Source of the DNA: a virus
Length of the DNA stretch: 64,000 nucleotides
IMG/VR virus record: IMGVR_UViG_3300025141_000025
Coordinates: 64,001-128,000 of that record
Strand: one strand, 5' to 3'
Under the pieces are notes generated by a model that saw nothing but the letters and a program-made list of their open reading frames with translations, was not told the origin of the DNA and searched no databases. Below are positions 1 to 64,000 of this stretch, in pieces; position 1 is the first letter of the stretch; each line of letters opens with the position of its first letter. Made by a program: the position numbers and the translations under genes.

Positions 1-636
1 TGGTTTAAATCCAGAAGGAAGAATATCCTGCGTTAGCATTTTATAAAAATCATCACAATATTTTTCCGAATCTCCCATGGCAGCCATGGCCATTACAGAC
101 CCTTCTTGGCCACCTCGAGGCCAGCCATTCTGTAGTTTGAAAATATATCTCGTAATTCTAGACCACACACCCCCAATATTGATTTCATTTGGCCTGAATG
201 TTTTTACATGTTGCATTGAATTTTGTTTTCCATGCCAAATAGTACATGCTGATTCTCCGGCATTGGCATCTTCGACACCTCCACCGTCCATTGTTAAAAC
301 AATTGCCTCATCAATATTACTTGAATAAAAAGCATTCGCGGCATGTGCCCTATGATGTGAGAAAAAATGAAACTTTCCACCATTTTCTTTTACCAACTGT
401 TGCGCTTTTTTATAGGACTCTTCATACCCCTCGGCTTTTCTTTTTGGATACACAGATGCAATGTGTGTAACCTCACATGCATCTTCATTCGCCCTGTCAA
501 ACATAAAAGAAATTGCATCTCCAGGAGGACATTTTTCTCTATTGTATCTTTCATACTCAGCATGAATAAGCGGTTTACCATCGTCTAAAATTACAAATGA
601 GCTGTCGTGCCCACACCAAATTCCTGCTATTTTCAT
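1..636 (-). CDS. Carbamoyltransferase, CmcH/NodU/TobZ family (N-terminal part; runs off the window edge)
   Basis: Not in ORF track. Manual translation from ATG at 636: MKIAGIWCGHDSSFVILDDGKPLIHAEYERYNREK...SHHRAHAANAFYSS..EAIVLTMDGGG...EGSVMAMAAMG. GHD, ER, HHxAH and DGxG motifs fit the family. Confidence 0.85.
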   Translation of the reverse strand, partial: MKIAGIWCGHDSSFVILDDGKPLIHAEYERYNREKCPPGDAISFMFDRANEDACEVTHIASVYPKRKAEGYEESYKKAQQLVKENGGKFHFFSHHRAHAANAFYSSNIDEAIVLTMDGGGVEDANAGESACTIWHGKQNSMQHVKTFRPNEINIGGVWSRITRYIFKLQNGWPRGGQEGSVMAMAAMGDSEKYCDDFYKMLTQDILPSGFKP

Positions 637-637
637 A

Positions 638-1009
638 TTAATCACCTTTTATAATTCTATAACTGTCTTCATCAAAATGTTTTGTTGAAAATTCAAAAAG
701 TTCAGTGTCTTGAAGGGCAATCATTTGATGCCGCAATCCTTTGTACACATGAAAATTATCGCCTTGTTCTAAGATAACAGACTCAGCTTTTTCAATGTCA
801 TCCTGTTCTGAAAACAGAACTTTAATTTTTCCTGTTTGTACATAAAATACTTCATCTTTAATTTTATGATAATGCCAAGAGCATTTTTTTCCTTTCACAA
901 AATAAAGTAGTTTTCCACAGTATTCATCACAATTAACGATCCATTTTTCGAAACCCCACCCCTTCGAAACAAAATGTATGTTTATTTTTGTTTTATCAAA
1001 GCATTTCAT
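638..1009 (-). CDS. Cupin-domain protein (sugar isomerase-like)
   Basis: KGWGFEKWI, CSWHYHKIKDEVFYV and HQM cupin metal-binding motifs. Confidence 0.75.
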   Translation of the reverse strand: MKCFDKTKINIHFVSKGWGFEKWIVNCDEYCGKLLYFVKGKKCSWHYHKIKDEVFYVQTGKIKVLFSEQDDIEKAESVILEQGDNFHVYKGLRHQMIALQDTELFEFSTKHFDEDSYRIIKGD

Positions 1010-1778
1010 TTTTTAGATCCTCTAATGAAACATTATACACACCTAGGTGACGAACTGAAATTCCTGCACAAACATTTGCAAACTTAATAGCCTCTTCCAC
1101 ATCATCACATGATAAAAGCTTTACCGCAAACGATGCCAAAAAAGAATCTCCAGCGCCACAGACATCAAAAACATCTTGAATCTGGGAAGCAGGAAATACC
1201 TTTCCATTCCACATCGCCCCTTTCTCCCCAAGTGTTGTGATTAATTGACTCGATGACGGTATAGATTCAGCTTTTTGTGTTTCCTGTTCATTAATTTTTA
1301 TAAAACAATTCTCGTAACAAGATAAATCTTTCTTTTTGCTATCAACAAAAATTGGTTTTGGTAAAATAGGTAGTAGATTACTAAGCAGATTTGCGGGTAA
1401 AAATCCCTTATTATAATCTGATATTACTGTTGCATCAAATGTATTTTGAGATAAGTGGTTCTCAATTGCTTTTATTTCAGCTGGATCACAACTATCGTTA
1501 GAATCAACCCTTAAAATTTGTTGTGAAAAGCGCTCATCAATAAATCTTTCTTTTATAATTTTGTTTGTGTTAGAAATTACAGTTACGCCATGGCCTAGGC
1601 TTTTTATGTTTAAAGCAACATTCGTTGCCATTCCAGGCTTTGACATGACCCTAGACTGTTTCAATATTGGAACAGGGGCTTCAACACTCATTCTTTCACA
1701 CCTACCAAACCTATACAGGTCTATGCAGGTCTCACCGAGGACCAATATGTTTAATAATTTTTGTTGTTGAGTATCCAT
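996..1778 (-). CDS. Heptose-7-phosphate kinase, RfaE/HldE domain I (PfkB family)
   Basis: RMSVEAPVPI, GMATNVALN, ISDYNKG, KINEQE, DVCGAGDSF. Confidence 0.85.
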   Translation of the reverse strand: MDTQQQKLLNILVLGETCIDLYRFGRCERMSVEAPVPILKQSRVMSKPGMATNVALNIKSLGHGVTVISNTNKIIKERFIDERFSQQILRVDSNDSCDPAEIKAIENHLSQNTFDATVISDYNKGFLPANLLSNLLPILPKPIFVDSKKKDLSCYENCFIKINEQETQKAESIPSSSQLITTLGEKGAMWNGKVFPASQIQDVFDVCGAGDSFLASFAVKLLSCDDVEEAIKFANVCAGISVRHLGVYNVSLEDLKNEML

Positions 1779-2133
1779 CTATAAATCCAAAAATTCTAAC
1801 CTCGGCCAAATCTGAACCAATTACATCCTCGGGTTTGTAATCACCGCCTTTTACAATGATGTCAGGTTTGATTTGTTTTATTAATTTATGCGGGGTATCT
1901 TCATCAAAAATCACCACCTCATCTACACACCTTAGCTCTTCTAAGATTGCTCTTCTGTCATTTTGCGATATTATAGGCCTCTTTGACCCCTTTAGGCGCC
2001 GGACGCTTTCATCGCTATTAAGGCCAACAATTACCCACCGACCGATACTTCTGCAGTACTTTAAAAGTTCAATATGTCCCCTGTGGAGAATATCAAAACA
2101 GCCGTTGGTAAATATGATTTTTATATCATTCAA
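1732..2133 (-). CDS. Heptose-1-phosphate adenylyltransferase, RfaE/HldE domain II
   Basis: FTNGCFDILHRGH, VGLNSDESVRRLKG.RP, VKGGDY, GYSTTKII. Confidence 0.9.
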   Translation of the reverse strand: MNDIKIIFTNGCFDILHRGHIELLKYCRSIGRWVIVGLNSDESVRRLKGSKRPIISQNDRRAILEELRCVDEVVIFDEDTPHKLIKQIKPDIIVKGGDYKPEDVIGSDLAEVRIFGFIDGYSTTKIIKHIGPR

Positions 2134-3104
2134 ATTTTCTCAATCCAATATTGCAATAAACCCTGTAATGTATCATCAATCGCAACCTCTGGGTGCCAGC
2201 CTGTTAACTCTGACAATTCTGTTGAATCGCCATGCTGGTAATGTATATCAATTGGCCTGTAAAACGGTGCATGAATTTCCTGCTTGACATCTTTTAGACC
2301 TGATAGTTCTATTAGTTTATCGGCAAAATATTGCATTTTTCTGGGTGTGTCGCCACAAACATTAAACACCTTTCCCATACAATCATCATTTTTCATTGCC
2401 AAATAATACGCACGAACTGTGTCTTTTACGTCAATTACGACTCTTACCGATTCCAAATTACCGATAAGCAATGTCTTTTCCTGTAATCCTTTAACCATTC
2501 TAGCAATCTGGTATGCATCGGAAGATATTGAAAAATTCTTGCCGCGGCGTGTTCCTGTATGACTAAATGCCCGGGTAATAAAGCCTGTAATTTTCCCGTT
2601 CTCCATCCTTTCTTGCATGTACAAATCTATTGCTGCCTTGGATGCACCGTATGGGTTGGCTGGTAAAATCGTGTCTGTTATCTGAATTTTTCTTCCATCT
2701 TGTCCAACATTACCATACACTTCTGATGTTGAACAAAACATTAGCCTACAATCGGGTTGATAATCTTCAATTGCCTGTATCAGATTCATGGATCCCATTA
2801 CATTAGTTTCAAATGTTCCTAATGGATCGATAAAACTAGTTGGTGGATGTGACTGGGCTGCTAGGTGAAAAACTCCGTCAAACTTATCTTGACGAAAAAC
2901 ATTATTTATGGCGCGATAATGAGTCAAATCAGCATAAATAAATTTTATTGCAGAGAAAACTTCGTCATTTACCACATCCCTAATGTCATTCTCTGTTCCA
3001 TTGCTACAGCGAACCAGTCCATATACCTCATGCCCCTCAGCATGCAGTAGGTTTGCCAAATGAGGACCTGCAAAACCTGTAATACCGGTTATCAAATACT
3101 TCAA
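2130..3104 (-). CDS. GDP-mannose 4,6-dehydratase/Rmd-like SDR enzyme
   Basis: LITGITGFAG, HLAAQSH, STSEVYG, PYGASK, GNLESVR. Likely TTG start at 3104 (ORF open to 3137). Confidence 0.85.
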   Translation of the reverse strand: MKYLITGITGFAGPHLANLLHAEGHEVYGLVRCSNGTENDIRDVVNDEVFSAIKFIYADLTHYRAINNVFRQDKFDGVFHLAAQSHPPTSFIDPLGTFETNVMGSMNLIQAIEDYQPDCRLMFCSTSEVYGNVGQDGRKIQITDTILPANPYGASKAAIDLYMQERMENGKITGFITRAFSHTGTRRGKNFSISSDAYQIARMVKGLQEKTLLIGNLESVRVVIDVKDTVRAYYLAMKNDDCMGKVFNVCGDTPRKMQYFADKLIELSGLKDVKQEIHAPFYRPIDIHYQHGDSTELSELTGWHPEVAIDDTLQGLLQYWIEKI

Positions 3105-3105
3105 T

Positions 3106-3954
3106 TTAAATCTCCAAAACTTTGTTAATTCTAACAACTATCTCTTCATAATATAACGATTTAGAGTCAGCTGTACATTGCTCACAGTGGACTTTCATAC
3201 CGCAAGGGCCATGGCCACTGTCGTTAGCCCAAATTACCTCATGACCGTTGTAACTAGTTAATCTTGGGTGTATAAATCCGCTTACAACTATTACACACGG
3301 CGTGTCAAATGCTGTTGCGGCGTGAACTAGGCCACCCTCTGAACCTATAAAACATTTCGATTTACCTACTACACCTGCCGCCTGCCTAAATGTTGTTGTG
3401 CCTGTTAAATTAACAACCCCATCAAGTACAGGTGCTCCTGCAGATCCTAATTGCACAACTTTCACCTTATCCCGGATTGAATTAACTACCTTTTGCCAAG
3501 TTTCAAATTGATCAAATTTATTTTTGGTATACTCTTTGTTGCAGGACGGATCTATTGTCACAAATGGTACATCTATTTTATAAGATTCCAAAAGCTCTTC
3601 AATAAAAACTTCTTCATTTTCTGTTAGAAAAATATCACAGCGCAATTCTGGATTATCAATCCCAAACTTTTCACAAATTTGTTCAATGATGTGCCTGTCA
3701 TACCTATGATACGCACGTTCTGGAGTGTCTTTTTTACAGTAGTTTGTATCAGGGTGATTTAATTGAAGAGGAAAACAAAACGTAGCCGCATCAGGAAAAC
3801 TTTGTAAAAAATTAGGATTATTATGAAATATTTCTGACTTTATTGGTTTTATCAATTGACCGTGTTGTTCAAAAGGAAAAACTTTAATTCCTTGTATTCT
3901 TGCACAAATCTCCCGCGCCGCAGCTGTCCAAGTAAGGTACCCACCCAATCCCAT
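3106..3954 (-). CDS. GT9 (heptosyltransferase-like) glycosyltransferase
   Basis: MGLGGYL, VNLTGTTTFRQAA, FIGSEGGLVHAATAFDTPCV. Confidence 0.75.
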   Translation of the reverse strand: MGLGGYLTWTAAAREICARIQGIKVFPFEQHGQLIKPIKSEIFHNNPNFLQSFPDAATFCFPLQLNHPDTNYCKKDTPERAYHRYDRHIIEQICEKFGIDNPELRCDIFLTENEEVFIEELLESYKIDVPFVTIDPSCNKEYTKNKFDQFETWQKVVNSIRDKVKVVQLGSAGAPVLDGVVNLTGTTTFRQAAGVVGKSKCFIGSEGGLVHAATAFDTPCVIVVSGFIHPRLTSYNGHEVIWANDSGHGPCGMKVHCEQCTADSKSLYYEEIVVRINKVLEI

Positions 3955-3955
3955 G

Positions 3956-4585
3956 TTATTTTTCCTCTTTTATTTGTATGACAATGCCCTCCCAATCAGA
4001 CAATACCTGAAACTGTGTATTTGGGTATAAAGTTCCTGGAGGCATGCCAATATAAGAGACTGTGTATTGTGTATTTTTATCTTCTAAGCTTGAAATAAAA
4101 TCATCAACTGCCTTTTTTACGCCAGCGAATGCGCCATAATCATCAAACACAAAAGTCTTGACACCTGCATTAATGCAATTTTGAATATCTATATTTGCGT
4201 GATGTTCATCGTGAATGGCATCTATCACTGCGGCATCGAAATTATTTTTCTTCATATAATCTTCAAATTTTGAAGAATACAAATCCCAATCTGCCACAGT
4301 TACATTTTCATGACCAAGCCCTTCTATCATTTCACAGTTTTTCTTATCTATGTCAATAGAAAAAATTGTTTTCGCCATTGAAGATAAAAAATGAGTTGTA
4401 TGGCCCTGGGCAGCACCAATTTCAATCCATTTTAGCTTATTTTTTCCCGACAGCACTTGAGCTAATCCTAGCTTGAAAACATGACTAGTTGTTGTTTTCC
4501 ACTGCGATTTATCCGGAATTTCAGAAAATTTTGCAACTGCATTTGCGACATCTTGTAAATTAATCATTGTCATTTTTAACCTCAT
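3956..4585 (-). CDS. Class I SAM-dependent methyltransferase
   Basis: WIEIGAAQGHTT, SIDID, IDAIH, FDDYG. Confidence 0.7.
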   Translation of the reverse strand: MRLKMTMINLQDVANAVAKFSEIPDKSQWKTTTSHVFKLGLAQVLSGKNKLKWIEIGAAQGHTTHFLSSMAKTIFSIDIDKKNCEMIEGLGHENVTVADWDLYSSKFEDYMKKNNFDAAVIDAIHDEHHANIDIQNCINAGVKTFVFDDYGAFAGVKKAVDDFISSLEDKNTQYTVSYIGMPPGTLYPNTQFQVLSDWEGIVIQIKEEK

Positions 4586-5483
4586 TCAAAAAATTTTCAT
4601 AAACCTGTCCCACCGTGTCAATACACAAATAATCGGATTCTATGTCAATTTTTTTTAGTTCAATTTTTGGATAATTTATATTTGGAGGATTTTCATAATC
4701 CAACAAAGAAAAATCATAGTCCCACTGTTCGGCAATTTCTATGCCATTTTTTCTCACAACTTCCCTTGTGCCTCCTGAATTCGTGTGAATCACCGGAACA
4801 CCTTTGGAAATTGCCTCAACAACCGTATTTGGAAAATGATCCAACCACGCTAAATGAATCATCCAGTTAGACATTGCGTATACCTGCATTAGAATATCAT
4901 GTGATAAATCACCAAAATAAAAAATGCCAGGATGATTAATTACGTAATCCGGATTTCCACCACACACAAGTAGGCATGAATTCGTGTTTGTATTTTGTAA
5001 TTGCAAAAACAGCTCTACATTTTCTTTTAGCCTTTTTTGCCTATGCCAGTTTGCTGCACACACAAATATTGTCTTGAATCTATTTTTAATTTCTAACAAT
5101 TTGGGATGTGCTACAGGTGTCTCAGCGATTATAATACCATTTCCGATTACACTTCCATGTTTGTCACCCCAACACTTAGTAATCATTGTCTTGTCAAACT
5201 GTGTTTGCCAGATAACGGCGGTGGCGGCATCATATGTTCTTTTTATTCCCGCATTCTTTTCTAGGAATTCCTCAGGTTTGAACCAAATGCCATCTAGGCG
5301 CTGAATTAGTTTGGCATTTTTATTTTTTTGATGCTGCTGTTCTATAAATGCCAAGTGTATATCACATTCATTTGGACCGCAAATTTCATGACCCTTTTTG
5401 TTCAAATTTTCAGCCAACCTGAAGGCGAAAGAATTAGGGCCTGATCTGCTAGAAAAATTTACATTATCAAAAAATATCTTCAT
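4560..5483 (-). CDS. GT4-family glycosyltransferase
   Basis: SGPNSF N-terminus; DHFPNTVVEAISKGVPVIHTNSGGTREVV. Confidence 0.85.
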   Translation of the reverse strand: MKIFFDNVNFSSRSGPNSFAFRLAENLNKKGHEICGPNECDIHLAFIEQQHQKNKNAKLIQRLDGIWFKPEEFLEKNAGIKRTYDAATAVIWQTQFDKTMITKCWGDKHGSVIGNGIIIAETPVAHPKLLEIKNRFKTIFVCAANWHRQKRLKENVELFLQLQNTNTNSCLLVCGGNPDYVINHPGIFYFGDLSHDILMQVYAMSNWMIHLAWLDHFPNTVVEAISKGVPVIHTNSGGTREVVRKNGIEIAEQWDYDFSLLDYENPPNINYPKIELKKIDIESDYLCIDTVGQVYENFLNEVKNDND

Positions 5484-5484
5484 G

Positions 5485-6534
5485 CTATTCCATTTCCGCG
5501 ATTATATTTTTAGCAGACATTGCTGCTTTTACGCATGTATCAATTTTTCCTGAAAATATATTAATAATTTTTGGACCCACCTTCGATACAATCGTAGGAC
5601 GACCGTCAGTATCATCCATGTGAGGAAGTACAGCACGGACAGTAAACATGGATCCTTGATATTTTGCGAATTCTAAACTTGGAATATATTCTTTACCTGT
5701 TTCTATAAATTTATTCCAATTTGTCACTGTTGGATTTTCAACAATACCCATATTCAAATCCTTTTTTATCTTTGTCGAAACACGTGGTTTTTTACCTATA
5801 TTAGTAGAGTGAATCGCATGCACAACATTTCCCAAAAGTGACAATCCTGATTTTCCATATGGATCTACACACATAAAAGGACCATCCATCACAACTATAC
5901 TTTTGTTGATCATAGGTTCAGGCATTTTAACTAAAATTTTTTCACAAACTTCAAACTGGTATGTTCTCCTACGGGTCCTTTCTAGGAGTTCATTAATATT
6001 GGCATATGTGCAATTCAAAACAACATCAAAATGATTGATGTCTTTTTTTGTGAACCTTTTCATAAAATGATAATCTACGCTAGAAGTTGTAAGCTTCTTC
6101 CAGCAAATATCATATACGCTACTGTAGTCAAGTATACTTTCCTTTACCTTGACAGTAAGGGCAATTTTTTCATTATTTACATGCGAAAAATTATCAACTA
6201 TTTCATGTTCTAACTTGAATTTATTACAAAAATTCAAATACTCTTCTGCGGAGGTCATGCTATTTTCTTTAGAAATACAATAAAAATGTTCATGGCATTT
6301 CACAACTGCATCTTGATATTCACTTTCAAAAAAATCAATTGAATCTAGCAGGTCTTTTACTGTGTCAGGACTTCTTGGGTAATGATAACCCCTGTGTAAC
6401 CTTAATTGATTTACACGGCTGGCGGCTGTCATAATACCACTACGCTCTTCATAAAGAGATACTTCATGGTTTTTAGACAACCTAATGGCTGCAGTCAAGC
6501 CAAATATTCCTGCGCCGACGACCGCTATTTTCAT
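5485..6534 (-). CDS. FAD-dependent oxidoreductase
   Basis: MKIAVVGAGIFG Rossmann motif; ASRVNQLRLHRGYHYPRS. Confidence 0.8.
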   Translation of the reverse strand: MKIAVVGAGIFGLTAAIRLSKNHEVSLYEERSGIMTAASRVNQLRLHRGYHYPRSPDTVKDLLDSIDFFESEYQDAVVKCHEHFYCISKENSMTSAEEYLNFCNKFKLEHEIVDNFSHVNNEKIALTVKVKESILDYSSVYDICWKKLTTSSVDYHFMKRFTKKDINHFDVVLNCTYANINELLERTRRRTYQFEVCEKILVKMPEPMINKSIVVMDGPFMCVDPYGKSGLSLLGNVVHAIHSTNIGKKPRVSTKIKKDLNMGIVENPTVTNWNKFIETGKEYIPSLEFAKYQGSMFTVRAVLPHMDDTDGRPTIVSKVGPKIINIFSGKIDTCVKAAMSAKNIIAEME

Positions 6535-7382
6535 TTGTGCACCTTTTTAATGTCAGAGATGGTATTGTTGACTAACTCAACAATAGAAAAATTTGTGTCA
6601 TGGTTCGAATCTATTATTATAGATTCCATTTTTTTTATTTGCCTAGACAATAAATCACCTGTATCCGTAAAAATTACTGTATTTTTATATGTAATTTTTC
6701 CTGGTTCCCATTCGTAGGTTCCATTTTGTGTCTCAGCTAACATTTTTAAGCTTTTATCAACCTTAGAAACCCTATTTGTGTTAATTGTTATATTTGTAGC
6801 TGCTGATTTACAATTTGCGCTAAATATATTTTCTGAAATGTCAACGTCATTAATTTCGATGGGATACTTGAGCAATTTCAAAAGAATTGATAATTGGTGT
6901 GAGACTAAATTATCAATGATATTATTATCAAAGGAGCCCCACTTATTCCAATTTAATTGAATACTGGTAATTTTTTTTGTACGTAATTCACGTGCTAAAA
7001 AACACAGTGCCCTGTCTTCTGAATAGATATAATTCACATAACAGGCAAGACCTGTAGATCTCGCTAAATTTTTTAGTTCATGAATTTCATGTATGTTTGT
7101 TGCGCCAGGCTTTTCAATGAAAACATTTTTACCTGCTAGGATAGCATTTTTGGCATTATGGAATAGGTCATTTATTGGAACAGCAACAGCAACTATATCA
7201 ATATTTTTGTCTGCCAGCATTTCTTTAGTACTACATGCATGAACATTCATTTCATGATGAATTAATTCATTTTTTGTTTTTTCAATATTACGAGATGTAA
7301 CTGCAACTAATACGGCATTTTTATCAATTGATTTTGCTAGTTTTTTGCCCCACTTACCAAATCCAAGAATCCCCCATTTCAT
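6531..7382 (-). CDS. Gfo/Idh/MocA family oxidoreductase
   Basis: GILGFGKWG; AGKNVFIEKP. Confidence 0.8.
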   Translation of the reverse strand: MKWGILGFGKWGKKLAKSIDKNAVLVAVTSRNIEKTKNELIHHEMNVHACSTKEMLADKNIDIVAVAVPINDLFHNAKNAILAGKNVFIEKPGATNIHEIHELKNLARSTGLACYVNYIYSEDRALCFLARELRTKKITSIQLNWNKWGSFDNNIIDNLVSHQLSILLKLLKYPIEINDVDISENIFSANCKSAATNITINTNRVSKVDKSLKMLAETQNGTYEWEPGKITYKNTVIFTDTGDLLSRQIKKMESIIIDSNHDTNFSIVELVNNTISDIKKVHK

Positions 7383-8287
7383 GAAATTTCACAAATCGAT
7401 TCAAAATATTTTTTCATACATTCTTTCCAATTATCAGGTGCCAGACCTTCATCATTATTATGAAATTGTTTTGCACGTAATATCTCTGTTAAAGAATCAA
7501 ACGAATCGTATACATGCGTATTACCAACCATTTCAACAGCACCCCCTGATTCGATATGGGCATATGTAGGAAGTTTGCACGCTAAGCTTTCAATGATGTG
7601 ATTTGGGCCAGGATCAAACCTGGAAGCAGAAATATACACATCATACCTACCGAGCTTTTCTCCTAAGTCTTTTCCAAAAGTTGGTGGTAGCAAAATGGAA
7701 TTTTTAAAATTAGCCTTTGTCCTACCAATGTATGAAAAAGTAAAATCCTTATTCTCAGCGATCCAAGTATCTAACATTTCATAAATGTCTTGACCCTTAT
7801 AGGGATTATCAGACCAGTGATGAGTTACAAGATTAATTTTTCCATTATGTATTTTCTCCTGTGGTGAAAAATGAGATTTATTAGTACCTGAATATATTAC
7901 CATATTATCATGGCACATCCAACCTAGGTTACAGTGATAATTCATAATCCATTCTGAAATAAACACTGCTAAATCTACATGTTTACTCGCATAAGAAATA
8001 ATAGGATCTATCGTATTAATATCGCCTTTTCTAGCATCACACTCGTTGATTCTATAAACGATCTTTGTGTTTGGTTTTGCAGTTTTAAAAGCCTCTATTT
8101 CACGAATTGACACACCGGTTTGGTCATACCTGGGATCTATCATGAATATGATGTCAACGTCATCAGTAAGTTTATTTGTTGGGTTGATTTCATAATCGGG
8201 CGCATATTGATACAGTGCCTTGACAAAATTATTACCTCCGCCCCAGGGTCCCGAAACAGGTGCACGATTAATGTACATTTTTTTCAT
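7379..8287 (-). CDS. GT4-like glycosyltransferase
   Basis: GPWGGGNNF; YISASRFDPGPNHIIESLACKLP. Confidence 0.75.
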   Translation of the reverse strand: MKKMYINRAPVSGPWGGGNNFVKALYQYAPDYEINPTNKLTDDVDIIFMIDPRYDQTGVSIREIEAFKTAKPNTKIVYRINECDARKGDINTIDPIISYASKHVDLAVFISEWIMNYHCNLGWMCHDNMVIYSGTNKSHFSPQEKIHNGKINLVTHHWSDNPYKGQDIYEMLDTWIAENKDFTFSYIGRTKANFKNSILLPPTFGKDLGEKLGRYDVYISASRFDPGPNHIIESLACKLPTYAHIESGGAVEMVGNTHVYDSFDSLTEILRAKQFHNNDEGLAPDNWKECMKKYFESICEIS

Positions 8288-8296
8288 TGTAAAGAT

Positions 8297-9304
8297 TTAC
8301 CTCACACCAAAAGGTTTAGTGATCTTGCCGTTAACATCAAGTAGAAAAGATAGCTTTTTATTGATTTGTGAGCAGATCTTTTTGTCAAATTCAGGATCAT
8401 TCGTTGCCTCTTTAATTGACTGGAATTTCTGGGTTGCAAAATTATAGTGTCCACAAATTTTTGTCGCATCAAGTTGCGTTGGCTTTTTCTTTACCCACTT
8501 CTTCCATTTTTTAGACTCATAACAAAGCTTGATAAATTCTTTTTTTAGTTCTGGGTGATCTTGTAAAATATCCAACACACAGCTGGTTTCAATGACCCCA
8601 AACTCCGGAGCAATATTAAAACTGTCGACACCACAGTTAGCACGTAATTCAAAGTCCTCTAACATCAAGTAATCGCTATTATGTTCTTTTGCACGTAAAC
8701 CAAAATCATGTACTATATTGCACATTTCAGTTGAAATTTTTTCATCAAATTTTCCAATATTTCCGCTAGCTAAAACCTGGGTACCTGATTGGACAACACC
8801 ATACACAACTCGCTTAAACAGGTTTGGCGACTTTTTTCTAACGCCTTCTAAGAAATTATGAAGCTCCGTAGGTGTATACGGAAATATTGCCGACTCAGTT
8901 CCAATTTCAAAAAAGGCGTTACCATTATCTACGGCAAATTTCATTAAATCATGTGTTTTTATGATTGCCTCATCTACATTTTTGACCTCTTTCCATGGAT
9001 CGATATGAATAAAAATAATTCCTGATTTGAGGTCTGCCTTTATAGATTGCAAACCATCATCTTTTTCTTTTCCTTGGCCCGGGCCTGCATGATCCCTCAA
9101 TATCGTTGGACCCTTGCACGCTTTTGAAAATTCTTCCGTGGTCCAATTATTCACATATCCACCACCTAATTCAACAGTTTCTATTTGTCGTCTTGAAGGG
9201 ACAAAACCGAAAATGTTCAATTTTCTATTAGCACGCATAACACATGCGGCCACGTTTTTGGTCATCGGACCGATAAAAAAGCGTTTGTGTAGTTTATTTT
9301 TCAT
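8297..9304 (-). CDS. TIM-barrel sugar enzyme, GatZ/KbaZ (tagatose-6-P kinase/epimerase)-like
   Basis: FIGPM, SRRQI...GGY, RDHAGP, IHIDP, EIGTE, KEHNSDY, NIAPEFG. Confidence 0.55.
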   Translation of the reverse strand: MKNKLHKRFFIGPMTKNVAACVMRANRKLNIFGFVPSRRQIETVELGGGYVNNWTTEEFSKACKGPTILRDHAGPGQGKEKDDGLQSIKADLKSGIIFIHIDPWKEVKNVDEAIIKTHDLMKFAVDNGNAFFEIGTESAIFPYTPTELHNFLEGVRKKSPNLFKRVVYGVVQSGTQVLASGNIGKFDEKISTEMCNIVHDFGLRAKEHNSDYLMLEDFELRANCGVDSFNIAPEFGVIETSCVLDILQDHPELKKEFIKLCYESKKWKKWVKKKPTQLDATKICGHYNFATQKFQSIKEATNDPEFDKKICSQINKKLSFLLDVNGKITKPFGVR

Positions 9305-10901
9305 TTATTGCCTCATAAAGCTTTAGTTTTCCAAAATGAAATAAAAAATCACCTAATCTTTTGTCATGTAAGGGTGACATGTTTATCCATATAATGCCTG
9401 TAAGCATTTCAATTTTTCTCATAGAAAAGTCATAAATTTTGCAAAAATCAACAAGCGCGCTTTTGACTTTTATTAATTTATGCGAACAAAGTAGATCTAC
9501 AGAAATATCATTCTTCTCGTTAATTTTATAGGTACATCCACCGTTTCTAACAATGTCGTGATTAAAGTGAAGATTATGATTTAATTTTGCCAAATCGTAA
9601 TAGACATCACCATTCATAATTTGTCCTGCAAAATCCTGTCGCCAGTCTATGAATGTAAATTTGTGACCATCATACACAATATTTTCTAGAATAAAATCAC
9701 CATGAAAAAGAGCCATGTTACCTTCTAAGATCCCTAAGTCACATGAATCAACTAATAAATCTTTGACAGTCTTGACAGTTTTTCCATTGATATTTTGAAC
9801 GCTGTCTTTATCATTTCTTTCATGGAAAAACTGTGCAACACGCTTCAGGGTTTTATCAACATAAAATTTCCTGCACAGATCCTTGGCAGTTTCTCTATCA
9901 CATGTGACTGACTTGCTCCACATGCTATTTTTAGCGTACTGTAGTAAATCTTCTAACATTTTGCTATCTAAATTATCGTAACGACATAAAATTTCACCTG
10001 GTGTAAAGTCATATTTCATGAAATTTGTGGTGTGCGCCGTAACGGCAGGGGTACACCCTGTCAATATTGTACCTCGTTCAACCCTGTTTTTTAGTATTTC
10101 TTCATTCGCAAAAAATTTGATAACACTGTCATTCATAAAAAATATTGATTCGTCATGCTTGTCTAGTACGTTAATATTCTTTCCTAAATGGCTTCTTGTT
10201 CTTTTTAGATCATCTAGGTTACCAACATCATACCAAACTTTTGCTTTGTATATTTCAAATGTCTTTTTATCTGTAAGCAACATTTCATTTATCACATGAC
10301 AATCCGACAAATCTGATGTGGGGGATTGTAGAATATTTTCCAAATTTTTCCAAAAAATATCCGCGTCTTTAATATAGCACTTACCAATATAAATTGGATC
10401 ATCGGCAAACGATTCACCTTTTTCTAGGATTGCCCTTACCATCTTTCCGGAATTTTGAACAGTCCTGTAATGCGAACGATTTCTTTTCTCATTAGAAACC
10501 CACAGTTTGTTAGCACTACTATTTTTTGGAATATCACCATCAGTGATGGTATCACATGCGTTGAATACAAATGAACCAGGTATTTCTTCTTTCGCACACA
10601 ACAAAGACATGCCTAGTGAAGATCCAGGACCTTGATAATTTTCTACTTCAACAAAACGAACATCTAGATCAGGATGAGCAATTTGAATATACTGCCTTAC
10701 ATGGTCACCAAAATGCCCCAATGTAATTACATACGATGTTCCTGCAGAGTAAGAATCAATAATATGACTGAGCACTGCCTTGTTGCCCACTCTTACCAAA
10801 GATTTATTGGTGTACTTGGTGGATTCCCCTAGGCGACTACCTAATCCACTGCAGGTAATAACAACTTTAGTCTTTTGAGTGACCAGACGATAATCTTCCA
10901 T
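9294..10901 (-). CDS. Fusion of nucleotidyltransferase and APH/choline-kinase-like phosphotransferase
   Basis: N-term CSGLGSRLG..TNKSL and WYDVGN; C-term FHGDFILENI, FIDWR, YYDLAKL. Confidence 0.75.
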   Translation of the reverse strand: MEDYRLVTQKTKVVITCSGLGSRLGESTKYTNKSLVRVGNKAVLSHIIDSYSAGTSYVITLGHFGDHVRQYIQIAHPDLDVRFVEVENYQGPGSSLGMSLLCAKEEIPGSFVFNACDTITDGDIPKNSSANKLWVSNEKRNRSHYRTVQNSGKMVRAILEKGESFADDPIYIGKCYIKDADIFWKNLENILQSPTSDLSDCHVINEMLLTDKKTFEIYKAKVWYDVGNLDDLKRTRSHLGKNINVLDKHDESIFFMNDSVIKFFANEEILKNRVERGTILTGCTPAVTAHTTNFMKYDFTPGEILCRYDNLDSKMLEDLLQYAKNSMWSKSVTCDRETAKDLCRKFYVDKTLKRVAQFFHERNDKDSVQNINGKTVKTVKDLLVDSCDLGILEGNMALFHGDFILENIVYDGHKFTFIDWRQDFAGQIMNGDVYYDLAKLNHNLHFNHDIVRNGGCTYKINEKNDISVDLLCSHKLIKVKSALVDFCKIYDFSMRKIEMLTGIIWINMSPLHDKRLGDFLFHFGKLKLYEAINEK

Positions 10902-11232
10902 AGCTGTCCTCTAATCTTACAATGTCATCCTCACCAAAATATGTGCCTGTTTGTACTTCAATAAAAATTAGGTCATCAGCTTCAGACGTGTTTTTTATTC
11001 TGTGTTTTTGTCCAATTTCTACAAAAACATAATCGCCGGCATCAATTTTTCTAATTTCATCATCAATTGTTACCTCGCCAGTGCCCTTAACAATAACCCA
11101 GTGCTCAGCACGTTTGTGATGATACTGGTAGCTCGGCTGCTGACCCGGTTTCACGGTTATTGTTTTTACTTTACAAAAATCTACATCGAGAATGTTTGTA
11201 TATGAGCCCCATGGCCTGTTTTCACCTTTCAT
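10867..11232 (-). CDS. Mannose-6-phosphate isomerase type II C-terminal cupin
   Basis: RPWGSY, SYQYHHKRAEHWVIV, IEVQTGTYFGEDDIVRLEDSYGR. Confidence 0.9.
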   Translation of the reverse strand: MKGENRPWGSYTNILDVDFCKVKTITVKPGQQPSYQYHHKRAEHWVIVKGTGEVTIDDEIRKIDAGDYVFVEIGQKHRIKNTSEADDLIFIEVQTGTYFGEDDIVRLEDSYGRLSSGHSKD

Positions 11233-11571
11233 TTAATTTCCCCTGTAAGCCGTAATAGAAGTAATTTTTTCTTGATCACCAAATTCAATAATGTCAACAA
11301 CAGGTATTTCATCATCATTTGCCACCACAACAATTTCAGCAAAAATTCTGTTATTCACCTGTGATAAAGACTTAACTCTTACATCTAAATTTTCAACACT
11401 TTCAAATATAGAAGCGTTAGCATCCAAAACATCATTTTTTCCGTGACATAAAAGATTCCAATCCTGTAGCCTGACTTCATCGGCAAAGAATGAAGCCAAC
11501 TTCTCAATATTTTTATTTGACCATGCAATAAAATAATTTTTGGCATGGTCGGTTAGATTTTTATATTTCAT
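11233..11571 (-). CDS. SnoaL/NTF2-like protein
   Basis: YFIAWSNKNIEKLASFFADEV...VVDIIEF...KITSITAY pattern. Confidence 0.7.
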   Translation of the reverse strand: MKYKNLTDHAKNYFIAWSNKNIEKLASFFADEVRLQDWNLLCHGKNDVLDANASIFESVENLDVRVKSLSQVNNRIFAEIVVVANDDEIPVVDIIEFGDQEKITSITAYRGN

Positions 11572-11942
11572 ATTTCGACCCCAACAACTCCGGAATTTCT
11601 TTCAAGACATATGGCTCTGGCAGTTCTGTTTTTCTTATCACTAAGATGATGTAGTTTCTTACCCGTCTTTAAATCGTTAATTACGATTCTTTCCCCATTA
11701 GGTAGTCCCATAACCATGTGATCCCAAAATATGCCTAGTTCTTTTAACTGCTGTTCTGTTTGTAATCGCTGTGATTCTCTGCGACCGGTTGTCAGGACAA
11801 TTGTAAAACCGCTAGCCTGCCATTCATTTAATTTATCGATAACACCCGGAAGTATCTGGGCTTGATACGTAAATTGTCCGGACAGGCCCCTACCGTGATG
11901 AAATAACAGTGTGCCGTCTATATCACAAAATATTGTTTTCAT
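11568..11942 (-). CDS. HAD-superfamily phosphatase (EcbF/BcbF-like)
   Basis: FCDIDGTL, LTTGR, VIND. Confidence 0.75.
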   Translation of the reverse strand: MKTIFCDIDGTLLFHHGRGLSGQFTYQAQILPGVIDKLNEWQASGFTIVLTTGRRESQRLQTEQQLKELGIFWDHMVMGLPNGERIVINDLKTGKKLHHLSDKKNRTARAICLERNSGVVGVEI

Positions 11943-12808
11943 TTATCCCTCATTTCACTGTATTTTCTATATTTCGTATTTGCTAAATTTCGCATTTCAT
12001 CAATTTTGCGAAACTCCATTGGATCATCTTTTTTAATTTTTACTAAATCGTAGTGATCACGTACTAACGGTGCTGGACCGGTCTTGGCTCCCTGCTTTCC
12101 TGCATCCCACAACCTGTTCGGACCAAAAAATTCCAAATTTCTTTCGCCTATTTTATCGGCAATCCAACCCCGGGTTAAGAAATGACTGTGAATATTCCAA
12201 TTTGGAAAGCGACTAATACCTGATATAAAATCAAACATATCACACAGGACATTCATGAACTTAGGACCACTAATAAAAAACAAATCATGGATTCCATGAT
12301 TACTCAATGGAGGAATTACATGTAATTTTTGTAAGTCTAATTTTTCAAATGCAATAGGCATGTTGTATGCTAAATCGAATCTGGTTAGCAAAATTACATC
12401 GTATTCAAAACCCTTAGAAGACTCATAGTCCTTTCTTAGTTTATTTGCTACTTTTGCGCTATACCACCTACTAAACAACGAGTGAAATCTTATATTTTGC
12501 ATTCCTAGGAATACACCGTTTTCTGTCTTTCCGGCATTCATGGGTAAATTTGGGTCACCTACAACATATTCAAAATCAAAATGTATCTGCTCTTCAAAAA
12601 GGTGTGCCTTTGGATTATATAATTCAACTAATTGGTCTTTACTTTCTTCAGACCAGGTATGCATAAAAACATCTATTTCATGGCTGCTGTTAGCTTCCGT
12701 AATATTCTTTACAAAATGATCATGTGACAACTTTAAATTTAAACACTCACCGGTTCCATACTTGTTGGTATTACCGGCAAGGCCATGCATCAATACGGCA
12801 ATTTTCAT
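11939..12808 (-). CDS. Putative glycosyltransferase-like protein
   Basis: MKIAVLMHG, DVFMHTW, YDVILLTRFDL pattern common in polysaccharide loci; gene context. Confidence 0.5.
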   Translation of the reverse strand: MKIAVLMHGLAGNTNKYGTGECLNLKLSHDHFVKNITEANSSHEIDVFMHTWSEESKDQLVELYNPKAHLFEEQIHFDFEYVVGDPNLPMNAGKTENGVFLGMQNIRFHSLFSRWYSAKVANKLRKDYESSKGFEYDVILLTRFDLAYNMPIAFEKLDLQKLHVIPPLSNHGIHDLFFISGPKFMNVLCDMFDFISGISRFPNWNIHSHFLTRGWIADKIGERNLEFFGPNRLWDAGKQGAKTGPAPLVRDHYDLVKIKKDDPMEFRKIDEMRNLANTKYRKYSEMRDK

Positions 12809-13530
12809 GATCCTACAAATCCCCTTTCACGAAGGTAAAGTGCCTCTGCTTGTTGAAATTTTGCATCTTCACTTTGAAATGTCTCAGGCTCCATTTTAAT
12901 GGTATAATGATAAGCAACTATTGGTTCAAAATGCCAATTACCAGCTGCCTGGTGTAAAATAGGAAGATAAATTGCTTGATCGCCTATTCTTTTAAAATAT
13001 TCGCCATCCTGGGCTTTGAAATTTTCATCCGGAACATTATTGATTAGTTTTTTCCGGAAAGTTTTTAAGTGTGAACTTACCCATGGGTGGGAATAAACAT
13101 TGGCATCTTTGGGTAAAGGTCCTGATATATTTTGATTTGTAAATGACCACCTATGTGCTGTCCACAATGCATCAACCCCCAATGTGTCATATCTATGATT
13201 AATAATAGATAATGCATCACAGTCACATAACCAATCATCACCATCCAAACGACAGACTATGTCATCATCATGACAATGCTCGAGAAGTTCTAGAATATTT
13301 CTGACTTCCCATTTCTTTGTTGTGTTTGTTTCAATAAATAATTTTTCATCCGGTATTGACAGGTACTCTTTTACGCCTGCCACAACATCAACAGTCGCAT
13401 CAGTTGACATATCATCACGAATCAATATCTTCCAATTATCATGTGTCTGAGACCAAACTGATAAAATTGTCCTAGCGATCGTGTCCTTTGCGTTATACGC
13501 CGGCATGATAAAAACGAATCTGTTGCTCAT
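12805..13530 (-). CDS. GT2-family glycosyltransferase
   Basis: IMPAYNA, IRDDMSTD, RLDGDDWL. Confidence 0.85.
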   Translation of the reverse strand: MSNRFVFIMPAYNAKDTIARTILSVWSQTHDNWKILIRDDMSTDATVDVVAGVKEYLSIPDEKLFIETNTTKKWEVRNILELLEHCHDDDIVCRLDGDDWLCDCDALSIINHRYDTLGVDALWTAHRWSFTNQNISGPLPKDANVYSHPWVSSHLKTFRKKLINNVPDENFKAQDGEYFKRIGDQAIYLPILHQAAGNWHFEPIVAYHYTIKMEPETFQSEDAKFQQAEALYLRERGFVGS

Positions 13531-15419
13531 GATATCCTGATGCTAGGTGTCGGATTGTTAAAGTCAACTTTACTGTGAAAAACATGACCACCTGTTTTTT
13601 GCTTAAGCATTTCAGCCATTTCGGTAATTTCTTTTTCTGAAACCTCTGACCATGGTTTATCAAAAAACATATTGTTTTCAGCGGTATCTTCCTGCTTGAT
13701 ATTGTACAAGCTTTCCCAGTGCTTTTGCCAATAATTTTTGTATGTCTTTATTTTTCTGTTAATATCCATCCATGAATAATGTTTTACCGCAGGTAAAAGA
13801 TTTACACAATTTTGCAACCATTGTTCATAAACATGTAAAGCATTTTTATCACCTGTCAATGCCAATGCCCGGGCTTTGTGTGCCTCTTCATTATAGAATG
13901 ATGCATGGGGAATTCTATGACCGGTATCTACATGAACATAATCACACCCATCGGAACCTGGTGCTGAATAAAGGTCACCATTTTCATCATAAAGTCGTAA
14001 CTCAGCCGGAATGCCATGGGTAATATGAGGCATGTTTTTGCTTAATCTCCACTTCCATGGATTTACATCGACCCTTACCTTGTCTTCACTTCCCCAGAAT
14101 TCCACAACTGGAAATGAAACCAAATCTACTGTGGCCGGCCACGACCTATAAAAAGAAACAATTTTTTCCCTCATACCTGGGCATGCAACTTCATCAGCAT
14201 CCTGCTGCCAACAAAGATCTTTGGTACACAATTTTCTGGCCGCTGCTTTTTGTGCTCCGTCAAAAACAGCAAACCTATTATGGTTCCAATCACGGGCAAC
14301 CTTTTGAATTACCAACTTTTCTTCTCGTTCAGCCCAATTTTCTAGATTTTCAAGGGTGCCGTCCGTTGATCCACCATCAACAACAACAACCTCATCGCAG
14401 AAATCCAACATAGAATTAATACACGACTCATAATCATATTCCTGATCATGACAATTAAGTGTCGTTGTATATCCGGATATTGTTGGTTCATGATTGGCAT
14501 CTTGCATAATTTGCCTCCAGAATAAATCACGTGACCCATAAAGATATTGTTCAATTTCTAAAAGGTCATCGGTTGAAAACCATTCTTCATTTTTGTGTTG
14601 CACGTAATCATTAAGCACTAAATCACAACCCAGAAGCTTGGCCTCAATTACCATCCTAGGACATGTATCATTTCCTTCAGGCAAATAAACAAAACCCTCA
14701 GCTGTACTGAGTTTTTCTAGTACTTCTAGGTAGGGTATACCCCAAACAACTTCGTAATTTAATTCGTTATCTTCACAATATTGCTCTGCCTTTGAAGCCC
14801 CCTTGATCCAACTATTGGATCCTAGGACTATCCAGCCCTTTCTTTCTTTACCTTCGGCCATGGCTCTTAGGTTTTTAACATGCATAAAAAAGCTGTCATC
14901 AAAAACTGATGAAAGCACTGTATTATTCTTTTCGGCCAAGAAAGAAAATTTTTCTATGTAATGCTCGAGCTGCCCTTCACTCATCCAAAAAAGTGATGTA
15001 GCACCATAATAAAAAGCAGAAATCATTTTACCATGTTGAGTATTTTCACATTGACATGCTTCTTGTTCCGCCAATTCATGCTTTTCAGTGGATCTATACT
15101 TGCAATATTTGTAATCATACTCTAGAACTGAGTATTTCATATTTGCAACAATCGATGGAATTAATTGCTGATGCATTGAAGCAAAGTTTCCAAAAATCCA
15201 ATATCGATCATGGCCTTGCTCTAATAGGTCTAAATTTAAATCCTTAGCCAGGATTTTTTGAAATGGAACCGGACACTTTGATATAAGTGCCTCTGTCGTA
15301 AGTTCAGCTCCACCAACATATTGATCTACAAACATGTCTGAGACAAAGATTATTTGTGCATCATCTCTTATGGAAACTAATCCCATATTTGAAGATTCAA
15401 AAGGACTGTTCAGGTTCAT
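13527..15419 (-). CDS. Two-domain glycosyltransferase (GT4-like plus GT2)
   Basis: GGAELT and DTCPRMVIEAKLLG in the N-half; DEVVVVDGGSTDGT and QQDADE in the C-half. Confidence 0.75.
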   Translation of the reverse strand: MNLNSPFESSNMGLVSIRDDAQIIFVSDMFVDQYVGGAELTTEALISKCPVPFQKILAKDLNLDLLEQGHDRYWIFGNFASMHQQLIPSIVANMKYSVLEYDYKYCKYRSTEKHELAEQEACQCENTQHGKMISAFYYGATSLFWMSEGQLEHYIEKFSFLAEKNNTVLSSVFDDSFFMHVKNLRAMAEGKERKGWIVLGSNSWIKGASKAEQYCEDNELNYEVVWGIPYLEVLEKLSTAEGFVYLPEGNDTCPRMVIEAKLLGCDLVLNDYVQHKNEEWFSTDDLLEIEQYLYGSRDLFWRQIMQDANHEPTISGYTTTLNCHDQEYDYESCINSMLDFCDEVVVVDGGSTDGTLENLENWAEREEKLVIQKVARDWNHNRFAVFDGAQKAAARKLCTKDLCWQQDADEVACPGMREKIVSFYRSWPATVDLVSFPVVEFWGSEDKVRVDVNPWKWRLSKNMPHITHGIPAELRLYDENGDLYSAPGSDGCDYVHVDTGHRIPHASFYNEEAHKARALALTGDKNALHVYEQWLQNCVNLLPAVKHYSWMDINRKIKTYKNYWQKHWESLYNIKQEDTAENNMFFDKPWSEVSEKEITEMAEMLKQKTGGHVFHSKVDFNNPTPSIRIS

Positions 15420-15606
15420 ACTATATCTCCATTATCTGCTCTAGAGATAATAGAAACATTAAAGAAGAAGTTTATAAAAATGATTTAAATTTAATGATAT
15501 ATCAGATAATCTGTAGAACTGAATCTGAATTAAAGATATACTCTATTTTTGGTATGTTCAAAAAAAAATGAAAAAACTTGTGTTTTGAACAAAAAGAGGC
15601 GAGATA

Positions 15607-17799
15607 TTATGATTCTAAATCAGATATTTTCTGCTTCAGTTGTTGTACTTCTGAGTTCAGTTCTTTGACAGCTTCAATCAGCACTGCGGTTAGCTTAGAA
15701 TAATCAACCGATAACATGCCATTGTGATTTTCCACCACCACTTCAGGTATTAAAGGTTGAATATCCTGAGCGATCACACCAATATGCCTAGGACCACCAT
15801 AAGTTTCGCGATATTCAAAGCTAACGCCTTGGCACTGGGTTATTTTTTCCAAACTGTCTTCAAGTGGCTCTATATTCTTTTTAAGATTCCAGTCGGATGA
15901 GTCATAAAATAACTTACCTGTCATGTCGATCTTTATCGCAGCACCACTTCCAGTACCACCCATTCCGGGATTGTATAAAGATCCGGAGGTAACAGTATCA
16001 CCGCCAAATACAGTCACGCCTTCAACAGACCCATTTTTTGCCCCTGTGGAACCAGAAACTGAAAGGAATATGTCATTTCCGCTTGGTCCGGTGGTCTGTG
16101 CATATGCGCTTATATGTACAACGCTTGCCCACAAGCGTGCCTGACCCTGGCCCTCTGCACCTCCAAAAAGACTTAATGTATTTGCGCCGCTATCACCCCA
16201 CCAATTACCAGCTCCAATCAATGAACCAGATATGACTGTATCACCACCTAGGCATGTGTACCTGTTGTCAATACTGTCACCAGCCAGTGGGTTAATTGTT
16301 CCGGAAATGTGAAATTTACAATCACTTCCTACAAATTCTTCCTGTCCATCATCACCATATGATGCAATTTTTATCTGGCCCTCATCACCATCAATAACAA
16401 AAAGGGCACCGTTATCTTTACCGTTAACAACAAAGTCCTGCGTAGAACCATCAGCTGACTCGGTTGGCGCGCCGCCAATAACCAACCCTCCGCTAACGAC
16501 CATGTCGCCACCAAAGACTGCAACACCTCCGGAATCTTTTCCGCCAGTTGTTCCTGATACGTGAAAGAATGTATCCTCACCTATGGAGATGTCTTGACCC
16601 TCATCTGTCGAGCCAATTATAACCCTGTCATTAGCACCGTCAACTTTGAATGCTGCAGTTATATTTTTAGTGTTGACAATAAAGTCTTCTTCGCTGCCAT
16701 CTTCCACGTCGGAAGGTGCGAATCCAACTGTCATACCCCCACTAACGAAAAGATCATTTTCAATCAAAGCTGATCCAGAGATGGCCAATTTATGTGTGCC
16801 TGGCACGTAGTTGGGGCCGACTGAAAAATTGCCGTTTTGATCCATTTGCATTCTAACGGCCGAAGCATACCTGAAAGTCATATTTGTGCCGGCAGCGGTG
16901 TTGAGATCAGTTTGTCCAGTGCTTCGGTGCGCAATACAATAAGCTGTGGTGGTGGCTTTATCCTGGTGGGCAAAAGCTGCAAAATCAGAGCTGCCGACAT
17001 AACCAATGTGTGCACGTCCTATTTGTGCCGCCCCTCTTTCATCATCTAAAACAAACATATTTGCTGGGCCAGAATCACCATGACCAGAACTGGAAACGAT
17101 ATGTAATGCGCCAGAAACGACAACATCACCACCAAATGCTGCTACACCATCATGACCTTTTCGACCGATAGAACCTGATACACTAAAGAATATATCATCA
17201 CCTGTAGGCCCACCAGGACTGGAAAAATTTGTAACCGCGTGATAACCGGCCATGCTCATTATTCTGCCAGTGGCATTATTTCCACCAAACAGGTTCAATG
17301 TTGCATGCCCGCCTACCGCAGATGGCATACCAGACACACCAACAATTGCACCGGATACATATGTGTCGCCCTCAAATAGCGTAACCTTCTGTCCGGACAG
17401 AGGCATTGTGGTATTGAGTGGATGCTTTGTACCAGAGACGTATAAAAACACATCCCCAATATCATGCTCAGTACTACCGGAGGTTATTTGTACAGAGTTG
17501 TCGCTGGTGCTTGGTACAATATATGATGCCGACAACGCATTTGTGGCGTGAATATTGGTTGCAAAAACGCAATTAGATGCTTCTATAAACATCAATCCTG
17601 AATCGCCACCAAAATCTCCACCATCGTTGTATTGTATTTGTGTATTACTACCGCCGGGAGACCCGGAACCACCTGCTGCTGTAATGGTTACAGCACCAGA
17701 CGAACCGGTAGCAAGAGTTATATTTGATCCGGCAACCAAAAACGCGTTCCCGTCGGAAAGCGTTGTAAGAGATCCGGATATAGGTCCTATAAGTGCCAT
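15607..17799 (-). CDS. Tail fibre/spike with C-terminal intramolecular chaperone (peptidase S74-type)
   Basis: Gly/Ser-rich repeats; C-term SDWNLKKNI...IGVIAQDIQPLIPEVV...LSVDYSKLTAVLIEAVKEL plus coiled coil. Confidence 0.85.
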   Translation of the reverse strand: MALIGPISGSLTTLSDGNAFLVAGSNITLATGSSGAVTITAAGGSGSPGGSNTQIQYNDGGDFGGDSGLMFIEASNCVFATNIHATNALSASYIVPSTSDNSVQITSGSTEHDIGDVFLYVSGTKHPLNTTMPLSGQKVTLFEGDTYVSGAIVGVSGMPSAVGGHATLNLFGGNNATGRIMSMAGYHAVTNFSSPGGPTGDDIFFSVSGSIGRKGHDGVAAFGGDVVVSGALHIVSSSGHGDSGPANMFVLDDERGAAQIGRAHIGYVGSSDFAAFAHQDKATTTAYCIAHRSTGQTDLNTAAGTNMTFRYASAVRMQMDQNGNFSVGPNYVPGTHKLAISGSALIENDLFVSGGMTVGFAPSDVEDGSEEDFIVNTKNITAAFKVDGANDRVIIGSTDEGQDISIGEDTFFHVSGTTGGKDSGGVAVFGGDMVVSGGLVIGGAPTESADGSTQDFVVNGKDNGALFVIDGDEGQIKIASYGDDGQEEFVGSDCKFHISGTINPLAGDSIDNRYTCLGGDTVISGSLIGAGNWWGDSGANTLSLFGGAEGQGQARLWASVVHISAYAQTTGPSGNDIFLSVSGSTGAKNGSVEGVTVFGGDTVTSGSLYNPGMGGTGSGAAIKIDMTGKLFYDSSDWNLKKNIEPLEDSLEKITQCQGVSFEYRETYGGPRHIGVIAQDIQPLIPEVVVENHNGMLSVDYSKLTAVLIEAVKELNSEVQQLKQKISDLES

Positions 17800-17819
17800 A
17801 TGTCCTCTAGAGTGTCAGT

Positions 17820-19955
17820 TTAATCAGTAACCTCTTCCATAAGTATCCGATAAACCTTACCCGTCGCATTGTTTCTAAGGCTTAGGTATGATGGTTCCTC
17901 GATCATGGTCCAGTTACCTCTTTCATTCTGTAAGTGGAGGTCACCTGTATAAATGTTTGCCCAACGCTTAGATGCAGAACCTAGATTCCGAGTAGCGTCT
18001 CCATCAGGAAGCACATCGCCCCCGCCAGGTTTCAAGGTGATATCCCCAGACTCTGAAACCAGTGTGAGACCTGATGAACCTGAGATAAACGTCTCCGATG
18101 AGGCAACCGATATTGCGCTACCTGTAACCACCATGGTCCCATGGCCTGCACTTAGCATCACCCCGGTCGACCCAGAAACTGTTAGCATGCCATTTGTTGT
18201 TATATTACTAGTACCCACAGCATCAACCGAGAAAGAACTTCCGCCATCAATAGTTATTGCGCCGGAGGCATCGATATCTAGGGTTGAAGAATCAATGTCG
18301 ATAGCAACATCAGCCGCTGTACCAATATTAATTCCACTAGCACCATCGATAGAGGTAGTTCCCGCCGCATCAACGTCTATACCGCCACCGGAAGATGTAA
18401 TCGCGATTGCTCCTGATGCATCAACATCCACCTGTGTTCCGGAAGCAACTAGTGTTCCTCCAGTGGAGTGGATGCTTATACCGGTTGAACCAGAAAGGGT
18501 CAAAGCACCGTTTGTAGTAATATTAGAAGCACCCACTGCATCAATTGAAAAGGTTGAAGTGCCATCAATAGTGATCGCACCTGAAGAATCGATATCAAGT
18601 GCAGCTGTATCAATATCGAATGCAACATCCGCTGCTTTACCAATATTGATGCCGCCGGCACCATCGATATCCACGGTTGATGATGCATCAATGTTTACTG
18701 CTGTTCCTGAAGCAACAAGAGTTCCTCCAGTGGAGTGAATGTTGACACCACTCGATCCGGACAGTGTCAAAGCACCTTTTGTGGTGACGTTTGAAGCACC
18801 GACTGCATCCACTGAGAATGTGCTGGTACCATCAATTGTAATAGCACCTGAGGCATCAATATCTAATGCAGCGGAATCTATATCTATAGCGACGTCAGCC
18901 GCTGTTCCAATATTGATTCCACTAGCACCATCAATAGAAGTAGCTCCTGATGCATCAACATCCACCGCAGAACCTGATAAAACAATGTTTCCGTCCGTGG
19001 TATGTACCTTGACACCGACAGAGCCTGATAATGTCAATTCACCGTTTGTTGTCACATTAGACGCACCAACACCGTCAATTGAAAATGTTGATGTTGTATC
19101 AAGTGTAAACGTAGTAGAATCTACATCAAGAGCCGGCGCACCATTAAGATCTCCGGTAAACATTGATCCTGCGTAAAGCGCTCCAGACACACATGTGTCA
19201 CCACCAAAAACCGCTGTACCGGTAGAATCGCTGTATCCTTTCGAGCCGATCGCACCCGATACATAGAAGTTCATGTCTGTGGCGTTAGACGGATCGACGC
19301 TGGTTGCTGCACCACCAGAAAGAATCAAGACCAGATCGTCCGATCCTTCCACGAAAATTGCATGCGTTTTATTATTAGATTCAACTCGGAAATCAACACT
19401 AGCACCTTGTTCATTAAACACGGCACCACCAGATGAGCTTAAGAAAATATCCGCATCACCCGGTGTTGCAGAAGTTGTACCTATGTTCAAAGAACCTGTA
19501 GTTGCAATAAACGTATTTGCTGGTCCGGACCAACCCACAGCATCAGCACTTCCCCCGCCGCCGGCGGCTACAAACGTAACCTGACCGTTGGAAGCCGATG
19601 TTATTGTCATGTTGGTACCAGCAACAAGATATGAAAGTCCGTCCGTTGTTTGGTGGATGGAACCAGAAATACTACCGCCATTCACATCATAGTTTTCAAC
19701 TACCAACGCGCCTGAAATATAAGTGTCTCCACCAAATACAGAAACACCAATTCCTGTACCGGAGTCAGGACCCGAATCCCCTCGTCCTCCAATTGCACCG
19801 GACACAAAGAGAACCGCATCGGGGGCTACTTCGCTTGCATCAGGTAAGTGTTGATTACTAGCTACAGAAGGCGGTCGCCCCACAATAACTGTACCTGTCA
19901 TATAAATTTGGAAGTCTGTGTCTGCTGAACCAGATATGTTTCCAATTAAAGCCAT
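17820..19955 (-). CDS. Fibre-like virion protein with internal beta-type repeats
   Basis: Repetitive G/S/T/D-rich body; C-term NLGSASKRWANIYTGDLHLQNERGNWT..EE shared with the next gene. Confidence 0.7.
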   Translation of the reverse strand: MALIGNISGSADTDFQIYMTGTVIVGRPPSVASNQHLPDASEVAPDAVLFVSGAIGGRGDSGPDSGTGIGVSVFGGDTYISGALVVENYDVNGGSISGSIHQTTDGLSYLVAGTNMTITSASNGQVTFVAAGGGGSADAVGWSGPANTFIATTGSLNIGTTSATPGDADIFLSSSGGAVFNEQGASVDFRVESNNKTHAIFVEGSDDLVLILSGGAATSVDPSNATDMNFYVSGAIGSKGYSDSTGTAVFGGDTCVSGALYAGSMFTGDLNGAPALDVDSTTFTLDTTSTFSIDGVGASNVTTNGELTLSGSVGVKVHTTDGNIVLSGSAVDVDASGATSIDGASGINIGTAADVAIDIDSAALDIDASGAITIDGTSTFSVDAVGASNVTTKGALTLSGSSGVNIHSTGGTLVASGTAVNIDASSTVDIDGAGGINIGKAADVAFDIDTAALDIDSSGAITIDGTSTFSIDAVGASNITTNGALTLSGSTGISIHSTGGTLVASGTQVDVDASGAIAITSSGGGIDVDAAGTTSIDGASGINIGTAADVAIDIDSSTLDIDASGAITIDGGSSFSVDAVGTSNITTNGMLTVSGSTGVMLSAGHGTMVVTGSAISVASSETFISGSSGLTLVSESGDITLKPGGGDVLPDGDATRNLGSASKRWANIYTGDLHLQNERGNWTMIEEPSYLSLRNNATGKVYRILMEEVTD

Positions 19956-19975
19956 TTTTTACTCTCCTTGATTAT

Positions 19976-22900
19976 TCATTCGTCTAATGGGATGAGCGCC
20001 ATTTTAAACTTTTTGCCGCTCTTATTATTGACAACACAGAGGTAATCCTCTTCCTCCACGATTGTCCAATCTCCCCTTTCGTTCTTGAGATGTAAATCTC
20101 CAGTATAAATATTAGCAAATCTTCGAGTTGGTGAACCTAAATTAGAACCGTGATCAGCCCCCGGCAGGAACGACCCACTGGTCACTAAATCACCTCCAAA
20201 GAGGGCAGCACCCTTCACCGAGGATCCTGCAGCGCCAACTGTACCTGAAACGAAGAAATTAACATCTGTTCCATTAGCCTCATTGGAGCTGGTCGCTGCC
20301 CCGCCCGAAAGTATCAGAACCTGGTCTGTTGATCCGTTGACAAAGATACCTGTCTTATTATTAGTATTGACTGTAAAGTCCCAGCCTTGACTAGAAACAT
20401 CAAATACTACGTTACCCTTGGTATTGATTGCCCCCTGCGGCGCGTATAATGACAATGTGTTAGAGGCTTGCTGCCAATTGATGTAGTTGTTTGAGTCTTC
20501 TCCATAAACCTGAAAGTCTACACCGTGATCATCTTGTCCTAGTGTTAGTTTACCGTGATCACCACCATCAGCATCCCATTGGAGCCCGATAGCACTCGAG
20601 TCTTCTCCGTAGAATATAACATCCTGACCCGCGCCTGGAGTGCTGACATAAAGTGCTCCGGATATAACAGCATCACCACCAAAAACTGTAGTGCCTCTCG
20701 CAGAAGTTCCTCTAGATCCGACTGTTCCTGAAACATAGAAGTTAACATCAGCACCAGAGGCTTCATTATATGAAGTTGCTCCCCCTCCAGAAAGTATTAG
20801 AACTTGATCTGTTGATCCATCAACAAATAGAGCATTTTCTTTATTATCAGACTCAACTCTAAAATCGACTGCAGCACCTTGCTCATTGAATACTGCCCCG
20901 CCATCTGAAGCGAAGTAGATGTCAGCATTACCAGGAGTTGCAGAATTTGTACCTACACTCAAAGAACCGGTGGTTGCAATAATTTCGTTAGCTGGACCGC
21001 TCCACCCAACTGCATCAGCCGCTCCACCACCAGATGAAGCTATTGTTACCTGTCCATTTGTGCCGGATGCGATCGTAATGTTGGCTCCAGCAACAAGATA
21101 AGATAGACCGGCGGATGTTTGGTGAATGGATCCAGAAATTGAACCGCCGTTTACGTTGTAGTTTTCTACAGTCAGAGAACCGCTTGTTAGAACGTCACCA
21201 CCGAAGAGGGCAGTTCCTTTTGCGCCGGCGCCTCTTGACCCTACGGCACCAGAAACGAATAAATTAACATCAGTTCCGTTTGCCTCATTTGGGCTAGTTG
21301 CTGCCGACAATGCGCCTGATAGGATCAGCACCTGTGATCCGCTTAGGAATACCTGTCCTTCTGCTCCTAAATTAATGCCGCCCTTTGTGTCTAGGTGAAT
21401 GGAGTCAGCATCAGATGACTCAACATCTACATGGAATTTTTTTCCGCTAGTGGCATCTACGTCAAATAACATACCGCCGGCGGTTGATTTTAATTTTATA
21501 GAATCAGCATCATTTGCAGTCGTTGCTTGGATGAGTACTGTTCCGTATCCATTGGCACCATCTGCGTCTAATCGTATACCACCCTCATCAGTTGCCATCC
21601 ATATAGAGGTAGCAGATTGTGATTCGTCAACAGAAAGATAGAACGTTGGGTTCGTTGCAACAGTACCACAAATCCTTGTATCCAAACCCCTTCCGCCGAT
21701 ATACCGTGACATACCTGCAGTCGCAACCGGAGTAGACAAGTCATATCCAGCGTCTATGTGTATTATACCCTTGTTTGCAGAAAGTTGTATTGCCCTGTCA
21801 GAAGATGTTCCCGACTCTTTATCCGATTTTAGTTCAATCATCGGACTGTTCGTGCCGTCATCACCAGAAGCGCCGAGGTAAATGGGCACTGACATAGCTG
21901 TCGTTCCGCTTACGTATAAACCTCCTGACACCATCAGGTCTCCACCAAAAACCGATGAACCTCTTACGGAGGTACCCCTGGAACCAACAGAACCTGAAAC
22001 AAAGAAACTAGAATCAGCACCCGGAATGGGGGGTGCCGCTGACGAAAATTCTGCGCTAGTACTACCAACAACAACTTGAGATGATGTAACAGTAAGTTGA
22101 CCCGTACCAGAATTGAGACCTAAACCCATAGCCCCAGCGGCTATAACCAAACCGGCAGCTCCGTTGGTAGCTAACAAAAAAGCTTGCTGGTCAGTTTCAT
22201 CTGGGTCTAATATAATTCTACCGGCATTAATAGTCAGGTCATTGTCACCATCCTCACTTATTGTAGAATTGCCAACCTTAAGTGAACTTGATGCGTATAA
22301 AGTTCCACTAGTAAATAAATCACCACCGAACACCGCGGTGCCCTTTGCCGAAGTACCCTTGGAACCAATTGAACCAGAAACATAAAAAGCGATGTCCGGC
22401 TTTGCGGATTCATCTACAGAAGTAGCCGCTCCACCAGATAGAATTAAAACCTGTTCATTGGAAGGCTGGGCAATACCGTAGATTAGCTTTTTCCCGGTCG
22501 TATCTGCATAAACGTTAAAGTCAACGTCGTTAGCGCTGTTATTAATATTAATTTCTTTTTGGGAAGAAGCCTGATCAAGTTGCAATGTTACGGTGCCACC
22601 CGCCTCCAAGGTCATAACATTGTCAGTTAAATTAATTCTTGTATGTGTATCATTAATGTGGCTGATGTATTGAGAAACAAACAACCCATCAGAACCAGAA
22701 ATTGCAAGAGATCCCGTTGATGAAATCCACCCTGCGCCTTCTCCACCACCTGGGGTATTCCCTGCCGAACCTGTAAACCACCCAGTGACTTCTCCGATTC
22801 CACTTCCGCCTCCAAGGCCGTGAACCGTTCCGGAAATTACGACGTCGCCACCAAAGACTGCTGTTCCTCGGACAGATGTACCCCGAGAGCCGGCTGTACC

Positions 22901-23434
22901 AGAAACATAGAAATTGATATCAGCCGCAGCTGCCTCATTATATGAAGTTGCCCCTCCACCCGAAAGAATTAGGACCTGGTCTGTACTAGCATCAACAAAA
23001 ATTGAATGAGTCTTTGTGTTGGACTCTACCCTAAAGTCGTTTTCAGATCCACCCTCACCAGATTCGTTAACTACTAATCCCTCGTGGATGGTTGCACTTT
23101 GAGAAACGACCAGTGATCCTGAAACCATCAGGGATCCTGTCGTTACTTGATTAACCTCAGCAACCAGTTTTTCTGCGTACATTGTACCGGAAATTACGAC
23201 GTCTCCACCAAAAAGTGTGACCGCTTCGCGGGTGCTTTTACTACCGGTGACAAACATGAATACATCAGTACCCACATCAGCAAGGAGTGTGGCATTTGAT
23301 AAAGCCTCCCCTTCATAGTTTGCAGAATCCGAAGCAGAAACTATTAGTATGCTTGGTTTATTTCCGACACCTGAACCGGATGCAATTATCTGTGAAAGCC
23401 TAACCTGACTAGCTCTAAAATCTTTAGTTGCCAT
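19976..23434 (-). CDS. Long fibre-like virion protein (1152 aa)
   Basis: Seven FGGDxxxSG repeats; C-term NLGSPTRRFANIYTGDLHLKNERGDWT..EE. Confidence 0.7.
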   Translation of the reverse strand: MATKDFRASQVRLSQIIASGSGVGNKPSILIVSASDSANYEGEALSNATLLADVGTDVFMFVTGSKSTREAVTLFGGDVVISGTMYAEKLVAEVNQVTTGSLMVSGSLVVSQSATIHEGLVVNESGEGGSENDFRVESNTKTHSIFVDASTDQVLILSGGGATSYNEAAAADINFYVSGTAGSRGTSVRGTAVFGGDVVISGTVHGLGGGSGIGEVTGWFTGSAGNTPGGGEGAGWISSTGSLAISGSDGLFVSQYISHINDTHTRINLTDNVMTLEAGGTVTLQLDQASSQKEININNSANDVDFNVYADTTGKKLIYGIAQPSNEQVLILSGGAATSVDESAKPDIAFYVSGSIGSKGTSAKGTAVFGGDLFTSGTLYASSSLKVGNSTISEDGDNDLTINAGRIILDPDETDQQAFLLATNGAAGLVIAAGAMGLGLNSGTGQLTVTSSQVVVGSTSAEFSSAAPPIPGADSSFFVSGSVGSRGTSVRGSSVFGGDLMVSGGLYVSGTTAMSVPIYLGASGDDGTNSPMIELKSDKESGTSSDRAIQLSANKGIIHIDAGYDLSTPVATAGMSRYIGGRGLDTRICGTVATNPTFYLSVDESQSATSIWMATDEGGIRLDADGANGYGTVLIQATTANDADSIKLKSTAGGMLFDVDATSGKKFHVDVESSDADSIHLDTKGGINLGAEGQVFLSGSQVLILSGALSAATSPNEANGTDVNLFVSGAVGSRGAGAKGTALFGGDVLTSGSLTVENYNVNGGSISGSIHQTSAGLSYLVAGANITIASGTNGQVTIASSGGGAADAVGWSGPANEIIATTGSLSVGTNSATPGNADIYFASDGGAVFNEQGAAVDFRVESDNKENALFVDGSTDQVLILSGGGATSYNEASGADVNFYVSGTVGSRGTSARGTTVFGGDAVISGALYVSTPGAGQDVIFYGEDSSAIGLQWDADGGDHGKLTLGQDDHGVDFQVYGEDSNNYINWQQASNTLSLYAPQGAINTKGNVVFDVSSQGWDFTVNTNNKTGIFVNGSTDQVLILSGGAATSSNEANGTDVNFFVSGTVGAAGSSVKGAALFGGDLVTSGSFLPGADHGSNLGSPTRRFANIYTGDLHLKNERGDWTIVEEEDYLCVVNNKSGKKFKMALIPLDE

Positions 23435-23435
23435 C

Positions 23436-23750
23436 TTATCCTCTATAGTTCTTTTCTATCACAAACAGAAAACTACCCTGCGCCGAACCGGTGATAGGGC
23501 CACCAACTGATTGTGAAAGCACCAATTTTGTATCTGTGTTGACATGCGAACCACTAAAAAAATTCACATTCCCATATGGATTTTCGGTGGTGTCATTACC
23601 AAAATGAGTCATAAATCCATAAAATTTACCCTTTGAATCTAGGTTTGTAACTTCGGCCCCTGATGATCCTGACAACAGGTGTACATTAGTTTCTATATTT
23701 GTCACCGTAACAGTAGGTCCTGTTAAAATTGAGAAATTAGATAACCTCAC
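23436..23750 (-). CDS. Hypothetical protein, probably fibre-associated
   Basis: In operon, abutting the fibre gene; beta-rich composition. Confidence 0.5.
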   Translation of the reverse strand: MRLSNFSILTGPTVTVTNIETNVHLLSGSSGAEVTNLDSKGKFYGFMTHFGNDTTENPYGNVNFFSGSHVNTDTKLVLSQSVGGPITGSAQGSFLFVIEKNYRG

Positions 23751-24094
23751 GAGCCCAACCTTACTGCTAAAATGTCGACATAACCTGTAAAGGGTGCGGA
23801 TGCCTTTATTGTCGCCTGCACTGAGTTTGTGTTATTTCCGTCTATGTAAATGTTTACATTCGGCCCACCAACATCGCCACCATCCCGCAAGAGGGCAATC
23901 AATTGATAACTAGCATCAGGAAATTGCACCTCGTATGTAAGGGTTGCTGTGGCGGTATTGTCAAAATATAAAGATCCAACTTCAATAGCTAGATACTCAT
24001 CACCCTGGTAGGTCATTCTTTTTGGTGCCCTTACCAGAGGGTATCTTTTTGAATATCTATTTCTATCAAATAATCTCGCTCTCAGACTTCCCAT
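23747..24094 (-). CDS. Hypothetical protein, probably structural
   Basis: GAGGTG RBS; GTGA overlap with the next gene. Confidence 0.55.
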   Translation of the reverse strand: MGSLRARLFDRNRYSKRYPLVRAPKRMTYQGDEYLAIEVGSLYFDNTATATLTYEVQFPDASYQLIALLRDGGDVGGPNVNIYIDGNNTNSVQATIKASAPFTGYVDILAVRLGS

Positions 24095-24110
24095 TACACA
24101 CCTCTGGGAC

Positions 24111-24118
24111 TAAATATC
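24111..24118 (-). promoter_or_regulatory. Candidate late-promoter motif GATA(C/T)TTA (one of six intergenic copies)
   Basis: Same minus-strand octamer also at 32836-32843, 40634-40641, 55269-55276, 55779-55786 and 56778-56785, each in a gap upstream of a gene start. Confidence 0.45.
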
Positions 24119-24134
24119 TGAATGCGTGAGGATT

Positions 24135-25439
24135 TTATAGTAAATGCGAAGCTTCCGACGCAATAGTTGATCTAATTCCGATTGGTAAGTTTACATGTGA
24201 AGTGTTTAAAGATTCACGTAATTTTTTTGTTACCAGCGAAAGACCGTTAGTGTGCTTGTTAATGTAGGGGGTGTCTATTTGATCTGTATCACCCATGAGT
24301 ACTATTTTAGAACCTTCGCCAACCCGAGTAATTACAGTCTTTAATTCGTGAATTGTTGCATTCTGTGCCTCATCAAGGATAATATAAGAATTCGTGAAAG
24401 TTCTACCCCTAATGAAACTCATAGGCGCAATTTCAATTAATCCATTTACCCGCATGAGCTCAAACATACTTTTATCTTTAAAATGGTTTCTTAGATTGTC
24501 CATAACAGGAGCCATCCACGGCATCATTTTTTCATTCATGTCACCAGGGAGGTATCCAATTTCTTTTCCAACAGGTTGAATATTTCTAGTAATAACAATT
24601 CTTTCATACTTTCCTTGCTGTACTTGGCTAATTCCGGCCACCAAACTAAGAAAAGTCTTGCCTGATCCTGCCAAACCGGTCATTGTGACTAATGGAATTT
24701 TATCATTTAATAGCGCCCATAACGCAAATTTTTGTTCCTTATTTTTACCAGTCACGCCAAATGTTCCGCCTAATTTAACTTCATTATCAGGCACATGTAC
24801 CAACTGGCTGTTGAACGCATCGAATGCACATAATGCTGACTGGCCATCCTGCGATTTCATTAGCACAAAAGTATTGGGACTTAAATCACACTCATAATCT
24901 ATTTTTTTATCCTTGTACATTTGATCAATTTGATCCGCTTCTGGGATTATTTCTACAACACCAGGCCAATTATCTTCAGGAACATCTATGTAGTCAGTAT
25001 AGTAATCATCTGACATTAAACCTACTGCATCGCACTTGACGCGAAGGTTAATATCCTTGGAAACAACCACGATTGTCCTGTGAGGCTCACACGTATTCAT
25101 CTGGAGGGCTTCTAACAAAATCCTATTGTCACCATTATCTACGTTCAAAGGGAAGTTCTGGGGTACCTCTGGATAGGTCAGACGTACTGATACAGTGGCG
25201 CCGTTATCTAAGGGTGCCCCGGCATGCAATGGACCTTTTTCCCTAAGGGAGTCTAACAGCCTGTTAATGTATCTTGCATTTTCCCCAAGTGAACCTGGTT
25301 TTTCCTTGAATCTATCTAGCTCATCTATAACAACTAGTGGAAGTACTATGTCACAATTTTGAAAACTTTCTAGCGACATTTTATCATACAGCATTACGCT
25401 GGTGTCTAGAACAATTGTCTTACGTTTATTTTTTGTCAT
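24135..25439 (-). CDS. phoH: PIN-PhoH protein (PhoH2/YlaK type)
   Basis: PIN: VLDTSV, DELD, DNRIL, SKDINLRVK. PhoH: GLAGSGKT, GYLPG, FIRGRT, LDEAQN, TRVGEGSK, GDTDQID. Confidence 0.92.
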   Translation of the reverse strand: MTKNKRKTIVLDTSVMLYDKMSLESFQNCDIVLPLVVIDELDRFKEKPGSLGENARYINRLLDSLREKGPLHAGAPLDNGATVSVRLTYPEVPQNFPLNVDNGDNRILLEALQMNTCEPHRTIVVVSKDINLRVKCDAVGLMSDDYYTDYIDVPEDNWPGVVEIIPEADQIDQMYKDKKIDYECDLSPNTFVLMKSQDGQSALCAFDAFNSQLVHVPDNEVKLGGTFGVTGKNKEQKFALWALLNDKIPLVTMTGLAGSGKTFLSLVAGISQVQQGKYERIVITRNIQPVGKEIGYLPGDMNEKMMPWMAPVMDNLRNHFKDKSMFELMRVNGLIEIAPMSFIRGRTFTNSYIILDEAQNATIHELKTVITRVGEGSKIVLMGDTDQIDTPYINKHTNGLSLVTKKLRESLNTSHVNLPIGIRSTIASEASHLL

Positions 25440-25493
25440 TGAAAATCCGAATGTTAAAAATTACATTACAGATAATAAGTAGGCAAAAAGTAT

Positions 25494-25670
25494 ATGAAAA
25501 GTAAAGAAGAAGAAAATAAGCCATCGCAGGTGATAAAAAAAACAATGAGAGAAGCTTCATTGCAAGAAATAGGTGATAAGCTTGGATTGACTAGAATGCG
25601 AATCTGTCAAATAGAAAAACTAATTCTGGAAAAAATTAGAGATAGCAAAGAATTGGAAGAGTTTAAATAA
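25494..25670 (+). CDS. Stand-alone sigma-70 region 4 HTH mini-protein (58 aa)
   Basis: Not in ORF track. Manual translation MKSKEEENKPSQVIKKTMREASLQEIGDKLGLTRMRICQIEKLILEKIRDSKELEEFK* matches the TLxEIGxxxGxTRERxRQIE pattern. Confidence 0.7.
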   Translation: MKSKEEENKPSQVIKKTMREASLQEIGDKLGLTRMRICQIEKLILEKIRDSKELEEFK

Positions 25671-25701
25671 AAAATGCGGTGAATAAAATATTCACCGCAT
25701 T
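25669..25701 (-). terminator. Intrinsic terminator hairpin between convergent genes
   Basis: AATGCGGTGAATA-AAA-TATTCACCGCATT, perfect 13-bp stem, with an A-run on the left (U-tail on the minus strand). Confidence 0.8.
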
Positions 25702-25724
25702 GTGAGCTTGCAAGCTAGTGTGTA

Positions 25725-25931
25725 TCACACACCTTTTCTTGATTTTTCTTCTGAGATTGTTAACTTAACAAGGTCAGCAGATCTTCCTTTTAAAATTCGT
25801 AGTGCTCTTCTAGCTCTCACTCCGGCCGCTGAATTTCCATTTGCATTCTTAACGACATCGACCTCTGCCGCTTCGACGAGTGCTTTTACCTCACTCCATG
25901 CCTCTAAAATTGAATTTGACGTGTCACTCAT
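25725..25931 (-). CDS. Histone H1-like (Hc1 family) small DNA-binding protein
   Basis: NGNSAAGVRARRAL resembles the GNKAAGTRARK signature. Confidence 0.7.
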   Translation of the reverse strand: MSDTSNSILEAWSEVKALVEAAEVDVVKNANGNSAAGVRARRALRILKGRSADLVKLTISEEKSRKGV

Positions 25932-25942
25932 TTTTTAAACTC

Positions 25943-26290
25943 CTAGGTGTAAATTTTTGTCTTATCGTTGACGTCTGATATTTTTGCCGTTGCTTCATTG
26001 TGAAATCTTTCACTCTCTTCTACAAAGGCATTAATTTTGTTCATGACATGAACATCCTCTAATTCTAGTGCAAGAAGCCTTATAATGTAAATAATTTGTG
26101 ACTGACTTACACCAAAATCCATTATCTCTTTCACAATTTCGCGAGCTTTTGAACGATTTAAAAGATCACTTCTTTCTTCTTGCGAAAGAGCTTTAACTTT
26201 GTCGTTTTTATTTTTTTCTACTTTTGATTGTGTCTTTTTCGGTTTTGTTGGAAATGAAACCTCGAATGTTACATTGTCTTTTTTGTTCAT
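25943..26290 (-). CDS. Hypothetical protein
   Basis: In operon with ATGA overlap. Confidence 0.55.
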   Translation of the reverse strand: MNKKDNVTFEVSFPTKPKKTQSKVEKNKNDKVKALSQEERSDLLNRSKAREIVKEIMDFGVSQSQIIYIIRLLALELEDVHVMNKINAFVEESERFHNEATAKISDVNDKTKIYT

Positions 26291-26748
26291 AGGTATTCCT
26301 TTCTAGAAAATGATTCTACACGAAATTTACGCTCATTTACTATTCTAAGTATCTTTCCTGTTTTGTCACCATCAGTTGATTCAGTTGATAATACTATGAC
26401 GGAATCCCATGCTTTATTTTCTAGAATAGATCTAGCATATTGATAATCAGGAATTTCCAAGTCATAATTTTGAAATAATTCGACTAATTCACTAGGTAAT
26501 GATATTGCTACATCGTTAATTTTTTCAATGGCGGCAGATTCATCTTTTCCTGCCACAATTTCCGATTTACAAATGTCATAAACCTTATGAATTGTCCCAC
26601 AATTATTACACTGAGAAAAACTTGGCACAACAGTATCTGATTTATCTATGGCGCTAAATACCACAAATTTATGATAAACCGTCTCACTTCTTTCTCTGTA
26701 TTGGGGCAAAACGCAGTGACATTCAATAATGTGCTTTGTTCCGTGCAT
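26287..26748 (-). CDS. Hypothetical Zn-binding protein
   Basis: CHC and CNNC..H motifs. Confidence 0.55.
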   Translation of the reverse strand: MHGTKHIIECHCVLPQYRERSETVYHKFVVFSAIDKSDTVVPSFSQCNNCGTIHKVYDICKSEIVAGKDESAAIEKINDVAISLPSELVELFQNYDLEIPDYQYARSILENKAWDSVIVLSTESTDGDKTGKILRIVNERKFRVESFSRKEYL

Positions 26749-26967
26749 TTATTTTGAGTATAAATTACTGATATATCCAACTAATCCATCGGTGTTGGTT
26801 GTGACCAATGAATTAATTTTAGATCTTAATTCTGATAATTTTTCGTTGCTTAGCGTTTCGTTCTTTTCTTCAACTAACACTTGAAATATTTGCTGCGCTA
26901 ATACAGCATTTCTATCTAATACTGCACGACAAACTGTGCCTTCACTAGGACTATTTGTTTTTTTCAT
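26749..26967 (-). CDS. Hypothetical protein
   Basis: In operon, abutting both neighbours. Confidence 0.5.
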   Translation of the reverse strand: MKKTNSPSEGTVCRAVLDRNAVLAQQIFQVLVEEKNETLSNEKLSELRSKINSLVTTNTDGLVGYISNLYSK

Positions 26968-28184
26968 TTGTGACTCCTATTGTCAGATGTGATAACTGCA
27001 CCTAGGTTTTGTAAAATTTCATCAATGCTTTTAATACTCTTCTTTGCTGACAAATATGAAGAAATTGCAATGGGTAATGTACATTTTTCAAATTCTATTT
27101 GCATAATGCCTGACCTTGATGAAAACCTTGAAATTGCTAATAGCGTTTTTACCCTATCAATTGTTAGGCCGGCCATGTTTCCGAGATCTCGCCCTAGGCT
27201 TATTTTTATTTTTCTCTCATTTGATGAATTCGATGATTGAATTATAATTTTGTTTGCAGAAACTGATACATTTATTGTTTCTTCTAGTTTGATATTCCTT
27301 AATTCGCTTCCTATTATTGAAGAAGCACATGTAACATTTTGATTTTCTAAAGATAGAAAATTTTCATAACCCCAATCACTTGCGACAAAAGGAATAACTC
27401 GTAATTTTTTATTTTTATAATTTGAACTTAGGGTATTTGCAACATCCGGCAAAAATCCATTTGCTGCAATGATTACATGTTGTTGGTTTGATTTTTCTAA
27501 AATATGGTGAATTTGTGAAACGTTTTCAATAATACCATCTATCGCCAATACATGGGATTTTCCTGAATATTCAAAATCTTCGCCTAAAGATGAAGCAAAA
27601 AGACTGTCTATGTTCCCTTTTATTGAATGCCCTGTAATAACTGACACATGGCTTCCAAAATGTTTTCCTTCACTAACGTTCACTTCGCAACCGTTGCTGC
27701 CAATAGTAAAAGCATGCTTTGCAATGCTCGTTGCCAATCCATTGGAACCCCAATTGACTAAAAGATTTTCAACATCTTTTTTTTGTACTCGTGGGCTGCT
27801 AGATAAGTTTTTAATGTTTCCAACAAACATCATACACGTGATAATTCCTGATCCACCTTGTTTTACTTCGGCGGAAAAGAAACAACTTAATAAAATATTT
27901 CTTACTGCATGGTCAATACTTGAACTTCTGGACCAATAAGAAATAATTCTATGAAAATCTAACAAACAAGCGTTGTTTATCTTGTCTGCATAGTGAATCG
28001 TATGTTTGCCACTCAATAAATCAATCAATATTTTTCTCAACTCTTCTCGAGCTTTAATAATTGAACGATTTATTGAATTTACATCTGCATAAACTCTAGT
28101 GTACGTTTTTTGAGTTGAAGTGCTGCATTGGGTCAATGTGTTCCGCCGCCGCAGCAACCTTTTCGATAAAATTTCCTGCTGCAT
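26964..28184 (-). CDS. Degenerate GroEL/chaperonin-like protein (true start uncertain, probably downstream of 28184)
   Basis: EVNVSEGKHFGSHVSVITG resembles VITVEDGTGLQDELDVVEG; IDGIIENVSQIHHILE..HVIIAANGFLPDVANTLSSN resembles the apical-domain KKISNIRELLPVLE..LLIIAEDVEGEALATLVVN. Confidence 0.5.
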   Translation of the reverse strand: MQQEILSKRLLRRRNTLTQCSTSTQKTYTRVYADVNSINRSIIKAREELRKILIDLLSGKHTIHYADKINNACLLDFHRIISYWSRSSSIDHAVRNILLSCFFSAEVKQGGSGIITCMMFVGNIKNLSSSPRVQKKDVENLLVNWGSNGLATSIAKHAFTIGSNGCEVNVSEGKHFGSHVSVITGHSIKGNIDSLFASSLGEDFEYSGKSHVLAIDGIIENVSQIHHILEKSNQQHVIIAANGFLPDVANTLSSNYKNKKLRVIPFVASDWGYENFLSLENQNVTCASSIIGSELRNIKLEETINVSVSANKIIIQSSNSSNERKIKISLGRDLGNMAGLTIDRVKTLLAISRFSSRSGIMQIEFEKCTLPIAISSYLSAKKSIKSIDEILQNLGAVITSDNRSHK

Positions 28185-28344
28185 TAAAGAACATCTCTTT
28201 TTTCTGGTTTTTGTTAATTTCTATGCCAATTCTAAAAATTGCGCCAAGTATACCTAATACCAACAAAGTAATTGATAAACCGAAACTAGTGGAGTTCAGA
28301 AACACCCCACTCAAAATTAAAACCTCAGAGGCAAATCCACGCAT
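28096..28344 (-). CDS. Small membrane protein
   Basis: Two hydrophobic stretches; ATG at 28344 just after the prkA stop. Confidence 0.55.
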   Translation of the reverse strand: MRGFASEVLILSGVFLNSTSFGLSITLLVLGILGAIFRIGIEINKNQKKEMFFNAAGNFIEKVAAAAEHIDPMQHFNSKNVH

Positions 28345-28346
28345 CT

Positions 28347-30278
28347 TTAACTGTCCCTCCACAAATTGTTGCTAGCATAAGTAAGAATTTCTTCAGCACT
28401 ATCTTCATTGTATCCGTACTGTTCAATCATTACTTTCACCATTTCATTATATTTCTTTTGCTGGTCTTTATCACGTGTTTTTGACTTGGTCACAATCCTA
28501 GAAATATCTCTGACAGAGTTTATGAGGTATGATTCAATCGCCTCCTTGAGCGGTTCATAAGATCTAAAATCTACATTTTCCCCGCGACGCATTTTTGCAA
28601 ACATATAAGCTGTTACATCACTTCTAAAACCGTCACGTGATGAACCTGTCACGCCTATCTGTTCCTCAATTGAGGTCATAAACCTCTCATCGGGCTTTCT
28701 TTCTTCTTTAGTAACACGATCTTTCATCTTTTGTTTAGTCGTGTATGCCTCTGCATTATCTAGATACGTGTCGAATAGTGACTGTGCTTGCTCTTCGTAT
28801 GCAGATATAAATGCCTTGGCAATTTCCGTATCCAGCATTTTGAGATATTCTTCTCGTAAAACTTTACCAATTAGTTCAAGGCACCTTTCTTTAAATTCCT
28901 CATCCGGGATTTGTTCTTTTACACAAACCGTCAATGATTCCATTAGAGATACAGGTGTAATCATATTCTTGTCACTTTTTGCCAGAGAAGCATCTAGTGC
29001 CTTTGTAATAAATCTAGTTGAAATCCCGCTCATCCCCTCTCTTCTAGCTTCTTCTTTGAGGTCTTTTATGTCTATTTTTTTAACACGACCTTTTTCAACA
29101 ACTTCATCTCCATTATAGATCTTCATTTTTGTGACAAGATCACACTTGGCAGATTGCTTAAGCCTAGACATAATGCTAAACATGGAGGCAACACGAAGAG
29201 TGTGGGGTGCTATGTGAGCGTCAAAATCTGATTGTCCTAGCATTTTTTCATAAATTTTTATTTCTTGATCTAGCTCTAGGCAATACGGTACATCAACCTT
29301 TACCACCCTGTCTAGGATTGCTTCATTTGTATGTTCTGATTGGAATCTATTCCACTCTGCTTCATTGCAGTGTGCTAAAATAACGCCGTCAAAGTGAAGC
29401 ATATCGCTCTTGCCAGGTGAGGGGATTCTTTTCTCCTGCGTCGCGGTAATAATTGTGTGCAAGAATTCAATTTCATTCTTAAACACCTCAACCATTTCTA
29501 CGAGACCACGATTGCCGACATTAAATGCACCGTTCAATGAAAGGGCTCGAGGATCATCTTCTGAGAATTTGTCTAATTTAGAAATATCTACAGAGCCTAT
29601 TAGTACAGAAACATCCTGACTATTAGCATCCATGGGAGGAACCGAGGCTACGCCACGACGACCGCGCTGGGAAAATGTCGTCTGCTCAACCTCGAATTCC
29701 TCGTACTTGCCATCCAGTTGTTCTAGCAAAATGTGGCGTGCAACTGGGCTAATGTCTCCACGAATGCGGACACCAAGTTCTTTTTCAAATGTTTCTCTTA
29801 GTTTTCTAGGAACAAGCTGCAGAGGTTCACCTCTGTGTGGATCGCCTTTAAGGTGATAATACTTGTGTCCCTCTAGGACATTTTTAACATGTTCTGTTAG
29901 TGCTGATTTACCGGCACCTACTGGACCCATGAGTAGCAACACCTGCCTGCTTTCTTCACCGTTATGGGCAGAGCTGTGTAAAAAGCTCATGACTTTTTCC
30001 AACACAGGTTCCATTCCAAAAAAATGGTTTTCAAAATATTTGTAAATCTTCACAGAATCATTATTAAAAATCCTGCTTTTTCTTGGATTTGAATCTGGCA
30101 TTTTTTCAACACCATGATCAATAACGGCCTCATATAATCTCCTATGCGCCGTTTTTACAATACTTGAATCTTTGGAAACAAGTTCAAGGTAATCAGAGAA
30201 GGTTCCTTTAAACTTTTCTTTTTTTGAACCTTCTTCTCTTTGGCTTTGAATAGCCTTTAGCAATTTGTTTACTGACAT
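28347..30278 (-). CDS. prkA: PrkA/YeaG family AAA+ serine protein kinase
   Basis: AHRRLY, FFGME, LLLMGPVGAGKS, NRGLVEMVEVFK, ATQE, ILAHCNEAEW, VPYCL, IAPHTL, EGMSGISTRF. Confidence 0.93.
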   Translation of the reverse strand: MSVNKLLKAIQSQREEGSKKEKFKGTFSDYLELVSKDSSIVKTAHRRLYEAVIDHGVEKMPDSNPRKSRIFNNDSVKIYKYFENHFFGMEPVLEKVMSFLHSSAHNGEESRQVLLLMGPVGAGKSALTEHVKNVLEGHKYYHLKGDPHRGEPLQLVPRKLRETFEKELGVRIRGDISPVARHILLEQLDGKYEEFEVEQTTFSQRGRRGVASVPPMDANSQDVSVLIGSVDISKLDKFSEDDPRALSLNGAFNVGNRGLVEMVEVFKNEIEFLHTIITATQEKRIPSPGKSDMLHFDGVILAHCNEAEWNRFQSEHTNEAILDRVVKVDVPYCLELDQEIKIYEKMLGQSDFDAHIAPHTLRVASMFSIMSRLKQSAKCDLVTKMKIYNGDEVVEKGRVKKIDIKDLKEEARREGMSGISTRFITKALDASLAKSDKNMITPVSLMESLTVCVKEQIPDEEFKERCLELIGKVLREEYLKMLDTEIAKAFISAYEEQAQSLFDTYLDNAEAYTTKQKMKDRVTKEERKPDERFMTSIEEQIGVTGSSRDGFRSDVTAYMFAKMRRGENVDFRSYEPLKEAIESYLINSVRDISRIVTKSKTRDKDQQKKYNEMVKVMIEQYGYNEDSAEEILTYASNNLWRDS

Positions 30279-30339
30279 AATTTATCTCCAGCGCATTTAC
30301 ATTCTACTACGCGTTAGAAAGTAATAAAATACCTATGGG

Positions 30340-31641
30340 TTAAATTTCCCAAGGTTCTCCTTCAATAATCGTGTGAAGTATAACATTGTTGCCCCATAGG
30401 CACTTTGTATGATCCACAGTTTTATCGGCATAGTCAAGTTCTAAGTCTCTCTTGTCGTGTTCATGTCGAAGAACTAAAGTTCCATCTGATTCCACTTCTT
30501 CTACTTTAATTACAGGAATTTTTGCGTCTGCAATTGATTCACACATGTGTGTTCTTACTTTTTTCCAACCATCATCATCAGAAATTTCATCAACTGTAAA
30601 AGCTTCCTTTTTTTCACTCCAGCTAAAAAGACCTAGGTCTTCACATAATTCCTGCGTCAAATATTGCCTAATAAAAGCAATATCATTGCAAGATTCCCTA
30701 GCAATAAAGCATTCCTCTAATCCATGTTTTTCTTTAATGTTTTGAAAAATTACAAAACCTAAATGATATGGATTAAGTCCTCCCATGTGTGGACGAATCA
30801 CCGCATTGTGCATTCTCAAAAATGGAAGATGGTATTCGTCCGGTAAATTTAAATCATGGCAAATTGTATAATGCCAAAGAGATGCCCACCCCTCATTCAT
30901 AATTTTAGTTTGAATCTGTGGCATAAAATAATATGCTTCATCTCTAACTATTTCAATAATGTCTCTTTTCCAGTCAGGCATTTTACCATGTTCAGCAATA
31001 AACCCCATAAGATCAGGATCAGGTTCAAGAGGCGGTTGATCTAAATCGTAAAACAACTGATTTCCAGCTGGGTCGTAATCAATTAGCCCCTTATAGTATT
31101 CTACCATTTCTTTGTGGTTTTTTCTTTGAGTTCCGTCTCTATGAATTTGATATTGAAGTGCGTGACAGCCGTCAATTACTTCTTCAACTTTCTCAATTCC
31201 AATGTACGGATCCTCAACATACTCTTGAATTCTTTTTTTAGCCTGCCTAAATCTTCCAATTACAGATTCGGGGCGTGTATTTGCGAACATTCTATTATTT
31301 TTAAAGAAGTCACTGTGACCTACACAATGTGCCATGATTAGAATTTGAAGATACAGAGGATTCTCACGCATAAGATAGGCAATTGAAGGATTAGAATTAA
31401 TAATAAGTTCGTATGGTAATCCTTCAACCCCTGCATTATATGCCTGATGTGTTCTTTCAAATGATTTACCGTATGACCAGTGATCGTAATGTGTTGGCAT
31501 ACCGTGATAAGACATGTGGCCAATCATCGAGTAATAATCACAAACTTCATATGAAATTGGAAACCAATCTAATCCGTAGCCCTTGGCCACTTCTATGATT
31601 TTATCATCCCATGTTTTAAGATCATCAACACTCCATGTCAT
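30340..31641 (-). CDS. spoVR: SpoVR/YcgB family protein
   Basis: GMPTHYDHWSYGK, YELIINSNPSIAYLM, AHCVGHSDFFKNN, YFMPQIQTKIMNEGWASLWH, NPYHLG. Confidence 0.93.
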   Translation of the reverse strand: MTWSVDDLKTWDDKIIEVAKGYGLDWFPISYEVCDYYSMIGHMSYHGMPTHYDHWSYGKSFERTHQAYNAGVEGLPYELIINSNPSIAYLMRENPLYLQILIMAHCVGHSDFFKNNRMFANTRPESVIGRFRQAKKRIQEYVEDPYIGIEKVEEVIDGCHALQYQIHRDGTQRKNHKEMVEYYKGLIDYDPAGNQLFYDLDQPPLEPDPDLMGFIAEHGKMPDWKRDIIEIVRDEAYYFMPQIQTKIMNEGWASLWHYTICHDLNLPDEYHLPFLRMHNAVIRPHMGGLNPYHLGFVIFQNIKEKHGLEECFIARESCNDIAFIRQYLTQELCEDLGLFSWSEKKEAFTVDEISDDDGWKKVRTHMCESIADAKIPVIKVEEVESDGTLVLRHEHDKRDLELDYADKTVDHTKCLWGNNVILHTIIEGEPWEI

Positions 31642-32819
31642 GATTCCCCTCCATAGTTTCCAAACATTACCTTAAATGCTTTCCAAACATCTTCCCTTTC
31701 AGAGATTGCCACCGACTTCATGGTTCTGCACAATAATTGTTGTAAGTGATTTGAAAGCCTCTCGCTGTCTGCCCATGAAGGTTCATCAACAGGCGTAATT
31801 TCACAGTATCCAAATAACTGACACATGTTTGTAAGTTTTTGTGCTGCTGTTAACATGTCATTTGTATCATAAGACCAATTGTCCCCATCTGAACAGTGAA
31901 AAGCATAAACATTCCATGCGCTTGGATGAAATCTTTTTGAAATAACGTCTAACGCTTCATTATATGCTGACGATACCAATGTTCCTCCGGATGAACCTCT
32001 AGTAAAAAACTGTTCCTCACTAACCTCTTTGGCCTCTGTGGTGTGAGCGATAAACACGATCTCGGTCTTATCATATTTTGTTCGAATAAATTGGTACAAT
32101 AAAAAGAAAAAACTTCTAGCAAGAAATTTCTTGTTTTTTGACATTGAACCTGATATATCCATCATCATTACGATTACTGCATTAGTGTTTTCTTTTAATT
32201 TTGGTTTGTAATGTCTGTAGGTGAGATCGTCTTGATGAAATGACCCTTCGAGATTATCCTCTGGGTTGTTTTCACTCATTTCACTTCTTTGTGATGCCTT
32301 TAATCTCTTGATTCTGTTTATTGCTGTCTTCTTTTTGTCGAGCCTAGGAATAATCCCTTGAGGTCTGTAACCTGTTCTTTTTAGTTTTTCCGACTTTGAC
32401 TTTGTGAACGACTTCCTTTCCATATCTGGTAGTTCAAGCTCATCAAAGAGATACCTTGCCAACTCGTCTAAAGAAATTTCAACTTCATAAAATTCATCGC
32501 CCCTTTTATTACCGGCTTTCGCTGGATCACCCTTGGACGATTTTTCCTTTTTTCTAACAATCTGGTCTCTTTCCAATTCCTTACCAGGCGCCGACCCAAC
32601 ATTTTTATTAGATGGACCACCACCATAAACAAATCGATATTCTTTAATACCTCTAACAGGAATACGAAATTTTTTCTTTCCATCCTGCCCGATAATGGAT
32701 TCATCTGCTACGATATCATGAATTCCGTCTCGAATTGCTTTCTCAATTTTCCGCTTATGGCGTCGACGATCTGATGCAGATCGATCGGCAGTCGTTTTAT
32801 GATATGAAAATCCTGACAT
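31638..32819 (-). CDS. yeaH: YeaH/YhbH (DUF444) vWA-like protein
   Basis: DRRRH, IPVRGIKEYRF, MMDISGSM, FIAHTTEAKEV.E..FF..SGGT, WNVYAFHCSDGDNW. AGGAG RBS before ATG 32819. Confidence 0.92.
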   Translation of the reverse strand: MSGFSYHKTTADRSASDRRRHKRKIEKAIRDGIHDIVADESIIGQDGKKKFRIPVRGIKEYRFVYGGGPSNKNVGSAPGKELERDQIVRKKEKSSKGDPAKAGNKRGDEFYEVEISLDELARYLFDELELPDMERKSFTKSKSEKLKRTGYRPQGIIPRLDKKKTAINRIKRLKASQRSEMSENNPEDNLEGSFHQDDLTYRHYKPKLKENTNAVIVMMMDISGSMSKNKKFLARSFFFLLYQFIRTKYDKTEIVFIAHTTEAKEVSEEQFFTRGSSGGTLVSSAYNEALDVISKRFHPSAWNVYAFHCSDGDNWSYDTNDMLTAAQKLTNMCQLFGYCEITPVDEPSWADSERLSNHLQQLLCRTMKSVAISEREDVWKAFKVMFGNYGGES

Positions 32820-32871
32820 TCGCAACTCCTAAACATAAGTATCTCCAGAAATTGTAGTAAAAAATAATGTT

Positions 32872-34470
32872 CTAGTGAAATTCTGGACCAAACAATTTTT
32901 TATTCTTTAACAGAAACCGTTGCCATGAAGAATCTAAAATATAAGTTACAGCAGTATCTGTTTCACTTCTAACTGATCTTCCTACACCTTGAATTATGGT
33001 TTTTGCTGTCTGGAGATCGTACCACCAATTCCATTTATTCATTTTTTTGCGAATCAGCTTGTCACCTAAATATGGAAAAGGAACCTTGCAGATTATTTGA
33101 AACCTTGAAAGGTCATCTTTGAGGTCAACACCTTCTGTCATTGACGGTGATAATAAAACAGTGCAATTTTTTGATTTTATGTGGCGCTGCAGGACCTCGT
33201 CTCGATTTGTACTATCATGGATTAGAAGTCGGGAGCTTTTAATTGTCTTTTTAAGGTGCCAGGCAATTTTATAAGAATGACAATGGATAATGCCCTTTTC
33301 ATTTTTGTGCTCTTGTAATATTGCCTTGACAGCCTCAGTTAATTTGGGCAGTGTTTGATTAATTTCTGCAGCCGACATTTTACCAATACCAGAATAAATT
33401 ATGGGACGATTTTCAACTGGAAAAGGGCACGGTAACTTTAAAGACCCATAATCTTGTACCCCTGATAATTGTGCAAATTTATCTATGTCAACAATAGTGG
33501 CTGACATCAATAAAACAAACTGTCCCATTTTATACAAGTAATCATGCGCGTATGGCGCCACATCAATAGGTTTAAATTCGACCTTCCGCCCAGATCGCTC
33601 CTCAGGAGGAATTTCAGTCATAAGCCAGTTTTCTTTATCATATAAGGCTATGAAAGTCAATACCTTCTGTTCATGACCTGTTAAAATTTCAATCTGTCGA
33701 CTAAGTTTTGAAAATTCCCCACTTTGCATTCTTGCCTTAATGGAGGAATACTTCTCTAGGCCTTTATTGAATTTTTTTATTTTCTTAGATAACGCAGGAT
33801 AATATTCGTTCTTTACCCATTTGACAAACATACCAGGTGTAATTTTTTCTGGTAATGAAATTCCAATAAATGATTTTGCAAAACGTTCAGAAAATGTTAC
33901 TTCAATAAACCTGCTTAATTCTCCGGGAACGTTGTGTGCCTCATCAATGGCAAGCAGTGTTTTTTTTGGTAATTTTCCGCTATAGCGCGTTTCAGTTAGA
34001 AAATAAGAAAAATTTGTTACCCCGTAAGGATCTTCAATAAATTTATCCTTGGCTTTCTTATAGATGCAATTAAACGCACACCGCTTAAAGAAAGGGGAGG
34101 AACGATCGGCTGTTTGTAGCATCTTTCTAGATTCATTACAATTTTGTGTACGATGAAATGTACATGCATAATTTGAAGAAGATTTTAGCGAATTAATTTC
34201 CGGATAATCTTTTCTGTATTGTGTTTGTAATAATTTTTGTGTAGTAAGAATATTAGTTCCACTAGACAAGTCATCACCTTTTTGAAAATAATTTTCAATA
34301 TATCTTGCTACTGTAATGGCAATCGCTGACTTGCCAACACCGGTACCAGCCTCTAAAATGAAGTAATGTTTGCCTGCTTCGAATGCATCTAGAATTGAAT
34401 TAATGGCCTCATCCTGGCCAGGTCTTACATTTTCATACGGAAAAAATTTCTTCCAATCATGTTTTGGCAC
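32872..34470 (-). CDS. DinG/XPD-like SF2 helicase
   Basis: RPGQ, EAGTGVGKS, IDEAHN, LMSAT, EGVDL, KVPFP, QGVGRSVRS. Confidence 0.9.
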   Translation of the reverse strand: MPKHDWKKFFPYENVRPGQDEAINSILDAFEAGKHYFILEAGTGVGKSAIAITVARYIENYFQKGDDLSSGTNILTTQKLLQTQYRKDYPEINSLKSSSNYACTFHRTQNCNESRKMLQTADRSSPFFKRCAFNCIYKKAKDKFIEDPYGVTNFSYFLTETRYSGKLPKKTLLAIDEAHNVPGELSRFIEVTFSERFAKSFIGISLPEKITPGMFVKWVKNEYYPALSKKIKKFNKGLEKYSSIKARMQSGEFSKLSRQIEILTGHEQKVLTFIALYDKENWLMTEIPPEERSGRKVEFKPIDVAPYAHDYLYKMGQFVLLMSATIVDIDKFAQLSGVQDYGSLKLPCPFPVENRPIIYSGIGKMSAAEINQTLPKLTEAVKAILQEHKNEKGIIHCHSYKIAWHLKKTIKSSRLLIHDSTNRDEVLQRHIKSKNCTVLLSPSMTEGVDLKDDLSRFQIICKVPFPYLGDKLIRKKMNKWNWWYDLQTAKTIIQGVGRSVRSETDTAVTYILDSSWQRFLLKNKKLFGPEFH

Positions 34471-34908
34471 TTATGATCTCCTAGGTTGCCTTTCCCATGC
34501 AATTTTCGTCTTTAACATTGTCGTAGAATAACCGTGATCTCTTTTATGATAATACACGGTCTTACCCAATTCTGCACCGGTATAGTCTTCTACATCAATG
34601 TAATCAGTTCCAAGTATTCTAACATCATGGTGCTCTTGCTTTAAAAGCTCCAAAAGATCAGACTCAGTATTATATGTAACGATTTTATTAATATACTTGA
34701 TAGATTCTAGAATCTCGATCCTGTCTTCCAACGATTGTACGGGCTTACACTTGTCAGGCCTGTCAATAGTTGGATCACCTTGAAGAGCGACAGTTACAAA
34801 ATCACAATGTTCATGTGCGTCTCGAAACATTCTAATATATCCCGGGTGTAAAATGTCAAATGATCCACAGATAATTCCAGTTCCAAATTTTTTCATTATT
34901 ACCCCCAA
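34471..34908 (-). CDS. Cytidylyltransferase-like (TagD-type) protein
   Basis: GSFDILHPGY (HxGH variant), DPTIDRP, YSTT. Confidence 0.8.
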   Translation of the reverse strand: MGVIMKKFGTGIICGSFDILHPGYIRMFRDAHEHCDFVTVALQGDPTIDRPDKCKPVQSLEDRIEILESIKYINKIVTYNTESDLLELLKQEHHDVRILGTDYIDVEDYTGAELGKTVYYHKRDHGYSTTMLKTKIAWERQPRRS

Positions 34909-34910
34909 AG

Positions 34911-35534
34911 TTAATTGATAGCATCTACCAGGCCTAACTCAAGGCATCTTTCAGCAGAAAACCAAAGCTCATGCTTAAGCATTTCTTCTAATTCTTCTTC
35001 TTCAATGTTGGAAGTTTCCAAATATATTTGTTTCACAGTGGCAAATATGTTTTTTTGATTTTCAATCTCATCAATAAACTCATCATGTTTACCTGCCCAT
35101 AAAATTTGAGGTTGATGAATTAGCATAAAAGATCTTTTAGATATAAACCTTTTTTTACCTCGTGATGAAATTAATGTAGCAGCACTGGCTGCCGATCCTT
35201 CAATGTATGTGTAGACATCGGTTTTGCAATTATCAATGGCATCACACACATTTAAACCTGAGAATATATCACCGCCTGGACTCTGAATATGTAGGTGAAT
35301 GGGAGGTCTTCGTTTGAGACCAATACGTTCAGAGAGGTATCCCATTTCGATATCCAATCTTCGAATAATTCTCACCAACTCAAGAGCCTCTTTATCGGTA
35401 ACAGGTGCATAAAAATAAATGTGGTTTTCCTCTACTTCTACACCAGATAACTTACCTTTATCATCGGCCATTAATAATGAAGCCAATCCATGGGCAGCCT
35501 CATCAGTCAAAGAGTTGTTTTCTTCTTCGTTCAT
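34911..35534 (-). CDS. clpP: ClpP-family serine protease
   Basis: IQSPGG, GSAASAATLI (catalytic Ser), MLIHQP (His), WFSAERCLELGLVD. Start placed at the ATGA overlap (35534). Confidence 0.88.
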   Translation of the reverse strand: MNEEENNSLTDEAAHGLASLLMADDKGKLSGVEVEENHIYFYAPVTDKEALELVRIIRRLDIEMGYLSERIGLKRRPPIHLHIQSPGGDIFSGLNVCDAIDNCKTDVYTYIEGSAASAATLISSRGKKRFISKRSFMLIHQPQILWAGKHDEFIDEIENQKNIFATVKQIYLETSNIEEEELEEMLKHELWFSAERCLELGLVDAIN

Positions 35535-35974
35535 TCTGTATTTTTTGTCAATGGAAAAGTTCCTAACTGAGTTTTTACTTCTGCGCATGTTATTCCTTTA
35601 AACGCCTTTTGTGGTAGTTCAACAGCATTTGCTACTAATATTTGAAATTTTGCCTGCATTGTGATGACCCTGCTGTTATTGTCTAGGTCCTCAATTTTAG
35701 GCTTTGTGATGATTCTATAATAATTTAATATTCCATTTTCCCATTCTTCGCTATTTTGGTCTACATGTCTTCCTTGAAATACATGCCACACAGTGGGATT
35801 ACGATCAGGAAAAGGTCCACATTGTAAATACATTTTCGCATCTTCTAAAAAGGAAGATGGTACGTCAGCGGTTATACCTTTTTTTACAATGTATGTATAT
35901 GTTTTCTCGACCGTCAACGAATCCAACGGAGCGAACAGTTTCTTCAATTTTTCAATTTCGTTTAATGATTGCAT
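35531..35974 (-). CDS. Hypothetical protein
   Basis: Full-length ORF heading the operon. Confidence 0.5.
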   Translation of the reverse strand: MQSLNEIEKLKKLFAPLDSLTVEKTYTYIVKKGITADVPSSFLEDAKMYLQCGPFPDRNPTVWHVFQGRHVDQNSEEWENGILNYYRIITKPKIEDLDNNSRVITMQAKFQILVANAVELPQKAFKGITCAEVKTQLGTFPLTKNTE

Positions 35975-36793
35975 AGTTATTTTTATATCATGGGCATTTT
36001 TACTACTAAAAATATTCTATGCATTTTTTTGATAATTTTCACGATGTCATGGGTATCTTGTACCCAAAGACCTACAAAAATCATACCAAATAGAATCATT
36101 GATCAAAACTCACAGGGCACATACACCACTCTGGTTGAACAAACTGCCCTGGTCGATGTGACAACCTTTGCAAAACCTGTTGGGTGTAAACACGGTGAAT
36201 CCGATGAGATGAAAAAACTGTGTGAGAAGCTTTTAGAAGAGCTACCACCAATCGCTACCCGGGTTGTTGGGACCGGTACATTCATAAGACATGATAAAAA
36301 AATTAAAGTTATTTCTGCAGCGCATGTTTGTGTCCCAGACGACATCCCGGCAGAAATAAAAAATAAAGAAATTACACTAATCATTAAAACAGAGATTACG
36401 ATTGACATTTTATCACAGTCATTTTCAACAAAAGGAACTATCGAAAAACTTGATAACGAAAATGATCTTTGTTTGTTGTCACTCGGTGAAGAGCCCAGCG
36501 TGTTACCTGTTACATTTGCAACAGAAGAACCCCCTAGGGGATCAAAAATTTATTATGCTGGTGCGCCACATGGTATGATGTCAGACACATTTTTAATGAC
36601 ATTTCATGGTACCTTTGCTGGAACATTGCAAAGTGGCCTAATCTTTTCGCTACCTTGCGAATCAGGCACATCAGGATCGCTAATAAGGGATCAACATGGA
36701 AATGCATTTTCTATGGTTCAAAGAATGAATCCAAGATTTAAGCACATGTGCTACGGGCCCAGAACCGAACTTCTTTTGAAATTTCTCAAATAG
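35969..36793 (+). CDS. Trypsin-like (S1) serine protease, putative lipoprotein
   Basis: Hydrophobic N-terminus ending WVSC; triad motifs SAAHVC, NDLCLL, SGTSGS. Confidence 0.8.
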   Translation: MHSYFYIMGIFTTKNILCIFLIIFTMSWVSCTQRPTKIIPNRIIDQNSQGTYTTLVEQTALVDVTTFAKPVGCKHGESDEMKKLCEKLLEELPPIATRVVGTGTFIRHDKKIKVISAAHVCVPDDIPAEIKNKEITLIIKTEITIDILSQSFSTKGTIEKLDNENDLCLLSLGEEPSVLPVTFATEEPPRGSKIYYAGAPHGMMSDTFLMTFHGTFAGTLQSGLIFSLPCESGTSGSLIRDQHGNAFSMVQRMNPRFKHMCYGPRTELLLKFLK

Positions 36794-37073
36794 TTTTGCT
36801 ATTTTTATTCATAAAATCAACGCGAAATTTATCAACAACCATTCGAGCATGATGTTCAGCATCCTGTTGAGATCCGAACCTAGAGGTTGGTAAAAGCTTT
36901 TGATCTTTAAAAGAAATATCTAAAAGGCATGTGCCATTGTCTTGAGGATAATATTCAATTTCAAAATCTTGAAATGAATCCCATGTGTTTGGATCTGGAT
37001 CTATTGTATGGTAATTTCTACCAATCTCTTCACGTATTATTTCGTGAATTATTTCTCGTAATACACCGCTCAT
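36786..37073 (-). CDS. Hypothetical protein with leader-like N-terminus (LREIIHEIIREE)
   Basis: In operon; TAATG overlap. Confidence 0.55.
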   Translation of the reverse strand: MSGVLREIIHEIIREEIGRNYHTIDPDPNTWDSFQDFEIEYYPQDNGTCLLDISFKDQKLLPTSRFGSQQDAEHHARMVVDKFRVDFMNKNSKTI

Positions 37074-37522
37074 TATTTACTTGCGACAAAAAGTTCTATA
37101 TCAACTGCAGCGGTATCGGCTGATGCCTTCAAGGAATCAAAATTAGCAAATGACCCAAACGCATCTCCGCCGGCTGATCCTGATATTGAAGGGGATGTGA
37201 ACATCGCTGTTCTTTTTGCAGGAAGTTTGACGTCATAGCGATTTGCAGCACCGGAGGTAAAACTGATTCTTATAAAATTTGTGTCATCCAAATTAGAAAT
37301 CCTGATATACTGAAGATCACCGGTGACGTAGGTACCTGCACCAGCTGTACCACTCAGGGCGAGAATCTCTGTTTCGTATGTGGGTACCGACAGGATTCTT
37401 CGTGATGCTTCGTTAATATCAGTTATTGTTTGAACTACTTTTGCGCCTACTTGATTTCCATTTAGTTTAACATCCTCACTCACGGTAAGGGTGAGTGTGG
37501 CGTTGCTGACAGTACTAGCCAT
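37073..37522 (-). CDS. Hypothetical beta-rich, probably virion protein
   Basis: GGAG RBS; Ala/Ser/Thr-rich composition. Confidence 0.55.
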   Translation of the reverse strand: MASTVSNATLTLTVSEDVKLNGNQVGAKVVQTITDINEASRRILSVPTYETEILALSGTAGAGTYVTGDLQYIRISNLDDTNFIRISFTSGAANRYDVKLPAKRTAMFTSPSISGSAGGDAFGSFANFDSLKASADTAAVDIELFVASK

Positions 37523-37754
37523 TATTTTCCTCCATTATAATTCTTTTAAGAATCATTTCTATCAATTCATCGGTACTTTCGTTATTTTCATACGGGCCCT
37601 CAATTGCAGCAATTTGCCCTTGCGCATTTTTTTTGGATGTGTGACAAGCTCGATGTTTTTTACCTTTCTTGTCCGTATAAGTTAAAGACCAATTTCCTTT
37701 ATCACCATCACTTTGCTTACATGGGTTTTTTAGCTTGTTAATCCTATAAGGCAT
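37515..37754 (-). CDS. Hypothetical protein
   Basis: In operon; C-terminal LKRIIMEE resembles the leader motif. Confidence 0.5.
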   Translation of the reverse strand: MPYRINKLKNPCKQSDGDKGNWSLTYTDKKGKKHRACHTSKKNAQGQIAAIEGPYENNESTDELIEMILKRIIMEENNG

Positions 37755-39237
37755 TTCTTTTCCGATGCTCCGAGATTTCGGTATAAATGGCCTCTCTGAT
37801 TATTTTACGAAGCTGTTTTTTGCTCATTTTTATTTTTGTTGTCTTTGTTTCTACTACCACATCCTGAAATGCTGTGGGTGTTAGATCTATATTGAATTTT
37901 TTTGCCAGCTTGACTAACGCAACTGTGGCAATTCCTCCGCCCGGCAGGGCCAACAATCCTAGAAGTGGCAACCCCTTTCCAATATCCTTAACTTGAATTT
38001 TTAATTCTTCTTTTTCTTGTGGAGATAATTTCTGCCCAGCGGCAACTTTACCAAGTAACTTGGCACTTTCCTTAGTTTCAGACATTTCCTGTTTTAATTT
38101 AAGCAGAAAATCCTTGGTTGAAGACACAGCGGCTTTACCCTTTTCTTTAATAAACGACATGGCATCTTGAAATATACCTTCTTGCAGTATGGCATCTTGA
38201 TTTTGTTTCTTAACTTTATAAACCAATGTTCTAATCCTTTCTTCTCCAATAGTACAACTGAATGTTGGGTCTGTCGGCGTCTCTCCCTTAGCGAACTCGT
38301 AGTTGTATATGTCAAGCTCAGTACCCTCGAGACCCTCCGCGGCGTCGTCATGACAGAGTTGTGCAACCCGTCGTGCATTTTCTGGATCATCATCATAAAA
38401 GTGGATGTTCTCTATATTAGGGTTGTGGACTTTGCCTATTAGGTCTTTCTTTGCAGTAGCCGGGTCTGTGGGGTTAAAGTCTGCAGCTCCGTAAACAACA
38501 TCAGCATTTGTACCAAGTTCAGAAGCCAGGAAGTCCTGAATATCTGCCGCATTGGTCGCCGGAATTTTACCTCCGCCCAAAGCATCAAGGTCTGTTTTTC
38601 CTTTTCTTGCAGTCACCACCGCCGTCATGGCACCGTCATTTTCCGCTGCCTGAAATACGTCGAGCATGTTTTCTATTGGTTTTACGTCTGTTCCTATTGT
38701 GCTAGAGGGACTGAAGTCAGCGATGTGTATTTCACCGGTTTTACCTTGATCGAACATGGCTCGTCCTGCCCGACGAATATCATTGCTTACATTTGGACTG
38801 ATTACCAATCTGACATGGTCCCCACCGGGTATGTACTTTTCTTTCCAGTCACGATACTGTTCAGTATCTAGGACTATGGCTTCCGCATCATCAAGCTCAT
38901 CATTACTTCGGACATTATTACCTGACAGACCTGGAGAGTTAAGGCCTGATTGTTGGGGCGATTTTATGCCCTTGATTTTTGAGCCCACCCTCGACCCCAG
39001 GTCTTTGACAGGAGCATAAGAAGTCGGATCGTCCGGGTCTCCCCCATTATACTCAACTGCAGCAACAAGGGTAGGACTAGTGGTAACCCCTAACGTGTCA
39101 TCAAAATCAAACACATGTAAATCACGACTGGGCATTGAATCTATGCCCATTCTAGGGTTGGGATCACCCGATGCCGCGTCTAACTGTTCAGTTAGTAAAC
39201 CAGCTAACTTACACCATCTTTTGTTCACATCACTCAT
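37744..39237 (-). CDS. HAD-like phosphatase domain protein with terminal motifs
   Basis: HVFDFDDTL, VVTAR, HFYDDD; N-term RWCKLAGLLTE; C-term KMSKKQLRKIIRE. Confidence 0.65.
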   Translation of the reverse strand: MSDVNKRWCKLAGLLTEQLDAASGDPNPRMGIDSMPSRDLHVFDFDDTLGVTTSPTLVAAVEYNGGDPDDPTSYAPVKDLGSRVGSKIKGIKSPQQSGLNSPGLSGNNVRSNDELDDAEAIVLDTEQYRDWKEKYIPGGDHVRLVISPNVSNDIRRAGRAMFDQGKTGEIHIADFSPSSTIGTDVKPIENMLDVFQAAENDGAMTAVVTARKGKTDLDALGGGKIPATNAADIQDFLASELGTNADVVYGAADFNPTDPATAKKDLIGKVHNPNIENIHFYDDDPENARRVAQLCHDDAAEGLEGTELDIYNYEFAKGETPTDPTFSCTIGEERIRTLVYKVKKQNQDAILQEGIFQDAMSFIKEKGKAAVSSTKDFLLKLKQEMSETKESAKLLGKVAAGQKLSPQEKEELKIQVKDIGKGLPLLGLLALPGGGIATVALVKLAKKFNIDLTPTAFQDVVVETKTTKIKMSKKQLRKIIREAIYTEISEHRKRNAL

Positions 39238-39486
39238 GAATTACCTCATTGACCCTAACCTTTACTAATTATTGTGCTGAAAGTCATTCTGAATTTTATA
39301 TGGAACATGTTTTTATGAATGCATACCTGCTGTATATGACACGTTTATCATGAGGTGTTACCAGAAGCTCTCTGGTAAATTCTGGTCATGGCCTTTTGGT
39401 ATACTGGTATGTTTGGTAATGGATTGTCATATGAATCAACCAGGGACCCTCTATGAACATTTATCATGAAAGCCTAGTTTGTGCTG

Positions 39487-40611
39487 CTATGACTTTAAAA
39501 TACCCGCCAATTTTTGCCATCTTTCAAGCACAACTGATTCGTCTTTTCGGACAGGTTCTTTATAGTTTGTGTCACCAGTTGACAGGGTTTTCATTACGTT
39601 TGAGGCATCAAGTTTCGGTCCGGTATCACCACCTGTAAATTGAGGCATGTAAGACCTCTCGGGGCCTTCACCTTTTTTCATTGCAGCCAGGTTTTCTCCA
39701 ACAGTTGTTGCAACCTTTTCACGGACTGTTGCCATATCATCATCTTCTTCTATACCAAACTTTTCTGAATACATTTCTTTAAAGTGATTTGTAATATCAT
39801 CGTTTAGCAATTCGCCTGCTTCACTTGGCTCGCCGACCCTATCAAGAATCATTGTTTTAATTTCGCCAGCACCTTTTCCCAAGATGTTATTGGCTGCACC
39901 ACCTGTTGTCGCCTTTGGAACCGGTTTTACACCAACCTCTGGTTGCGACGCAATAGCGATCTGGGCAACTGCCAACTTTTTGTCTGCATCACCTGGTAAT
40001 CCTAAATCAATAACTTTCAAGTTTGCGCCTGGATTAATTGCCGCGACAGAAGACCAACGATGATGACCATCAATAATATGTTCTCCTGACGCAATAATAT
40101 CACCTATTTCAACTGTACTCTGCATAGAATTGTCTAATGAACCTTTGTCAGACAGGGGATAAGAAATAGATTTCATGAGATCAATTTCATTCTGGGTTGG
40201 AATCATACCCCCAACCGCGGGTGTCTCGCTTCCGACGGATATTTCCTCATCGCCGGGCTCACCGTCTGCAGTTCCCTGCCTGAGAAAATGACGAACTTTT
40301 GGATCTGTGCCTAGTGGACTGTTTAAAAAATCAACAACCGTCGTCACATCCTGCCCGGGAATATTTTTTTCAATTGCTTCTACAGCTTCTTCATCTGTAA
40401 AGATGCTGTTTTCAACTTGTTCTTTATCAGCAGGTTCGTCACTCTGTTTTTTCTCGTCATCAAGATCAGTTGTTTCCTTTTCAACGAGAATAGACATTTC
40501 TTCTTGCAAAATAAGTCGCTGCAATTCACGAGAACTTAATCTTGTAATTTTTCTTTTATTGTTTGAAACTTCTTCTTTGTTTAAACCAAAGATCTCAACT
40601 AGTTTTTTCAT
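39487..40611 (-). CDS. ParB/Srx-like domain protein (paralog of 50959-52023)
   Basis: IPTQNEI...IIDGHHRWSS; C-term VVLERWQKLAGILKS. Confidence 0.65.
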   Translation of the reverse strand: MKKLVEIFGLNKEEVSNNKRKITRLSSRELQRLILQEEMSILVEKETTDLDDEKKQSDEPADKEQVENSIFTDEEAVEAIEKNIPGQDVTTVVDFLNSPLGTDPKVRHFLRQGTADGEPGDEEISVGSETPAVGGMIPTQNEIDLMKSISYPLSDKGSLDNSMQSTVEIGDIIASGEHIIDGHHRWSSVAAINPGANLKVIDLGLPGDADKKLAVAQIAIASQPEVGVKPVPKATTGGAANNILGKGAGEIKTMILDRVGEPSEAGELLNDDITNHFKEMYSEKFGIEEDDDMATVREKVATTVGENLAAMKKGEGPERSYMPQFTGGDTGPKLDASNVMKTLSTGDTNYKEPVRKDESVVLERWQKLAGILKS

Positions 40612-40663
40612 GAAATGTATCTCCTACTCAAACTAAATATCTAGATATCGTAAAAATGATGAT

Positions 40664-42769
40664 TTATTCGCTAGGAGGCATACAAATTTCATCTAATATT
40701 TCCATGAGATAATTGTACATTTCGACCGTGTTGTTACTTAGCGGATAGTATTTTCCACCACATGAATTGGCAATTTCATCCCATTCCCACTGTTCATTAA
40801 CTGAAAATGTGTATGTTTTTAATTGTGGTGTTGCCTGACAGGTGCCAATCACATCCGCCGGACTGAGTTGCGGACTCAAATAACTTTGAGGTGCCTCGTC
40901 ACTAAAAACGATAATAACACGATCTGCCCCGGGTCTCCAGCTTAGTTTAAATTGATCTTTGGTAGGAACTGATTCTCCGACCCAGTTATTCCATGGGGTT
41001 ATTGCGAGATCTATGGGGGTATTTCCGGAAATATTTTGAAGTGAAAGGTAAATAGCGTCTAGCAGCATTTCGCTACCTGTGTTCATCCCAGTATTTCCTA
41101 AACCTGCAAAATCCCCCAGAAAATCAGGAAACGAAGAAATATCAGAAATCATGTATAATCTTTCTTCAAAATCGCCAGGTGCCTCTCTAGGACCAACAAT
41201 AAGTCCCCAGTGAAGTTTGTCTTGTAAGGAATAATGTCCAGCAAACTGATTTAAGGCAGTTAACACGGCACTAATTTCATCGCCCATAGACCCTGACCAA
41301 TCAATGATAAAAAGAATGTCAGTCTCAGGAACCTCTTTACCCCAGTCAACCATGCCGTCACAGTCATCATCCAGACCATTACATTCTTCATCCTGTGGAA
41401 CGACCTCATCCATACACATACCAGCCAAGAAATTGTCTTGGTCATCATACCCACCCCAAACACCGGTGAGGCATGTCATCATTCCAGGTTCGCATATTCC
41501 TACATTTAATGTTCCCTCTGGGCCCGTGTAACAACCAACAAATAAATCCTCATCAATTAACTGATTACAATTATCATCAAAATTATTACATTCTTCTTCT
41601 TGCAGGGGCATACCAACAAGAGAGTCGCAAAGTGGATCAGACCCGGGTGGGTCAGCTAGCCAATGGCATGCAGCAAAGCATTCCGTCGTTGTTATCTCTA
41701 GGCATGCAGGATCTACACATTCACATGTTTTGAAGCCTTGACCACAAAGTAATGGTGGTTCAGCACATGGAAAAAGAGATCCCACATCCTGTATTGTACA
41801 AAGACATTCAATTCCATCATCGATCTGCCCGTTACAGTCGTTATCTAGACCATCACAAATCTCTGGTGATGGTTGTTGTGCTGTACAACTAGCCCATACA
41901 CCGTTGGTACAAACTTCAACCCCACTACCACATGATGTTGTGCATACCTTGACCAAATCCTCGTCGGTATCTCCATCACAATCGTTATCTAGGCCATCAC
42001 ATACCTCAGCTGGGACAGGCCCACACTCGTTACAAACGTTTGTCTGAAATTCATCAATTTCACCATCACAATCGTTATCTAGATAATCGCAGATTTCCTC
42101 TTGAGGTTCCGGGCCGAAGCACACCTCCTCGCCGTCAACACACACGGCATTACCGGCGCCACAGATTGTTTCGCATGCCATGACACCCAAATCTTCGTCC
42201 ACCAAGCCATCACAGTCGTTGTCCAGACCATCACATTGTTCAGGATTACAGGGTTGACATTCTGAATGATATAATTGCCCTTTGTCACATGTAACCTGTT
42301 GTTTTCCAACAGTCCCGTCGTCCATCTCACACCATTGCCAACCATAATCCAGGCTCTGAGCCATGGGTGAGCATTCGTATGCCTCGGTACATTCACCCAT
42401 GAATATAATTTCTGGTGGCGGGCAGTCAGGATCATGACCATACATGCATGGTTCATTATCATCATTGCAAATATCAACAGTAACTTCTTTTTTGTGATAT
42501 GTAGGCTGTCCAAATTCAGGAGGACAGAACCATTGCTGTGATTGACAACATTCAGGATAACAGCTACACCAACCAGAATCCGAAACACTAATTTGAAGGC
42601 AAGGATCTGGTGGGGCTACATCAACATCATTGTGTAGTGTGTCTAGTTCTTCTCGAGGCATTGGATAAATTGGTGTATCCGAATTTTCTACACCATCATT
42701 TTTATCCGAACATCCAAGTGGGTATGTAAAAAAAACTAGAAATAGTAAAGGTATTATCTTCGCCTTCAT
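40664..42769 (-). CDS. Cys-rich lipoprotein with six CDGLDNDCDG-type metal-binding repeats and a C-terminal vWA domain
   Basis: Lipobox-like YPLGC; six E.C[DN]..D[ND][DN]C[DN]...D repeats; MIDAS DILFIIDWSGSM...VFSDE. Confidence 0.8.
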   Translation of the reverse strand: MKAKIIPLLFLVFFTYPLGCSDKNDGVENSDTPIYPMPREELDTLHNDVDVAPPDPCLQISVSDSGWCSCYPECCQSQQWFCPPEFGQPTYHKKEVTVDICNDDNEPCMYGHDPDCPPPEIIFMGECTEAYECSPMAQSLDYGWQWCEMDDGTVGKQQVTCDKGQLYHSECQPCNPEQCDGLDNDCDGLVDEDLGVMACETICGAGNAVCVDGEEVCFGPEPQEEICDYLDNDCDGEIDEFQTNVCNECGPVPAEVCDGLDNDCDGDTDEDLVKVCTTSCGSGVEVCTNGVWASCTAQQPSPEICDGLDNDCNGQIDDGIECLCTIQDVGSLFPCAEPPLLCGQGFKTCECVDPACLEITTTECFAACHWLADPPGSDPLCDSLVGMPLQEEECNNFDDNCNQLIDEDLFVGCYTGPEGTLNVGICEPGMMTCLTGVWGGYDDQDNFLAGMCMDEVVPQDEECNGLDDDCDGMVDWGKEVPETDILFIIDWSGSMGDEISAVLTALNQFAGHYSLQDKLHWGLIVGPREAPGDFEERLYMISDISSFPDFLGDFAGLGNTGMNTGSEMLLDAIYLSLQNISGNTPIDLAITPWNNWVGESVPTKDQFKLSWRPGADRVIIVFSDEAPQSYLSPQLSPADVIGTCQATPQLKTYTFSVNEQWEWDEIANSCGGKYYPLSNNTVEMYNYLMEILDEICMPPSE

Positions 42770-42822
42770 TATTCATAAGTATACATTTTTTTTGCGATTT
42801 TCATCCAATCAAAAAAAATATC

Positions 42823-43476
42823 TTACAGGTTAGCCTCAAGTAGCCGTAATAAGACAGCCTCAGTGATGTCTGCAATTTTGCTTTGTTGTAAAGCTATGTC
42901 ATCTTTTGAGGGACTTCCCGTACCCCAGTCAGGCAACGAGTTATCAGTCATACATGCACTAATATTAATTTTTTTTGAACCCTGCACACCGCCTCCGGTG
43001 TATAAAATTCCTACATGTCCCTTGTCAGGATACACAAATAAATCTGTTCCAGCGGCATTGGCTATTTGACATGCCTGTTTTAAAGGAATGGCATCGTCCA
43101 TACCACCGGCAATAGTAACAGATCCTCCGGGTAAAGTTGGAATGGGAGCGCTGGTCCATCCTCGCAAAGCAGCTGGAGCCATATAGGTAATCGGTGGAAT
43201 GGCCGCGGGCATGTATTCGCTTTGCATTGCCCTGTTCAGCGCCGCGGCGCCACGGGAATAAGCAAAAATTCGTTCAGGTCGTTCAGCTGCAATTTTTTTA
43301 GCAATGGCATCAGCTTCTTCATCAGTGACTGGTCCACTTTTTCCTATTTCTATTCCGCCGTATCCAAGCCTGGCTTCAAGATCGTCCTCTGACATACCGG
43401 CGCCATGAAGTCCTAAGGGAACTTCTAACAAACATTGTCTAATAAGATTGGTAAGATCGCTGCGTGTGATAATCAT
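42823..43476 (-). CDS. Alpha/beta hydrolase with divergent leader
   Basis: Nucleophile elbow AYSRGAA, Asp in GGMDDAIP, His in DKGHVG; N-term ITRSDLTNLIRQCLLE. Confidence 0.65.
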   Translation of the reverse strand: MIITRSDLTNLIRQCLLEVPLGLHGAGMSEDDLEARLGYGGIEIGKSGPVTDEEADAIAKKIAAERPERIFAYSRGAAALNRAMQSEYMPAAIPPITYMAPAALRGWTSAPIPTLPGGSVTIAGGMDDAIPLKQACQIANAAGTDLFVYPDKGHVGILYTGGGVQGSKKINISACMTDNSLPDWGTGSPSKDDIALQQSKIADITEAVLLRLLEANL

Positions 43477-43724
43477 CTTACAAAATCTTTTTTAAGCGCC
43501 TCTATAGCTTCGCTCAACGCATCTTCAAATTTTGTAAATGCCTCTTTGCTAATCGACACTGAGCCAGGTTCTATCATTGCAACATCATCATACAAAACAT
43601 CATAAAGGTAATTTTTATCAAAAACTCCAAGTGGTGCAGCGTTACCACTTTCATCGTTCTTACTGGAAAACATTGATGATCGTTCTAAAATAATTTCTCT
43701 AATCATGTTTCTGGAAATTTTCAT
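43473..43724 (-). CDS. Leader-family protein (divergent leader MKISRNMIREIILE)
   Basis: Leader-like N-terminus; GVFDKNYL shared with 52910-53230. Confidence 0.65.
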   Translation of the reverse strand: MKISRNMIREIILERSSMFSSKNDESGNAAPLGVFDKNYLYDVLYDDVAMIEPGSVSISKEAFTKFEDALSEAIEALKKDFVR

Positions 43725-43741
43725 ATTTTTATTTTATCCAA

Positions 43742-44011
43742 TTATTTGAAAATTTTTTCCTTGGCTGTGTTAAACAATTGCGGCAAAAAAGACTTTTTTA
43801 ATCGCAGCAGTCTTTCAAACCTCACACGTTTTCTTGCATCTGTGTAAAGTGTTGTAGGTCGTCTAATCTCGCCATCAATGATTTGTTCACTAAAGTCGTA
43901 AAATTTAGATTTACCACTTGATTTAGGGGGTGCAGCATACGCAACGTTGAAAAAAATAAAAAAGAACAGCAAAAGAATTATAAATGAAATTCTTTTGTTG
44001 CTGATTTTCAT
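43742..44011 (-). CDS. Secreted CglF/GltF-like (myxobacterial adventurous gliding) protein
   Basis: Signal peptide ending AYA; YDFSEQIIDGEIRRPTTLYTDARKRVRFERLLRLKKSFLPQL resembles the recalled CglF pattern IDFxDxxIEGELxKPxGxYxxxRxxxxFxxLIxxRxxFxPEL. Confidence 0.6.
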   Translation of the reverse strand: MKISNKRISFIILLLFFFIFFNVAYAAPPKSSGKSKFYDFSEQIIDGEIRRPTTLYTDARKRVRFERLLRLKKSFLPQLFNTAKEKIFK

Positions 44012-44277
44012 GATTTATTTTTCACTTTTTTGACGATATTCTTAATTCTACGTCGTAGAAGTCTTTCACCCAAAACTGGACCTCCTACATCTAATGTCTC
44101 TGGTCTTTTTGTGGTCTCTTCACCACCGGCAGCTTTTGAATGATCAATATCCAATTCCAAATTACCTGCCTCGGGACACCCTGCCCATACATTTTCAATA
44201 GGTTCAACTTCTTCCGGGTGATCAGAATCAAGCATTTCTTTAATTAGTTTTCTGAGTTGTCGTTTTGTAATTTTCAC
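44008..44277 (-). CDS. MKITKRQL-leader protein
   Basis: GTG start; MKITKRQLRKLIKE. Confidence 0.8.
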   Translation of the reverse strand: MKITKRQLRKLIKEMLDSDHPEEVEPIENVWAGCPEAGNLELDIDHSKAAGGEETTKRPETLDVGGPVLGERLLRRRIKNIVKKVKNKS

Positions 44278-44759
44278 TAGTCAATACTCCTATCGATTGC
44301 TTTATATACAGGATACATCTCATCCCATGTCGCCCAGTCAATATCTCCGGATTCTACGGCAGCTTCTAATACATCTGGAATATTAGAGGTGAAGCCGCCC
44401 TTAGGATGAGCGCCCGGTCCTTTGGGTTTGGAAAAAGGATCAACATACATGTTGCCGTCTCTTCCCTCGAAACCTTTATAAAAACCAATGTCGATAAGAT
44501 ACTGGTGCACCTTCTGTGTCAGTTCCTGCTTAGATCCTTTCCATTTTTTTCCTGGTCGGCTTGAAGATTGCTGCGATGGTTGCGGCGCTCTGGATGGTGT
44601 GGTTTGACCCGTGGAGCCGGCTTCAAAATCCCTAACAAGCTGCTCATACTCGGCTCGAGTAATCGTGCCGGCCCTATAGTCTTTGTAATAATCTGCAGGC
44701 TCTTCGAGTAAAAGTGATTCTCGAATAATTCTTCTAAGTTGTCTCTTTGTGATTTTCAT
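44277..44759 (-). CDS. MKITKRQL-leader protein
   Basis: MKITKRQLRRIIRESLLLE. Confidence 0.8.
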   Translation of the reverse strand: MKITKRQLRRIIRESLLLEEPADYYKDYRAGTITRAEYEQLVRDFEAGSTGQTTPSRAPQPSQQSSSRPGKKWKGSKQELTQKVHQYLIDIGFYKGFEGRDGNMYVDPFSKPKGPGAHPKGGFTSNIPDVLEAAVESGDIDWATWDEMYPVYKAIDRSID

Positions 44760-45104
44760 TTATAACTCTTCTCGATATCTTGGATCAATTGCTATTAACC
44801 TTTTATAGTCGTGATCTGTTTCATATCCGTTTGCTTGTAATATTGCTTCAATATCCTGTGCTCGCACACCCATTTTCCTTTCTAGTCCCATTAGTTCGCC
44901 ATTGGTGGCGATGTGATACTGCCCCGGAAAATCAGTCGATAAATAAAACTTAAAACCTTTAAGGTCTAGTTCAGTACCAAGCAATTGCTCTATTTTATCT
45001 AGGTTTGGATCACTATCCCACTTATCATAGTCACTGTATTTTACCTTTTCGATCTCTTCTTTGATGATTCTCTTTAGTTGTCGTTTTGTAATTTTCATAA
45101 TCAA
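44760..45104 (-). CDS. MKITKRQL-leader protein
   Basis: (MI)MKITKRQLKRIIKEE. Confidence 0.8.
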   Translation of the reverse strand: MIMKITKRQLKRIIKEEIEKVKYSDYDKWDSDPNLDKIEQLLGTELDLKGFKFYLSTDFPGQYHIATNGELMGLERKMGVRAQDIEAILQANGYETDHDYKRLIAIDPRYREEL

Positions 45105-45316
45105 AATCCTAAGACTGCACCTTCATCGTGATGTCGATCTTCTAGTTCATCGGCTAATTCCCGGAGCGCTTCTGCACGCTCAAGATCAGAGCGAAGCGTA
45201 GTGCCCACTAACTGATCAATCAATCTCCATTGTTCTTCACGATTGTCGCCGAACATGTTATCCTTATCCCGGGCTTCCTTAATGATTCTTCTGAGCTGTC
45301 GTTTTGTAATTTTCAT
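45101..45316 (-). CDS. MKITKRQL-leader protein
   Basis: MKITKRQLRRIIKE. Confidence 0.8.
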   Translation of the reverse strand: MKITKRQLRRIIKEARDKDNMFGDNREEQWRLIDQLVGTTLRSDLERAEALRELADELEDRHHDEGAVLGF

Positions 45317-45564
45317 TAGCTTATTATTCCTTTTATTTTTTCGAGGTAATCATCTGCAATTTCTGGCTTCACTCCCATGCTCTTGTTCATGAAAGCTGTC
45401 TTTATTATATCCTGTATTTGTAGCAATTGCTGGTGAGATGTAGGTGCCATCGAATCTTTCCATTCTTCATATGCACCGGGATTGTTCGGATCCATACGTT
45501 CGGAAATTATTTTAGCGCTCTCTTCTTTGATGATTCGTCTTAGTTGTCGTTTTGTAATTTTCAT
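45316..45564 (-). CDS. MKITKRQL-leader protein
   Basis: Start at the TAATG overlap 45564; MKITKRQLRRIIKEESAKIISE. Confidence 0.8.
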   Translation of the reverse strand: MKITKRQLRRIIKEESAKIISERMDPNNPGAYEEWKDSMAPTSHQQLLQIQDIIKTAFMNKSMGVKPEIADDYLEKIKGIIS

Positions 45565-45989
45565 TATGGACATACCCATTTTCCCATTCTTTGTTGCCAA
45601 TACGGCTCAGTAGCCTCTCCGGTCCTTCGATCTTTGCAACCCATTTGTTCTCCAGTGGGTTTTTTATCCCGCCTGCTGGTATCTACACGGCCTGACCGGT
45701 CTATGCCGGGAGCCCAGTATTCTTCTAAATCATCTTCTTTAAGGAGGTCGGTTCCATGTGAAAGATCATCGATTAGGTTTTCATAGTCCTCAACAGGTAC
45801 CTCATGGCCTAGGTCATCCATAAAATCGTCATATAAAAGTGATTTAATTGCGCCTGCTCCACCAGTGGCTAAAGCAGGATCAGCATGATAAGATTTTGCC
45901 CTATCGGTTAAATAAGTTATGATCTCATCGTTGGACGCAACCATGGCTTCTCTGATTATTCTTCTTAGTTGTCGTTTTGTGATTTTCAT
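45564..45989 (-). CDS. MKITKRQL-leader protein
   Basis: MKITKRQLRRIIRE. Confidence 0.8.
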   Translation of the reverse strand: MKITKRQLRRIIREAMVASNDEIITYLTDRAKSYHADPALATGGAGAIKSLLYDDFMDDLGHEVPVEDYENLIDDLSHGTDLLKEDDLEEYWAPGIDRSGRVDTSRRDKKPTGEQMGCKDRRTGEATEPYWQQRMGKWVCP

Positions 45990-46276
45990 CGCTTCCAGTC
46001 ATCCCCCATGAGCTCATCGATCTCGCGCCAGCTTGCCTTCGTGATAAGGTACTTGTATCGAGGGTAAAACTTGCCATCGATATAGTCACGAATCGCATTC
46101 TCACCCTGTAGGACGACCTCGGTGGGGACAACGTAGCTAATCCCTTCACCCTCAGTGTGCTCATGGCCATACCACTCAACCTCAACTGAGGTCACTGGTG
46201 TACCCACAGGTAAACCAGTCATGCGGTCTATTTCTTCTCGGATGATTCTTCTTAGTTGCCGTTTGGTGATCTTCAT
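45986..46276 (-). CDS. MKITKRQL-leader protein
   Basis: MKITKRQLRRIIREE. Confidence 0.8.
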   Translation of the reverse strand: MKITKRQLRRIIREEIDRMTGLPVGTPVTSVEVEWYGHEHTEGEGISYVVPTEVVLQGENAIRDYIDGKFYPRYKYLITKASWREIDELMGDDWKR

Positions 46277-46536
46277 GTCTGGTTCCCTATATCAATTGCT
46301 CTTTGTAGCGCGATCTCATATGCGTCGCCACGTTGTCCGCCGAGCCCGGTAATCTTCTCAAGCGCTGTATCAGCTATTTCGGCCGGGGTTGCATTTCTGT
46401 AACCGGGTTCATGTGCTATATGGTCGACCCACATGTGAACCTCTCCGGTCAAACCGGCACCAGGTACTATTCCGCCATCCTTCCCGACAAACGCTTCTTT
46501 GATAATTCTTCGGAGTTGTCGTTTTGTGATTTTCAT
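46273..46536 (-). CDS. MKITKRQL-leader protein
   Basis: MKITKRQLRRIIKE. Confidence 0.8.
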   Translation of the reverse strand: MKITKRQLRRIIKEAFVGKDGGIVPGAGLTGEVHMWVDHIAHEPGYRNATPAEIADTALEKITGLGGQRGDAYEIALQRAIDIGNQT

Positions 46537-46958
46537 GAATAATACTCCTCAAAAGCACTTGTTCCATCATCTTCACCAGCGTACATTTCATCGGGATCTT
46601 TTTCCTCAACTTCCTCAACCTGCATTCCATTTTGTTTTGCATAAAGCTGAATGAGTTTATCGACATCTACACCATAGTAATCAGGGAATACGTCTGAATC
46701 CCATCTCTCCAAACCCCCTTGTACACCTTCTGCATCAGCTTTAAGCATTGCAGCGAGACCTTGCTCTGAAGTAAACCCTTGTACCCCTTCATCCAGAAGT
46801 GATCTTACCATCTCACCGAGACTGATCCATTCGCCGCCTTCATCTTCAACACTAAACCCGCCGTATGGAAGGCGCTTGACATAAAGCGTACCTTCGGACA
46901 TTACGTTCGAAATTTCTTCTTTGATAATTCGTCTGAGTTGTCTCTTTGTGATTTTCAT
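46533..46958 (-). CDS. MKITKRQL-leader protein (acidic)
   Basis: MKITKRQLRRIIKEEISNVMSE. Confidence 0.8.
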   Translation of the reverse strand: MKITKRQLRRIIKEEISNVMSEGTLYVKRLPYGGFSVEDEGGEWISLGEMVRSLLDEGVQGFTSEQGLAAMLKADAEGVQGGLERWDSDVFPDYYGVDVDKLIQLYAKQNGMQVEEVEEKDPDEMYAGEDDGTSAFEEYYS

Positions 46959-46966
46959 TTTTTATC

Positions 46967-47599
46967 TCAATCGTACATTGGGGGTATGTGCTTGACTGGC
47001 TTGCGCTTCTTCCTAAGAGTCGCGCCACCCTTCTCTAACACCTTTATAATCTTGTCTACTGTCGTCCCTGACTGTTTCGCCCATTGTTCATCAACGACAA
47101 AACTTGAACGCCCAAGCGGCATCGTACCCCATGGGGTCTCGTCGTCTTCGACCATAAACGCCACAACTTTACCACCCCTGCGAATGGGTTGGTAAGTCAA
47201 GTATTTTACCTCGCGAGGCTCGACAGCACCGTAGCTATCACCTCCGATGGCCTTGAGTTCTTTTTTGTCAGGAGAAGCACCAACTCGTTTTTGATGATCT
47301 TTATCCAGTGCCATCGAGATTGCCAACCGGATGTTTTCGAGATCAGGATATGGTGTAACCCCTAAGTCTGCCAACGTACCTCGGTCGTCGTCGTAGAAAG
47401 CGTCGGCCTGATCTAGACCGTATTCATCGATAAAGAGTTGTGCCACTTTTTGATGATCAGCATGGCTCATTTTTGAAGGGTCTTCAGGGAGGGCATCAAC
47501 AAGTTTTTTCTCCCATGCATCCAACTCGGCCTGGCGTTCTTTCCAGGATTTCATCTGTTCTTTGATGATTTTTCTAAGTTGTCGTTTTGTAACTCTCAT
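46967..47599 (-). CDS. MKITKRQL-leader protein
   Basis: MRVTKRQLRKIIKE. Confidence 0.8.
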   Translation of the reverse strand: MRVTKRQLRKIIKEQMKSWKERQAELDAWEKKLVDALPEDPSKMSHADHQKVAQLFIDEYGLDQADAFYDDDRGTLADLGVTPYPDLENIRLAISMALDKDHQKRVGASPDKKELKAIGGDSYGAVEPREVKYLTYQPIRRGGKVVAFMVEDDETPWGTMPLGRSSFVVDEQWAKQSGTTVDKIIKVLEKGGATLRKKRKPVKHIPPMYD

Positions 47600-47600
47600 A

Positions 47601-47981
47601 TTACATTCTCCACTTGCAGTTTCTAGCTAACCTGTCACATTTAATAAGTGCTTCTTTAATTAGTCTTTCTAACCCAAACAAATTCGCTGTTTTCCAATCA
47701 TCAAAATCTTCTAATTGTGAAGCAGATAGTTTTTTATCTGCACACCTCAATAAATGAGCCGCTTCGTAATACTTTGACTCGGCCAGCGCAAACATTTTGT
47801 GTTTGTGATGTTGTTCGGCTTCACTCATGATTGCTGATGCTTTATTATACAATAAAGCGGCGCAGTCTGCTGTAGGACCACATGTCACGATCGTCGTGCA
47901 CATTTTAGTTTTATAATCAATGGTACTTGTGGCACAAGAAGTACAAAGTAAAAATAGCATTACCGTGGCAAGAAATCTCAT
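47601..47981 (-). CDS. Putative lipoprotein
   Basis: MRFLATVMLFLLCTSC signal/lipobox from ATG 47981. Confidence 0.6.
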   Translation of the reverse strand: MRFLATVMLFLLCTSCATSTIDYKTKMCTTIVTCGPTADCAALLYNKASAIMSEAEQHHKHKMFALAESKYYEAAHLLRCADKKLSASQLEDFDDWKTANLFGLERLIKEALIKCDRLARNCKWRM

Positions 47982-47983
47982 TT

Positions 47984-48283
47984 TTAACTGCCAAGCATCT
48001 CGTCTAAACCAAGCATAGATTTGCACATAAAATAAGAATAATGTAATCTTTCGAAAGTTTGCCAAACATATTCAACACTCACAGGTCTCACGGACATCTT
48101 TAACCAGTAATCCGGATTAATGTCGACTGCGACGTCCTCAGCCTCTCTGATGTTTTCTGCCCTGATAAATTGTACATGGCTTTTAAATTCCCTGTGGGGA
48201 GTTTTTTCATATAATTCAAAAATACTGCCTTCCATTTCTTCATTATTTTTGAACAGATCCATCTGTATTGCTAGATTATTCAT
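47984..48283 (-). CDS. Hypothetical protein
   Basis: In operon, RBS GAGGAG. Confidence 0.55.
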   Translation of the reverse strand: MNNLAIQMDLFKNNEEMEGSIFELYEKTPHREFKSHVQFIRAENIREAEDVAVDINPDYWLKMSVRPVSVEYVWQTFERLHYSYFMCKSMLGLDEMLGS

Positions 48284-48292
48284 TTTCGTATG

Positions 48293-48445
48293 TCACTCCT
48301 CTTTATTCCACGGTGCGTCTGGGTCTTCCATTATCGATACCATACTTTTTTCGAATCCGCGGGTCGCTATCCAAGCACCCAAGACCATTCCCACAGCCGT
48401 ACAGCCAAGAAATGTAAGTGCCACCAGTATGGAATCCCAGCTCAT
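48293..48445 (-). CDS. Small membrane protein (50 aa)
   Basis: Not in ORF track. Manual translation MSWDSILVALTFLGCTAVGMVLGAWIATRGFEKSMVSIMEDPDAPWNKEE*; fills the gap between its neighbours. Confidence 0.6.
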   Translation of the reverse strand: MSWDSILVALTFLGCTAVGMVLGAWIATRGFEKSMVSIMEDPDAPWNKEE

Positions 48446-48447
48446 CT

Positions 48448-48630
48448 CTACTTAATTCTCACATGCGATTTCAAAATTTCGTCTAAGCTTTTTACAATTG
48501 ATGACAATGTGTAGGCAGTGTCTTGTGCTCGCATCATTGCCAATGGATTTTCTTTTCCCTCAATAGTTTGAAAAGATTTTATGGTAAATTCACGAAGCTG
48601 TATTAACATTTGAATTTCTTTTTGTGTCAT
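48448..48630 (-). CDS. Hypothetical protein
   Basis: TAATG overlap with the upstream gene. Confidence 0.55.
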   Translation of the reverse strand: MTQKEIQMLIQLREFTIKSFQTIEGKENPLAMMRAQDTAYTLSSIVKSLDEILKSHVRIK

Positions 48631-49313
48631 TATTCATTAGCCCAATCAGACGCGCCTAACAGGTATTGTCCTAAATCACTCGCATCTAATTTATCCAAAC
48701 TCAATCTAAATGAATTACCGAATTCTATGGTGATCATATCTCCCACAACAGAAACCCTTGTTGCATAAGGCGTGTTATTGTCTAGGTCCCTAAGCGTAAC
48801 TCTTCGTTCCCACTGAGCCCCGGGCTTTGTAATTGGACTTTCATCAATTCGAGCTTTCTCTTCCTTGATGATTCTTCTAAGCTGTCGCTTTGAAATTTTC
48901 GTTCTGCCTTCTTTAAAGCTGCGCTGGTGAATCTCTTCATCGCTTAAGACACCACCAGCATCGTACTCTTTTCGTGCAATCTTGAGTTCTCTACTGAGGT
49001 CATCATGATCTATACCAAATTCATCAGCCAGAGTCCGGTGATTCCACCCCTGCGTCGCCGGATCATCTCGATCGCGGGAAACAAAATATGTTGCCATGAC
49101 GGAAGATGATGCAGGTGTTATGTGACCGTATTCTTTTGCCCATTTCTTATAGTGATTAATTAATTTTTCCGCCGTCTGATCTCCACCCATGGGAGCATCG
49201 CCGGTCGGATTATCGCGATACCGTTCGTAGTCTCCAGGAACAGTTGGGTCATAAGGTCGGCCACCATACTCTTTTATGATTCTTCTTAGTTGTTGCTTTG
49301 TGATTTTCATCAT
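48630..49313 (-). CDS. MKITKRQL-leader protein with a second internal leader
   Basis: MKITKQQLRRIIKE ... FKEGRTKISKRQLRRIIKEEKARIDE. Confidence 0.8.
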   Translation of the reverse strand: MMKITKQQLRRIIKEYGGRPYDPTVPGDYERYRDNPTGDAPMGGDQTAEKLINHYKKWAKEYGHITPASSSVMATYFVSRDRDDPATQGWNHRTLADEFGIDHDDLSRELKIARKEYDAGGVLSDEEIHQRSFKEGRTKISKRQLRRIIKEEKARIDESPITKPGAQWERRVTLRDLDNNTPYATRVSVVGDMITIEFGNSFRLSLDKLDASDLGQYLLGASDWANE

Positions 49314-49573
49314 CTAGCTCCATGTACCTTTTCAGCCATAAGCCTAAGTGCCTCTTTTCTAATTCCGGGTGAGCGAAACCCACCGCCAATACGTTCGGCT
49401 GAGATTCGGATAAACTCTATTAGCTCATCAGTCTGCATCTCAACCTCAGCTAGAAAATCAGCACGCATTTCATCTTCATCATCAGAAATAGTCCCGTCGG
49501 GATTCATTTCCCTAACAAGGCGAGATTTCTCTTCTTTGATGATTCTTCTCAGCTGTCTTTTTGTTATTTTCAT
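49310..49573 (-). CDS. MKITKRQL-leader protein
   Basis: MKITKRQLRRIIKEEKSRLVRE. Confidence 0.8.
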   Translation of the reverse strand: MKITKRQLRRIIKEEKSRLVREMNPDGTISDDEDEMRADFLAEVEMQTDELIEFIRISAERIGGGFRSPGIRKEALRLMAEKVHGAR

Positions 49574-49809
49574 CTTGTCGGTCCTCTTAAATTGTCCTTT
49601 AGTTCTCTAATGATCTTTTCTAACCCACCAACGATACCCATTGCCGTCTCGGGATCCTCTAAATTCCATCCCATACCTGCAGCAAGATCATCAATTGTTG
49701 TCCATACACCTTCGAATGTGTCGATATTGACCTGACCACGATTCTCATTGAGAAGTTTAGTTTTCTCTTCTTTGATGATTCTTCGAAGTTGGCGATCTGT
49801 GATTTTCAA
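49570..49809 (-). CDS. MKITKRQL-leader protein
   Basis: TTG start; MKITDRQLRRIIKEEKTKLLNE. Confidence 0.8.
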   Translation of the reverse strand: MKITDRQLRRIIKEEKTKLLNENRGQVNIDTFEGVWTTIDDLAAGMGWNLEDPETAMGIVGGLEKIIRELKDNLRGPTR

Positions 49810-50045
49810 CTTTGGTTCCCTTTTCTTAGTTCACTTGCTACAGTTTCCAATGCATCAGCAAATGTACCTTGAACCGCAGGGTCTGACATATCTACAGTGC
49901 CGGCCATTGCTTCGTCATCGAGCCAACGCCATATACCATCAACTGCATTTTGCCAGAGTCCGCCCTGAACATCTGGTTCGACACGCATGGATTGCGCTGT
50001 TTCTTCCTTGATGATTCTTCTAAGTTGTCGTTTTGTAATTTTCAT
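49806..50045 (-). CDS. MKITKRQL-leader protein
   Basis: MKITKRQLRRIIKEE. Confidence 0.8.
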   Translation of the reverse strand: MKITKRQLRRIIKEETAQSMRVEPDVQGGLWQNAVDGIWRWLDDEAMAGTVDMSDPAVQGTFADALETVASELRKGNQS

Positions 50046-50152
50046 TTTACGTTACACTTTCCTAAACAGTTACTGCAGCCACAACAGCCACAGCAACAAC
50101 AGCAGTGTGCGGAATTAAATAGGTTCCAAAGGCGGTGAAAAAAAGCTTTCAT
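50042..50152 (-). CDS. Cysteine-rich micro-protein (36 aa, 10 Cys)
   Basis: Not in ORF track. MKAFFHRLWNLFNSAHCCCCCGCCGCSNCLGKCNVK*; TAATG overlap upstream and ATGA overlap downstream. Confidence 0.75.
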   Translation of the reverse strand: MKAFFHRLWNLFNSAHCCCCCGCCGCSNCLGKCNVK

Positions 50153-50514
50153 TATGAATAATCTCCATTAATAAGCTTATCAGTAAACTCTTCCATGGTT
50201 TTGTACGCCAATTGCCTAATTCTTCTTGTAAGTTCGTTTTCAAGGTCAATTGCTGCGTCATCCACCTGTGCTTTCCATGCAGTTTTTGCATCGCCGGCCG
50301 TATCACCCATAGCCATCATAGAGGGATCACCCTTGTCAAATGCTTTGACTTCTGCATCGTGCCATTTATCGACAAGTTCACCTACGTCCTTCCAGTCAAC
50401 CCGGGGCCAGTGGTGAGCTCGTCGTTCCAAGCTAGGCATATCATCCTGTTCATCAAGGACTTTGGCCTTCTCTTCTTTGATAATTCTTCTTAGTTGCCTT
50501 TTCGTAATTTTCAT
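50152..50514 (-). CDS. MKITKRQL-leader protein
   Basis: MKITKRQLRRIIKEEKAKVLDE. Confidence 0.8.
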   Translation of the reverse strand: MKITKRQLRRIIKEEKAKVLDEQDDMPSLERRAHHWPRVDWKDVGELVDKWHDAEVKAFDKGDPSMMAMGDTAGDAKTAWKAQVDDAAIDLENELTRRIRQLAYKTMEEFTDKLINGDYS

Positions 50515-50954
50515 TTTTTATCCTTAGGGGTTGGCTTTTGTGTTTTTTTGATTTCATAAAATACAATATTAACGAATTCACCACTCTGTCCAAGCTGATC
50601 TAATTTAAGAAACTTGGCAGAGAATATTTCGTCAGATGATGTAGCATTTTGATATTCAACATACATCAGCATTAAAAGTTTAGCACCGGTCATATGTTTT
50701 TCAGACGAATCACCTGGAAATGTTACCATTAAAACATCATTCACACCTAGACAGTTGCTGTGTCTTATTACCTTCGCGACCATTGGAAATCTAAAAGCAG
50801 GTACATCATGCACCTCGACCGGAGAATTACATTTATCTATCACGGCCTGCACAGTCAGGTGATCATAAGATGGAATCACATTTTTAGTTGTAGTGGTACA
50901 AGATCCGCACCCAATCACAAATGTAAGCAATAAAACTGTTAAAATATTCTTCAT
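50511..50954 (-). CDS. Putative lipoprotein
   Basis: MKNILTVLLLTFVIGC lipobox-like signal. Confidence 0.65.
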   Translation of the reverse strand: MKNILTVLLLTFVIGCGSCTTTTKNVIPSYDHLTVQAVIDKCNSPVEVHDVPAFRFPMVAKVIRHSNCLGVNDVLMVTFPGDSSEKHMTGAKLLMLMYVEYQNATSSDEIFSAKFLKLDQLGQSGEFVNIVFYEIKKTQKPTPKDKK

Positions 50955-50958
50955 TCAA

Positions 50959-52023
50959 TTAACCTTTCATAAGACCAGATAGCTTTTGCCACCGCTCCAA
51001 GATAATTACATCCTCGGGTCGGAGATTATAAGATTCAGTCTTTGTTTTGTTTCCTAGCGCATTACCTATAGCGGTAAGATATTCCAGCGTTTTGTCAGTG
51101 CCCAGTTTTTTAAGGTCAACTTTGGCTATAGTTTTGATATCAGCACTCGGATCATTAAGCATTGTGGCGGCCCACCGATGATGACCATCGAGAATCTCAT
51201 CGTCGAGAGAGGCATATGCTTTAAGGTTACCACCGGAAACACCATTTACTGCCATTCCGAGTGCCTTGGGTAAGAGAATATTAGTTTGTGTGGGTACTGC
51301 TTTTTGTGCTGCCATACCTCCACCCAGCTTAATTTCAATACTGTCATCACTATCTTCACCGTCATTGGCACCAAGTCCAGCAGTCATAAATTCTTCAGCA
51401 CCGGGTGCGTCCATACCAAGAAATGCATTGGGAGCGGGAGCATCGCGCTCAACCAAATAATGTAACCCCTGTTTCCAGGCTGCCTCCTTAAACGGTTCAG
51501 CAATGTCGATATTGTATTTTCCGCCAGGTGTCAAAGCATCAGCAACATCTTTGACATCACCGGTTGCATCTTTCGGCCCGGGCAAGAAAGGCATCTTACT
51601 TTTTGGAAGTCCGCTACCGGGAATTTTTGAACCAACTGCTTCAACCCTTTTAATAAACGTTCCAGTACCCAGTTCTTCCAACCAGTCAGCAACCTTATCC
51701 GGATCTGGTTTGACAACAGTCTCCTCACCATCATCGCCCTTATCGGTAAATTCCATAGCCTTGAAAATAGGCTGTTCAGGATCACGAGTTAAAATTTGAG
51801 CAGCGACCTCTTTCGCATCGGCACCTTTAAAGTTTAACTGGTTGTCAAATGCAGTGCCTTTTGGCTCGCCTACATCAACAACCTCTTTTTCTCCCTCGGC
51901 CGATTCTTCTTTTGTTTCTTCAAAAAGAAATGTTGATAACATTGAGCGTGATGATTTAGGTTTACGGTGCTCAAGTATCACATCATGAATAATTTTTTGA
52001 AGATGTGCCTTTGTGATCTTCAT
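50959..52023 (-). CDS. Leader-bearing ParB/Srx-like domain protein
   Basis: MKITKAHLQKIIHDVILE; VPTQTNI...ILDGHHRWAA; C-term IILERWQKLSGLMKG. Confidence 0.7.
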   Translation of the reverse strand: MKITKAHLQKIIHDVILEHRKPKSSRSMLSTFLFEETKEESAEGEKEVVDVGEPKGTAFDNQLNFKGADAKEVAAQILTRDPEQPIFKAMEFTDKGDDGEETVVKPDPDKVADWLEELGTGTFIKRVEAVGSKIPGSGLPKSKMPFLPGPKDATGDVKDVADALTPGGKYNIDIAEPFKEAAWKQGLHYLVERDAPAPNAFLGMDAPGAEEFMTAGLGANDGEDSDDSIEIKLGGGMAAQKAVPTQTNILLPKALGMAVNGVSGGNLKAYASLDDEILDGHHRWAATMLNDPSADIKTIAKVDLKKLGTDKTLEYLTAIGNALGNKTKTESYNLRPEDVIILERWQKLSGLMKG

Positions 52024-52025
52024 GA

Positions 52026-52433
52026 TTAAATTTCCCCAGAAAGATCGCCCAAGTTTAATTCAGCACTTTCTGATAGGACATCAACTTGAGCTTCTAGCAT
52101 CTCTTGTAAGGCTGCAGCCTGAGCTGCCAATGCCTCAACAATCGGGGCCTTTTCGTTGATTTCTGGTCCACAATTAGTACAATGTTGCGCTGCATTTTGA
52201 ACAGACTCAACAACCAAGTCCAAGGATCTTGCAGCGACCTCCATTTCAGTAAGCATGTCACCGGCTGGATCTTCACTTTCATTTACAAGCTCACCCACAG
52301 CGTCTGCCACATCCACAGCAGGCAGCTCAAGTGCCACAGCCTCAGGCGCAGGTCCATGATCTCCACATGCTTCCTGTAATTTTCGGCGTTCGTTTCTAAT
52401 AATTCTTCTTAGTTGTCGTTTTGTGATTTTCAT
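52026..52433 (-). CDS. MKITKRQL-leader protein
   Basis: MKITKRQLRRIIRNERRKLQE; AGGAG RBS; CxxC. Confidence 0.8.
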   Translation of the reverse strand: MKITKRQLRRIIRNERRKLQEACGDHGPAPEAVALELPAVDVADAVGELVNESEDPAGDMLTEMEVAARSLDLVVESVQNAAQHCTNCGPEINEKAPIVEALAAQAAALQEMLEAQVDVLSESAELNLGDLSGEI

Positions 52434-52523
52434 TTTTTGCTCCTATTTTCATCACATTTATTACAAATAAACTATTTCATCCTTTGAAATAATTTTATAG
52501 TGTTTTTTACCTTTTGATCATTT

Positions 52524-52907
52524 TCAAAAGCTGGCCCCTAAATCAATTTCAATAGATCGATCCTCAGCCCATTGTTCAACATCAAGTGGACCGATAAAAC
52601 CATCCTGCGGTGGCTTACTATCAAGCCATGTTCGATTGGGTGCTCCAGCATGCTGAGCCAGGTCATCCAAATCTTCAAACCCTAACCCTCTTTGGTCTAG
52701 CCATTCACCCCAGCCTTTTTCAAGCTCGGCATCAGTCCTTTGTTCACCTTCGCCTCCAGGTGCGTAGTAATCTTCCTCACCTGGAGGTGCAGAAAAATCT
52801 CGATCATCTGAGTGCCATAGGTCTCTAACTTGGCGATCCACACCCGGCATACCTTCGCTAAGTGACTCCTTGATAATCTTTCTTAGTTGTCGGCAGGTAA
52901 GTTTCAT
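52524..52907 (-). CDS. MKITKRQL-leader protein
   Basis: MKLTCRQLRKIIKESLSE. Confidence 0.8.
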   Translation of the reverse strand: MKLTCRQLRKIIKESLSEGMPGVDRQVRDLWHSDDRDFSAPPGEEDYYAPGGEGEQRTDAELEKGWGEWLDQRGLGFEDLDDLAQHAGAPNRTWLDSKPPQDGFIGPLDVEQWAEDRSIEIDLGASF

Positions 52908-52909
52908 GA

Positions 52910-53230
52910 TTAGCCCTCCACTAAATCCATAACAACGGAATTAGTTGCACTGTTAATTGTTCGTTCAATTAGCTTGGCCTCATCAGGATCGAGGTAATCA
53001 GCGCCAATAGAATTCAAATAATCCATAATTTCTTCTCTAATAATGTCTGACAGATAACTCTTGTCAAAGACACCGTGATCTGGTTTAGGGTGAAGTGCTT
53101 GCATTCTAGCTCGAAAGTCATCATCCATCTTTGCTGCAGCCATACCCATATCAGCTGGAGTCATCTGCTCCATTAGTCTAGCCTTCTCTTCTTTGATGAT
53201 GCACCTGAGTTGTCGTTTGGTGATTTTCAT
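52910..53230 (-). CDS. MKITKRQL-leader protein
   Basis: MKITKRQLRCIIKEEKARLME. Confidence 0.8.
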   Translation of the reverse strand: MKITKRQLRCIIKEEKARLMEQMTPADMGMAAAKMDDDFRARMQALHPKPDHGVFDKSYLSDIIREEIMDYLNSIGADYLDPDEAKLIERTINSATNSVVMDLVEG

Positions 53231-53235
53231 GATTG

Positions 53236-53508
53236 TTAACGCTCCTGCAGCGACTGTATGACAAAGTTGATTACTTGGCGGGTTGTCAAAGGGCCATCTT
53301 GATAGTCTAAGTCGACCAGCCCTGAGGCATTTTCAATGGCCTCGTCCACCGCGACCATTAAATCCTCAAGGACAGATTCACCGGGAGCATATTCACCTTG
53401 GATACCCTGATTAAACTTATAGTCCGGCCGGCGGGTAGGCTGTTCATTCATAAGTCTAGCCTTCTCTTCCTTGATGATTCTTTTTAGCTGTCTTTTTGTG
53501 ATTTTCAT
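53236..53508 (-). CDS. MKITKRQL-leader protein
   Basis: Start 53508; MKITKRQLKRIIKEEKARLMNE. Confidence 0.8.
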   Translation of the reverse strand: MKITKRQLKRIIKEEKARLMNEQPTRRPDYKFNQGIQGEYAPGESVLEDLMVAVDEAIENASGLVDLDYQDGPLTTRQVINFVIQSLQER

Positions 53509-53509
53509 T

Positions 53510-54121
53510 TTAATCCCCTGTGTATCCCACATGTAGTCTTTTGTCTTCCAACGCAGCAATTACCATTTTTTGATCGGAATATTCTCCACTACTTCGATCA
53601 AGAGTCTTCAGAACTCTGTAAGCTGCTTCGATTTCCTCTTGAACTTCCGAGACTGCCTTCTGCTTGCTCTTGTAATAATCAGCAATCCCTGCGTCTTCTT
53701 TAAAGAGTTTGGCTTTCTCTTCTTTAATGATTCTTCTGAGTTGTCTTTTTGAGATTTTCATTTTTCCTTCTCTAATGACTTCGAGCGATCCGTTTGGAAA
53801 ACCCGTCTTAAATCCTAGTTGGTTAAGATAGCCTTGAATCTCATATGTTCTATCGCTACTTCCAAACCCTTCCATGCTGTCTTCATATCGCCAAGCTAAC
53901 TCGTCCGCAAGGTCTATCGCCAATATAGCATGCCTCGTCTCAACGCTCTGAAACTCTTCTGGGGTCAATAGTTGCTCAGCTGCCCGTGTATATTCATCTG
54001 GATACATTATGTAATCGACACCTGGCTCTGGACCTTGTGCAGTCATAGAACCTCTCTCTAAAAGATTCCGCTTTTCTTTTCTAATAATTTTTCTTAGATT
54101 TCTTTTTGTGATTTTCATCAA
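53510..54121 (-). CDS. MKITKRQL-leader protein with a second internal leader
   Basis: MKITKRNLRKIIRKEKRNLLE ... VIREGKMKISKRQLRRIIKEEKAKLFKE. Confidence 0.8.
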   Translation of the reverse strand: MMKITKRNLRKIIRKEKRNLLERGSMTAQGPEPGVDYIMYPDEYTRAAEQLLTPEEFQSVETRHAILAIDLADELAWRYEDSMEGFGSSDRTYEIQGYLNQLGFKTGFPNGSLEVIREGKMKISKRQLRRIIKEEKAKLFKEDAGIADYYKSKQKAVSEVQEEIEAAYRVLKTLDRSSGEYSDQKMVIAALEDKRLHVGYTGD

Positions 54122-54423
54122 ACGCCTCGCCTCTTCATGTCATGTGCTAAATCTGACATCTCTTCGCCGGCATCCATCAAAAGTTCTTCCAGTTTGTCAT
54201 ACCTGGACGTACCGAATTCGTTACCGTCATCAAGCCACTCCGGAGGTACAGACTTTATCTTTCGATACTCAAAGAACATTTTGTCCAATGCTGATCTCAT
54301 GGCCTCAACCTTATCAACCTCATCCTGGTTGAGGGTCAGTTGTCGGACATCTTTCTCAGCTCGGATCTCATTTACAAGTTTGCCCTTAATAATTCTTTTT
54401 AGTTGTTGTTTAGTAATTTTCAT
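54118..54423 (-). CDS. MKITKRQL-leader protein
   Basis: Start 54423; MKITKQQLKRIIKGKLVNE. Confidence 0.8.
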   Translation of the reverse strand: MKITKQQLKRIIKGKLVNEIRAEKDVRQLTLNQDEVDKVEAMRSALDKMFFEYRKIKSVPPEWLDDGNEFGTSRYDKLEELLMDAGEEMSDLAHDMKRRGV

Positions 54424-54719
54424 GAATTTTCCTTCGTGCCAAAGATCCAATTATAAATGCTAGCCGGAATTTCTTCACGCGGAGGGTACTCTAAAGTTCC
54501 AATAAACAACCTTAAATTTTGTGATCCCGTTATTGATCCCGTCTTGATTTCTTCAAGTACCTGGTCCCTGACATATTCCAACGCAACGGCATCATCACGA
54601 TATAACATTTTCATGGTGGCATCTGTTTCTGATAACAGGTGACTACGAATAAACCCTATTTTTCTGTTGATAGCCGCGATGCCGTTTTCTAATTCTTGGC
54701 GTGTAATTCGACTACCCAT
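54420..54719 (-). CDS. Hypothetical protein
   Basis: Start reassigned to ATG 54719 (GGAG RBS), MGSRITRQELENG. Confidence 0.55.
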   Translation of the reverse strand: MGSRITRQELENGIAAINRKIGFIRSHLLSETDATMKMLYRDDAVALEYVRDQVLEEIKTGSITGSQNLRLFIGTLEYPPREEIPASIYNWIFGTKENS

Positions 54720-55236
54720 TGTTTTTCTCCAACATGTGACGAACCATGGTCGTAATGTCCCCACGGGTGATTCGTAAAATTTGTGATTTCGATCGAGCTG
54801 ATTCGGCGATGCGGCGGCCCATACCGGATTGTCTAGGCACATCTTGAAAATCAAATTCACCAGGCATCAGCTCTTCAAGTTCTCGCCTTTCTTTTTCGAT
54901 GGCAGCCTGTTGCTCGACATCCAGTTTCTCCTGTTCGATCATGGCGTCGTAATAGTCATCCAAGTCTTTAATGGCTGTGTTGTATTCTTCCACAGTCTTG
55001 TATGGTCTGTGGCGAGGTCGAAACCCGTGGAGCTCTTTAAAATAATCAGAGTAAGTCTGCCCTAGAACTGATAGAGCCAAATCCTTACCTGTTACGACGC
55101 CCTGCCTCTCCCAAAAGGCTTGGTCTGTCACGTACCCGGCGCCGGTTTGAGCATTTATTTTTTCTGCTTCTTCCTGCGCGGTAGGTGCGAATTGCATGGC
55201 TTCGCGAATTATTCGTTTAAGTTGAGTTCTTTTCAC
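54712..55236 (-). CDS. First gene of the array, shortened leader MKRTQLKRIIRE
   Basis: GTG start with GAGGAG RBS; YSDYFKELHGFRPR motif. Confidence 0.75.
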   Translation of the reverse strand: MKRTQLKRIIREAMQFAPTAQEEAEKINAQTGAGYVTDQAFWERQGVVTGKDLALSVLGQTYSDYFKELHGFRPRHRPYKTVEEYNTAIKDLDDYYDAMIEQEKLDVEQQAAIEKERRELEELMPGEFDFQDVPRQSGMGRRIAESARSKSQILRITRGDITTMVRHMLEKNNG

Positions 55237-55309
55237 TTCATCTCCTCAGCGAACAATGACAACACTGCTAAGTATCGACAAAAAGCCAGACTTGAACGGT
55301 GAAACGAAG

Positions 55310-55723
55310 TTATTTCTTCGGAGCTGACTCTTCCATGGCTTCGAGCGTCTTGGTGAGCAACTGAAGTGCCAGGTTATCCGGATCGGCGGCTTCACTCATC
55401 TTTTGTAGCGCTTCGATGAGGTCCCCGGCTTTTTCTGTGTTTTCTTTGATTCGGGCAATGGCATCATCCAGGGCCTGAAACTGGTCGTCGTGTGTTTGGG
55501 CTTTTAACACCATGAAATCTTGAGTGCTGAGGCTTGGGGCGCTGTAGAAATTGTCGACGGCCTCGGTGTTGCCAGCTTCCGGTTTTTCCCATTGGGTGTG
55601 TTGGTCCCGGGACGGAACTGCTGTCGTCTCAATCTTTTCGGCGTGGGACCTGGTGCGGTCCGCGGCAGAGGTGGGTTGAACGATGTTGGGATTGTGGGCA
55701 GCGCCCACGGAGTTGATACTCAT
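55310..55723 (-). CDS. Hypothetical protein (helical C-terminus)
   Basis: ORF open to 55777; MSINSVGAA start favoured. Confidence 0.55.
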   Translation of the reverse strand: MSINSVGAAHNPNIVQPTSAADRTRSHAEKIETTAVPSRDQHTQWEKPEAGNTEAVDNFYSAPSLSTQDFMVLKAQTHDDQFQALDDAIARIKENTEKAGDLIEALQKMSEAADPDNLALQLLTKTLEAMEESAPKK

Positions 55724-55794
55724 TTTTCGCCTGTTTTTTTCCCTGTCGGGGTCGAATCCTGCCAAAGGTAGGTACATCTAAATATCCCTTTTCA

Positions 55795-56136
55795 TTAAGA
55801 AAAAATTTTATTTGCGTGTGAGCATCGGTAAAAAGCGTTTCGCTTTAAAAAATTTTTACTCCGGAGAAAGGGGGCATGATTGAGCGTGCTACCAAGCGAG
55901 CCGCGCTCGCAATCCAGCACACTCACAGATTCACCGGTGGCCTCACGTTGGACGCTGGACATGTCTAGAGCGCTCTCTGGCGGCCCCAACACGCGAATCC
56001 GATTTACCCCATGGCTTGGGAGGAAAGCCCCTCCAGAACACACTCCTGCGAAACGGTAAATCCGGGCCCGATGGGCGAACAAACCGCGACAGGCGGCCGG
56101 GGTCTCGGCTTTCAGAAAGGCCGGTTCGACCGTCAT
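55795..56136 (-). CDS. Possible hypothetical protein
   Basis: ATG 56136 overlaps the upstream stop (ATGA); no recognisable motif. Confidence 0.3.
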   Translation of the reverse strand: MTVEPAFLKAETPAACRGLFAHRARIYRFAGVCSGGAFLPSHGVNRIRVLGPPESALDMSSVQREATGESVSVLDCERGSLGSTLNHAPFLRSKNFLKRNAFYRCSHANKIFS

Positions 56137-56543
56137 TCCCCTTCCAGGCCAAAAAGCGTGGCCAGCGTGGGCACCGCGGCCGCAGGGGCCGGATCGGGTG
56201 TACCGGCGTCTTCCGCCTGTTCGGCCTTGTGAAGCTTGTGATCCAGGTGGTTCTTTATCTCGTCCATATCGTCCTGCATGGCTGCCAGCTTTGACTGTAC
56301 CCACTCAGGTAGCTCGTCCTCGTCATTCAATCGGTCGTGGAGGGATTGGGCTCCCCGTGAGACGTTGAACAGGGCCGACCGGGCCATTTTGGCCGAGCCG
56401 CCGTGTCCCATGACTCGACCCTCCTCGTTTTCCGAAGTCTCGTCGGGGTGGTAGAACTCCCTGACCAATTGGCGGATCCTGTCACGGCTGCGGGCCGTCT
56501 CGGCGTCCACGCCCTTGTCGTCTTTAAAATTATTGTCTTTCAT
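56133..56543 (-). CDS. Conserved phage hypothetical protein (LPEWVQSK motif)
   Basis: KMARSAL...LNDEDELPEWVQSKL resembles a motif I recall from large tailed-phage proteins; function unknown. Confidence 0.6.
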   Translation of the reverse strand: MKDNNFKDDKGVDAETARSRDRIRQLVREFYHPDETSENEEGRVMGHGGSAKMARSALFNVSRGAQSLHDRLNDEDELPEWVQSKLAAMQDDMDEIKNHLDHKLHKAEQAEDAGTPDPAPAAAVPTLATLFGLEGE

Positions 56544-56549
56544 GTGTGA

Positions 56550-56747
56550 TTACTCCATCGGATGCGTTATCTGCAACGGAAGGTCCATGTCCAGGTCCGG
56601 GCCGCTGGCGCGCGGGGCTGAGGCTTTGGCGGCCGTTTGGCTGGCCTTGCGCTCCGCTCGTGCGTCCATGTGTGCCACCGCTGTCCACGCTAGTCTCCAC
56701 ATCCAGTACCTTCTCTCCCTGTCACTTAGGTCCATTAGATTTTTCAT
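56550..56747 (-). CDS. Hypothetical protein
   Basis: Downstream of a GATATTTA motif; GAGAG RBS-like sequence. Confidence 0.45.
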   Translation of the reverse strand: MKNLMDLSDRERRYWMWRLAWTAVAHMDARAERKASQTAAKASAPRASGPDLDMDLPLQITHPME

Positions 56748-56999
56748 AGTCTCTCTGCTCCTGTGCCCCTCACAGTGTAAATATCACCTACCCGCGTTTT
56801 TAGCGGTGCAAGATTATATGCGGCACAACGGATATGGAAACTTTTTCTAGAAATTTTTTTTGTTACAGGGCCCATTTTGAAACCGAAAACCCCCCAGAAA
56901 AAAATTTTCGAAAGAGAGGGCGGCCGAAAGTCAAAAAGTCCCGGGAATTTTTTTTGCTCTGGGGTTTAGCCCAAAGTTGGCCCTTTTTACACTGAGTTT

Positions 57000-57039
57000 G
57001 GGGGCTATTTTAGGGGGTATTTTGGGGGCTCTCTTGGGG
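57000..57039 (+). other. Four-G-tract (G-quadruplex-compatible) element in a non-coding gap
   Basis: GGGGG-CTATTTTA-GGGGG-TATTTT-GGGGG-CTCTCTT-GGGG. Confidence 0.5.
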
Positions 57040-57104
57040 CCCTCTGTGTAGCCCCCTCTATAGGGGCTCTAGAGCAGCTGTCTCACACTCCTGTTGGCCA
57101 TACT

Positions 57105-57136
57105 AAAAGGGGCCCAGTCTGGCGACCGAACCCCCT
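57105..57136 (-). terminator. Intrinsic terminator after the radA-like gene
   Basis: Minus-strand AGGGGGUUCGGUC-GCCA-GACUGGGCCCCUUUU (stem with G-U pairs, then U tail). Confidence 0.65.
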
Positions 57137-57167
57137 CGAAATTCTAGATTACCGTGTCCTGTCCGGA

Positions 57168-57914
57168 TTAGGCGCTCACCTTAGCAACCACCTTGAACCC
57201 GTGACCCTTGAGGTCCAGGTAGTAACGGTGTCCCGCTCCGCCGAACCGGTTCTTGGTCATGGTAAGGATGCGACACCCGTGAAGCTCGGACCGGATGTCC
57301 TCTTCAACAGTAAGCTCCAGCATGGAGTCCACCATGTGCTTGAGGACGTTCCTACCAGCGAACTGACCGTTCTTACCCACCTGACCGATGACGATGGCTG
57401 AGGTGTTGTGCTCCTTGCACCAGTCGGTGATTAGAGCCAACGCTCGTTCCGGGGTGCGGCTGTTGGTGGTACCGTTCTCGTACTTGCCATCATCCATGGT
57501 CTGCAGCGAGTCAATCACCAGGACGAAGCTTTTATTAGGATTAGCCGCGCGCATCTCGTCGCACTTCTTGAGGAGCGTGGGGACATGGGTCTCTTCACCC
57601 ACCGCAAATCCGTTCTTAAGTCGCAGGCGCTCGCTCGTCATCTTGACCTGGTAGAGGCTCTCCTCTCCGGTGTTGAAGACGCCGATGGAGCCGTTGCCGA
57701 CCAGGCTGTCCACCAGCTTGAGCATCATGGTGGTCTTACCAGCGCCGGGCGTACCGGTGAAAAGGGTGACAGCAGAAGGAGTCAACCCCTGTCCGCCGAA
57801 GCTTCCGTCGATATAATCCACACCGGTCTTGATTCTAGAACGTAGGGCAGCAGGTACCTTGACGTCGAGGATGTTGGTGCCAAAGTCGAATCCGTTCTTG
57901 GTGTTAAGCTTCAT
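57168..57914 (-). CDS. RadA/Sms-like RecA-fold ATPase (ATPase domain only)
   Basis: GTPGAGKTT, TGEES, VIDSLQT, LKHMVD, KNRFG signature. Confidence 0.85.
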   Translation of the reverse strand: MKLNTKNGFDFGTNILDVKVPAALRSRIKTGVDYIDGSFGGQGLTPSAVTLFTGTPGAGKTTMMLKLVDSLVGNGSIGVFNTGEESLYQVKMTSERLRLKNGFAVGEETHVPTLLKKCDEMRAANPNKSFVLVIDSLQTMDDGKYENGTTNSRTPERALALITDWCKEHNTSAIVIGQVGKNGQFAGRNVLKHMVDSMLELTVEEDIRSELHGCRILTMTKNRFGGAGHRYYLDLKGHGFKVVAKVSA

Positions 57915-57970
57915 GAGGTCTCTCTCCTATTATTTTGAAAACACTCTGTTCCCCTCCCGGGAACATGTAT

Positions 57971-57999
57971 ATTATACCACGGCTGGGGACATCTTACAC
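57971..57999 (-). promoter_or_regulatory. Early sigma-70-type promoter P1
   Basis: GTGTAA-17 nt-TATAAT with extended -10 (TGGTATAAT). Confidence 0.8.
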
Positions 58000-58018
58000 A
58001 AAAGCGCTACTATTTTAT

Positions 58019-58582
58019 CTAATCTTCTAGCGGCTTTACGCTCAACTTTTTGTGCCACTCTTCGACACCATTGACCAGCAGCTTGACGTAGGCATCTTTT
58101 AGAACTTGCTTGGCCTGCTTTTTTCTAACTGACGTGCCCCGGGAATACTGGCCCAACACCATACCGATGTCTCCTGACTTGGTCATGACCAGGTTGCCGT
58201 CACCTAAGGCAGGGTCCCATTCAATGTCGACACGCTGAATCCGTACATCGCGGTGGGCTTCACGGTTGAGGATGACAGTCTTAGACTTCACGTTCTTCTT
58301 GGACTTTTTCTTAAACCTAGCGCGCTGACGTGCCTTGTCGCGGTAGTTGTCCGGATAGTGCTCGTCAAAGAATGACTGCCACGCCGTCCGAGCCTCTTCC
58401 TCGCGGTCCAGTAACTCCTGGGGAATGGGCAAGCCGGCATTCGTTAGCTCGAACATCTCATCTGCAACCAGTTGAACTGGGCGATAGAAGCGTTCGCGGT
58501 TCTCTTCAAAGTAATCGTAGCGTGACTCACGGGCCTGCGCTAGCACGCTTTGATATTCAGAATTGGTCAATCGTCTGGGCAT
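58019..58582 (-). CDS. Hypothetical protein (C-terminal SH3-like)
   Basis: Start reassigned to ATG 58582 with GGAGAG RBS, downstream of P2. Confidence 0.6.
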   Translation of the reverse strand: MPRRLTNSEYQSVLAQARESRYDYFEENRERFYRPVQLVADEMFELTNAGLPIPQELLDREEEARTAWQSFFDEHYPDNYRDKARQRARFKKKSKKNVKSKTVILNREAHRDVRIQRVDIEWDPALGDGNLVMTKSGDIGMVLGQYSRGTSVRKKQAKQVLKDAYVKLLVNGVEEWHKKLSVKPLED

Positions 58583-58619
58583 GTAAACTCTCCTTGCCCT
58601 CCTCCCGAAGGACATTTAT

Positions 58620-58648
58620 ATTATACCACACCTACGAGCTTCTTACAC
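58620..58648 (-). promoter_or_regulatory. Early promoter P2
   Basis: GTGTAA-17 nt-TATAAT, extended -10. Confidence 0.8.
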
Positions 58649-58653
58649 AAAAT

Positions 58654-58706
58654 AAAAAAACCAATCGACTGGCCTCCGGAGAGAGTGGAAAACCAGTCGA
58701 TTGGTT
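58654..58706 (-). terminator. Intrinsic terminator after the MoxR-like gene
   Basis: AACCAATCGACTGG / CCAGTCGATTGGTT 14-bp inverted repeat plus A7 run. Confidence 0.75.
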
Positions 58707-58755
58707 GGGCAAACACGTGACCATTCGGGAGGGGCCACCTGCGGATTGACCCGGA

Positions 58756-59838
58756 TTACTTACCCAGGTCGCGAGCCTTTCGAATCAAAGTGACAATATC
58801 CTGTCCGATTCGGGAGTGCAGGCACTTGATTGGCTGCATGTTCTTGGTTGCCATCACGGCATTCCAGAGGTGAACCATCTGCTCGTCCGGCAGGCACTTG
58901 GCAAAGGCGACGACGTTGTCAGCCTCCTCTTCGCTCCAGTCGTTATTACCAGCATGGTCCACAATCTTATCGAGGACAGCCAGCGACTCGGAAGCCTTGA
59001 GAGACTCAGCAGTATCAGTGTCAACAGACCCGGACAGGACGTCCTGGACTGAAATCTGCTTTTCGTACTTGGCGATGAACTCCACGAAGGAGATGGCAGC
59101 CTCAGTACCGACAAAGCCCTGTGCCAGAGCGTACACACCATCCTGACGTGTTCCCGCCAGCGAGCTAGGCGCCCAACCCATATGTTGGAGACTGGTGTCC
59201 AACCGGTGCCAAGAGGCAGGGTTAGGAGCAACAGTGCCAGGCTCTACCGAGCCGACGTCCACACGGAGGTGGGCAGGATTCTGACGAATAAAGTCGATGG
59301 TGACCGAATCAACGGCGTTGTTCTTGGCCCATCCAATCCAATCCTCATTGGTAGGATCGAGGTCAACAGTCCAGAAACGCCGGAGCAGAGCCGGGTCCAT
59401 ATCGTTGACATCGTACTCGGCACCATGGTTGACAGCAGCGAAGATACGCGTCTCGGGGTGAAGCTCCATGGGGTTACCAGCAGCATCATTACCCAGCGAG
59501 CGATCCAGGACGACCTGGAAGAAGGCCTGTTGGACCTGCGGCATGGAGCGGTTGAGCTCGTCCAGCATGATGACCACCGGCTCGCGGCAGCCACGAACGA
59601 ACCATGAGGGGAGCACGAAGGTAGCCACACCGGACTCCTTGCTCACCTCAAAATCGGGAATACCCGTCACCTTAGACTCGTCCATGGTTGACCCACGCAC
59701 GTCGATGAAAGGAAGCTTGAGCTCCTTAGCCGCTGCTGCAGCCAGGTGACTCTTACCCACACCGGTCGGTCCACGCATGAGGATCGCGATCTGCGGGGGA
59801 AGCTGTGTTGCCAGGTTTTTGAATGTCTTGATGTCCAT
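58756..59838 (-). CDS. MoxR-like AAA+ ATPase
   Basis: GPTGVGKS, MLDELNR, AAVN, MDPALLRRF, PASW. Confidence 0.88.
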   Translation of the reverse strand: MDIKTFKNLATQLPPQIAILMRGPTGVGKSHLAAAAAKELKLPFIDVRGSTMDESKVTGIPDFEVSKESGVATFVLPSWFVRGCREPVVIMLDELNRSMPQVQQAFFQVVLDRSLGNDAAGNPMELHPETRIFAAVNHGAEYDVNDMDPALLRRFWTVDLDPTNEDWIGWAKNNAVDSVTIDFIRQNPAHLRVDVGSVEPGTVAPNPASWHRLDTSLQHMGWAPSSLAGTRQDGVYALAQGFVGTEAAISFVEFIAKYEKQISVQDVLSGSVDTDTAESLKASESLAVLDKIVDHAGNNDWSEEEADNVVAFAKCLPDEQMVHLWNAVMATKNMQPIKCLHSRIGQDIVTLIRKARDLGK

Positions 59839-59896
59839 CTAAGCTCTCTCCTATTTCGGACGTTTTCTCTTATCCCCCCTCCCGGAGGACATTTAT

Positions 59897-59925
59897 ATTA
59901 TACCACGTCTTGGGCTTCTTTACAC
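59897..59925 (-). promoter_or_regulatory. Early promoter P3
   Basis: GTGTAA-17 nt-TATAAT, extended -10. Confidence 0.8.
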
Positions 59926-60000
59926 AGAACGACTAACTTTTTTGAGAAGTAGCCTTCCAAATGTAAATAACGGCCGCAAGTCCTACAATTAATTCAAACA

Positions 60001-60390
60001 CTAGATCACCTCCAGGAGATCGCGCTTTATATATGTCTCTTCGCCTGTGACAGTACAGACGATTTTGGCCATACCAGGAGTCGGGTTGCCCCACCCCAGC
60101 CGGACCCTGCATCGTGCCCTTTCGACTTGGTACACTCTGTCACGATGAATAAGAACTCGCCTAGACTGGGGCGGGAGCTTTGTTTCACCGGCACTGGTCA
60201 TGCCTTTTGAAGCATCGGAGTCATACCACGCTGCTGTCTCTTCCGCGGTTGTAGGTCGGTGAGAAGCTACCGTTCCAGCCTCATCCATGGCGCTGTTTGT
60301 CCATGGATATTGCAGGCCGCCGCCTTGTTTTGTGGTAAAACACTTGTTGATATCAAGCCTGACGAGGCAACCTTTGGAAAGCTTTTTCAC
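60001..60390 (-). CDS. Hypothetical protein
   Basis: GTG at 60390 overlaps the upstream TAG; ORF open to 60408. Confidence 0.6.
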   Translation of the reverse strand: MKKLSKGCLVRLDINKCFTTKQGGGLQYPWTNSAMDEAGTVASHRPTTAEETAAWYDSDASKGMTSAGETKLPPQSRRVLIHRDRVYQVERARCRVRLGWGNPTPGMAKIVCTVTGEETYIKRDLLEVI

Positions 60391-60482
60391 TAACACACCT
60401 TTTCGCAAAAACGAACTGCAACACTTGCAATAAAAACCAGCCAGAACAGAACTTCAAATTTTGTTGTGGCTTCAAATTTCAT
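60390..60482 (-). CDS. Small hydrophobic peptide (30 aa)
   Basis: Not in ORF track. MKFEATTKFEVLFWLVFIASVAVRFCEKVC*, first ORF after P4, GGAGGGG RBS. Confidence 0.5.
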   Translation of the reverse strand: MKFEATTKFEVLFWLVFIASVAVRFCEKVC

Positions 60483-60508
60483 CCGGTCCCCTCCCTGGGA
60501 ACATTAAT

Positions 60509-60537
60509 ATTATACCACAGCGGGAGAAGACTTACAC
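60509..60537 (-). promoter_or_regulatory. Early promoter P4
   Basis: GTGTAA-17 nt-TATAAT, extended -10. Confidence 0.8.
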
Positions 60538-60551
60538 AGAACTGCAGTTTA

Positions 60552-60800
60552 TTAGAACCCGGGTGGCAGGTTATCAGGCCATGGACCGCCGGGCTCTGAC
60601 AGGGTTGTGGCCTTACGGGGCTCATTGTACGTATACATGTGCGCGGCATGAATGCCAGGAATCATTGCGATAATCTCGGCCTTGGGCAGTTTTTCCTGCG
60701 CAACCCCATGGGCACGTTCAGCGCCATCAGGTGCCTCGATAATACATGCAGCAACGCCGCCGGATCCCTTGAATACACAGGTAAAGGGTCGCTTAAACAT
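60552..60800 (-). CDS. Hypothetical protein
   Basis: AGGAG RBS; in operon. Confidence 0.6.
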   Translation of the reverse strand: MFKRPFTCVFKGSGGVAACIIEAPDGAERAHGVAQEKLPKAEIIAMIPGIHAAHMYTYNEPRKATTLSEPGGPWPDNLPPGF

Positions 60801-61023
60801 CGTGTTCTCCTTTTGAACAATTGGAAATCAAAATTGGTAGTCTTCGTAAGCTATTGTAATCATTGAACATTATTGTCTTTACGTTGGTATCTCTAATTTC
60901 TTTCATTTCGCCATTTTCCATTACGACAAAATTTCTACCTACCGTGGTCTCATGAATCTCTAAAACCAACAATATCCTGTCAGCTATTCGCCACAATTCA
61001 CCGGGTAGGGGATCCCAAAACAT
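60793..61023 (-). CDS. Hypothetical protein
   Basis: In operon. Confidence 0.5.
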   Translation of the reverse strand: MFWDPLPGELWRIADRILLVLEIHETTVGRNFVVMENGEMKEIRDTNVKTIMFNDYNSLRRLPILISNCSKGEHDV

Positions 61024-61037
61024 GTATTTTGATCTTG

Positions 61038-61280
61038 TTAAGCCAATATCTGCAATCTGCCTATTCTGTAAAATTCCAGCAGCATTATCTGCGACAACAC
61101 CATGATCGAACCATTAGATCGCAGCAGCTCATAATTCCAATGATTTCCATCTGAATACGAACGTCGGACATCAACAATTGTGACCGCCTCACCGGTATCT
61201 TCCAATTCAAAGTCATCGGCGCCCACCCACAGGACTTGACCTGAATCAAAGGCAGGTGAGTCTTTTTCTTCTTCGTTCAA
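61038..61280 (-). CDS. Hypothetical protein
   Basis: GGGGAG RBS, TTG start. Confidence 0.5.
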   Translation of the reverse strand: MNEEEKDSPAFDSGQVLWVGADDFELEDTGEAVTIVDVRRSYSDGNHWNYELLRSNGSIMVLSQIMLLEFYRIGRLQILA

Positions 61281-61286
61281 CTATAA

Positions 61287-62522
61287 TCACTCCCCTGCCG
61301 GCCACTTCATTCTAGCGACTGAATCCAGCTTGTCAGGGGAGAACAACAGCTTGGTGCCGGGAACCAACATCCAACACCGCTTCAACTTGGACGGCTTGGG
61401 CTTGGCTGCCTCACCATCTGTGATGATAATGTAACCGTCAAATCGATGCCTGTTCTTGTTGGCATGTTCGGTGACACAACCGAAATCGGTACCACCACAG
61501 CGTGTTCGACCGGTCTCAGGCGTACGATTCTTCTTCCACGCAGTCTCAGACTTTTCGTCAACCTCCGTGTCGAAGTGGAATGTAACGAACTCAGTCCGCC
61601 GCGACAGGTTACGAAGCTCACCAAAGGCCAGCTCCAACTCCTTGTTTCCAACCGAACCGCTCTGGTCAATGTAGACAGCGATTGAGCTGGTGTATCCTCG
61701 TTTGGCGCCGGTTGCCAAAGGCCCGTGCTCCGGGTGCATGTGAACCACGTTGACATTGGACCAGGTCGTTGTCCGAGTGCCACGCTTTGAGAATCCACAA
61801 AACTGCTTAAGGATGGCGCGCCAGTCCACTTCGGTGCTCACCATTTCGCGCAGTTTAGAGCGCATGTCACCACCAATGGAACCCCACTTACCGGTGCGAT
61901 CGGCTTCTTTCACAGCTTCCTTGACCGCCTCACGGATCTTGCCCTTGACGAGCTCCTTCTCTTCATCGGTCATTTCTCCCCAACCACCATGGTCGTCGAA
62001 GCCGTTACCCTCACCCTCTGCTTGTTCCTTGGCTTCCTCGTCCTGCATGATCTTGGTGAAGTACCACTCTTGGGACTTGTGCTTGGGAAGCGAAGCAATC
62101 AGCTTAGCCAGCGGGCTGTCGGCATTAGGAGACTCCGGGTCGATTTCCTTACCCGGGACCAGGCCACCCTCAGGCAACTCGTTCTCCGGAATGTCTGAAT
62201 TGATCGCCAGGTCAGCTGCGATGTTTGCGACATTGTGAGGCTCGAGTTTTCGCGAAGTGCAGTGCTCAAACGCCAGGTGAAAACACTCGTGCTTAAGCAG
62301 GCCCTTGATGTGATTGTCTTCAAGCGCGCTGATGAAATCCGGATTAATCAACATGTGAACGTCCGCTTCCTTCACCATCACACCGGCGGTCGGAATCTGT
62401 TCACCGAACTCGATGTTGATTCCGCGCAGGATACGGGCGAAGAAGGGCTCGTCAAACATCATCCGCAACAGGTGCGGGCTGAGCTCTTTCTTCGTTGAAA
62501 TTTTTCGGACAGCTTCGGTCAT
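61287..62522 (-). CDS. DUF2201-type putative metallopeptidase with C-terminal vWA domain (MoxR partner)
   Basis: IPTAGV, LKHECFH (HExxH), NIAADLAIN, DDHGGW, DWRAIL, YIDQSGSV, GGTDF, ITDG. Confidence 0.88.
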   Translation of the reverse strand: MTEAVRKISTKKELSPHLLRMMFDEPFFARILRGINIEFGEQIPTAGVMVKEADVHMLINPDFISALEDNHIKGLLKHECFHLAFEHCTSRKLEPHNVANIAADLAINSDIPENELPEGGLVPGKEIDPESPNADSPLAKLIASLPKHKSQEWYFTKIMQDEEAKEQAEGEGNGFDDHGGWGEMTDEEKELVKGKIREAVKEAVKEADRTGKWGSIGGDMRSKLREMVSTEVDWRAILKQFCGFSKRGTRTTTWSNVNVVHMHPEHGPLATGAKRGYTSSIAVYIDQSGSVGNKELELAFGELRNLSRRTEFVTFHFDTEVDEKSETAWKKNRTPETGRTRCGGTDFGCVTEHANKNRHRFDGYIIITDGEAAKPKPSKLKRCWMLVPGTKLLFSPDKLDSVARMKWPAGE

Positions 62523-62548
62523 TGGCTCCCCTCCCTGGGTTCACCTCT

Positions 62549-62577
62549 ATTATACCACACCCGGGGGCGTCTTACAC
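62549..62577 (-). promoter_or_regulatory. Early promoter P5
   Basis: GTGTAA-17 nt-TATAAT, extended -10. Confidence 0.8.
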
Positions 62578-62586
62578 AAAACTGTC

Positions 62587-62621
62587 AAAAAAAAGAGGGG
62601 CCGGCATCACCCGAACCCCTC
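62587..62621 (-). terminator. Intrinsic terminator
   Basis: Minus-strand GAGGGGUUCGG-GUGAUG-CCGGCCCCUC-U8. Confidence 0.75.
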
Positions 62622-62646
62622 AAAACACTATTCACCCGAACCGAAG

Positions 62647-62886
62647 TTACGCGTTAATCACGTCGCTGGACTCGCTGGAATCGCTAAGCGACTCGTTCAA
62701 GAAGGACTGAAGCGCAGTCGCCTCCTTGATAGTCATCTGCAGCTGGGTCGTTCCAACCGAATACTGCTGTCCGCTAGCTGGAAGCGTCGCGATCGTGACG
62801 ACATTGCTGCCGGCCTTCTTGGCAGTGTTATTTCGGTAGCAACCGAACTCGAATCGACTAGTTGTCTTAGTGTTGTTGTAGCTCAT
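62647..62886 (-). CDS. Small hypothetical protein (own promoter and terminator)
   Basis: AAGGAG RBS; flanked by P6 and a terminator. Confidence 0.7.
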   Translation of the reverse strand: MSYNNTKTTSRFEFGCYRNNTAKKAGSNVVTIATLPASGQQYSVGTTQLQMTIKEATALQSFLNESLSDSSESSDVINA

Positions 62887-62946
62887 AGACGTATCTCCTT
62901 ATGTGTTGTTTCGTCTTTTTTTTGTCGCCCCTTTGGACGCACGTAT

Positions 62947-62975
62947 ATTATAGCTGAACGTGAGGGCATTTACAA
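62947..62975 (-). promoter_or_regulatory. Early promoter P6 (variant)
   Basis: TTGTAA-17 nt-TATAAT. Confidence 0.7.
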
Positions 62976-63116
62976 AATTAATTCTTCTGCTTTTCGCGGG
63001 GGCTGGAGTCAAAAATTTTCCCATACTGGGCCCGGCAAACTGTACTAGTACTTCTCATGTACCGCTGCCATGTTTTTACAAAAATTCTTCTACTTTTAAC
63101 GGGGGAGAGAGGCATG

Positions 63117-63371
63117 TCAGCCGAGCCAGTCGTGGGTGGGGCGGCCAGGATTATCGGGAATTGCCTCCATCACAGCGTCAATCACCTGTGGGATCAGGCG
63201 AGCCGGTACGTGTACTTTCCATGACGGATTTTCCCAATTGGCCTTCAGCGAGCATCCGATAGAGACTACTGCCTCCGAACCCTCGCCGTAGGGGGCCTCC
63301 AAGAACTTGACGGTGATACCCGCGCGTTCCCTGTCTCCGTACATCACAACCCTAACGTCGTCTTCTGCCAT
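63117..63371 (-). CDS. Hypothetical protein
   Basis: Directly downstream of P7 with AGGAGG/GAGAGG RBS. Confidence 0.65.
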   Translation of the reverse strand: MAEDDVRVVMYGDRERAGITVKFLEAPYGEGSEAVVSIGCSLKANWENPSWKVHVPARLIPQVIDAVMEAIPDNPGRPTHDWLG

Positions 63372-63392
63372 GCCTCTCGTCCTCCTACCAAT

Positions 63393-63421
63393 ATTATACC
63401 ACAGCCACCCGGGTTTTACAC
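63393..63421 (-). promoter_or_regulatory. Early promoter P7
   Basis: GTGTAA-17 nt-TATAAT, extended -10. Confidence 0.8.
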
Positions 63422-64000
63422 AGGGAAAGTGGGTTACGAGGGCACATCTTTTTTTTCTTTATTTTGTGTACAAACGTCTAAGAAAGGGCCAAACCCCGTT
63501 ACCCCCTGTCACCGTCCCTGAGGACAGGTCAGCAGCTTCGTCCGGGTCCGAGCTCACCTGGGAAAGTGGGAAAGTGTGATCACATGTTACCCGTTTTTCC
63601 GTTTTACCGTTACCAGGGTGGGCAGGGCCGGGATCAGCTTCTCCCTGAGGAGTGTTGTCACCAGTGTGCGCTCTTCCCCTACTATCAGGTATCTCTCTCC
63701 CCTGTTCTCCCCTCTCTCCCTTTTCTGTTTTTACTACTTTATGATGTAGCGCCCGAGAGTTCCAATGGACATTTTGTCATTAGCGGGAGACAATAGTAAT
63801 CATACGCAGGCCTCTAGAACCATTCACACGTACATCCAGAGGGCCACGTGTTCTACTTGATTACGAACTATGATGAGGACTGTTTACTGGAACAAAAGAT
63901 CGACCAGGGATGCCCGTGCTCTTCATACAATTTTTCTTTGTGCGATCGAAGTTAGCATACCCATACAATCTTGATTTCGAACCCATACGGGAACTGCCGA

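Follow-up and report, generated by a model that had tools for sequence, protein, structure and literature searches.

A tandem array of unrelated small acidic proteins with a common N-terminal leader in an uncultured marine jumbo phage: a probable prohead-targeting propeptide

Introduction

The locus described here raises the question why 25 neighbouring phage genes, encoding otherwise unrelated proteins, begin with the same short peptide. It is located in a stretch of 64,000 nucleotides (hereafter referred to as the window), corresponding to positions 64,001 to 128,000 of the IMG/VR virus record IMGVR_UViG_3300025141_000025. The contig is that of a Far-T4-type jumbo myophage, i.e., an uncultured marine T4-like giant phage. 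Based on the results presented below, the leader is probably a propeptide that targets proteins to the prohead core and is removed by the S77 protease. The system would accordingly represent an expanded, sequence-unrelated analogue of the capsid-targeting sequence (CTS) and internal proteins (IPs) of phage T4.

Organization of the leader-bearing genes

In total, 25 leader-bearing genes were identified on the minus strand between positions 42823 and 55236, 21 of them featuring the canonical leader MKITKRQLRRIIKE(E) and four a divergent version. This total agrees with the original prediction; its division into 22 near-identical and three divergent leaders had to be revised. A six-frame search for KITKRQLRRIIKE (up to five mismatches) returned 24 matches, exclusively on the minus strand, of which 23 fall within 44236-54420. 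Moreover, a degenerate leader-DNA pattern (up to three mismatches) was matched 20 times, compared to 0.00 matches expected from 100 shuffles. The single outlier of the six-frame search is the leader-like sequence KMSKKQLRKIIRE (37792-37830, 17.3 bits), located near the C-terminus of a 497-aa HAD-motif protein (37744-39237). The gene at 43742-44011 (MKISNKRISFIILLLFFF) was considered as a leader gene and rejected, as it encodes a signal-peptide or membrane protein.

Divergent leaders are encoded by the genes at 42823-43476 (MIITRSDLTNLIRQCLLE; 217 aa), 43473-43724 (MKISRNMIREIILE; 83 aa), 50959-52023 (MKITKAHLQKIIHDVILE; 354 aa) and 54712-55236 (MKRTQLKRIIRE; GTG start, 174 aa). Canonical members include the GTG-initiated gene at 44008-44277 ((V)KITKRQLRKLIKE; 89 aa) and those at 44277-44759 (MKITKRQLRRIIRE; 160 aa), 45101-45316 (71 aa), 45316-45564 (82 aa), 46273-46536 (87 aa), 49310-49573 (87 aa), 52026-52433 (MKITKRQLRRIIRN; 135 aa), 52524-52907 (MKLTCRQLRKIIKE; 127 aa), 52910-53230 (MKITKRQLRCIIKEE; 106 aa) and 53236-53508 (90 aa); the remaining ones are addressed below. 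Every array gene is complete and possesses its own start codon, and six or seven leaderless genes are scattered among them. The predicted chaining of genes by ATGA and TAATG junctions was recovered as nine four-base (ATGA type) and six one-base (TAATG type) overlaps, and only two intergenic gaps comprise at least 90 bases.

Two extra leader copies lie inside fused two-cassette genes. In the gene at 48630-49310 (226 aa), the second leader TKISKRQLRRIIKEE occupies positions 48858-48902 and its start codon has turned into ACG, whereas the gene at 53510-54118 (202 aa) carries MKISKRQLRRIIKEE in frame at 53717-53761. The orthologue of the former fusion in the complete relative G004 (284 kb) likewise retains its internal leader. 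Since fused genes retain their internal leaders, even in a fusion common to the window and G004, the leader appears to work away from the start codon.

The leader as a putative prohead-targeting propeptide

The leader follows the consensus MKITKRQLRRII[KR]E, frequently lengthened to EEKAKLxE, and constitutes a short basic amphipathic helix with a net charge of about +4 and a hydrophobic moment of 0.67. Among 381 leader proteins, 94.5% feature [LI]-x-E with the glutamate at residue 14 (I-[KR]-E at residues 12-14). The T4 prohead protease gp21 cleaves after L/I-x-E (PMC9026906), a rule which the I-[KR]-E ending of the leader fits. A second hydrophobic-x-E site behind the leader, as originally proposed, was also observed: of the 381 proteins, 48% have an [LI]xE whose Glu is residue 21 or 22, and 58% have one that ends within residues 17-30, compared to 17% expected.

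Linkage to a prohead protease was evaluated in relatives, as the window itself contains no head genes. Peptidase_S77 (T4 gp21-type) was detected above the Pfam cut-off in all ten of the ten large leader-bearing contigs tested. Reading of the head module in G004, in G001 (complete, 293 kb) and in G002 revealed genes for the T4-type portal gp20, protease gp21 and capsid protein gp23. At the maturation site of T4 gp23, FLTE|AEIGG, the corresponding sequences are VLKE|ASSVS (G004), IVSE|A (immuto) and LISE|A (Mel-JY01). By this alignment, the capsid protein of the clade appears to retain (L/I/V)-x-E|A where T4 gp23 is cut.

Furthermore, a scan of G004 with the leader HMM placed array genes at ranks 1-39 and two adjacent small genes directly downstream of the protease gene at ranks 40 and 41. 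A relaxed leader motif, written after seeing the sequences, matched 29 array genes and only one other gene in G004, encoding a conserved head-module protein, and in G001 22 array genes and only the orthologue of this protein. The match is N-terminal and the gene lies two genes from the protease, which locates the same tag on a head-module protein. The HMM ranking of G004 did not recur in G001, where this orthologue scored only about 2 bits against the leader HMM and was absent from the top 52 of the whole-genome scan.

In phage T4, the internal proteins are diverse and have in common only a CTS of 10-19 residues, which brings them into the scaffolding core and which gp21 cleaves off (PMC3012670, PMC9026906). 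By analogy, the modular leader would dock small acidic proteins of unrelated sequence into the core of the prohead during its assembly, its basic amphipathic helix binding the acidic scaffold core. The gp21-type Peptidase_S77 prohead protease would then remove the leader by cutting behind Glu14, the second (L/I/M)-x-E around residue 21-22 serving as a reserve site. Redundant cleavage sites are known from head propeptides of giant phages (PMC9026906). The cargo of about 55-340 aa would stay inside the head or virion; with less certainty, it might be ejected along with the DNA and adopt host-takeover or anti-defence roles. That the array proteins are delivered into the host and counteract its defences is what we infer from the T4 analogy only.

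Both systems feature a short N-terminal propeptide on otherwise unrelated proteins, starting with MK and ending with (L/I)-x-Glu, in combination with T4-like head genes (gp20 portal, gp21 S77 protease, gp23), the same type of capsid maturation site and a cargo set that differs among related phages. In contrast, the tag is basic and 14 aa long here (MKITKRQLRRIIKE), whereas MKTYQEFIAE of T4 is 10 aa long and slightly acidic. There are 25 genes in this array and 30-40 per genome compared to three in T4, and acidic cargos, two-leader fused genes and a second tag class (MxLLREYIRxLLxE) are particular to the phages studied here, which are uncultured marine Far-T4 jumbo phages whose system is known from sequence alone. 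The T4 ip genes, the sequences of which were read for comparison, start with MKTYQEFIAE or MKTFKEF...; apart from beginning with MK and ending in x-E, they show no alignable similarity to the leader. Because of this, and because the cargos gave no PHROGs or Pfam matches, the system is not a member of the T4 IPI/IPII/IPIII family by homology.

The original T4-based interpretation is thus supported at the sequence level by the S77 protease, the I-[KR]-E ending, the capsid site, the motif in the head protein and the turnover of the arrays, but it departs from T4 in the charge of the cargos, which are acidic, while T4 IPs are basic. Since the cargos have pI values of 4.1-5.9 compared to 8.9-9.5 for IPI-III, a role as DNA-condensing internal proteins is unlikely. 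Dense packing of acidic cargos beside DNA also appears less obviously favourable.

Cargo proteins and a possible role as core filler

As predicted, the cargos are acidic (all 27 segments) and unrelated to each other. All-vs-all blastp uncovered no kinship except for one marginal pair, namely the genes at 49570-49809 (TTG start, KITDRQLRRIIKEE; 79 aa) and 49806-50045 (79 aa). Both match one and the same G004 ORF, so they are probably old tandem duplicates. Across contigs, 385 cargos were grouped into 184 clusters. PHROGs and Pfam searches of the window cargos provided no matches; the cargo of 42823-43476 is weakly alpha/beta-hydrolase-like, its hit to Ser_hydrolase (E=5.9e-4) not reaching the curated cut-off. 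In these domain searches, no cargo featured a recognisable effector or anti-defence domain.

In AF2 models, the leader forms a helix of its own, predicted with lower confidence, and a confident globular domain follows. For the cargo of 46533-46958 (141 aa), the model consists of the leader helix (residues 5-20), a linker, a second site M-S-E and a confident alpha/beta domain, for which structure comparison returned no clear fold match. Its homologues form about 70 clusters; down to 40% identity they exhibit a near-identical leader with a linker of varying length behind it, and nearly all full-length ones retain the leader. The gene at 50959-52023 belongs to a widespread conserved family in which the leader version varies by lineage and DGHHRW is invariant among 51 homologues. 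Residues 230-320 may tentatively be assigned to a ParB/Srx-like domain: proteins of this fold occupy eight of the ten top VIA-align rows of the model, yet with Z of only 2.6-4.5 and Foldseek E-values of 2.5 or worse.

These properties also bear on the possibility that the tagged proteins are accessory filler of the prohead core or scaffold, brought into the core by the leader, cut by the protease and degraded or expelled before packaging like T4 gp22, gp67 and gp68, with no delivery into the host. Acidity of every cargo is shared with the T4 core proteins and not with the basic IPs, a capsid of jumbo size calls for a large core, and both conserved leader-like proteins lie within the head module, one of them showing a weak gp67-like ARKLxAEA match (E = 0.04). 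We nevertheless regard such a role as unlikely. The cargos are folded domains that keep invariant residues down to 40% identity and not low-complexity stuffing, and past residue 40 of the leader proteins the frequency of [LI]xE is an ordinary 1.3% per residue, not the dense spacing of a shredded scaffold. Moreover, the turnover of arrays between related genomes is more in line with genes for host interaction than with components essential to assembly.

Possible docking to targets other than the capsid

The leader could alternatively be a docking helix for a non-capsid target, such as a hub protein (chaperone, protease adaptor or polymerase), the membrane or the nucleoid, with I-x-E being coincidental. 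Short basic amphipathic helices are able to associate with membranes, nucleic acids or a broad range of proteins, and the timing of expression is not readable from the DNA. This explanation has a low probability in our view, since a general affinity for membranes or DNA would not require the near-invariant polar residues T4, Q7 and E14 of the leader, and coincidence would have to account for I-x before Glu14 in 94.5% of the proteins as well as for the enriched second site. In addition, co-occurrence with the S77 protease was exclusive in the contigs tested, and outside the arrays of the two complete genomes the leader motif matched nothing but the head-module protein. The leader is neither a Sec nor a Tat signal because a hydrophobic h-region after the basic n-region is absent; charged residues (EEKAK...) come next.

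Peptide-level selection and cassette mosaicism

Alternatively, the conserved 45 bp could act primarily at the DNA or RNA level, as a recombination site, a translation-initiation region or a regulatory repeat, with the peptide as by-product. For leader codons 2-14 of the window copies, pS was 0.62 and pN 0.094 (pN/pS = 0.15), i.e., synonymous sites are near saturation, and identity amounted to 0.62 at third codon positions compared to 0.86 at first and 0.90 at second ones. No conservation was found at positions -30 to -1 or past codon 15 of the leader genes. These values bear out the earlier claim that the peptide and not the DNA is under selection. Considering also that internal, start-less copies are still conserved as peptide, a primary DNA or RNA element is very improbable.

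The distribution of the leader favours the propeptide reading: its exact degenerate pattern was matched in 65 stretches, which belong to about 35 IMG/VR contigs, with 39 leader copies in G004 and about 29-31 in G001; the same relatives also possess the second tag class. What counts against this reading is that leader arrays were not found in the closest cultured relatives. Comparison of related genomes, as suggested in the original prediction, revealed strongly different array contents. What speaks for a DNA or RNA element is the mosaicism of the cassettes. Single cargos are 85-97% identical at the nucleotide level in other contigs amid differing neighbours: the cassette at 44760-45098 (MKITKRQLKRIIKEE; 112 aa) recurs in contig L042 with 97% identity, and that at 45986-46276 (96 aa) in L052 with 95% identity, flanked there by unrelated genes. 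Some window cassettes occupy a different array in G004, e.g., a homologue (78% aa identity) of the protein encoded at 45564-45989 (141 aa) resides in the other array of this genome. Further G004 counterparts were found for the genes at 46967-47599 (MRVTKRQLRKIIKE; 210 aa; 73% identical to 279756-280376), 50152-50514 (120 aa; 83% identity to part of 272817-273416) and 54118-54423 (MKITKQQLKRIIKG; 101 aa; 86% identity to 282584-282898). At the sequence level, the arrays are hyperplastic and mosaic cassette by cassette between related genomes.

Seeding of recombination by the repeated 45 bp, which had been proposed as well, is plausible but weak: the cassette-level mosaicism is in favour, but the longest exact in-register run between leader copies had a median of only 11 nt. 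Runs of at least 20 nt, which favour a DNA element, were obtained for 17 of 253 copy pairs.

An array of RiPP-type precursors (as prochlorosins) or polymorphic-toxin cassettes, which bears a formal likeness in that one conserved N-terminal leader precedes many variable C-terminal parts in tandem, has next to no probability, given folded, acidic cargos of 55-340 aa instead of short Cys/Ser/Thr-rich cores, a tag of only 14 aa on genes with their own start codons, no modifying enzyme or transporter among the array neighbours and the setting of a lytic-type T4-like phage.

Comparison with known head-loading systems

The putative propeptide system also resembles other known systems in part. In the giant phages phiKZ, 201phi2-1 and SPN3US, many proteins inside the head, namely inner-body and ejection proteins, are processed by gp21-related proteases that cleave behind the Glu of a short motif, and the propeptides feature redundant cleavage sites (PMC9026906). 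In contrast to the array proteins, their propeptides lack one near-identical leader, the cleavage motif is S/A/G-x-E, the capsid genes are not T4-type, and the data are proteomic, while ours derive from sequence only. The Dar proteins of phage P1 (DarA, DarB, Hdf, Ddr) are similar in concept, as these anti-restriction proteins are loaded into the capsid and delivered with the DNA for its protection. Their ordered loading, however, depends on protein-protein dependencies and not on one short common tag, and no homology between array proteins and P1 Dar proteins was found. Encapsulin cargo-loading peptides likewise illustrate that a short modular peptide suffices to bring diverse cargo into an HK97-fold shell; unlike the leader as proposed here, they mostly sit at the C-terminus, attach to the shell itself and stay on the cargo, the protease step being absent.

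Organization of the leader array

The region at 42823-55236 consists of a dense run of minus-strand genes, in which 25 leader genes (21 with a canonical N-terminal leader and four divergent ones) are distributed over 12.4 kb. This tally is close to the 22 and three genes reported in the original prediction. In a six-frame search of the window allowing up to five mismatches, 24 copies of KITKRQLRRIIKE were identified, all on the minus strand, 23 of them within 44236-54420 and one at 37792-37830. A degenerate DNA pattern of the leader (up to three mismatches) yielded 20 matches compared with 0.00 expected from shuffled sequences. The chaining of genes by overlaps, as first described, was recovered in nine four-base and six one-base overlaps; the remaining junctions are mostly gaps of at most 9 nt, and only two gaps reach 90 nt. 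Furthermore, six or seven genes without the leader are scattered through the array, several of them encoding lipoprotein or membrane-like N-termini.

Small leaderless minus-strand genes of the signal-peptide, lipoprotein or membrane type are located within the array at 43742-44011, 47601-48065, 48293-48445 and 50511-50954, and some genes of this kind are conserved in the arrays of the complete relative G004. The gene at 43742-44011 encodes a signal-peptide protein and does not count among the leader genes. A 701-aa lipoprotein-like protein (40664-42769, minus strand), rich in MopE-type cysteine repeats (CDGxDNDCDG) and featuring a VWA-like C-terminal part, directly adjoins the array; its G004 counterpart shows 62% identity. 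Moreover, the minus-strand gene at 37744-39237 encodes a 497-aa protein with the HAD-phosphatase-like motifs FDFDDTLG and FYDDDPEN, whose N-terminal 334 residues share 76% identity with an ORF of G004. It possesses a hydrophobic segment near the C-terminus and, at its very end, the leader-like KMSKKQLRKIIREAIYTE, which may represent a C-terminal version of the tag.

Selection acts on the leader peptide

Over leader codons 2-14, synonymous divergence is near saturation (pS 0.62) and non-synonymous divergence is low (pN 0.094; pN/pS 0.15). Identity amounts to 62% at third codon positions as compared to 86% at first and 90% at second positions, and lies at background level in the 30 nt upstream of the leader and beyond codon 15. 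Selection therefore acts on the peptide and not on the DNA, as had been proposed from the sequence. Among 391 leader proteins, drawn from 65 IMG/VR loci as well as the window, residues M1, K2, I3, T4, Q7, L8, I11, I12 and E14 are near-invariant. For the cargo encoded at 46533-46958, the leader is almost unchanged in nearly all full-length homologues, down to 40% identity; in these, the leader is followed by a linker of variable length, a second (L/M)-x-E and, immediately after it, the fold.

Fused genes containing two leaders were observed repeatedly, namely two in the window (in-frame second copies in 48630-49310 and 53510-54118) and three in G004; P0072 carries a tandem leader. In 48630-49310 the internal start codon has been lost (ACG), and the internal leader peptide is kept in both this gene and its G004 orthologue, which argues that it functions as a signal or cleavage site within the protein and not in translation initiation.

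Distribution of the leader and exchange of cassettes

The exact degenerate leader pattern was found in 65 stretches of approximately 35 IMG/VR contigs, many of them 180-293 kb in size, and also in three contigs of 'bacterial' MAGs. One of the latter, NHDW01000006.1 (305,838 bp), listed as 'Methylococcaceae bacterium TMED69', is as large as a jumbo phage genome, contains the leader twice and is probably a misbinned phage. MAGs of Peribacter and Verrucomicrobiales also contain the leader, on small contigs. Complete relatives harbor 39 (G004) and approximately 29-31 copies (G001), arranged in two or three arrays per genome. Leader arrays are absent from cultured relatives; the phages immuto and Mel-JY01 feature one weak leader match each. 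A tblastn search of a leader protein against cultured phages returned a single weak match, which lies in an uncultured megaphage. The uncultured phage LR756508.1 (484 kb; capsid protein 48% identical) possesses a diverged set of leaders of its own (such as MRLSERKLRRIVKEEISRVLRE), indicating that the tag evolves as a genome-specific set. The leader string had no match in the literature searched.

A second leader class, M[KN]LLREYIRxLLxE, likewise ends in L-x-E and is present in seven larger genes (approximately 180-680 aa) per complete relative, which adjoin or are mixed with type-1 leader genes (G004, 218990-229821; G001, 291751-293407 and 1933-4310). Six of these proteins from G004 gave no match to Pfam.

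Comparison of array content between related genomes, as originally suggested, revealed considerable plasticity. The window array shares its locus with an array of approximately 5 kb in G004, and many of its cassettes have their best homologues in the other G004 array at 270-284 kb; eight to nine cassettes are without homologue. Regarding the proposal that the repeated 45 bp seed recombination, single cassettes that are 85-97% identical at the nucleotide level amid unrelated neighbours in other contigs speak for such exchange. Recombination through the leader may occur, but in-register exact runs between leader copies reach a median of only 11 nt.

Linkage of the leader to the head protease and the head module

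The original prediction called for linkage to a prohead protease, and Peptidase_S77, the family of T4 gp21, was indeed identified above the curated cut-off in each of the ten large leader-bearing contigs examined, all from relatives. In T4, internal proteins carry CTS propeptides of 10-19 residues that target them to the core, and gp21 cuts after L/I-x-E (PMC9026906, PMC3012670). Among 381 leader proteins, 94.5% feature [LI]-x-E ending at residue 14; the second hydrophobic-x-E noted before is present as [LI]-x-E ending at residue 21 or 22 in 48%. The clade's protease very likely keeps the L/I-x-E specificity, as judged from capsid maturation sites, because VLKE/ASSVS (G004), IVSE/A (immuto) and LISE/A (Mel-JY01) align with the T4 gp23 cut FLTE/AEIGG.

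In G004 the head module comprises, in order, genes for terminase, gp20-type portal, a 274-aa protein and the S77 protease, followed by proteins of 134, 153, 97, 190 and 209 aa, an acidic scaffold-like protein (approximately 538-543 aa) and the gp23-like capsid protein. When 2,933 six-frame ORFs of the whole genome were ranked by the leader HMM, ranks 1-39 were array genes, and ranks 40 and 41, with low scores of approximately 9-10 bits, were two small genes that lie side by side and closely follow the protease gene. These encode the 153-aa protein, starting with MAKITKRMLKGIVKECLVE, and the 97-aa protein, containing KITPNFLKRIVVEEARKLQAE; the G002 counterpart of the latter reads KLTPALLKKLVMEEKAKLME, closely resembling the extended array leader. 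This ranking of head-module proteins did not recur in G001, where the orthologue was picked up by a relaxed motif alone. This motif, [KR][IVLM][TS][KR]xx[LIM][KR]x[ILVM][IV][KR]E, composed after the sequences had been seen, matched 29 array genes in G004 and 22 in G001. Its sole other match was the head protein at the 153-aa/97-aa site by the protease in G004 and the orthologue of that protein in G001, where chance alone would give about 1e-3 matches or fewer in each genome. A BLASTP comparison of T4 gp22 with the G004 scaffold-like protein returned nothing. G001 encodes two tandem, near-identical gp23-like capsid proteins (L072, 14270-16168 and 16262-18151) differing mainly in a central insertion region.

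Cargo proteins

The cargos had been described as unrelated, and blastp agrees, with one marginal adjacent pair as the exception; 385 cargos form 184 clusters, 119 of which are singletons. In AF2 models, the leader helix is detached and of lower confidence, and globular domains after it are confident. Searches of the window cargos against Pfam and PHROGs and of the 56 largest cargos from all loci against Pfam gave only three marginal matches (Ser_hydrolase, DUF5824 and Mu-like_Pro). No convincing fold match was obtained for the model of a 141-aa cargo (Foldseek against PDB; ESM Atlas), and phmmer searches of two cargos against PDB sequences returned nothing. A 354-aa cargo features an invariant DGHHRW and, tentatively, a ParB/Srx-like domain. 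Members of this widespread family (window 50959-52023) also contain the motif (I/L)LFEQ(D/E)EE approximately 30-45 residues into the protein. The same motif occurs in the N-terminal region of the G004 scaffold-like protein (L071, 5372-6988; NNRILFEQEEF) and may represent another shared processing or core-binding element.

Proposed role of the leader

For T4, the concept of tag-addressed internal proteins dates back to publications of the 1990s. By analogy, the leader would probably be a propeptide targeting proteins to the prohead core and removed by the S77 protease, in a much expanded, sequence-unrelated counterpart of the T4 CTS/internal-protein system; retention of the cargo in the head and its injection are putative. 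The cargos are acidic throughout, with pI values of 4.1-5.9, whereas among non-array proteins 18 of 31 lie below pI 6. In this uniform acidity the system truly differs from T4, which keeps alive the alternative that the tagged proteins are filler of the prohead core, a role we consider improbable. Interpretations as RiPP precursors, Sec/Tat signals or polymorphic toxins were dismissed because of the anatomy of the genes.

Should the tag act as a core-targeting propeptide, abundant uncultured marine jumbo phages would carry dozens of ready-made proteins into the cell together with their DNA, and their host takeover and counter-defence would need a different study approach. Through the tag that each of them bears, hundreds of orphan families would become accessible as candidate injected effectors irrespective of their function, and 14 residues would provide a simple means of directing foreign proteins into the heads of non-model phages. 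Furthermore, the T4 CTS principle would be ancient and, within the T4 superfamily, would have been reinvented or have diverged, its tags being specific to lineages and co-varying with head-core proteins. A more far-reaching and rather doubtful reading holds that these marine phages, with genomes of 280-300 kb, devote roughly one gene in ten to an interchangeable stock of effectors that are delivered in the virion and share one 14-residue tag as their address, larger proteins being served by a second tag class. On this view, the tag would combine the functions of prohead address, protease site and cassette-swap junction between arrays and phages, and fused multi-leader genes would be self-resolving polyproteins. 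Such a library would amount to an 'integron' at the protein level that supplies infection proteins made in advance, on a scale well above that of T4 with its three internal proteins.

Phage identity and gene content

Based on capsid and portal, the closest cultured phages are Flavobacterium phage immuto, Microcystis phage Mel-JY01 and Rhodothermus phage RM378, a grouping corresponding to the Far-T4 group (PMC4360716). The 284-kb genome of G004, complete according to CheckV, shares synteny to the left and right of the array, with amino-acid identities of 62-85%. Regarding expression timing, scans for the T4 late promoter (TATAAATA), sigma-70 promoters and terminators as well as the reading of intergenic gaps gave no usable signal. 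All genes of the contig are encoded on one strand, among them a sugar/glycosyltransferase island, tail fibres with S74 chaperone and endosialidase-like domain, PhoH-PIN, a helicase and MoxR with a DUF2201 protein. In addition, a complete PrkA/DUF444 (YeaH)/SpoVR trio was identified on the minus strand at 28347-32825 with very strong Pfam scores, representing a bacterial stress- or sporulation-associated operon and unusual auxiliary content for a phage. GC content varies strongly across the window. Values of 0.33-0.38 characterize the sugar island and the part at 24-36 kb, the tail-fibre genes show 0.44-0.47, and the sequence beyond 56 kb has 0.50-0.56. Throughout the G004 genome, MKVGD (of MKVGDLV) starts nine ORFs, and KVGDL and VGDLV occur in 13.
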